Assembly: GCA_036507075.1 (NCBI GenBank)
Contig: DASXQR010000143.1
Location: forward strand, 1-32,480
From: Acidobacteriota bacterium
Lineage (GTDB): Bacteria > Acidobacteriota > UBA6911 > JACQSX01
Length of the DNA: 32,480 nt
Direction: 5' to 3'
Part shown: one piece after another, positions 1 to 32,480 of the stretch
Position numbering within the stretch: position 1 is the first letter of the stretch
Layout: each line of letters starts with the position of its first letter
The notes under the pieces: model-generated
What the model saw: the letters and a program-made list of their open reading frames with translations, nothing else
The model's database searches: none
What the model was told of the DNA's origin: nothing
Made by a program: the position numbers and the translations under genes

Positions 1-76
1 TGGCGTCCCCACGGGGATTCGAACCCCGGTTACCGCCGTGAAAGGGCGATGTCCTAGGCCTCTAGACGATGGGGAC
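1..76 (-). tRNA. tRNA-Glu (anticodon TTC), CCA encoded
   Basis: Reverse complement GTCCCCATCGTCTAGAGGCCTAGGACATCGCCCTTTCACGGCGGTAACCGGGGTTCGAATCCCCGTGGGGACGCCA: acceptor stem GTCCCCA/TGGGGAC, T-loop GTTCGAATC, anticodon loop CT-TTC-AC, 3' CCA. Confidence 0.97.
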
Positions 77-82
77 GGGATT

Positions 83-169
83 TCGAAGGCGGAATGGGGA
101 ATGCGGAATGCGGAATAAGAAGCTTAAAGCCTGCTATTCCGCATTCCGCATTCCGAATTTCGCATTCGA
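83..169. repeat. Inverted pair of (ATGCGGA)n heptamer arrays between the two tRNAs (family A, copy 1)
   Basis: Left arm tcgaaggcggaatggggaatgcggaatgcggaata (83-117); right arm tattccgcattccgcattccgaatttcgcattcga (135-169). Confidence 0.9.
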
Positions 170-171
170 GT

Positions 172-244
172 TGAGCCGTGATGGACTCGAACCATCGACC
201 CTCGCATTAAAAGTGCGATGCTCTGCCAACTGAGCTAACGGCCC
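172..244 (-). tRNA. tRNA-Lys (anticodon TTT), CCA not encoded
   Basis: Reverse complement GGGCCGTTAGCTCAGTTGGCAGAGCATCGCACTTTTAATGCGAGGGTCGATGGTTCGAGTCCATCACGGCTCA: D-arm AGCTCAGTTGGCAGAGC, anticodon loop CT-TTT-AA, T-loop GTTCGAGTC; followed by ACT rather than CCA. Confidence 0.96.
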
Positions 245-262
245 GCAGATCGTAAACTTGCA

Positions 263-292
263 ATCTTAGTCAGGGGATGGCGGGGCAGTCAA
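263..292 (-). promoter_or_regulatory. sigma70-type promoter of the tRNA-Lys/tRNA-Glu operon
   Basis: Minus strand TTGACT (292-287), 18-nt spacer, TAAGAT (268-263), 18 nt upstream of the tRNA-Lys 5' end. Confidence 0.7.
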
Positions 293-344
293 GTGCGGTT
301 GGAGGAACGGATCGGCTCTTCAGGGGCGTGGCTGATCAAAACGA

Positions 345-514
345 ACCACAAAGGCACAAAGGACACAAAGTTTTTTAGGTTTTCTGTGTCCTTTGTGTAA
401 CCTATCGACGATTTCTTGTTTTTTTAGCAGATTCTTTAACCAATGACCAATGACCAATGACTAATGACCGATGACGTGCTTGCTGTCGGCTCTGCCGGGC
501 TGTGCCTTTGTGGT
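345..514. repeat. Nested repeat: CACAAAG-type 8-9-mer inverted arms (family B) enclosing a (TGACCAA)n heptamer run
   Basis: accacaaaggcaca (345-358) is the exact reverse complement of tgtgcctttgtggt (501-514); an inner arm lies at 385-397; accaatgaccaatgaccaatgactaatgaccgatgac at 439-475. Confidence 0.85.
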
Positions 515-1249
515 GAATTTCTTGTTTCGGAAAGGTGGAAAATGACCGGGGATAATGAGGCCTTCGAAATCTTGCACGCGGCGGGCGCTCTTTTCAAACA
601 GCGAGGGGTCGCTCGCCGGCATCTCTGTTGGCGACACGCCCGCGTGCGGCAGGGCGTCGCCGGCCACCAGAATTCGGCCGGTGTTCTCGATTGAAATGCC
701 GCAGTGCCCGGGCGTATGACCGAAGAGCGGGACCACGGTGACGCCTGCAGGGAGATCGTTTTTTTCATAGAACCGGAATTGATCCCAGCGCTGGAAGAGC
801 TCCTTGCGACAAATCTCGCGCGCCACGTTGATCCAACTTATCGCGGCGTCAATCCGTTCCGGCGGCAGATCCGGAGATGCCCGGGAAAGAAATCTGCGAT
901 CATCGCTCTCTTCCACCAGCGCCCTGTAAAAATCATCGGCCCAGTGAAACTCCGCCTCGCTCACCAGGAGAACGGCTCTGGAAAAGACGGAGTGATTGGT
1001 CGCATGGTCAATGTGCAGGTGGGTATGCAGGATGTGGGTGACATCTTCCGGCCGCACGCCCTGCTGCGCCAATCCGTCAATCAATTTGGTACGGGTGCGA
1101 GGCCAGCCTGAGTCGATCAGCAGAACCGCCCCGTCCAATTTCACCAGAGTGACGGCCGCCTGCAGGGAAGTTCCGGCAACGACGATGGTGATCTGGCAGT
1201 GATTCCGGGACACAAATTTCAGGACACGAATTAAGACACGAATTAACAC
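461..1249 (-). CDS. MBL-fold metallo-hydrolase (start uncertain; GTG at 1213 is an alternative)
   Basis: Motifs LIDSG, HTHLHIDH (HxHxDH), GHTPGH, AGDA and PGH. Both ORF termini run into intergenic-type repeats. Confidence 0.85.
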   Translation of the reverse strand: MLIRVLIRVLKFVSRNHCQITIVVAGTSLQAAVTLVKLDGAVLLIDSGWPRTRTKLIDGLAQQGVRPEDVTHILHTHLHIDHATNHSVFSRAVLLVSEAEFHWADDFYRALVEESDDRRFLSRASPDLPPERIDAAISWINVAREICRKELFQRWDQFRFYEKNDLPAGVTVVPLFGHTPGHCGISIENTGRILVAGDALPHAGVSPTEMPASDPSLFEKSARRVQDFEGLIIPGHFPPFRNKKFTTKAQPGRADSKHVIGH

Positions 1250-1341
1250 GAATTACACGAATGATGAACCCACTTTACCACTCATACGCTCTCCCACTCT
1301 CCCGCTCACCCGCTCTCCCGCTCTCCCGCTCTCCCCCCCGC
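1223..1341. repeat. Short tandem repeats: ACACGAAT x4 (1224-1262) and CTCTCCCR octamers (1287-1341, family C)
   Basis: Read directly between the aminotransferase and MBL genes. Confidence 0.85.
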
Positions 1342-2736
1342 TCACGGATGACGCAGGCACCGAAACAGCAGCCGATCCAGTAATTCCACCGCCAGGTCGA
1401 TCTCACCCAGTTCAATGTCGAAGGCAGGAGCGATGGTGAGTACGTTCTTGTAATAGCCGCCCACATCCAGCACCAGTCCATACTGTTTTCCGTCAACTTC
1501 GATGTTCCCCTCCAATCCCTGCTCGAACATCCGGTGCGTCAGCTCGCGATCGGGGGTAAAACCATCGGACCGGCAGATCTCGATGCGCAATGCCAGCCCA
1601 AGCCCCCCGACATCACCGATCACTCCGACGTGCTTCTTTTGAAGAGCTTTCAGCCTCTCCAGGAAACAGGCGCCCTTTTCTGAAATCATCTTTTCCAGAT
1701 CTTTTTCCGCGATCATGCGCAAAACTTCGAGCGCGACGGCGGTTCCCAGAGGATTAGATGCAAAGGTGGAGTGCGTCGAGCCTGGAGGGAATTTCTCCGG
1801 ACTGATCAGTGATTCGCGCGCCCAGAGACCGGACAGCGGATTCAAACCGTTGGTGAGGGCCTTGCCGAAAACAAGAATATCGGGCTGCACGCCGAAGTGT
1901 TCAATCGCCCAAAACTTTCCGGTGCGATAGAGACCCATCTGGATTTCGTCATCAACCAGCAGGATCCGATGTTCGTCGAGAATTTTCCGCAGGGCAGGAA
2001 GGTAGCCTGCCGGAGGAATAATGTAGCCGCCGGTACCCTGGAGCGGTTCAATGTAAAATGCGGCGTATTCGCTCTCGCTTGCCTTGGGGTCCCATACCGA
2101 GTAATACTCCGATTCAAAAAGACGCTCGAACTGCTTGACACAATATAGCTCGCAGTCATCCGGTTTCTTGCCGTAGGGGCAGCGAAAGCAATAAGGAAAT
2201 GGAATGAATTCCGCGCGATCGCCGAAGTGGCCATAGGGACGCCGATATCGGTAGCTCGAGGTGATGGCCGTGGCGCCCAGCGTGCGGCCATGGTAGCTCC
2301 CCATGAAGGAAAACATCAGATTTTTTCCTGTATTGAGTCGCACCAGCTTCAGAGAATCTTCGATGGCCTGCGCGCCTCCGACATTAAAGTGAACTCGACC
2401 GGCCGAGCCGAAGCGCTGCTCGCAAACGCGCGCGAGTTGTGCGGCCACTTCCACCTTTTCCCGGTGCAAATACTGGCAAGCCAGTTGCGGCAGGGAATCG
2501 AGCTGCCTGACAAGCGCGTCGCGCAGGCGTCGATTTCGATAACCAAAGCTGGCAGCCGAATACCACATCTGGAGGTCCAGGTAGGGCGTGCCCTCCTCAT
2601 CAAATAAATAGCAGCCCTCACAGGACTCAAATACTTTGGGCTTACTTGCGTAGTGGACTGTATCGCCATGGGAGCAGTGCTGCCGGTCCAGTGCCAGAAT
2701 TTCATTCGTGCTGTGTTCTTTGCGGCGTTCACTCAT
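1342..2736 (-). CDS. Class III PLP-dependent aminotransferase
   Basis: GGAQAIEDSLKL, SYHGRT, IEPLQGTGG and the class III PLP-lysine signature DDEIQMGLYRTG...PDILVFGKALTNG, then HSTFASNP. ATGA overlap with the upstream HAD gene. Confidence 0.93.
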   Translation of the reverse strand: MSERRKEHSTNEILALDRQHCSHGDTVHYASKPKVFESCEGCYLFDEEGTPYLDLQMWYSAASFGYRNRRLRDALVRQLDSLPQLACQYLHREKVEVAAQLARVCEQRFGSAGRVHFNVGGAQAIEDSLKLVRLNTGKNLMFSFMGSYHGRTLGATAITSSYRYRRPYGHFGDRAEFIPFPYCFRCPYGKKPDDCELYCVKQFERLFESEYYSVWDPKASESEYAAFYIEPLQGTGGYIIPPAGYLPALRKILDEHRILLVDDEIQMGLYRTGKFWAIEHFGVQPDILVFGKALTNGLNPLSGLWARESLISPEKFPPGSTHSTFASNPLGTAVALEVLRMIAEKDLEKMISEKGACFLERLKALQKKHVGVIGDVGGLGLALRIEICRSDGFTPDRELTHRMFEQGLEGNIEVDGKQYGLVLDVGGYYKNVLTIAPAFDIELGEIDLAVELLDRLLFRCLRHP

Positions 2737-3425
2737 AAAGAAGCCACCTCTCCATCACTCTCTTCGCCAACAAAACCGAGGTAATCCACGACGTCGCGTA
2801 AATGCCGGATCGGCTGGCAGGGCAAATTTCGCTGCCGGCAGTAGCGTTGTAACCAGCCCTTGGCAAAGACCCGATCGACCCATTCCGCTGCGGCGCAATC
2901 GGACTGTCCATCGCCGATCAGGATACGCGTGGCACCGGCGACCGACAGTTTTCTGATCAGCTCCGGTTTGCAGGTTCCACAACCATGGGCGCAGTTTTCC
3001 GCGAATGGAAAATTCCATGAAAGAGTTCCGTTGCGGAATTCAAGATGGCTGGAAAAGCTTCGAATCCCCAGCGCGTCAGCATCGATTTGATGGAATGCCA
3101 GCACGCGGGAAATGATCCAGTCGAAACCGTCGCTGAACAGGATCAGGGGAATCCCGTTGAATTGAGCCCATTGAGCCAGCGCCCGAAAATATGGATCGAT
3201 CCGGACCGTACGCAGCAGCTCTTCCAACTGAGCTTGGGTGACGCGCACCAGTCGCAATTGGCGGTCCAGGCATTCCCGCGCGCTGATTTGATGCCTCTTC
3301 CATGCCTCTTCCACGGTCTTCCATTCAGCGCCGGCGAAGGTTTCCAACATCAGATCGACGACGTCCTGGACGGTCACGGTTCCGTCGAAATCACAAAAGA
3401 TGATCATCGGCCTATCGTTCATCAA
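2733..3425 (-). CDS. HAD-IB phosphatase, MtnX-like
   Basis: Motif I FCDFDGT, motif II FSDG, a CxxxCGTCK segment carrying the motif III Lys, motif IV IGDGQSD. Confidence 0.9.
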   Translation of the reverse strand: MMNDRPMIIFCDFDGTVTVQDVVDLMLETFAGAEWKTVEEAWKRHQISARECLDRQLRLVRVTQAQLEELLRTVRIDPYFRALAQWAQFNGIPLILFSDGFDWIISRVLAFHQIDADALGIRSFSSHLEFRNGTLSWNFPFAENCAHGCGTCKPELIRKLSVAGATRILIGDGQSDCAAAEWVDRVFAKGWLQRYCRQRNLPCQPIRHLRDVVDYLGFVGEESDGEVASL

Positions 3426-4713
3426 TCAGACGCCTCAACTTTCGCCCCTGCGCTGGCGGGGCTTCGCTTGGAACAACCGCGATCCGGTACATGTGACACT
3501 CATGATTGGCCCACATTCCGGGTTGTTGCCCCCGGATGCGATCGCGGATTTTCTGTTCCAGCTCCGCAGGCGATGCTGCGCCATTTAATGCGACGCGAAA
3601 TTCCAGCAGGTCTCTTCCACCTTCTTGCCGCACTGCCGCATACCAGGAGTGCGGCCATCCTTGGATTCCGTCCACCAGTTTTTCGAGCAGAAGAGGGTAA
3701 ATGTTCCCTGCGCCCATCACGACCATCTCGTCACGCCGCGTCTGCAGCGGGGCGATGCGCGGAACCGTTGCTCCGCACGGGCAAGGGCCGGAGATGAATC
3801 GAGTCACGTCGCGCGTGCGATAGCGAATCAGCGGCATTACGCGGCGATTGAGCGTGGTAACCACCAGTTCTCCGAATCCGTTTGCATCCGGCTCAACAAT
3901 CTCGACGATCAGGTTGAACGCGTCCACGTGCAGGCCTTCTCGATGAAAGCATTCCGTGGCGAGAACACCGCCTGTTTCCGTGGTTCCATATCCTTGCAGC
4001 ACCGGGCAGCGCCAGATGCTCTCTGCATAACGGCGCGTGGCCTCGGGCAGCCGATCACCGCCGCAGTAGATCAGCTTTAATTGCGGCGCATCTCCGGCGC
4101 TTCGGCAGGCATCGGTTAGACTGAGAAGCCACGTGGGGTCGGCCATCAGGACGGAATAGCGATCGCGGATGATGCGCTCCAGCGCGTCTTCAGGATTGAG
4201 TTTTCCCGCCATCGACCCGAACACGTTCAACATTCGGAAAGTGGCCTCGGTAACAGGACCCGTCACCCAGAATCCCTGATCAAAGGTGCAGAGAATCCGG
4301 TCGTCAGGACGGACGCCAAAATAATAGAGAGCGCAGGCTTCATAGCGGGCAAGCTCGTCGATTTCACGGTGTGAAAAATAAGCGCGCTTCGGTCGTCCCG
4401 TCGTACCGCTTGTTTCAAAAACCTGGTTGGCAGCCGAGCATAGAAAACTCTCCGGGTCGCGCTGCAGTTCCTCCGGCCAGGTGAAAAAACTGAGATCCGA
4501 AATATCGCGCACCCTGCGAGGATCGATTTTGTATTCCGACAATTTGGTTCTGTAATGCGGAGACCTTTCCGCCACCCAGCGCACCAGGCCCTGCAGTTCG
4601 AGACGGGATTTGAAGGTTATGGCCGGCAGTGGAACAATGGGCGCAATCTGCGCCATGCAGCGAATGCTTCGCGTAAGCAGAAATTCCATGCCGCCGGCGA
4701 CGCGATCAAGCAT
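3412..4713 (-). CDS. PaaK/phenylacetate-CoA-ligase-like adenylate-forming enzyme (ANL superfamily)
   Basis: P-loop TSGTTGRPK, GYGTTE, GELVVTTL, PLIRYRTRD and a C-terminal GRKLRRLIDER. SD-like GGGGG before the ATG. Confidence 0.88.
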   Translation of the reverse strand: MLDRVAGGMEFLLTRSIRCMAQIAPIVPLPAITFKSRLELQGLVRWVAERSPHYRTKLSEYKIDPRRVRDISDLSFFTWPEELQRDPESFLCSAANQVFETSGTTGRPKRAYFSHREIDELARYEACALYYFGVRPDDRILCTFDQGFWVTGPVTEATFRMLNVFGSMAGKLNPEDALERIIRDRYSVLMADPTWLLSLTDACRSAGDAPQLKLIYCGGDRLPEATRRYAESIWRCPVLQGYGTTETGGVLATECFHREGLHVDAFNLIVEIVEPDANGFGELVVTTLNRRVMPLIRYRTRDVTRFISGPCPCGATVPRIAPLQTRRDEMVVMGAGNIYPLLLEKLVDGIQGWPHSWYAAVRQEGGRDLLEFRVALNGAASPAELEQKIRDRIRGQQPGMWANHECHMYRIAVVPSEAPPAQGRKLRRLIDER

Positions 4714-5824
4714 GCATGCCCCCTATTTCCTGGCCGGTCAGTCTCTGCAATCGCAGAACGATTTTCGCTGCCGTAGAGGTTGGGTTGCTCCGGCCGTATT
4801 TCCTTCGGAATCCCTGGCGCAGCAAATCCAGGGCAAGCTGCGCAATCTCTGTCGGGTTGCCGGCGGTGAATCCCGCGCCTCGCCCGAGAAAGCTCCGCAA
4901 GTTTTCTTCCTCCGGCCCTGGCAGAGGATCAAAAACAATCGTGGGAAGCGACATTGCCTCGGCTTCCGCCAGGGTCAGAGCTCCCGGCTTGGTGATCAGC
5001 AAGTTACAGGCTGCCATGTACTGCTCGATATGGTCGGTCCAGCCATTCACCAGGAGCGTCACGCGCGGCAGCCGCAAAGCCTGGAGGCGGTGCAGCAGGC
5101 CCTGATCTTTCCCCGCAACCGCAACGATCTGGATCGGTTCGTTTGAGAGGCGATTCAGCTCGACGGCGATACGATCGAGCCTGGCTGGCCCCATTCCGCC
5201 CGCCATCAGCAACACTACAGGATGGCCGGTGGAAAGGCCCAGGTCTTCACGGGCGCGCAAAAGATTGGCGTGGAAGGAAGCGCGTACCGGAATTCCGGCG
5301 ACTTCGATGCTTTCCGGTAACGCGCCCCATCGCCGCAGATCTTCGGCAACCTTGGCAGACGGAACAATGTAAATATCAACGCCGGGTTGAACCCATGCGG
5401 GCTCGCCTTGAAAGTCGGTTACCAGGGCTGCGATGGAAACACACCCATCGATGGTCGACTTGTAAATGGACGCGATCTCGCTTGCTCCCACTTCCGCAGC
5501 GACGATGAGCCCGGGTCTCACGCTGGAAATGTTCTGCAACAATCGCCGGGCGCCTGCCTTGAGCAGAAAATGAGGAAACGTCTTCCGGTGCCCTTCCGCC
5601 AGTCGAGATTGGAAAAGCTTTCGCCACAAAGAGGGCCAATACCGAATCATCCACCAGTAGGGGCGGACGTAGACCAGCCGAAACCAGGCGGGGAAGTATT
5701 CGATCGCGTCCCAGACGAGCGCCTGGCTGCCGGTTTGTTTGCGCCATTCTTCCGCCACGCTTTGAGCGGCCGACACATGTCCCATGCCGAAAGAAAGCGT
5801 CAGTACCAACAGAGGAGACCTCAT
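4706..5824 (-). CDS. MGDG-synthase/UgtP-like glycosyltransferase (GT28), copy 2; 372 aa
   Basis: True start MRSPLLVLTLSFGMGHVSAA at 5824 (ATGA overlap with the permease stop). Motifs GxGH, VTDF, GIPV, AGGMG, LITKPGALTLAE and PGPEEEN. Confidence 0.9.
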   Translation of the reverse strand: MRSPLLVLTLSFGMGHVSAAQSVAEEWRKQTGSQALVWDAIEYFPAWFRLVYVRPYWWMIRYWPSLWRKLFQSRLAEGHRKTFPHFLLKAGARRLLQNISSVRPGLIVAAEVGASEIASIYKSTIDGCVSIAALVTDFQGEPAWVQPGVDIYIVPSAKVAEDLRRWGALPESIEVAGIPVRASFHANLLRAREDLGLSTGHPVVLLMAGGMGPARLDRIAVELNRLSNEPIQIVAVAGKDQGLLHRLQALRLPRVTLLVNGWTDHIEQYMAACNLLITKPGALTLAEAEAMSLPTIVFDPLPGPEEENLRSFLGRGAGFTAGNPTEIAQLALDLLRQGFRRKYGRSNPTSTAAKIVLRLQRLTGQEIGGMHA

Positions 5825-6543
5825 TTGTCTCTCCACGGCAGCAGATGATCGCCCCAGACGACCACTGCGGCCGACATCAAGCCGAGTACAAGCAAGTCGA
5901 AGCCGATTCCCGCGCGATCTGAAAGCACTTTCCAGAATGCATCGGCGGCATAAGTGGGCGGCAGGGCCCTTGAAAGATATTGAAGGGGCGCCGGCAGCAC
6001 CGGCATGGCATAAAAAACGGGGCACACCAGCACCGTACCCGTTCCGATCAGATCGTTGAGCAAGGCGCCCTGCTGGATACTGTGAGCGTAGCGCGCGCTT
6101 ATCAGAGCAATCGCGGCCAGTGGAATGGTGCTGAGGACGGCAATGGCCAGCAAGCTGAAGGCCAGGTGGGGCCGCAGGTGTATGACACTTGCAAACAACA
6201 ACATCAAAATACTGCTCAGCAATCCCTGGCAGAGCGCAAAGAGAAATACCCCCAGCAGATAAGAGCGGGGTGAAACGGGGGAAGTGATGATCAACTTCAA
6301 GCGGCCGCGAAAGCGGTCTTCCAGAAGAGTAAAGCCCAGACCTACGACCGAGAGCATGGAGAGCGCGAATACAATCGAGCCGGCCAGCAGTCGGAGTGAG
6401 GGTTTGCCTTCCGCCACCCCGCTGGTAAAAAGCAGCATTCCCACAGGCAGCGCAACAGCGCTCAGCAGAAAATATCCCAGCGCGCTGCGCGACTCCTGAA
6501 CGTAGAGCCAAAAAATCAGGAGAATATCGCGAAGGTTTTTCAA
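5821..6543 (-). CDS. ABC-2 type exporter permease
   Basis: About six hydrophobic segments; EDRFRGRLKLIITSPVS and PVFYAMPVLPAPLQYLSRALPPTYA are ABC-2 membrane motifs; TTGA overlap with the ATPase gene. Confidence 0.88.
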   Translation of the reverse strand: MKNLRDILLIFWLYVQESRSALGYFLLSAVALPVGMLLFTSGVAEGKPSLRLLAGSIVFALSMLSVVGLGFTLLEDRFRGRLKLIITSPVSPRSYLLGVFLFALCQGLLSSILMLLFASVIHLRPHLAFSLLAIAVLSTIPLAAIALISARYAHSIQQGALLNDLIGTGTVLVCPVFYAMPVLPAPLQYLSRALPPTYAADAFWKVLSDRAGIGFDLLVLGLMSAAVVVWGDHLLPWRDK

Positions 6544-7289
6544 GAATCCCCCCTCACAAGCTGAAAGTACACCTGTGTAAGATTCGTTTTCTCTGCCGGG
6601 ATCGACCGCTTCCGCGTCCCCAATTCATCCAGCCTTCCCAACGCGATCAGTTTTCCCTGAGACACGATGGCGATCCGGTCCGCCAGCCCTTCCGCTTCCT
6701 CAAGGTAGTGAGTAGTAATGAGGATGGTGGTCCCTGCGGTTTTGCGCCGAATCAGCACATCCCAAAGCCCGCGGCGACTTTCCGGATCCAGCCCCGCCGT
6801 CGGCTCATCCAGGATCAGCAGCGGCGGATTCATAATCAGGGCAAGCCCCACAAGCGTGCGACGCTTCAGCCCCCCTGAGAGGTTTTTGATCGCCACAGCG
6901 CTGCGCGTGTCCAATTCGAGTTCGCGCAAGACTTCGCGAGCGGCGATTTTGGCCTGCTGCGATCGCGCTCCACGAAAGAGGGCGAAATAGTACAAATGCT
7001 GGCTGACGGTGAGATGTTCGAAGAGCTCCGCCTCCTGCGGGACCACGCCGATGAATTCTTTGACGCGCTGGGGTTTCCGCACCGCATCAACGCCGAAAAT
7101 TTCAATCGTCCCGCCGGAGGGCCGCAGTTCCGTGGTGAGCTGGCGAACCAGCGTCGTTTTTCCCGCCCCGTTTGGTCCGAGAATCACCAGAAGCTCACCG
7201 TGCGAAACCGTCAGATTGACGGCGTCGAGCGCCAGTGTGCCGTTTGCATATCGCTTGCTCAGGCCTTCGGTTCGGATCGCAGCAATCAT
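6540..7289 (-). CDS. ABC-2 exporter ATP-binding subunit (DrrA/CcmA-like)
   Basis: Walker A GPNGAGKT, signature LSGG, Walker B LLILDEPTAGLD, H-loop TTHY. Start MIAAIR at 7289 with a GGAGG SD and ATGA overlap. Confidence 0.93.
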   Translation of the reverse strand: MIAAIRTEGLSKRYANGTLALDAVNLTVSHGELLVILGPNGAGKTTLVRQLTTELRPSGGTIEIFGVDAVRKPQRVKEFIGVVPQEAELFEHLTVSQHLYYFALFRGARSQQAKIAAREVLRELELDTRSAVAIKNLSGGLKRRTLVGLALIMNPPLLILDEPTAGLDPESRRGLWDVLIRRKTAGTTILITTHYLEEAEGLADRIAIVSQGKLIALGRLDELGTRKRSIPAEKTNLTQVYFQLVRGDS

Positions 7290-8020
7290 CTCATTGCCTC
7301 CCTTGTATGGGCGATCATCGTGCCGACGGTCACAAACTTGAAGCCGCGACGCTTCAGAACCGGAACCAACTCGCAAACCGCATCCAGCGTCCCGCGACGA
7401 TCGGGAAAAGCCTGATCATGACTGGCGTCATGGAACAGAACGATTTCGCCATCTCGAACCCGGCGCAGAACGCGATTCACAATCCAGGATTGCTCCGGAT
7501 TGTTCCAGTCTTTGCCGGAGAGCGACCAGAGCACCGTGGTAAGCCCGAGCCTTTTCGCTTCATGCAGCACCTGAGGGCCGCGGTCGCCAAAGGGTGGGCG
7601 AAACAGTGAGGGAGGCTTGCCCGCCGCGCGCGCCAGCACCTCCTGCGCGCGCTGCAATTCATCCCGTACGGCGGAACTGGATCGAAACCAGAGGTTGGGA
7701 TGTGAGTAAGAGTGATTCCCAACCTGATGGCCTGCGGCGACCAGGTCGGCGACGCTGTTTGGGTGCTGCTTGGCGCGTTCGGCGATACAGAAGAAAGTCG
7801 CCGGCATGTTCAATTTCCACAGCCGTTCGGAAAACAATGGCGTCCATCGCGGATCCGGGCCGTCATCAAACGTGAGAGCGATCTCCATCCGGCCCGGAAC
7901 TCCCCGGTGAACGGCGGGCCCGAATAGCCGGGACGCCGGGCAGGTCACACCGCGGTAGATCGAATAAGAAACAAGCCCTGCCATTCCGCTCCCCACCAGC
8001 AAACTACTGTGCCATGGCAT
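7286..8020 (-). CDS. Membrane-anchored polysaccharide deacetylase (CE4/NodB family)
   Basis: CE4 motifs TFDDGP, HSYSH, RPPFG, DW and LFHD; N-terminal hydrophobic anchor; start MPWHSS at 8020 with a GAGGA SD. Confidence 0.92.
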   Translation of the reverse strand: MPWHSSLLVGSGMAGLVSYSIYRGVTCPASRLFGPAVHRGVPGRMEIALTFDDGPDPRWTPLFSERLWKLNMPATFFCIAERAKQHPNSVADLVAAGHQVGNHSYSHPNLWFRSSSAVRDELQRAQEVLARAAGKPPSLFRPPFGDRGPQVLHEAKRLGLTTVLWSLSGKDWNNPEQSWIVNRVLRRVRDGEIVLFHDASHDQAFPDRRGTLDAVCELVPVLKRRGFKFVTVGTMIAHTREAMR

Positions 8021-9131
8021 AGTGTTCCTCGCTGCTTGCCAGCGCCACAATTTGTCGTGCTGCATCGGCCGGCAATAAGGATCGCCCGGCGCTGCTCAGG
8101 CCTTGCAGGCGCGCCGGATTTGCAAGAAGCCCGGAGATGACTTGGGCCAGCTCCCGATCGGAAGCCACGGCGATTGCCGCGCCCGCTTCCACGGCAAAGC
8201 GCATGTTGGCGCGCTCCCAACAGCCCAGCGGCCGCAATAACACCAGAGGCCGGCCCACAATCATCGACTCAGCCAGGGTCATACCGCCAGGCTTGGTGAC
8301 GATCAGATCGGCAGCCGCCATCCACCGGGCAACTTCGTCCGTCCAGCCCAGCACAAGAAGATTAGTGTGCTCTAAACGGCGGAGACGTCGCGTGTCGCCG
8401 GCAACGGAGCCGGCGAGCACGACATGCAGGGCATCAACAGATGCCAAAGAGTTCCGGAGGGCGGGTTTCAGGAGATTGCCGCTCATCCCGCCGGCCATGA
8501 ATAGAACAATGAAGCGTTTTGCCGGGGCTCCCAGCGCGCGCCGGGCGCTTTGCTTGTCGGCCGTCATGAACTGTTGCAAAACCGGTATGCCTGTAACGCG
8601 AATCGACCGGCCCGGCACACCCATCTGAAGCAGGCGATCTCTTTCCCACAGAGTGGGTACGCAATAAGTATCGATTTTCTTGTTCAGCCACACGGGATCG
8701 ATGAAACGAAAATCGATAATGGAAGCGGTGCTTGTAATATCGCGGTTCCGGCGCTGGGGAAACAAAGCGAGCAATTCACAAGCCGCAATTTCCGTTGATA
8801 TCACCGCCGAAGGCTTGAAGCGTTGCAGGAACTCTGAAAAGGCACGGGCCCCTCGCCGGATCACTGCGGGTGGAAACGTCCATACGTCCTGGCCGTTGCA
8901 GCGCGGCTCATCCTTCCACATCCGGTCGGCGATGCCGGGAGCATGGCGAATGAGATTGAGATAACTTTGGTGGTAAATCCAGCGGAACCACGGGGAGTAG
9001 AAGCGCGCCACATCCAACCGGCGGATGTCGGTCCATGTTGCATCCCGGGAGGCCGCCTCATGCAGCGCGCGCGCCGCCTGACCGTGACCGGCTCCGCACG
9101 ACAAGTACAAGATGAGCAGTTTTTTTTGCAT
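8004..9131 (-). CDS. MGDG-synthase/UgtP-like glycosyltransferase (GT28), copy 1; 375 aa
   Basis: Start MQKKLLILYLSCGAGHGQAA lies 2 nt after the radical SAM stop. Motifs TGIPV, AGGMSG, ADLIVTKPGGMTLAE and WERAN. Confidence 0.9.
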   Translation of the reverse strand: MQKKLLILYLSCGAGHGQAARALHEAASRDATWTDIRRLDVARFYSPWFRWIYHQSYLNLIRHAPGIADRMWKDEPRCNGQDVWTFPPAVIRRGARAFSEFLQRFKPSAVISTEIAACELLALFPQRRNRDITSTASIIDFRFIDPVWLNKKIDTYCVPTLWERDRLLQMGVPGRSIRVTGIPVLQQFMTADKQSARRALGAPAKRFIVLFMAGGMSGNLLKPALRNSLASVDALHVVLAGSVAGDTRRLRRLEHTNLLVLGWTDEVARWMAAADLIVTKPGGMTLAESMIVGRPLVLLRPLGCWERANMRFAVEAGAAIAVASDRELAQVISGLLANPARLQGLSSAGRSLLPADAARQIVALASSEEHYAMAQ

Positions 9132-9133
9132 CG

Positions 9134-10303
9134 TCAGGACTCGTAAAGCCGGCAGCACTTGCCGCAAATCGCAAAGAGATTGCCCGCCCGAAGAAACCGG
9201 CGGAATTTCTCCATCTTCGGTCCCCGCCATACGTCTCGAATGCTCTGTTCGCGCAAATTACCGACAACCAGATCGGGAAAATCGTGGCAGGTGTAAACGT
9301 CTCCGTTCGGCTGCACCTCCAGATGTTTCCATGGCGCGTGGCAGGAGCGGTGGAATGTGAACCCGGGTCTCCGAAAGAACCGCTCCAGCTCGGCACGGTC
9401 GGCTAGATTCGGAAAAAACATCAATGGAGGGCTCTTCTTTGCCTCGCGAATCTCCCGCATCTGGGCCGAGAGCGTGTCGAGATCGATCTGCTCCTGAATG
9501 CTTCCCACAAATCCCCGCCAGCTGGAGCCGGATGTCCCAAACTCTTCATGGAGCCGTTTCTCGTAGGCAGCGCCCATTTTTTCAGTGACGAAGAGAGGGA
9601 AACCAAAGTCGAGATGGTCCACCTCCAGTTGCCGGGCCAGCTCGAGCATTTTGTCGAGACGTGAATAGTTTGCATTCGTGATGGTGCACGCCAAAGCCAC
9701 CAGTGGGTATTTCCTGCGCCCGTCTTTTCGCGCCTTTACTACCGCGCTGAGGCCGTTCACGGCGGCTGCATAGCTTTCCGGGCCGCGCACTGCATCATGA
9801 TCCGGCTGGATGCCATCGATCGAGACGATCAGCAGATCGACGCCCATTTCCACCAGTTGCCCTCCATAGTCGTCAAGGCGCGTGCCGTTTGTGTTGACGG
9901 CGACAAACATCCGGCGGCGTTTTATCGCCCGTAAGACGTCAAGAATACCGGCGTAGAGAAAAGGTTCTCCGCCCCAGATGTAGAAGTCCGGCCGGTGAGG
10001 GGCACATTCTTCGATGATCCGCACATAATCCTGAACCGAAAGGGTAGAAGTGAGTTGCTCTCTCGGAAGAAGGAAGTGAAATCCGGTCTTTCCCCACTGA
10101 CCGCACATCCTGCAGCGCAGATTGCAGAGGTTGGTGATTTTGAAATTGACTGTGCGCGGAAACCTGCAAAACCGCGTCCCGAATCGTTCATCCAGCGGCG
10201 CCAGCACCAGCGAAAACCAGCACCGCTTCACTTCCCGCCGAATGAGGCTGGGGAAGAGAATCCCCAGCTCCAGTTTCTTTATCGCCTGGCTCAAAAGAGT
10301 CAT
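9134..10303 (-). CDS. Radical SAM enzyme with a C-terminal Twitch/SPASM 4-Cys auxiliary-cluster domain
   Basis: CNLRCRMC (CxxxCxxC), WGGEPF, NTNG and VSIDG; C-terminus C-x17-C-x40-C-x2-C (CHAPW...GDVYTC...GNL...ICGKCC). Confidence 0.93.
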   Translation of the reverse strand: MTLLSQAIKKLELGILFPSLIRREVKRCWFSLVLAPLDERFGTRFCRFPRTVNFKITNLCNLRCRMCGQWGKTGFHFLLPREQLTSTLSVQDYVRIIEECAPHRPDFYIWGGEPFLYAGILDVLRAIKRRRMFVAVNTNGTRLDDYGGQLVEMGVDLLIVSIDGIQPDHDAVRGPESYAAAVNGLSAVVKARKDGRRKYPLVALACTITNANYSRLDKMLELARQLEVDHLDFGFPLFVTEKMGAAYEKRLHEEFGTSGSSWRGFVGSIQEQIDLDTLSAQMREIREAKKSPPLMFFPNLADRAELERFFRRPGFTFHRSCHAPWKHLEVQPNGDVYTCHDFPDLVVGNLREQSIRDVWRGPKMEKFRRFLRAGNLFAICGKCCRLYES

Positions 10304-10375
10304 GATTTTTTCCAGCGCTCTGCGCTGTGTCGCTCGAAGGCCGATCGCCGAGGCTTCCGATCCTTCAGCAGCGTT

Positions 10376-10651
10376 TTACGTTTGATAGCCTTGTCCCAAC
10401 GCGGCCTGGCTGCGCTCGCGCAAAGATGACTGGATTGCTTCGACGACATCACGAATGCATCTCACGCTTCGGACAGCATCGTCGGGGATTGACACCTCAA
10501 ACGCATCTTCAAGGTCGAACACCAGGGAAAAGATCTCCAGCGAATCGACTTGAAGCTGATCAAATGGCGTATCCACGCTCAGGTTCGTGCCGGGCGGCCG
10601 TCTTTTAAGGAATATCGAGAAAACGCGATCTTGAATCTCTCGCTCTGTCAT
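10376..10651 (-). CDS. Acyl carrier protein
   Basis: Phosphopantetheine site VDSLE followed by LEDAFEVSIPDD; acidic, 91 aa; strong AAAGGAGA SD. Confidence 0.92.
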   Translation of the reverse strand: MTEREIQDRVFSIFLKRRPPGTNLSVDTPFDQLQVDSLEIFSLVFDLEDAFEVSIPDDAVRSVRCIRDVVEAIQSSLRERSQAALGQGYQT

Positions 10652-10656
10652 ACAGT

Positions 10657-10705
10657 CTCCTTTTCCAAATTTGCCGCGACAACGGAAACTTGGATCGTTC
10701 AGGAG
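10657..10705 (-). promoter_or_regulatory. Predicted hairpin sequestering the ACP Shine-Dalgarno
   Basis: On the mRNA: CUCCU-gaacga-UCCAAGUUUCCG-uugucg-CGGCAAAUUUGGA-aa-AGGAG. The inner stem is about 12 bp (one G-U, one bulge); an outer CUCCU/AGGAG pairing covers the SD. Confidence 0.5.
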
Positions 10706-10723
10706 TGGAAGTTGTGGCGAAAA

Positions 10724-11128
10724 CTAGATAAAACGAGAAGCCGGCAGGGGAGGAGCCCGTGGAGAGAATTCAGCGAAGCAGGAATTGATTTCGGCGCTGT
10801 CGAGACTGGGAACCAGCGGAAAAAAGAGATGAGCGGGCGCCTCCCAGTAATGGAAGTCCTGGGGCAGCGCCTTTTCCATGTCCGGGAAATCGGGGACCAC
10901 AATATCTTGTGCGGTTGTTGTTTGCAGGCTCGGAGAAGCCATGACGAGGTCGAGGCCGTCGCCTTGTTCCTGGTCATCGAAATCGGCGATGATGGCATCG
11001 ACGATCTCGTCGAGCTCTGGGGTAGGATCCGTTCTATAACAGATGTCGAACGGATAAATCAGGCATATCTGGAGCGCCAGGCCGGCAACAAAGATCCGCA
11101 TCAGGCGTAACCGCAGCAAGGTGCCCAT
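10724..11128 (-). CDS. Hypothetical exported/membrane-anchored protein with a C-terminal RAPP motif (candidate ribosome arrest peptide)
   Basis: Basic-hydrophobic N-terminus (MGTLLRLRLMRIFVAGLALQICLIYPF), acidic linker, C-terminus FSP-RAPP-LPASRFI*. Fills the gap upstream of the ACP operon on the same strand. Confidence 0.65.
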   Translation of the reverse strand: MGTLLRLRLMRIFVAGLALQICLIYPFDICYRTDPTPELDEIVDAIIADFDDQEQGDGLDLVMASPSLQTTTAQDIVVPDFPDMEKALPQDFHYWEAPAHLFFPLVPSLDSAEINSCFAEFSPRAPPLPASRFI

Positions 11129-11191
11129 GATGGTACTTATTGTACACCCGGAATCAGTTAAACCACTTACCGCTTATTCATTCAAAAACCA

Positions 11192-12460
11192 TCAAGCCGG
11201 GGTCACCGATATTGTTGAGACGCGTTTACCGCGGCCGCATTCCAGCAAGACCACTAGAAGCAATGCGATCAGGGAGAACGTCACGATATGGTAGCTGTGA
11301 AGAAATAAACCCGCGCTTCGCCCGGCCAATGCCCGATACGGAACCACCACGAATAACACGAAGCCGGATAATAGAACAGCAGCCGATCGATCGAAGTATC
11401 GCCGGAAGACCACAGCTCTCGCGATCAGGTAGATACCCGGCAGTGTCCCCACACAGTGCTGCGTCCACGTAATCGGCGAATAAAGCAGCATCAGTATGGA
11501 AATTGCGGCGCATTCCCACAAGATGCGAGGATCGGATCGGGACGCTACGCGTCCCTTAAACAAGAACGCGACTGATGCCAGCAGCGCGATCATCAGTGCA
11601 TTAATAATCAACGCTGCCGTCGACGGACGCATGTCGAATAGATCAATGTGGCCTCTTCCACTCCATCGACCCGGATGACCGTCCGGCAGGTGAATCAGAA
11701 ATCGGGCGAGCGCAGGGCGGAATGCAAGATTCTGCAGCGGCTCGTCGCCGAGCGTTCCACGTGACGGATCAGCCAGCGGCCACAGACCGCGCGCGGCACT
11801 GAATGCCCATATTTTCATGTGATCGCCGTAACTGTTTGGCTGGATAATCGCCGGGGCCAGTGTGAGAGCGAGCGCGACAACCGAGCCCGCGACGACCGTC
11901 CTCCATTGTCGCTTCAAAACGAAGTAGGCCAGGAAAAGGACCGGAGTGCATTTCAACGCAGCCGCCAGACCGAGCAGGAGTCCCGCTGCCACCTCTCGCT
12001 GCCTGGACCAGAAGTAAATGCCTGTCCAAACCAATGCGACTATCAGCGTATTGAAGCCACATTCCGACAGATCACGAAGGAGGAATTGGCCGGCCAGGAC
12101 GACTGCGCCGGACATGGCCCAAAAATCTTGTTCCGGACCAAGCGGCCAGATAGGACGCGCCAGGCGATGCAACACATGAATCAACCCGCAAAGCGACAGA
12201 ATCGCGAGCGGGTAGACTAAAAACTGAGCCGTGTTTGACGGGAGCAGTGAGAGAGGCGCTTGAACCATGGCCCAGAACGGTGGATACGGAACGTCCAGTC
12301 CTCCGAAATAAAGAAATTCACCCGCCAAAAATCTGCGGCCGAATTCCCGGTGTCGCATAAAATCGCCTTGCGGGGCCAGCGCAATTTGGATCCACTTATA
12401 GAAGATTGCCAAGACGACCAGGGTCTCGAATATGGTTTCCCAGAGCCGTGAAATGTTCAA
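11192..12460 (-). CDS. GT87/DUF2029-like polytopic membrane glycosyltransferase (GT-C fold); start uncertain (TTG 12460; frame open to 12631)
   Basis: GDF...LY...VPYPPF early loop motif, LAAALKCTPVLFLAYFVLKRQWR, NLAF and SPITWTQH; many transmembrane segments. Confidence 0.82.
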   Translation of the reverse strand: MNISRLWETIFETLVVLAIFYKWIQIALAPQGDFMRHREFGRRFLAGEFLYFGGLDVPYPPFWAMVQAPLSLLPSNTAQFLVYPLAILSLCGLIHVLHRLARPIWPLGPEQDFWAMSGAVVLAGQFLLRDLSECGFNTLIVALVWTGIYFWSRQREVAAGLLLGLAAALKCTPVLFLAYFVLKRQWRTVVAGSVVALALTLAPAIIQPNSYGDHMKIWAFSAARGLWPLADPSRGTLGDEPLQNLAFRPALARFLIHLPDGHPGRWSGRGHIDLFDMRPSTAALIINALMIALLASVAFLFKGRVASRSDPRILWECAAISILMLLYSPITWTQHCVGTLPGIYLIARAVVFRRYFDRSAAVLLSGFVLFVVVPYRALAGRSAGLFLHSYHIVTFSLIALLLVVLLECGRGKRVSTISVTPA

Positions 12461-12678
12461 TCGACGAAAGCGAACAGATGAAGATCGCGGCTCAAGGCTC
12501 CGGTTCTGGCGTGGATTGCCGACAGGGTCGTTGTCGGCTGATCGAAAAATTGCGGGGTGTCTCAAATTGATCTCGATTAGCTGAAGCTTGCCTGGCCCGC
12601 CACCATTTTCTCGTCGCAATTGTAATCGCAAGACACAGGGAACACGGAGGATTTTGTAACCCCTGTTCTCTGCCTTGA

Positions 12679-14230
<1,552 letters not shown>

Positions 14231-14232
<2 letters not shown>

Positions 14233-14511
14233 GTGGGGGAGTGGGTGAGCGGGGGAGTGGGGGAACGGGAGTGAGGAGTGGGAAAGCGAGGGAGCGGGGG
14301 AGTATTGTCGACATCCGAACCGCGCGCGTGAGCAAGCGGACCCTCGATTGAGCATTTCTGTACCCCGCTGGAAGTCTACGCCGCGGTACTTGTATTCGGC
14401 ATTCACAGGGATAGCCAAATGGAGGGTCCGCTTGCTTACGCGCGCGGTTCGGATGTGGGCGTTACTCCTTCCACTCCCCCCCCTCTCCCGCTCCCGCACT
14501 CTCCCACTCCC
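14231..14511. repeat. Nested palindrome: family C (GGGAGTG/GGGAGCG) arms enclosing a 35-bp REP-like inverted repeat
   Basis: acatccgaaccgcgcgcgtgagcaagcggaccctc (14311-14345) versus gagggtccgcttgcttacgcgcgcggttcggatgt (14422-14456), one mismatch; G-rich arm 14231-14303, C-rich arm 14463-14511. Confidence 0.88.
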
Positions 14512-14546
14512 GGTGCGCGGCTTCTTATTCTTAATCAGGAATCCAT

Positions 14547-15317
14547 ATGAATCGAGAACTGCTGGGGCAGGTAATTGCGGAATTTCTGGGAACGATGGTG
14601 CTGGTGATGTTGGGGGACGGAGTGGTGGCCATGGTGGTGCTGTTTGGCAGCGGCGTGCCGGGCGAGGTGGTCAAGGGCGGGTATACCAATATCACCATCG
14701 GGTGGGGCCTGGCCGTCATGATGGGGATTTATGTGGCGGGAAAAGTAAGCGGCGCCCATTTGAACCCCGCAGTGACGGTGGCGCTGGCCGTATTCCGGCG
14801 GTTTCCCTGGAATAAAGTGGGCGCCTACATTGCCGCGCAAATGGCGGGCGCGTTTGTGGCCGCGTCGATTGTTTATTTGAATTACCGGCCGGCGTTTCAA
14901 CGCGTGGACCCGATGCTTTCGCGAACAGCGGGAGTGTTCACGACGTTCCCCGCGTTCCCCGACGCCGTGCTCGCAGGATTTGTCGATCAGTTTATTGGAA
15001 CCGCCCTGCTGATGGGCCTTCTGCTGGCCATCATTGACGAACGCAATCAAGTCCCCGGGTCGAATCTGGTCCCGTTGATGGTAGGGCTGGTAGTCGTAGC
15101 GATCGGAATATCGTGGGGAGGGATGCACGGGTATGCCATCAATCCGGCTCGAGACTTCGGGCCACGGCTGTTTACAGTGGTCGCCGGCTTCAAGAACAAT
15201 GGTTTGACGGATGGGAGATTGATCTTCTGGGTTCCCATTGTCGGACCGGTGCTGGGGGCCCTGTTCGGGGCGCTGATTTATGATCGGGCAGTGCGGCCGT
15301 TTCTGCCGTTCAAGTGA
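14547..15317 (+). CDS. glpF: Glycerol uptake facilitator (aquaglyceroporin, MIP family)
   Basis: SGAHLNPAVT and GYAINPARD (the D after the second NPA indicates a glyceroporin), AEFLGT; follows glpK. Confidence 0.95.
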   Translation: MNRELLGQVIAEFLGTMVLVMLGDGVVAMVVLFGSGVPGEVVKGGYTNITIGWGLAVMMGIYVAGKVSGAHLNPAVTVALAVFRRFPWNKVGAYIAAQMAGAFVAASIVYLNYRPAFQRVDPMLSRTAGVFTTFPAFPDAVLAGFVDQFIGTALLMGLLLAIIDERNQVPGSNLVPLMVGLVVVAIGISWGGMHGYAINPARDFGPRLFTVVAGFKNNGLTDGRLIFWVPIVGPVLGALFGALIYDRAVRPFLPFK

Positions 15318-15325
15318 ACGAACAA

Positions 15326-15676
15326 TTCACCACAGGAAGACAGCTTGGCGGTAGCCGCAACCAAGGAAAAGGCCGAGGACGGCCACGTGCACGTGCACGT
15401 CAACGATGGACGTCAACGATCACGTCCACGCTCACGTCAATGTTCACGGAACACGTTCGAGTTGCTTGACAGATTTAGAGCCTGATCATTTTGGTCAACA
15501 GCGACACGATGAGTTCCAAGAGTTGCGTTGTCGCGTACCTAACCGGCACAGGGGCCAAAGCTTGCGATTTTTTCTCGTGAGCGTGGTCGTTGAACGTTTA
15601 GGCCGACGTGCACGTGCGCGTGGCCGTCCTCGGCTTTTTCTTGGGTTGCGGCCTACGGCTAAGCCTATTTGGTGAA
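15326..15676. repeat. Large imperfect inverted repeat with GCCGCAACCAAG arms and CACGT(G/C) hexamer arrays
   Basis: gccgcaaccaaggaaaaggccgaggacggccacgtgcacgtgcacgt (15354-15400) versus acgtgcacgtgcgcgtggccgtcctcggctttttcttgggttgcggc (15606-15652); outer ttcacca/tggtgaa ends. Confidence 0.85.
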
Positions 15677-15720
15677 TGATTTCGCCGGTTCAAGCTATCC
15701 TATGAATCTAAAGGACTGAC

Positions 15721-16866
15721 GTGGACTTTACGTATACCCAGGACCAGGAGCTGTTGCGTAAGACGGTGCGCGATTTCGCGCACCGCGAGATTGCGCCTCA
15801 CTCGCACGAGTGGGACGAGCAGCAGCACTTTCCGCTTGACCTTATTCCCAAGCTGGCAGAGCTGGGACTGATGGGAGTGATTTTCCCGGAAGAATACGGC
15901 GGCGCCGGACTGGGTTATATGGAGTATGTGATCGCGATTGAAGAGATTTCGCGCGTCGACGGGGCCATCGGGTTGTCTGTTGCCGCGCACAATTCGCTCT
16001 GCGGCAACCATATCTATCTTTTCGGCAGTGAAGAGCAAAAGCAAACCTATCTGAAGCCGCTGGCCGAGGGGCGCAAGCTGGGCGCCTGGGCCCTGACTGA
16101 ACCGGTCTCGGGGAGCGATGCGGCGGGACTGCAGACTACCGCGCGCAAAAACGCCGCCGGCCAATGGGTCCTCAACGGCTCCAAGAATTTCACCACGCAC
16201 GGCACCTATGGCGATATTTTCGTGGTGATGGCGTCCAGCGACTCCGGGCAAGGACGAAACGGAATCACCGCTTTTATTGTGGAGAAAGGAACCGCGGGCC
16301 TCTCTTCCGGCAAGAAGGAGAACAAGCTTGGATGCCGTGCCAGCGACACCGCTTCGCTTATATTGGAAGATTGTCATGTTCCTGAAAGAAATGTCCTGGG
16401 AAAAGTTAATGAAGGATTTGTCAATGCGCTTGACGTACTGGACGGCGGACGCATTTCCATTGCCGCGATGGCCGTGGGAATTGCCCAGGGCGCGTTGGAT
16501 TGCGCGGTCCGATATTCCATCGAGCGGGAGCAGTTCGGAAAGCCGATTTCGGATTTCCAGGGAGTGCAGTTCAAGCTGGCCGAGATGGAGTCGCGCGCAC
16601 AGGCGGCGCGCTGGCTTACCTATCGCGCGGCGTGGCTGAAGGACCAGGGAAAGAAAATTCCGCGCGAGTCGTCCACGGCAAAGTACTACGCATCGGAGGC
16701 CGCCGTGTGGGTTGCCGAACAGGCGGTTCAGATTCACGGCGGATATGGTTATATCAAAGATTACCCGGCCGAAAAATTCTGGCGCGATTCCAAGCTTTGC
16801 ACCATCGGCGAAGGCACGAGCGAAATCCAGAAGATGGTGATCGCGAGGGAGTTATTGCGGGGTTGA
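15721..16866 (+). CDS. Acyl-CoA dehydrogenase (short/branched-chain type)
   Basis: [62 protein letters not shown] and [17 protein letters not shown] before the GTG. Confidence 0.95.
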
Positions 16867-16901
16867 AATCCTTTGCCGCCAAGGCGCGACGACACAAACA
16901 A

Positions 16902-17041
16902 AATGCGGATTGCGGATTGCGGAATGCGGAATGAAGCTTGTGGTCAGCAGTCAAGGCAGCTCGAACAATTCACGACGGACCATGGGGCAAGGGACCAGCG
17001 ACAATCCCTTATTCCGCATTCCGCAATCCGCATTCCGCATT
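16902..17041. repeat. Family A inverted (ATGCGGA)n hairpin, copy 2
   Basis: aatgcggattgcggattgcggaatgcggaat ... attccgcattccgcaatccgcattccgcatt. Confidence 0.9.
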
Positions 17042-17067
17042 CTCCAGGCTAAAACCTGCCTTCACCC

Positions 17068-18039
17068 ATGAATCTGGTCACCAAGGTGTTGAACCGGGAC
17101 CCGCGCGCGATTGCCAAGGCCATTTCGGCTGTAGAGAATGGATCGACAGAAGCGGTGGAGCTGCTCAAATCACTTTTTCCGCACTCCGGCCGGAGTTATA
17201 CGATCGGCGTTACTGGAGCACCCGGGACGGGAAAGAGTTCACTCGTCGATCGCCTGGCACAGGAATATCGGGATCGAGGCATGACCGTGGGAATCATCGC
17301 CGTGGATCCCACCAGCCCTTTCAGCGGAGGAGCGATTCTGGGAGACCGGATCCGGATGCAGGCTCGCAGCACCGATCCGGGAATTTTCATTCGCAGCATG
17401 GCGACGCGCGGCAAGCTGGGCGGTCTGAGCAGCGCCACCGACGACGTAGTCTTGATTCTCGATGCGGCCGGCTATGATCGCATTTTGATTGAGACGGTGG
17501 GCGTCGGCCAGGATGAAGTGGATATAATCCGCACTGCCGACGCGACGCTGGTGGTACTGGTTCCCGGCCTGGGGGATGAAGTCCAGGCGATCAAGGCCGG
17601 CATAATGGAGATTGGCGACATTTTCGTGCTGAACAAATCGGACCGCGATGGAACGGCGCGGCTGGAGCAGGACCTGCATTCACTGCTGGGCGCGGCCCAG
17701 CGGTCAGATGGCTGGCAGGTGCCGATAGTAAAGACTGTCGCCATCGAGGGGACAGGCACCAGGGAACTGGCGGACAGCATCGAAAGCTACCGGGGTCGTT
17801 CCAAAGACCGCGAATCCGGGCTGAGACTGGAGCGCGAATCCCATAAATTGATGGCGCTGCTGCTTCGCCGGCTGGGGGAAAAAATGGAAGATTTTCTCTC
17901 CCCGGAGCGTATCCGTAGACTTGCGTTGGAAATCATGGAGAAGAAGCGGGATCCTTACAGCATCACCGACGAGATTTTGGATAAGGTGCAACTCGGAAAG
18001 GGGCGCCGCGAAGACGCGAAGAGCGCGAAGAAAATATGA
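17068..18039 (+). CDS. meaB: Methylmalonyl-CoA mutase-associated GTPase (MeaB/ArgK)
   Basis: GVTGAPGTGKSS, AVDPTSPFSGGAILGDRIRM, ETVGVGQDE, QAIKAGIMEIGD and NKSD. Confidence 0.95.
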   Translation: MNLVTKVLNRDPRAIAKAISAVENGSTEAVELLKSLFPHSGRSYTIGVTGAPGTGKSSLVDRLAQEYRDRGMTVGIIAVDPTSPFSGGAILGDRIRMQARSTDPGIFIRSMATRGKLGGLSSATDDVVLILDAAGYDRILIETVGVGQDEVDIIRTADATLVVLVPGLGDEVQAIKAGIMEIGDIFVLNKSDRDGTARLEQDLHSLLGAAQRSDGWQVPIVKTVAIEGTGTRELADSIESYRGRSKDRESGLRLERESHKLMALLLRRLGEKMEDFLSPERIRRLALEIMEKKRDPYSITDEILDKVQLGKGRREDAKSAKKI

Positions 18040-18443
18040 TCAAAAAAATTGGACACCTGGGTTTTGCCACGCGCTCGATCGGCGTGTCGATGGAATTCTT
18101 CAAGAACGCGCTGGGTCTGGAACTGGACGGCATGGAAACGGTGGACGATCAGAAGGTGAAGGTGGCAATGTTGAAAGTGGGCGATACTCACATCGAATTG
18201 ATCGAACCTACCGCCGAGGACTCTCCCGTTGGGCGATTTCTGCAGAAGCACGGGGAAGGATTTCACCACATCACCTTCGAAGTGGATGATTTGGATGCTG
18301 AGATGGAGCGGCTGAAGGAATTGAATGTAAAGCTGATCAACGGCAAACCGCGCGCAGGGGCGCACGGGAGACGAATTGTGTTCATTCATCCGGACTCGAC
18401 GGGCGGGATATTGATTGAATTGACGGAGATGGAGAAAAAATGA
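18036..18443 (+). CDS. mce: Methylmalonyl-CoA epimerase (VOC family)
   Basis: IGHLG, IELIEP, FLQKHGEGFHHI, GAHG and FIHPDSTGGILIEL; ATGA-coupled to meaB. Confidence 0.93.
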   Translation: MIKKIGHLGFATRSIGVSMEFFKNALGLELDGMETVDDQKVKVAMLKVGDTHIELIEPTAEDSPVGRFLQKHGEGFHHITFEVDDLDAEMERLKELNVKLINGKPRAGAHGRRIVFIHPDSTGGILIELTEMEKK

Positions 18444-18486
18444 ATTCACCACAGAGGCGAAGTCCGTAGACCGCACCAAAGCCGTC

Positions 18487-18594
18487 TCGAATGCGGATTT
18501 CGGAATGCGGAATGCGGAATAGAGTGATCAGGTCTCACTTTGAAAACTTAGGTTGTTATATTCCGCATTCCGCATTCCGAAATCCGCATTTTGA
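18487..18594. repeat. Family A inverted (ATGCGGA)n hairpin, copy 3
   Basis: tcgaatgcggatttcggaatgcggaatgcggaata ... tattccgcattccgcattccgaaatccgcattttga; flanked by accgcaccaa / ttggttgcgacc. Confidence 0.9.
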
Positions 18595-18633
18595 GTTGGT
18601 TGCGACCAAAGTGCACACCTGATGATTCAAGTT

Positions 18634-19500
18634 ATGTCCACCCAGCCACACGTGATTCTTGGACCCCGCACGATTCATCTCGGTAATTGGAAACTTCACC
18701 TGGTCAGCGACGGGCGATTCTGGCTCGATGGGGGCGCCATGTTCGGCGTGATTCCCAAGCCGCTTTGGTCGCGCGTGATTGCCTGCGACGAGCGGAATCG
18801 AATTCCACTGGGCCTCAATTGTCTGTTGATCCAGACAGGAGAGAGCAACATCCTGGTGGATACCGGGATTGGCACCAAGGAGGACGCAAAAGCCAAAGAG
18901 ATCTACCGTATGGAACCGGCTGGAATCCTGATGGAGCAACTGGCCGCGGTAGGAGTTTCCCCTGGCGACATAGACTGGGTGATCAACACGCATCTGCATT
19001 TCGACCATTGCGGCGGAAACACGGCCAGGGTCGGCAACACCGAAAGACCGGCGTTTCCCAACGCGACTTTCTTTGTTCAGGCGGGCGAGATGCACGATGC
19101 CCGCAATTCAAACGAGCGCAACCGCGCAAGTTACCTGCCGCGAAACTGGGAAAGCATTGGCAGCAAATGGGAACTGCTTCAAGGAGATGTAAACCTGGCT
19201 CGCGGCATTTCAGTTTTTGAGACGCCGGGACATACGGCGCACCATCAGTCGGTGCGCGTGGAAAAGGATGGAAAAACTGTGGTGTTTCTGGCTGACGTGA
19301 TGCCGACGATTCACCATATCAGCCTGCCCTGGATCATGGGTTATGACCTGTATCCGATGACAACACTGGAGAGCAAGCGAAAATTGCTGCCCCGAATGGT
19401 CGACGAAAACTGGCTTCTGATTTTTGAGCACGAAGCGTTCAAGCCTGTGGGAAGAGTGGTAAAGGACGCCGGGAAGCATGTCTTTGTGGAAGAACTTTGA
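18634..19500 (+). CDS. YtnP-like MBL-fold metallo-hydrolase (ATG at 18622 is an alternative start)
   Basis: LDGGAMFGVIPKPLW, VDTGIG, THLHFDHCGG, TPGHTAHHQ and WIMGYDLYP. Confidence 0.92.
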   Translation: MSTQPHVILGPRTIHLGNWKLHLVSDGRFWLDGGAMFGVIPKPLWSRVIACDERNRIPLGLNCLLIQTGESNILVDTGIGTKEDAKAKEIYRMEPAGILMEQLAAVGVSPGDIDWVINTHLHFDHCGGNTARVGNTERPAFPNATFFVQAGEMHDARNSNERNRASYLPRNWESIGSKWELLQGDVNLARGISVFETPGHTAHHQSVRVEKDGKTVVFLADVMPTIHHISLPWIMGYDLYPMTTLESKRKLLPRMVDENWLLIFEHEAFKPVGRVVKDAGKHVFVEEL

Positions 19501-19509
19501 ATAGGTTTT

Positions 19510-19568
19510 CACCACCAAGACACAAAGGGCACAAAGTTGAATTTTGTGTCCTTTCTGTCTTGGTGGTG
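19510..19568. repeat. Family B inverted hairpin
   Basis: caccaccaagacacaaagggcacaaa ... tttgtgtcctttctgtcttggtggtg. Confidence 0.85.
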
Positions 19569-19593
19569 GTCAAGGGCTTTGTGGCAAAAAAAG

Positions 19594-20562
19594 ATGATCC
19601 TTGCGGGTGATATCGGCGGGACGAAGGTCAATCTTGGTTTTTTTGATCAGCACGGAGCCGAGCTGAAGCTCCTGGCTGCTACCACTTTTTCCGCACACCG
19701 CTATTCATGTCTGGAGGATGTGGTGCGTGACTTTGTCTCGCAGCCTCGACGTCCCGTTACTCACGCCTGTTTTGCCGTCGCCGGGCCGGTCAGGGAAGGT
19801 CGCAGTCATACGACCAATCTGCCATGGGAAATCGACTCGGGTTCCTTAAAGGAGGTTTTGCAGCTTCCAAAGGTCGATCTGATCAACGACCTGGAAGCGA
19901 CCGCGTACGGCATTGCACTGCTCGGCCCCGAATCGCTGCTCTGCCTCAATCCCGGGAAGCAGGTACCGGGGAATCGCGTGGTAATTGCAGCGGGCACCGG
20001 CCTGGGCGAGGGCACTCTTTACTGGAATGGAAACGAGCACGTGCCTTCTCCTTCTGAAGGCGGGCATACCGAGTTCGGCCCGCGTAATGATCTGGAAATC
20101 GAGCTGCTCCACTATCTGTTAAAGAAATTCGATCACGTCAGCTACGAACGCGTTGTCTCCGGCCCCGGACTACGGACGATTTACGAGTTCCTGCGCGACA
20201 CCGGGCAGGGCAAGGAACCTTCGTGGCTGGCAGAGGAAATGGAGGACGGAGACGTCACCGCGTCCGTTTCCAGAGCGGCGCTGGAAGGAAAGAGCCAGCT
20301 CGCGGTGGACGCGCTCGATTTATTTGCTTCCATTTATGGCGCCGAAGCCGGCAATCTGGCGCTCAAGTGCCTGGCGCTGGGCGGCGTCTATGTGGGCGGC
20401 GGTATCGCTCCGAAGATTCAGAAAAAGCTCATCGACGGTTCGTTCATGAACGCATTCGCGGATAAAGGCCGATTCCGGGAACTGATGCAGACCATACCGG
20501 TGCAGGTGATCCTGGATGAAAAAACCGCGCTCAAAGGCGCCGCCCGCCGGGCTGTTCTCTAA
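19594..20562 (+). CDS. glk: Glucokinase (E. coli Glk type)
   Basis: MILAGDIGGT, AVAGPV, TNLPW, LINDLEA, GTGLG, SEGGH, SYERVVSGPGL and GGVYVGGGIAPKI. Confidence 0.95.
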   Translation: MILAGDIGGTKVNLGFFDQHGAELKLLAATTFSAHRYSCLEDVVRDFVSQPRRPVTHACFAVAGPVREGRSHTTNLPWEIDSGSLKEVLQLPKVDLINDLEATAYGIALLGPESLLCLNPGKQVPGNRVVIAAGTGLGEGTLYWNGNEHVPSPSEGGHTEFGPRNDLEIELLHYLLKKFDHVSYERVVSGPGLRTIYEFLRDTGQGKEPSWLAEEMEDGDVTASVSRAALEGKSQLAVDALDLFASIYGAEAGNLALKCLALGGVYVGGGIAPKIQKKLIDGSFMNAFADKGRFRELMQTIPVQVILDEKTALKGAARRAVL

Positions 20563-20840
20563 GAGCGGGGGAGCGGGGGAGTATTGCTGACATCCGGACC
20601 ACGCGCGTAAGCCCGGATTATTCACAAACTCATTGCCACGAAGACACGAAGACAGGAAAGAACATCATTTAGCCTGAAGTGGCGCTTCTTAATTAATCTT
20701 TGTGGCTGTTGCAGGAGTGTTACTTCTAATTGACGGTTAACAACTTCGTGTCTTCGTGTCTTCGTGGCTTTATGGCTTTATGGCTTTGGCAATATTCCCC
20801 CAATCCTTCACTCTCCCACTCTCCCACTCTCCCGCTCTCC
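20563..20840. repeat. Nested repeat between convergent glk and pgl: family C arms, a REP-like half copy and family B (CACGAAGA) arms
   Basis: 20569-20612 matches 14290-14333 at 39/44 nt; gccacgaagacacgaaga (20635-) versus tcttcgtgtcttcgtggc (-20768); CTCTCCCA octamers at 20811-20840. Confidence 0.85.
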
Positions 20841-20857
20841 GGCTCCTCGCTGTCCCG

Positions 20858-21592
20858 CTACGGTCCCTTGGTAAGCTCGGCGGCGGCTGTGCGATCGACA
20901 AGCCACGTCAACCGGCCTTCCGGGTGAACCGACTGGGAGGGGTACAACGCCGGATCTGGCGCGCCTTCCAGCACCTGCTTCAGCGCGAAAGCCTTCGCCC
21001 CGCCAGCCACCAGAAAAATCACATGACGCGCGCGATTTATTACCGGGAAAGTAAGCGTGATTCGATCGGTGTTGAGCTTCTCCACGCGATTTTTGACCAC
21101 CCATCTTCTGCTTTCCTGAAGCGCGGCTGTCCGTGGAAACAGGGAGGCGGTATGACCATCATCTCCCATCCCGAGGAAGATCAGATCGAAGACCGGAAAG
21201 CCTTCCGGCTGGGAGAAAAAATCGCGCAACTGCGATTCGTATTCCGATGCGGCAAGGTCGGAAGGAAGCTCGGCAGGCATCCGGTGCACATTCGCCGGAG
21301 GAACAGGAACCCTCAGCAGCAGACTTTCGCGCGCCATGCGGTAGTTGCTTTCCGGATGATCAGGAGGAACAGGGCGCTCGTCTCCAAAGAAAATGAAGAC
21401 GCGGGTCCAGTCCAGCTTTGTAGCGAACCTGGAGGCGATCTGGTGGTTGACGGCGCGGGGAGTGCTTCCGCCGGAAAGCGCCACCGTAAAACGCGCGCGC
21501 TGCTCGATCGCTTCCTGCGCGATGGTAAAGAAAAGCTGTGCCGCTTTCTCGGCAAGCTCCACTGGGCCGGAGGTGATTATAATTTCTGTCAA
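20858..21592 (-). CDS. pgl: 6-phosphogluconolactonase
   Basis: ALSGGSTP, FFGDERPVPPDHPESNY, LGMGDDGHTASLFP and RITLTFP. Confidence 0.95.
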   Translation of the reverse strand: MTEIIITSGPVELAEKAAQLFFTIAQEAIEQRARFTVALSGGSTPRAVNHQIASRFATKLDWTRVFIFFGDERPVPPDHPESNYRMARESLLLRVPVPPANVHRMPAELPSDLAASEYESQLRDFFSQPEGFPVFDLIFLGMGDDGHTASLFPRTAALQESRRWVVKNRVEKLNTDRITLTFPVINRARHVIFLVAGGAKAFALKQVLEGAPDPALYPSQSVHPEGRLTWLVDRTAAAELTKGP

Positions 21593-21633
21593 GTCGCGAT
21601 TGAATTTTCTTGGTGCCTTGATAATTCAAGAAA

Positions 21634-21768
21634 GTTACGGGTTGCCGGGTTACGGGTTCCATGATTCGGCACATGGCAGATCGTCACTCGAAACCCGAAA
21701 CCCGGAACTCGAAACCCGGAACCCGATAACCCGGAACCCGATAACCCGGAACCCGATAACCCGTAACC
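21634..21768. repeat. AACCCG-type 7/8-mer arrays, including three perfect 15-mers CCGGAACCCGATAAC (21716-21760), with an inverted arm at 21634-21660
   Basis: Read directly between opcA and pgl. Confidence 0.9.
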
Positions 21769-21798
21769 TGGCGGTGTCAAAGACATCGTATAGAAGGC

Positions 21799-22941
21799 CT
21801 ACGCCAGATACGACGCCATCAGCAGGGTTTCCTCGTAGACCCGATCCCTGTCAAGCAGCTCCAGCTCGCCGCGCAGGATTTCGGGAAGGTCCAGTTTGGA
21901 GAGTTTTGTCGTCCGCGTCATGGTCGGAAGACCGGGCAAAGTCACCGAGGCTTGCGCAAAGCTGCCAAAGGAGGCTCGCTCGGCGACGAAGGTCGCGCCG
22001 TCCGACGTGTTCAAGCCAATACTTCCGACTGCCGATTGCTCTCCCTCCACGGGACTTAATGTGACCGATACGGTCACCTTACGGCCCGCGGCGCTGAAGC
22101 CGGCCTCGTACCGGTTGCCGTCTTTTAGAATCTCTCCCAGCGGCTTCCATCCCAGCCGGCTTGCCAGCCACGCGATCAGCAGCAGCGGCCGGACAGGGAA
22201 GGGCAGCACACCCGACTTTCTCGAGTCACGCGCCGCCTGGGATGTGAAGTACTCGATATCGACACTGATGAGATTCTGCAGGTGGGAGCGATACAGGCGA
22301 CTGTCATAGAACTGCGCCAGCACGGCCCGCCACCGGCTGAGGCGTCCCCAGTTCAGGTCGCTCACCGCCAGATCAATCGGCCGGCTGCGCCTGGAAACGA
22401 ACTCGACCAGCTTGTCAAAATCCACCCGGTTAAAAAGGTCGGAATCAACAATCAGACGGTCCGCAACGTTAGTGAGCTTCTGAAAAGTCGGATGATCAAA
22501 ATCGGGATGATGGTTCCACCAGAGAAACATCGGGATATCGGGAATGATCAGAGGATGTGCCGCAGAATGCAGCACTGACCTGCGCCCGGGACCTGCATGC
22601 AGGATGATCTGTTCACCGCAAAGTTTTCGCCGGGATTGGGAAGACAGAAAACAGAGCAGCTTGGCGTAGGCCGACAACTCGTTTTCCGGAGCCGTATCGT
22701 CATCGAGCAGAAGGATCGACCGATTGGGACAGAATTGAGCCACTTGATCCAGCGCGGCGCTGACTTCGGGGAGTCTTGATCTATCTGACAGATAAACCAG
22801 CAGCGTGAGCGCGCAGGCTCGCAGCACCGGCTCGGCGCTCTGCTCTCCCGAGTGCGCCAGGCCGCCCCAGATAGAGCGCAGTTCCCTATCGGCTCGCTGA
22901 ATATCAATAGGCTGTGCCCCGGCAATATCCAATTCGCTCAA
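21799..22941 (-). CDS. opcA: Glucose-6-phosphate dehydrogenase assembly protein OpcA
   Basis: RACALTLLV, PNRSILL, CGEQIIL, PLIIPDIPMFLWW, DRLIVDS, DLNWGRLSRWR and WLASRLGW. TTG start overlaps the zwf stop, with a GGAGGAG SD. Confidence 0.88.
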   Translation of the reverse strand: MSELDIAGAQPIDIQRADRELRSIWGGLAHSGEQSAEPVLRACALTLLVYLSDRSRLPEVSAALDQVAQFCPNRSILLLDDDTAPENELSAYAKLLCFLSSQSRRKLCGEQIILHAGPGRRSVLHSAAHPLIIPDIPMFLWWNHHPDFDHPTFQKLTNVADRLIVDSDLFNRVDFDKLVEFVSRRSRPIDLAVSDLNWGRLSRWRAVLAQFYDSRLYRSHLQNLISVDIEYFTSQAARDSRKSGVLPFPVRPLLLIAWLASRLGWKPLGEILKDGNRYEAGFSAAGRKVTVSVTLSPVEGEQSAVGSIGLNTSDGATFVAERASFGSFAQASVTLPGLPTMTRTTKLSKLDLPEILRGELELLDRDRVYEETLLMASYLA

Positions 22942-24491
22942 CTTCTCCTCCAGCGTCTGCCGTCGCGCTCGATCAGAGCATTGGCCTCCGCAGGCCCCCA
23001 CGTTCCGGCTTCGTACTGGGGAAGCGACCGCAACCCCTGCTGCCGCCACCCCTGCAGGATTTTTGTGATGAACTCCCAGGTCGTCTCCAGCCCGTCGCGC
23101 CGCGTGAAAAGAGTGGAATCCCCCAGCATGCAGTCCAGAAGCAAGCGTTCATAGGCTTCCGAGAGCTCCACTCCGAACGAACTGCCGTAGCGAAAATCGA
23201 GTGTGACGGGGCGAATGCGAACGCGCTGGCCCGGGATCTTGACTTCTATGCGGATGGAAATGCCCTCGTCCGGCTGGATGCGCAGCACCAGGAGATTCGG
23301 TTCGAGCGTCCCGGCCGTCTTTTCGTTGAAGAGGGGTACGGGCGGCTTTTTGAACTCAATGGCGACTTCAGTAATGCGGCGCGGCATCGACTTGCCCGAA
23401 CGAATATAGAAAGGCACGCCGCCCCAGCGCCAGTTGTCGACAAAAAATCTGATTGCCGCGTAGGTCTCGGTAGTGGAATTCGGGTTCACGCCCGGCTCCT
23501 GGAGATATCCCTTCACCTTTTTTCCCCCGATCGATCCTTCCGCATACTGGGCGCGCACGGTGTTCTCCGCTACTGCAGAAGGTTCGATGGGCCGGATTGC
23601 CTTGAATACCTTCACCTTTTCATCCCGCACCGCGTCAGCGCCGAATTCCGCCGGCGGTTCCATGGCGATGAGCGCGAATACCTGGAGCATGTGATTTTGG
23701 ATCATGTCCCGCAGGGCGCCGGTCTTGTCATAGTATCCTGCGCGCGATCCCACACCCACTTCTTCGGCTGCCGTGATCTGTACATGATCGATGTAGTTGC
23801 GGTTCCAAACCGGCTCGAACATTCCGTTTGAGAATCGAAACACGGAAATATTCTGCACCGTTTCCTTGCCCAGGTAGTGGTCGATTCGATAAACCTGCTC
23901 CTCGGTGAACACCGCCGCCACTCTGCGATTCAACTCCCGCGCGCTTTCCAGGTCTTCACCGAAAGGTTTCTCAATGATGATCCGCTTCCATCCATGACCG
24001 CTGGCATCAGGCCGGTTCATGCCTGCCCGTCCCAGACCTTCGATAATCGGGATGTAGGCTTCCGGGGGAGTCGCCAGATAATAAATGTGATTACCCTGCG
24101 TGCCGCGCTGCTGATCTACCGAGGCGAGAGCAGCGTTCAATTTGGCGTAGGTCTGGTCTTCATTAAAATCGGTCGTAAGGTAGCTGAGCCGAGGCGCGAA
24201 TGTTTCCCAGACTTGCGGCTCAAGTTTGGTGCGGGAAAACTCTTCCACCGCCTGGCGCATTTCCTGGCGAAAGACCTCGTCGGTTTTTGCCGTGCGGGCC
24301 GTCCCGATCACGGCGAAAGCCGACGAAAGTCGCTGATCACGCATCAGGTTGTAGAGCGCAGGAATGAGTTTACGCCGTGTCAGGTCGCCGGAAGCTCCGA
24401 AGATCACCATGGCGCACGGTCCTGCGGCAGGTTCCAGCCGCATTCCTTCACGCAGCGGATTGTTTTGAGCAAGCTCCTGAGGAGTGGCCAT
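22938..24491 (-). CDS. zwf: Glucose-6-phosphate 1-dehydrogenase
   Basis: FGASGDL, EKPFG, YRIDHYLGKETVQN, DMIQNH and AYERLL. Confidence 0.97.
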   Translation of the reverse strand: MATPQELAQNNPLREGMRLEPAAGPCAMVIFGASGDLTRRKLIPALYNLMRDQRLSSAFAVIGTARTAKTDEVFRQEMRQAVEEFSRTKLEPQVWETFAPRLSYLTTDFNEDQTYAKLNAALASVDQQRGTQGNHIYYLATPPEAYIPIIEGLGRAGMNRPDASGHGWKRIIIEKPFGEDLESARELNRRVAAVFTEEQVYRIDHYLGKETVQNISVFRFSNGMFEPVWNRNYIDHVQITAAEEVGVGSRAGYYDKTGALRDMIQNHMLQVFALIAMEPPAEFGADAVRDEKVKVFKAIRPIEPSAVAENTVRAQYAEGSIGGKKVKGYLQEPGVNPNSTTETYAAIRFFVDNWRWGGVPFYIRSGKSMPRRITEVAIEFKKPPVPLFNEKTAGTLEPNLLVLRIQPDEGISIRIEVKIPGQRVRIRPVTLDFRYGSSFGVELSEAYERLLLDCMLGDSTLFTRRDGLETTWEFITKILQGWRQQGLRSLPQYEAGTWGPAEANALIERDGRRWRRS

Positions 24492-24494
24492 AGT

Positions 24495-25391
24495 TCACTT
24501 CGTTTTGACGGCGTGCCCGCCAAACTCTCTGCGCAGCGATGCCAGAAGTCTGTGGGAAAAGGCATCGGGCTGGCGGGAATAGTAACGTGCGAACAGCGAG
24601 AGTGTAATGACAGGGGCGGGGATTCCTTCCTGCATTGCTTCCAGAATGGTCCAGCGACCTTCGCCGGAATCCTCAACGAAGCCTTTGATCTTTTCCAGCC
24701 GCGGATCCTTTTCAAAAATGATTGCTACCAGTTCCAGCAGCCAGGATCGGATCACGCTTGCATGGTTCCACAAGTCCGCTACCCGATGAAGATCGAAATT
24801 GAAGCCGGAACCCTGAAGAATATGGAAGCCTTCACTGTAGGCCTGCATCAGCCCGTACTCGATTCCGTTGTGGACCATCTTGGCGAAATGTCCCGCGCCC
24901 GGGCCTCCGACGCGGGCGTAGCCGCCGGGGGGCGCGAGAGATTTCAAAACCGGCTCGACGTAACGGTACCCGGCCTCATCGCCGCCGACCATGAGGCAAT
25001 AACCGTATTGCAGGCCCCAGATTCCGCCGCTGGTGCCCACATCCAGGAGCCGCATCCCTTTCCGTGCCAGGCTTTCATGGCGGCGCAAGGAGTCATGGAA
25101 ATTGGAGTTGCCGCCGTCGATGATGATGTCGCCGGCGTTCATTCCCGAGGCCAGCCGCTCGATGGTTTCGTCCACCGGCTTGCCGGAAGGGACCATGATC
25201 CAGATTGCCCGCGGCGGCGCGAGCAGTGCGAGCATTTCCGAAGGGTCGCCGACCACGCGCGCCCCTTTGTCTGCAGCGGCGCGGCCCGCCTCCGGGTTCG
25301 GATCATAAGCGACCGTCTCGTGCTTGTCGCGGAGCAGGCGCTCGACCATGCTTCCGCCCATTCGCCCCAAACCGATGAAGCCAATCTGCAT
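24495..25391 (-). CDS. gnd: Decarboxylating 6-phosphogluconate dehydrogenase (short YqeC type)
   Basis: GLGRMG, IDGGNS, DVGTSGG, KMVHNGIEYG, DSGEGRWT and FGGH. Confidence 0.95.
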   Translation of the reverse strand: MQIGFIGLGRMGGSMVERLLRDKHETVAYDPNPEAGRAAADKGARVVGDPSEMLALLAPPRAIWIMVPSGKPVDETIERLASGMNAGDIIIDGGNSNFHDSLRRHESLARKGMRLLDVGTSGGIWGLQYGYCLMVGGDEAGYRYVEPVLKSLAPPGGYARVGGPGAGHFAKMVHNGIEYGLMQAYSEGFHILQGSGFNFDLHRVADLWNHASVIRSWLLELVAIIFEKDPRLEKIKGFVEDSGEGRWTILEAMQEGIPAPVITLSLFARYYSRQPDAFSHRLLASLRREFGGHAVKTK

Positions 25392-25568
25392 CAGGAATTC
25401 CAACTTACATTAGAAAACAGACCGTAAACTTGTATCACTTGCATCCCGGCCAGCAAAAGTATTTAAATGAAGCGTCCAAAAGGCTGATGGATTCGTAGAA
25501 ATAGAGGCCCCGACAAAACCAGACAGCATCCGATACTGGGCCGGGATGCATAAAAGGGAGAACTCACT

Positions 25569-25904
25569 ATGAAGAGAAATATCGCAATCTCGCTGCTGCT
25601 CATTTTGGCCGTTGCCGGTGTCGCATTGGCAAAGCAAGGCGCCTGGACCGGTGTGGTCAGTGACGTTAAGTGCGGCGCCAAGAAGCACGATGCCGCCTGC
25701 GTCACCAAGTGTATGTCTGGCGGTCAAAAGGCGGCGCTGGTCGTGGGCAAGAATGTTTACACAATCACCAACGGCGATACGGTCAAAGGTCATGAAGGCC
25801 ACAAAGTCAAGGTGACCGGAAATCTGGATGCCGCGAAAAAAGAAATTACTGTTGCCAAACTGGAAATGGTCGCTGCCGCCAAACCTGCCGCCAAAAAGCA
25901 GTAG
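25569..25904 (+). CDS. Small secreted hypothetical protein with a C-x4-H-x3-C-x3-C motif (possibly DUF5818-like/OB fold)
   Basis: Signal peptide MKRNIAISLLLILAVAGVALA; SDVKCGAKKHDAACVTKC; KVKVTG; AGGGAG SD. Confidence 0.8.
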   Translation: MKRNIAISLLLILAVAGVALAKQGAWTGVVSDVKCGAKKHDAACVTKCMSGGQKAALVVGKNVYTITNGDTVKGHEGHKVKVTGNLDAAKKEITVAKLEMVAAAKPAAKKQ

Positions 25905-25916
25905 TTCCCGGTTAAT

Positions 25917-26071
25917 ACCACAAAGGCACCAAGTCACCAAGTCAGACGAGGGGCAGGGAGAGGTCCCGGTGCCGGGTCTGCAGATTTGCCATTCCATTCA
26001 AATTTGCAGACCGGCACCGGGACCCTCTCCCTGCCCCTCGTCTCGCTTGGTGCCTTGGTGTCTTTGTGGTA
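25917..26071. repeat. Nested palindrome: family B arms enclosing a ~45-bp-stem GC-rich inverted repeat
   Basis: agacgaggggcagggagaggtcccggtgccgggtctgcagatttg (25944-25988) versus caaatttgcagaccggcaccgggaccctctccctgcccctcgtct (25999-26043); outer accacaaaggcaccaag / cttggtgtctttgtggt. Confidence 0.9.
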
Positions 26072-26118
26072 AAAAATCGCAACCCGCAAACTCGCCTAAA
26101 GCGCGATGAGGAGTGAAG

Positions 26119-26985
26119 ATGCCTGATGTGGAAATCGGCGTCCTGGGGGGAAGCGGGCTTTATGCCATCGAGGCCCTCCAGGACATTGAAGAATTCGCTG
26201 TGACCACGCCCTTTGGAGAGCCGTCGGACAAGTATTTCATCGGGACGCTGCATGGCCGGCGGGTGGCATTTCTGCCGCGGCATGGAAGGGGTCACCGCCA
26301 CCTTCCTTCCGAATTGAATTTTCGCGCCAACATCTACGGCTTCAAGAGCCTGGGCGTGAATCGAATTATTTCGGCAAGCGCCGTCGGATCGATGAAAGTC
26401 GAGTTAAAGCCGATGGACATCGTCTTGCCCGATCAGTTTATCGACCGGACCTACGCCCGCAAGTCCACCTTTTTTGGAAACGGAGTGGTGGGACATGTCT
26501 CCTTCGCGGATCCGATTTGCCGTCAATTGTCGGACATAGTGCAGAGGGGCGCGAACGGCGCCGGGCTGCCCGTCAAAAGGGGAGGCACATATGTCTGCAT
26601 CGAAGGCCCGCAGTTTTCCACCCGCGCCGAATCGCTGCTGTACCGATCCTGGGGAGTAGACCTTATCGGAATGACCAATCTGCAGGAAGCCAAGCTGGCC
26701 CGAGAAGCGGAAATCTGTTACTGCACCATAGCGCTGGTGACCGACTACGACTGCTGGCATGAAACGGAAGAGCCGGTGACAGCGGAAATGGTGATCGCCT
26801 GCCTTCAGAAAAACGCGGAGAACGCAAAAAAGCTGATCGGGGCGGCCGTGGCTGCGATGCCTTCCGCGTACCGCTGCGGTTGTCATGATGCGCTCAAGTT
26901 TTCCATCTTAACCGACCCGGCGATGATCAGCACGGAAAGCCGGACCAACCTGGCCTTGATCCTGAACAAATATCTGGGGAAATAG
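26119..26985 (+). CDS. mtnP: S-methyl-5'-thioadenosine phosphorylase
   Basis: GVLGGSG, TPFGEPSD, RHGRGH, SAVGS, PDQFIDRT, EGPQFSTRAES, GMTNLQEAKLAREAE and VTDYDCW; GAGGAG SD. Confidence 0.95.
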   Translation: MPDVEIGVLGGSGLYAIEALQDIEEFAVTTPFGEPSDKYFIGTLHGRRVAFLPRHGRGHRHLPSELNFRANIYGFKSLGVNRIISASAVGSMKVELKPMDIVLPDQFIDRTYARKSTFFGNGVVGHVSFADPICRQLSDIVQRGANGAGLPVKRGGTYVCIEGPQFSTRAESLLYRSWGVDLIGMTNLQEAKLAREAEICYCTIALVTDYDCWHETEEPVTAEMVIACLQKNAENAKKLIGAAVAAMPSAYRCGCHDALKFSILTDPAMISTESRTNLALILNKYLGK

Positions 26986-26987
26986 TT

Positions 26988-27899
26988 ATGGCCATTCTGG
27001 CTGTGGGCAGTGTGGCGTATGACAGTGTGCGCACGCCTTTTGGCAATGCCGACAATGTGCTTGGCGGGTCGGCCACTTATTTTTCGGTGGCCGCCAGTTA
27101 TTTCAGCGAAGTGGCGGTGGTGGCCGTCGTAGGGGAAGATTTTCGGGAAGGCGACGTGGAAGTTTTTCGCCAGCGCGGCATCGACATCGACGGGCTGGAG
27201 AGAGCAAAAGGAAGCACCTTTCGTTGGTCCGGCGAGTATGGTTTTGCGCTGAACGATTGCAAAACCCTCGATACTCAATTGAATGTCTTTGCCGAGTTCA
27301 AGCCGAAGCTGGCGCAAAAGCATCGAAGCGCAGAATTTGTGTTTTTGGGAAATATCAGTCCCGACCTGCAACGAGAAGTAGTGCAGCAGGTCGAGCGACC
27401 CAGGCTGATCGCCTGCGATACAATGAATTTCTGGATTGAAAAGCAGTTCAAGTCGCTGCTTGAGACTCTCAAGCTGGTTGACGTGCTGCTTATCAACGAT
27501 GCTGAAACGCGACAACTGGCCAATGAGTCCAATTTGTACCGGGCCGGACGGAAGATTCTTTCCTGGGGACCGAAGGCGCTGGTGATCAAACGGGGGGAAT
27601 ATGGAGTGCTGATGCTAAAAGATAAATCCGTCTTCGGCGTGCCTGCATTCCCGTTGGAGGATGTCTTCGACCCCACCGGCGCCGGGGACAGTTTTGCCGG
27701 AGGTTTTGTGGGTTTCCTGGCCGGCTCGGGTGATTTATCGGAGGCAGGAATTCGAAAAGCCATCATCTTTGGCTCGGTTATGGCATCTTTTAATGTGGAG
27801 AAGTTCAGTCTGGACCGGCTCAGGGAACTCACGTTCACGGACATCCAGAAGCGTTTCAAGGAATTCAAGCAACTGACCCAGTTTGAAGACATTCAATAG
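26988..27899 (+). CDS. PfkB-family carbohydrate/nucleoside kinase
   Basis: LGGSATY, DTMNFWI, KRGEYG and DPTGAGDSFAGG (PfkB signature 2). Confidence 0.93.
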   Translation: MAILAVGSVAYDSVRTPFGNADNVLGGSATYFSVAASYFSEVAVVAVVGEDFREGDVEVFRQRGIDIDGLERAKGSTFRWSGEYGFALNDCKTLDTQLNVFAEFKPKLAQKHRSAEFVFLGNISPDLQREVVQQVERPRLIACDTMNFWIEKQFKSLLETLKLVDVLLINDAETRQLANESNLYRAGRKILSWGPKALVIKRGEYGVLMLKDKSVFGVPAFPLEDVFDPTGAGDSFAGGFVGFLAGSGDLSEAGIRKAIIFGSVMASFNVEKFSLDRLRELTFTDIQKRFKEFKQLTQFEDIQ

Positions 27900-27960
27900 C
27901 AGGACTTGTGAAAAAATCAGTACCGCGACCCGTCAGGGCGCGCAGGGAGAATCCAGGGAG

Positions 27961-29442
27961 ATGCGGCGTAGTCTTTTTATATTGTTATTTGTTTTAGTGC
28001 CATTCACCAATTCGCTTTCCTATTCGCAGACGCCGCGGAAGACGCCGCGCAAGCCCCCAACGTCTTCCTCAACTACCCGGAAAGCAACCGGGCCAACGCC
28101 ACAGCAACTGGAGGCTGAAAAGTACTTCAAGCAGGCTGAGGACCTGGTGGGTACGGCCAGCGAGAATTCCGAACAACAGATTGCACTTTTTGAGAAGGCG
28201 CTGGCGCTGGATCCTGACCTGATTTCCGCTGAATTCAACTTAGGAGTGATTCACAGCCGGCTGCGAAATCATCAGAAAGCAGTGGATCACTTCAGCAGGG
28301 CGCTGCAGAAAATCCCGCCGGACCAGCCCGGCGCGGTCAACGCTCATTATATGGCAGCGGCCAATCTGAAGGCGCTTGGAAAGCCGGCCGAAGCTCGCGA
28401 CCACCTGCAAAAAGCGCTGGCTGTGAATCCCAAACACGCCGACGCTCTCAGCCTGTTAGGGGGCATTTACCTGGAAGAGGGGAAGGTCGACGAGGCAAAG
28501 GGCATCCTGGAGAAGTCAATCCAGGCGGAGACGAAAGTCCCTGAGGCCTTTTACAACCTGGCTTTGATTGCGCACAAACTCGGACAGACGGAGGACGCTC
28601 TGAGGTATTACCAGAAGTTCGTTGAATTGATGCCTGACAACGCCAAGGCCCAGTTGAACCTGGCAATCCTGATGGCGCAGCACGACCGTATGCAGGAGGC
28701 GGCCAAATACGCGCGCAAGGCCGTCGAGCTGGAGCCAAAAAACCCTGAAGCCTGGTTGGAACTGGGCAAGATCGACATGCTGACCGACAAGCAGGCCGAA
28801 GGCGAAGCGGCGTTCCTGAATGCGACCCGGCTGGATCCCAAATGGTCCGATGCGCATCGCTTGCTCCTCGATTCTTATATGCGGCAGAACAAGCTGGCCG
28901 AGGCAAACGCGGTCCTTCTGGAGGCCGCCAAAAGCAACCCCGGCGAGGCCGAAGTCCACACCCGTACCGGAGAGTTGGCAATGCGCGCCGGTGACGTTAT
29001 CCGGGCTCTGCAATCGTATGGTAAGGCTTACGAGCTGAAACCGAATCCGAACACAGCTTTTGATTTCGCCACGGCTTACGCACGCCACGGCATGGAACCT
29101 CTGGCGGAGCAGTACTTCAATGAAGCGCTGCGCATGAAGCCGGACTTTGCGGAAGCCTGGTTCAATCTCGGCATTCTTAAGGACCGGCAGAAAGATACGG
29201 CCGAGGCGCTGAACAGCTACAGAAAGGCGGAAGTTAACGGCCTGCGCGAGGGCCTGCTGTACTACCGTCTCGGATTTCTTTACGCGCGCAGCAATCAGAC
29301 CGAGCAGGCGCTCGCGTATCTGGGTAAAGCCATTCAAACCGACCCGACCTGGAAAAATCGCCTGCGGGAAGACCTGAAAGCGGTCACGTCCGATCTGGAT
29401 AGCATCCGATATAAACCGGAGTTCCAGAAGCTGCTGCAGTGA
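27961..29442 (+). CDS. Exported tetratricopeptide-repeat protein
   Basis: Signal peptide MRRSLFILLFVLVPFTNSLSYS, a basic Pro/Thr linker and many TPR units (AEFNLG, ALSLLG, AFYNLA, AWLELG, AWFNLG, YYRLG); AGGGAG SD. Confidence 0.9.
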   Translation: MRRSLFILLFVLVPFTNSLSYSQTPRKTPRKPPTSSSTTRKATGPTPQQLEAEKYFKQAEDLVGTASENSEQQIALFEKALALDPDLISAEFNLGVIHSRLRNHQKAVDHFSRALQKIPPDQPGAVNAHYMAAANLKALGKPAEARDHLQKALAVNPKHADALSLLGGIYLEEGKVDEAKGILEKSIQAETKVPEAFYNLALIAHKLGQTEDALRYYQKFVELMPDNAKAQLNLAILMAQHDRMQEAAKYARKAVELEPKNPEAWLELGKIDMLTDKQAEGEAAFLNATRLDPKWSDAHRLLLDSYMRQNKLAEANAVLLEAAKSNPGEAEVHTRTGELAMRAGDVIRALQSYGKAYELKPNPNTAFDFATAYARHGMEPLAEQYFNEALRMKPDFAEAWFNLGILKDRQKDTAEALNSYRKAEVNGLREGLLYYRLGFLYARSNQTEQALAYLGKAIQTDPTWKNRLREDLKAVTSDLDSIRYKPEFQKLLQ

Positions 29443-29444
29443 AG

Positions 29445-29502
29445 ATTGAGCGGGGGAGTGGGAGCGCCGGCGCTCCCACTCTCCCACTCCCCCACTCTCA
29501 AT
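29445..29502. terminator. Family C palindrome between convergent genes; probable bidirectional 3'-end hairpin
   Basis: Perfect 26-bp palindrome gagtgggagcgccggcgctcccactc (29456-29481). There is no U-tract, so intrinsic termination is not certain. Confidence 0.5.
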
Positions 29503-30763
29503 AAAGAAGATACCGCGCGCGCCTGGCCTTGAACGCCTGCAGCTCCGGTTGCCAGGAGTGGAGGATTTCGTCTGCCGTCGCGTCTGTTTCGATCATCTTG
29601 CGGGTCTTGTCTGATCCTGCCAGCCTGTCAAAACTCCTCTCCAGGAACTGAAACCGGTCGGGATGATTCTTTCTGATCGCAATCAGAACCTCCAGAACCG
29701 CGCGGAAAGGATCGAGCTTGTCTCTATCCAGGATGTGCATCTGCACTCCATGGCAGATCTCATCTTTGTGCTTTGACAGCGAAGGCTGGAAGCGGACCGG
29801 ACGAAAATACACGCCCTGGATCCTTGCCGCATTTAGCTGTCCTGCCAGCTTGAACTCGTCAATCCATGGCGCTCCGACCCATTCAAACGGATGCGTAGTG
29901 CCGCGCCCTTCGCTCAGATTTGTCCCTTCAATCCAGCAGAAGCCCGGGTAGAGAATGGCCGTGTCGAGCGTCGGTATATTGGGTGAAGGGCTCACCCATG
30001 ACAATTTGGTTTGATCGAACCACTCGCTGCGGCCCCAGTTTTTGAGCGTCATTACCCGCAGCTTGCAGCCGATCTTCTCTTCGCTGTTCAAGAAGCCCGC
30101 CAGTTCGCCTGATGTCATTCCGTATCGCACGGGCGCCGCATATGCTCCCACAAACGAACGAAAAGCTGGATCAAGCATCGGCCCTTCCACCCTGTCCCCA
30201 CGAATGGGATTGGGCCGATCGAGTACCACCATCTGAATCCCGTTTCGGGCCGCCGAGCGCATAGCGGCCTGCAGTGTTGCCGTGTAGGTATAAAACCTCA
30301 CTCCCAGATCCTGAATATCAAAGACAATCGCGTCGATGCCCTTGAGCATCTCGGGGGCAGGCTCGCGCGTTTCGCCGTACAGGCTGTAAACAGGAAGAGC
30401 AGTGGCCGGATCGATTTCACTTTTGATTTGCACGCCTGCCTGGGCGATTCCCATTAATCCATGCTCCGGTGAAAGCAGCGCCGCAAGGTGAAAGCGGGGA
30501 TCGGCATGCAGCAGATCAGCGGTTCTTTTTAGAGCAGAGTTCGTCCCGGTGTGGTTGGTGAGCAGCGCCACGTTTTTTCCGCGCAGCCAGTCAAGTGCCT
30601 GCAGTTGATCGCTGCCGAGCAGGATTCTCAGCCGGGGAGCGGCAAGAACGCAGAAAAAAGCACCACAAAGGCACAAAGAACACAAAGAGATCCCGCGCAG
30701 TCTTCCTGTCTGTCGTGCAGCAAACCGACAACGTCTCAGTCTTTTAGCAGGGTTTTCTAACAT
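29498..30763 (-). CDS. DUF1343/NamZ-family exo-beta-N-acetylmuramidase (start uncertain)
   Basis: LLTNHTG, SPEHG, YSLYG, FDIQDLGVRFYTY, VLDRPNP, RYGMTSGELA, SPSPNIP and SEGRGTTHPFE. Confidence 0.92.
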   Translation of the reverse strand: MLENPAKRLRRCRFAARQTGRLRGISLCSLCLCGAFFCVLAAPRLRILLGSDQLQALDWLRGKNVALLTNHTGTNSALKRTADLLHADPRFHLAALLSPEHGLMGIAQAGVQIKSEIDPATALPVYSLYGETREPAPEMLKGIDAIVFDIQDLGVRFYTYTATLQAAMRSAARNGIQMVVLDRPNPIRGDRVEGPMLDPAFRSFVGAYAAPVRYGMTSGELAGFLNSEEKIGCKLRVMTLKNWGRSEWFDQTKLSWVSPSPNIPTLDTAILYPGFCWIEGTNLSEGRGTTHPFEWVGAPWIDEFKLAGQLNAARIQGVYFRPVRFQPSLSKHKDEICHGVQMHILDRDKLDPFRAVLEVLIAIRKNHPDRFQFLERSFDRLAGSDKTRKMIETDATADEILHSWQPELQAFKARRARYLLY

Positions 30764-30910
30764 ACTTCCAAGTGCGGATTTCGGAATGCGGAATATGTCA
30801 ACTTAAGTCTGCCGAGGCGAGACTATCGCCGAGACAAAATTACTGCTTATTCCGCATTCCGCATTCCGAAATCCGCATTTTTGGGCGCCGGATTGTGTCT
30901 TTGTGGTGAA
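30661..30910. repeat. Nested repeat: family B arms (30661-30689; 30895-30910) enclosing family A hairpin copy 4 (30770-30882)
   Basis: caccacaaaggcacaaagaacacaaag ... aagtgcggatttcggaatgcggaata ... tattccgcattccgcattccgaaatccgcattt ... tgtgtctttgtggtgaa. Confidence 0.88.
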
Positions 30911-30912
30911 CT

Positions 30913-32328
30913 TCATACTCCGAATACGAAGCACTTGCACACCTTGGTCTCCGGGATCACTTTGGAAGGGTTGCAGAGACCTTCAGGGTTGAATACTGTC
31001 CGTATTCTTTCCATTACCGCCAGATCGTCGGGGGTGAAGATCAGCGACATGTAGTCTCGTTTCTCCAGGCCTACTCCGTGTTCACCGGTAAGCGTGCCGC
31101 CCGCATCTACACAGATGCGCACGATCTCGTCGGAAGCGGCGAGCACTTTCTCCACGTCTCCCGGTATTTTTTCATTGTACAGGAGCAGCGGATGCAGGTT
31201 GCCATCCCCGGCGTGGAAGACGCTGGTGATCATCAGCTTGTACTTTTCGGCCACTGCGTAAACCTTCTGCAGTACCTCGGGAAGGCGGGTGCGCGGGACC
31301 ACGGTGTCCTGCAAATAAAGATTGGCGTTCAGTCTCCCCATGGCGCCAAACGACCCCTTGCGGCCGGCCCAAAGCTGCTTCCGTTCTTTTTCCGTCCTGG
31401 CCTCACGCACTTGATAAGCGGCCGAATCGGCCAGCACTTTTTCCACGCGCTCCGCCTGATCGTCTACTTCGGCAACAAGCCCGTCCAGTTCGACCAGCAA
31501 TACTGCGGCCGCGTCGGTCGGGTACCCGGCGGCATAAACGGACGCCTCCACCGCTTTTACCGTGAGATGATCCATCATCTCAAGCGCGGCCGGCAGGACG
31601 CCGGAGGCGATAATGCGGCTCACCGCTTCTCCCGCCGTGACCACGGAATGGAAGGCGGCCAGGTAGGTTCGCACCGATTGCGGCTTGCGCATGATGCGAA
31701 GCCACAGCCGCGTGGCAATTCCCAGAGTTCCTTCTGAACCGGTGAACAAACCTGCCAGATCGTAGCCCTCGTCGCGGTACGGAGATCCAAGCTGGACAAT
31801 CCGGCCGTCGGGCAGGACGACTTCCAGCGCGAGCACGTGATGCACGGTTACGCCGTACTTCAAACAATGAGGACCGCCGGAGTTCTCCGCTACATTTCCC
31901 CCCACGGTCGAGCTTACCTGGCTGGAGGGATCAGGCGCGAAGTAATAGCCTGAAGAGCTGAGCTTTTCGCTCAGCGCCAGGTTGATCACTCCCGGCTCGC
32001 ACACCACGAATTCGTTCTCCAGGTCAATCTCCAGAATCTTATTCATGCGCGCCAGCTCGAGCACGATCCCGCCCTGAACCGAAATGGCGCCGCCGCTCAA
32101 GCCCGTACCTGCGCCGCGCGGCAGGAAAGGGATGCGATGGCGATTAGCGATCTGCACCACCTCTGAAATTTGCTGCGCGCTCTCGACGAAAACCACCAGG
32201 TGCGGAGAACGGCGGTGAAACGTAAGCCCGTCGCATTCATAGAGGATCAGCTCCGACTTGTCGGCAATCACGTTGTGAGCGCCCAGGAGGCGGTTCAAAT
32301 CCGAAACGACGGTCTGGAGAGTGGACAT
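30913..32328 (-). CDS. glcD: FAD-linked oxidase, glycolate oxidase subunit GlcD-like
   Basis: PRGAGTGLSGG, PDPSSQ, GGNVAENSGGPHCLKYG, GSEGTLG, FHAGDGNLHP and GEHGVG. Confidence 0.85.
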   Translation of the reverse strand: MSTLQTVVSDLNRLLGAHNVIADKSELILYECDGLTFHRRSPHLVVFVESAQQISEVVQIANRHRIPFLPRGAGTGLSGGAISVQGGIVLELARMNKILEIDLENEFVVCEPGVINLALSEKLSSSGYYFAPDPSSQVSSTVGGNVAENSGGPHCLKYGVTVHHVLALEVVLPDGRIVQLGSPYRDEGYDLAGLFTGSEGTLGIATRLWLRIMRKPQSVRTYLAAFHSVVTAGEAVSRIIASGVLPAALEMMDHLTVKAVEASVYAAGYPTDAAAVLLVELDGLVAEVDDQAERVEKVLADSAAYQVREARTEKERKQLWAGRKGSFGAMGRLNANLYLQDTVVPRTRLPEVLQKVYAVAEKYKLMITSVFHAGDGNLHPLLLYNEKIPGDVEKVLAASDEIVRICVDAGGTLTGEHGVGLEKRDYMSLIFTPDDLAVMERIRTVFNPEGLCNPSKVIPETKVCKCFVFGV

Positions 32329-32342
32329 CTAAAAAAGATATA

Positions 32343-32480
32343 ACCACAAAGAAACGAAGAATACAAAGGCTGCACTTGAATGCGGAATGCGGAATACGGA
32401 ATGCGGAATACATCCAAGTCAACTCTTGGAAAACTGGGGCGAAGGTTACGGTCTATTCCGCATTCCCAAATCCGCATTTG
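32343..32480. repeat. Family B arm plus family A hairpin copy 5 (runs to the window edge)
   Basis: accacaaagaaacgaagaatacaaag; aatgcggaatgcggaatacggaatgcggaata ... tattccgcattcccaaatccgcatttg. Confidence 0.85.

What the first reader, a model, noticed from the sequence alone, without database searches (positions are those of the whole stretch)
461..12460. Unrecognised biosynthetic cluster, candidate acylated amino-glycolipid/glycoconjugate pathway with its own exporter
Seen: co-oriented genes for GT87, ACP, Twitch radical SAM, GT28, CE4 deacetylase, ABC-2 ATPase and permease, a second GT28, PaaK-like ligase, HAD phosphatase, class III aminotransferase and MBL hydrolase. From the radical SAM to the aminotransferase every junction is an overlap or a 2-nt gap (9134/9131, 8020/8004, 7289/7286, 6543/6540, 5824/5821, 4713/4706, 3425/3412, 2736/2733), indicating one operon. 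Established: MGDG-synthase/UgtP GT28s glycosylate lipid acceptors. A functional set of radical SAM dehydrogenase, aminotransferase, deacetylase, phosphatase and ACP occurs in butirosin biosynthesis (BtrN, BtrB, BtrD, BtrP, BtrI). Inference: the locus combines glycolipid-synthase enzymes with aminoglycoside-like tailoring to make and export a cationic, possibly N-acylated glycolipid or glycoside. I know of no described pathway with this gene set.
Basis: partly seen in the sequence, partly recalled or inferred. Interest (0 to 1): 0.85.

Follow-up and report, generated by a model that had tools for sequence, protein, structure and literature searches.

The report
Acidobacterial amino-glycolipid building operon
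This is a real, tightly packed run of genes, with versions in many other bacteria, that likely builds and exports a positively charged sugar-lipid on a predicted nitrogen-containing backbone, and it matches no described pathway that I could find.

Summary
The genes and all eight tight junctions are real. The cluster is conserved. Among 80 genome loci fetched with the aminotransferase, 74 have the HAD phosphatase, 41 the PaaK-like ligase and 35 a GT28. The full two-GT28/CE4/ABC-2 form recurs in Blastocatellia. GT87 (0/80) and the MBL hydrolase (1/80) are not core.

The butirosin analogy fails: the locus has no cyclitol synthase, no DegT aminotransferase and no AHBA module. A better precedent is C. 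difficile HexS/HexD (GT28 plus deacetylase), which make an aminohexosyl glycolipid.

The ligase and an alpha/beta-hydrolase never co-occur (41/31/0), which suggests two interchangeable acyl-transfer steps on the amine made by the aminotransferase/phosphatase pair. The radical SAM enzyme is a distant type (20-24%) from that of related operons and comes from a family of surface-glycan loci. A missed 134-aa RAPP-motif gene, a candidate ribosome-arrest leader, precedes the ACP.

Best reading: an undescribed amino-glycolipid pathway; product and substrates are inferred. This scan noted similar operons on other DNA (e1-3829707, e1-5240939).

The parts
11192..12460 (-). GT87-family membrane glycosyltransferase; accessory, start uncertain (frame open to 12631)
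   Evidence: PF09594 E 3e-23; 8 hydrophobic segments; 0 of 80 related loci; absent in L089
11137..11148 (-). Conserved -10-like element 8-10 nt before the orf134 start; predicted promoter of a nearly leaderless transcript
   Evidence: 12-nt stretch nearly identical in window and L089 within otherwise divergent DNA; not picked up by the consensus scan
10724..11128 (-). orf134: leader gene with N-terminal hydrophobic segment and C-terminal RAPP motif; candidate ribosome-arrest peptide
   Evidence: 55% identical in L089 at the same position; RAPP in 3 of 4 aligned homologues; no Pfam family
10376..10651 (-). Acyl carrier protein, paralogue of the ACP in an ACP-KAS pair on contig C192
   Evidence: PF00550; DSL serine motif; groups with the C192 ACP at SH-aLRT 98
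9134..10303 (-). Radical SAM enzyme with four-cysteine Twitch-type domain; predicted sugar-modifying
   Evidence: PF04055 + PF13186; C60/C64/C67 and C321/C339/C380/C383 invariant in 31 sequences; best fold BlsE; family beside DegT genes in 16 of 97 loci
8004..9131 (-). GT28a, MGDG-synthase/UgtP-like; predicted N-acetylhexosamine transferase, overlapping the CE4 gene
   Evidence: PF06925; 17-nt overlap with CE4; long branch in the GT28 tree
7286..8020 (-). CE4 (NodB-type) deacetylase
   Evidence: PF01522 E 4e-35; four CE4 motifs located; closest structures are GlcNAc deacetylases
6540..7289 (-). ABC-2 ATPase
   Evidence: PF00005; 51-55% identical to the ATPase of Blastocatellia-type operons
5821..6543 (-). 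ABC-2 permease
   Evidence: PF01061; 6 hydrophobic segments; 12 of 80 loci
4706..5824 (-). GT28b, the conserved glycosyltransferase of the operon family; predicted first sugar transferase
   Evidence: PF06925; closest structures UgtP and MGD1; 35-44% to the GT28 in 35 of 80 loci
3412..4713 (-). PaaK-like adenylate-forming ligase; predicted acyl transfer step
   Evidence: PF00501; closest structures PaaK, AjiA1 and 6siw; 41 of 80 loci, never with the alpha/beta-hydrolase
2733..3425 (-). MtnX-like HAD-IB phosphatase
   Evidence: TIGR01489 99.4 bits, over cut-off 81.55; beside the aminotransferase in 74 of 80 loci
1342..2736 (-). Class III PLP enzyme of a highly conserved subfamily with no solved close relative
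   Evidence: PF00202; 60-74% identity across about eight phyla; best solved relatives under 30% in the fold search; invariant T235, D424, T434 and R151/R163/R165
461..1249 (-). Metallo-beta-lactamase-fold hydrolase; accessory (start 1249 or 1213)
   Evidence: PF00753; 128-nt gap from the 1213 start; 1 of 80 loci, there on the opposite strand

Best explanation
The overlapping genes from the radical SAM enzyme to the aminotransferase form a conserved operon that likely builds and exports a cationic amino-glycolipid whose acyl chain would be joined to an amine made by the operon itself. Shown: gene identity, tight coupling, conservation, and the co-occurrence patterns. Inferred, in order: (1) the class III PLP enzyme aminates a small phosphorylated carbonyl compound, most simply a triose phosphate, and the MtnX-like phosphatase frees an amino-polyol. 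(2) The PaaK-like ligase activates a carboxylic acid and transfers it to that amine, directly or through the ACP; the ketosynthase that other versions carry beside the ACP would be supplied from contig C192. (3) GT28b adds a first sugar, GT28a adds an N-acetylhexosamine, and the CE4 enzyme removes the acetyl group to leave a positive charge, as HexS and HexD do. (4) The radical SAM enzyme alters a sugar. (5) The ABC-2 pair moves the product across the inner membrane. (6) orf134 may couple translation of the operon to membrane insertion by ribosome arrest. My odds: amino-sugar membrane glycolipid of some kind about 0.7; this particular route with an acylated amino-polyol backbone about 0.4.
For: Coupled junctions. 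HAD beside the aminotransferase in 74 of 80 loci; GT28 with the ligase in 34 of 35 GT28 loci. Ligase only 41, alpha/beta-hydrolase only 31, both 0, neither 8 of 80; the switch needs 5 changes on the aminotransferase tree, at least 3 forced by well-supported branches. All 9 loci with two GT28 hits have CE4 (one, L069, may be a split gene), against 8 of 26 with one. HexS/HexD precedent (PMC10128005, passages). Both GT28s are closest to diacylglycerol glycosyltransferases. ACP plus KAS lie in 24 of 80 loci. One phylum relative adds FabZ x2, ACP, KAS x2, a thioester-reductase-like SDR and DUF1571 to the same run. The C192 KAS is sister to the operon-borne KAS group (SH-aLRT 90, quick tree) and the window ACP groups with the C192 ACP. 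The radical SAM family lies among glycosyltransferase, DegT, WbqC and PIG-L genes.
Against: No substrate or product was measured. The serinol-type step has no homologue support: the aminotransferase of the putative rtx operon of P. phymatum is class V and unrelated, and no RtxA-like fusion appeared among longer proteins (weak evidence). The PLP enzyme has Thr where its closest solved relatives have an acidic residue and an Arg, and those relatives include racemases, so it may not be a transaminase. PaaK-type ligases with known substrates take aromatic acids, not long fatty acids (recalled). The C192 ACP-KAS pair is also in G001 and G003, which gave no match to the aminotransferase, so it need not serve this operon. 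The two window GT28s join each other on long branches instead of sorting with the two Blastocatellia types, so the sugar order is a guess. Four single-GT28 Blastocatellia-type loci still have CE4.
Confidence: 0.45

Rival explanations
1. The GT28s and CE4 make an aminohexosyl-hexosyl-diacylglycerol on an ordinary glycerol lipid, as in C. difficile, and the aminotransferase, phosphatase and ligase make and attach a small head-group substituent to it.
For: HexS/HexD and UgtA/UgtB precedent; closest GT28 structures act on diacylglycerol; PaaK-type ligases take small acids (recalled); in the hydrolase-type loci the core sits with FemAB-like, DegT and EamA genes, as in envelope-decoration systems.
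Against: The HAD-aminotransferase-ligase-GT28 unit occurs without CE4 in 18 of 35 GT28 loci, so the CE4-freed amine is not needed as acceptor; a dedicated ACP-KAS pair or fatty-acid gene set travels with many versions.
Confidence: 0.27
2. The operon makes a secreted acylated amino-saccharide signal, built on the plan of rhizobial Nod factors (NodB-like deacetylase, NodIJ-like exporter, NodEF-like KAS-ACP pair).
For: CE4 matches NodB (E 5e-42) and the ATPase matches NodI and DrrA; ACP-KAS pair in 24 of 80 loci.
Against: Both matches are far below the family cut-offs (143.6 of 240; 148.5 of 424); no NodC-type GT2 and no NodA in the locus; the ABC-2 pair is in only 12 of 35 GT28 loci.
Confidence: 0.1
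3. The PLP enzyme aminates a beta-ketoacyl chain on the ACP (ligase-ACP-KAS-aminotransferase, as in the beta-amino fatty acid modules of iturin-type lipopeptides; recalled), and the beta-amino acyl chain goes into the glycolipid.
For: Ligase, ACP, KAS and class III aminotransferase are together in the Terriglobia-type loci.
Against: The constant partner of the aminotransferase is the phosphatase (74 of 80), not a KAS (30 of 80); conserved Arg-rich loop fits a phosphorylated substrate (inference).
Confidence: 0.07
4. One reading: a butirosin-like aminoglycoside or other diffusible antibiotic.
For: Twitch-type cysteine pattern shared with BtrN; DrrA-like ATPase.
Against: No DHQ-synthase-family gene in the locus and a single one in the genome, on another contig; no DegT gene in the locus; six of seven AHBA-module genes missing; lipid-type GT28s; this radical SAM is replaced by a distant one (20-24%) in all 16 of 80 related loci that have one.
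Confidence: 0.04

Closest known systems
HexSDF of Clostridioides difficile (PMC10128005, abstract and result passages read; PMC11898633, abstract read)
   Same: MGDG-synthase-like GT28 plus polysaccharide deacetylase plus a transporter in one operon; product is an aminohexosyl glycolipid
   Different: Here an ABC-2 pair replaces the MprF-like flippase, both GT28s are in the operon, and a phosphatase, class III PLP enzyme, ligase, ACP and radical SAM enzyme are added. No sequence comparison with HexS/HexD was run.
Butirosin cluster (BtrC, S, N, M, L, P and the AHBA module; PMC13707489, passages read)
   Same: A Twitch-type radical SAM enzyme, a PLP enzyme, a deacetylase, a phosphatase and an ACP as broad functions
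   Different: No cyclitol synthase, no BtrS-type aminotransferase, no AHBA enzymes; lipid-type glycosyltransferases. That BtrD is PIG-L-type and BtrP is not a HAD enzyme is recalled, not tested.
RtxA serinol route of rhizobitoxine producers (PMC3222319, PMC12666128, PMC5789663, passages read)
   Same: Chemistry that would fit: amination of a triose phosphate followed by dephosphorylation
   Different: The aminotransferase of the putative P. phymatum rtx operon is class V and unrelated in sequence; any likeness is functional and unproven
Nod-factor genes nodABC, nodIJ, nodEF (comparison partly recalled)
   Same: CE4 deacetylase, ABC-2 exporter, dedicated ACP-KAS pair
   Different: No NodC or NodA; matches to NodB and NodI are below cut-off
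RAPP-type arrest peptides such as ApdP and CruR (PMC12992588, passages read)
   Same: orf134 is small, has an N-terminal hydrophobic segment and a C-terminal RAPP, and lies directly upstream of an operon
   Different: Downstream genes are lipid/glycan enzymes; the passages I saw list secretion, metal and redox genes and some unknown enzymes. Arrest is untested.

Membership tests
Butirosin-type aminoglycoside cluster | 2-deoxy-scyllo-inosose synthase (DHQ synthase family) | tested here: not met
   None in the locus; one PF01761 match in the genome, on contig C45; genome 95.7% complete
Butirosin-type aminoglycoside cluster | BtrS-type aminotransferase (DegT family, recalled) in the cluster | tested here: not met
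   The only PLP enzyme is class III; DegT genes exist elsewhere in the genome
Butirosin-type aminoglycoside cluster | BtrN-like radical SAM dehydrogenase | tested here: inconclusive
   Sequence match only in the Twitch domain, E 1.8e-4; Z 18.2, rmsd 2.8, 227 aligned, against BlsE Z 25.0, rmsd 3.1, 292 aligned
Butirosin-type aminoglycoside cluster | AHBA module btrI, J, K, O, V, H, G | tested here: not met
   Only an ACP is present (gene list)
HexSD-type aminohexosyl glycolipid pathway | MGDG-synthase-like GT28 co-encoded with a CE4 deacetylase | tested here: met
HexSD-type aminohexosyl glycolipid pathway | MprF-like flippase (HexF) | tested here: not met
   ABC-2 pair instead; HexF is dispensable for synthesis in the paper
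HexSD-type aminohexosyl glycolipid pathway | Orthology to HexS and HexD | not tested
   Their sequences were not fetched
HexSD-type aminohexosyl glycolipid pathway | Operon-dependent aminohexosyl glycolipid | not testable with these tools
   Needs lipidomics
RtxA-type DHAP aminotransferase | Homology to the aminotransferase of an rtx operon | tested here: not met
   L189:19757-20908 is PF00266 class V; best BLASTP E 0.19. The operon was recognised by its seven-gene content against PMC5789663
Nod-factor gene set | NodC (GT2) and NodA | tested here: not met
   No such family among the locus genes
Nod-factor gene set | NodB and NodI over family cut-off | tested here: not met
   143.6 of 240 and 148.5 of 424 bits
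MtnX-like HAD-IB phosphatases (TIGR01489) | Score over curated cut-off | tested here: met
   99.4 against 81.55 bits; below the cut-off of MtnX proper
RAPP-type arrest peptides | Small upstream ORF with localisation signal and C-terminal RAPP | tested here: met
   5 of 662 similar small hydrophobic-start ORFs in the genome end so
RAPP-type arrest peptides | Translation arrest and control of the next gene | not testable with these tools
   No notable hairpin over the ACP start (z -0.85 and -0.96)

The most novel reading that the evidence does not exclude
The phosphatase-aminotransferase pair is a widespread, undescribed module (about eight phyla here) that makes an amino-polyol which is N-acylated by either of two unrelated enzymes, giving ceramide-like membrane lipids without serine palmitoyltransferase. 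Acidobacteriota turn these into cationic glycolipids, and this lineage puts the operon under a ribosome-arrest leader peptide.
Probability: 0.25. Interest if true: 0.85.

Novelty: new variant of a known kind. Interest (0 to 1): 0.58.

Why it matters
The operon predicts an unknown membrane lipid in abundant soil bacteria and names the enzymes to test. Its phosphatase-aminotransferase core is 60-74% conserved from Acidobacteriota to rhizobial plasmids, yet I found no function for it. One enzyme assay would assign a large class III subfamily and could reveal a new lipid backbone usable as a biomarker. The mutual exclusion of ligase and hydrolase points to the acylation step. A RAPP leader ahead of lipid enzymes would extend arrest-peptide control to membrane lipid synthesis. 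The interest is tempered because amino-glycolipid synthesis by GT28 plus CE4 is known, and the new chemistry is inferred only.

Tried and rejected
RtxA/serinol homology, my first idea: rejected as membership; the supplement of PMC12666128 could not be read and may hold the RtxA sequence.

Glycerol link through the neighbouring glpK/glpF: the adjacency is kept in L089, but G001 has other genes upstream of glpK and no glpK/glpF family was among the neighbours shared by three or more of the related loci that I scanned; treated as synteny.

Sigma-54 control, as noted for another genome: no match upstream in the window (7 matches window-wide, 8.8 expected), and my strict pattern found none directly before 35 related operons.

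Sigma-70 and terminator scans: at chance level. Rfam: only two tRNAs. RBS-masking hairpin after orf134: not supported.

Expression: no RNA holder listed; no reads were laid, so co-transcription is unchecked.

Fold of the aminotransferase: mean pLDDT 69.7 with a poor active-site loop, which gave only the subgroup. ESM Atlas for orf134: unnamed clusters only. GT87 and MBL in five close genomes: not found with these queries.

Literature: no paper with the gene set and nothing on serinol-type or Pyrinomonas lipids that bears on it (listings only); the library lacks most subscription papers.

Rows dropped: locus L172 (unpublished genome G083) and own locus L169 were left out. Loci with neither label and short hits were left out of the tree (74 of 81 rows kept). 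No complex prediction was run.
Full report
Observation. The window is contig C143 of a 6.1 Mb, 56% G+C, 95.7% complete genome, probably an acidobacterium: the best named relatives are Acidobacteriota and an earlier unchecked note on this genome says the same. The eight junctions from the radical SAM gene to the aminotransferase are a 2-nt gap and overlaps of 17, 4, 4, 4, 8, 14 and 4 nt. A 134-aa ORF at 10724-11128 was missed. Two tRNA genes lie just downstream.

Conservation. The aminotransferase belongs to a large, tight subfamily: 5997 proteins at E 1e-50 or better among 8000 scored, the best 120 at 68% identity or more, and 34 plasmid records at 60-80%. By tblastn they hold HAD 74, ligase 41, GT28 35, ACP 24, CE4 17, ABC ATPase 17, radical SAM 16, permease 12, MBL 1 and GT87 0. 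Three layouts emerge. Type A (rhizobial plasmids, Omnitrophota, Nitrospirota, Thermoanaerobaculia) has HAD, aminotransferase and an alpha/beta-hydrolase, often with EamA pairs, arginase-like, FemAB-like and DegT genes. Type B (Terriglobia, group 13) has ACP, KAS, GT28, ligase, HAD and aminotransferase. Type C (Blastocatellia) has radical SAM, ABC-2 pair, one or two GT28, CE4, HAD, aminotransferase and ligase. The window mixes B and C. In an even sample of the phylum 7 of 401 genomes, own included, matched at E 1e-100; five of the six others have type C with two GT28s and one has type A. Both samples come from the same genome collection and may overlap. No orthologue-level match was found in 60 nearer relatives, including four of the same family, two of them only 63% and 77% complete, so the operon is patchy.

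Boundaries. The only close relative with DNA in hand, L089, reads glpF, glpK, orf134 homologue (55%), ACP (68%), radical SAM (77%), GT28a (75%), with no GT87. A 12-nt -10-like element is kept 8-10 nt before the orf134 start in both. The unit most likely runs from orf134 to the aminotransferase, with GT87 and MBL as passengers or late additions.

The core pair. The phosphatase passes the MtnX-like subfamily cut-off but not that of MtnX proper. The PLP enzyme has no solved relative above about 30% identity; the nearest are GABA-aminotransferase-like enzymes and racemases. It keeps R151 and adds invariant R163 and R165, but has Thr at 235 and 434 where the best matches have Glu/Asp and Arg. From recalled class III enzymology these positions govern 2-oxoglutarate binding, so donor and even reaction type are open. 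The constant link to a phosphatase argues for a phosphorylated substrate (inference). I tested kinship with the serinol-forming RtxA: the aminotransferase of the putative rtx operon on P. phymatum pBPHY02 is class V and unrelated, and no RtxA-like fusion was found.

The acyl step. Ligase and hydrolase exclude each other: 41, 31, both 0, neither 8. The aminotransferase tree needs five switches, at least three forced (FastTree, 74 of 81 rows). I read them as alternative ways to acylate the product of the core pair. The ligase keeps its adenylation, zinc-site and C-terminal lysine motifs and is closest to PaaK, AjiA1 and 6siw; that the latter two join acids to acceptors without CoA is recalled. 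The window has an ACP but no KAS. Contig C192 holds an ACP-KAS pair whose KAS is sister to the type B group (SH-aLRT 90, quick tree only) and whose ACP groups with the window ACP (98). Against a dedicated role, G001 and G003 hold the same pair without the aminotransferase match. In genome G198 the type C operon is preceded by two FabZ, ACP, two KAS, a thioester-reductase-like SDR, a nitroreductase-fold protein and DUF1571, the strongest sign of a lipid product.

The sugar steps. Both GT28s are closest to UgtP and MGD1. C. difficile HexS (MGDG-synthase-like) and HexD (deacetylase) make an aminohexosyl-hexosyl lipid through an N-acetyl intermediate (PMC10128005, passages; PMC11898633, abstract). 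All 9 related loci with two GT28 hits have CE4, against 8 of 26 with one, and in the window GT28a overlaps the CE4 gene. The two window GT28s do not sort cleanly with the two type C clades, so their order is inferred from position.

The radical SAM enzyme. It has only four close relatives (59-77%), then a wide family at 30-41%, and is 20-24% identical to the radical SAM of types B and C, so it looks like a replacement. Seven cysteines are invariant. The model (pLDDT 90.9) matches BlsE best, with BtrN well below. Of 97 loci of the wider family, 16 have a DegT aminotransferase, and common neighbours are GT2, GT4/GT9, methyltransferase, WbqC and PIG-L genes. A sugar-modifying role is likely; dehydrogenase, lyase or epimerase cannot be told apart.

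The leader. orf134 has an N-terminal hydrophobic segment and ends in RAPP plus eight residues; the motif is in 3 of 4 aligned homologues, and 5 of 662 comparable small ORFs in the genome end this way. This fits the description of RAPP arrest peptides (PMC12992588, passages). No such leader was seen at the 80 other loci, and folding gave no notable hairpin over the ACP start.

Comparison and verdict. The butirosin set is not met, nor the Nod set. The glycosylation arm works like HexS/HexD; the phosphatase-aminotransferase-ligase arm matches nothing in my paper searches, which cover open-access texts only. Earlier AI notes of this scan describe a type C operon (e1-3829707) and probably a type A cassette (e1-5240939) on other DNA; I treat them as leads, not support. 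Expression is unchecked. Verdict: a real, conserved, apparently undescribed operon, most likely for a cationic amino-glycolipid; new variant of a known kind, with a one-in-four chance of a new lipid backbone route. Interest 0.58.

Noticed in passing
L191:5034-12173 (G000:C120): A second lipid-like cluster in this genome: response regulator, ACP, GNAT protein, a 794-aa PigE-like class III aminotransferase fused to a Shikimate_DH-like domain, FemAB-like protein, PAP2 and a TRAP-T transporter; it may make a long-chain alkylamine lipid.
   Followed up: partly
L190:4847-6372 (G000:C192): Stand-alone ACP-KAS pair related to those inside type B operons; also present in G001 and G003.
   Followed up: yes
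L209:538-1272 (G001): At the same place, divergent from glpK, a 244-aa ORF with an FG-GAP repeat ends in an RSPP motif ahead of a different gene, which by eye resembles an outer-membrane efflux protein.
   Followed up: no
G000 contigs C10, C88, C146, C197: Four more small ORFs with a hydrophobic start and C-terminal RAPP/RGPP: further candidate arrest peptides.
   Followed up: no
L007:8255-14108 and L008:8260-14868: Rhizobial plasmids carry HAD, aminotransferase, arginase-like, EamA, alpha/beta-hydrolase, FemAB-like GNAT and EamA genes, with a fatty-acid desaturase in L008, next to a two-component system.
   Followed up: partly
L107, L111, L113, L116, L127, L137, L143 and others: The wider radical SAM family recurs as methyltransferase-DegT-radical SAM within glycosyltransferase-rich loci, an apparently unassigned sugar-tailoring module.
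   Followed up: partly
window 1-244: tRNA-Glu and tRNA-Lys lie at the downstream end of the cluster, a possible insertion site; G+C does not differ from the rest of the window.
   Followed up: partly
window 12730-32328: Ordinary metabolic genes: glpK, glpF, acyl-CoA dehydrogenase, MeaB, glyoxalase-family protein, a second MBL protein, glucokinase, pentose-phosphate genes, nucleoside phosphorylase, PfkB kinase, TPR protein, NamZ, FAD oxidase; ORFs 20756-21664 and 25410-25997 have no Pfam family.
   Followed up: no
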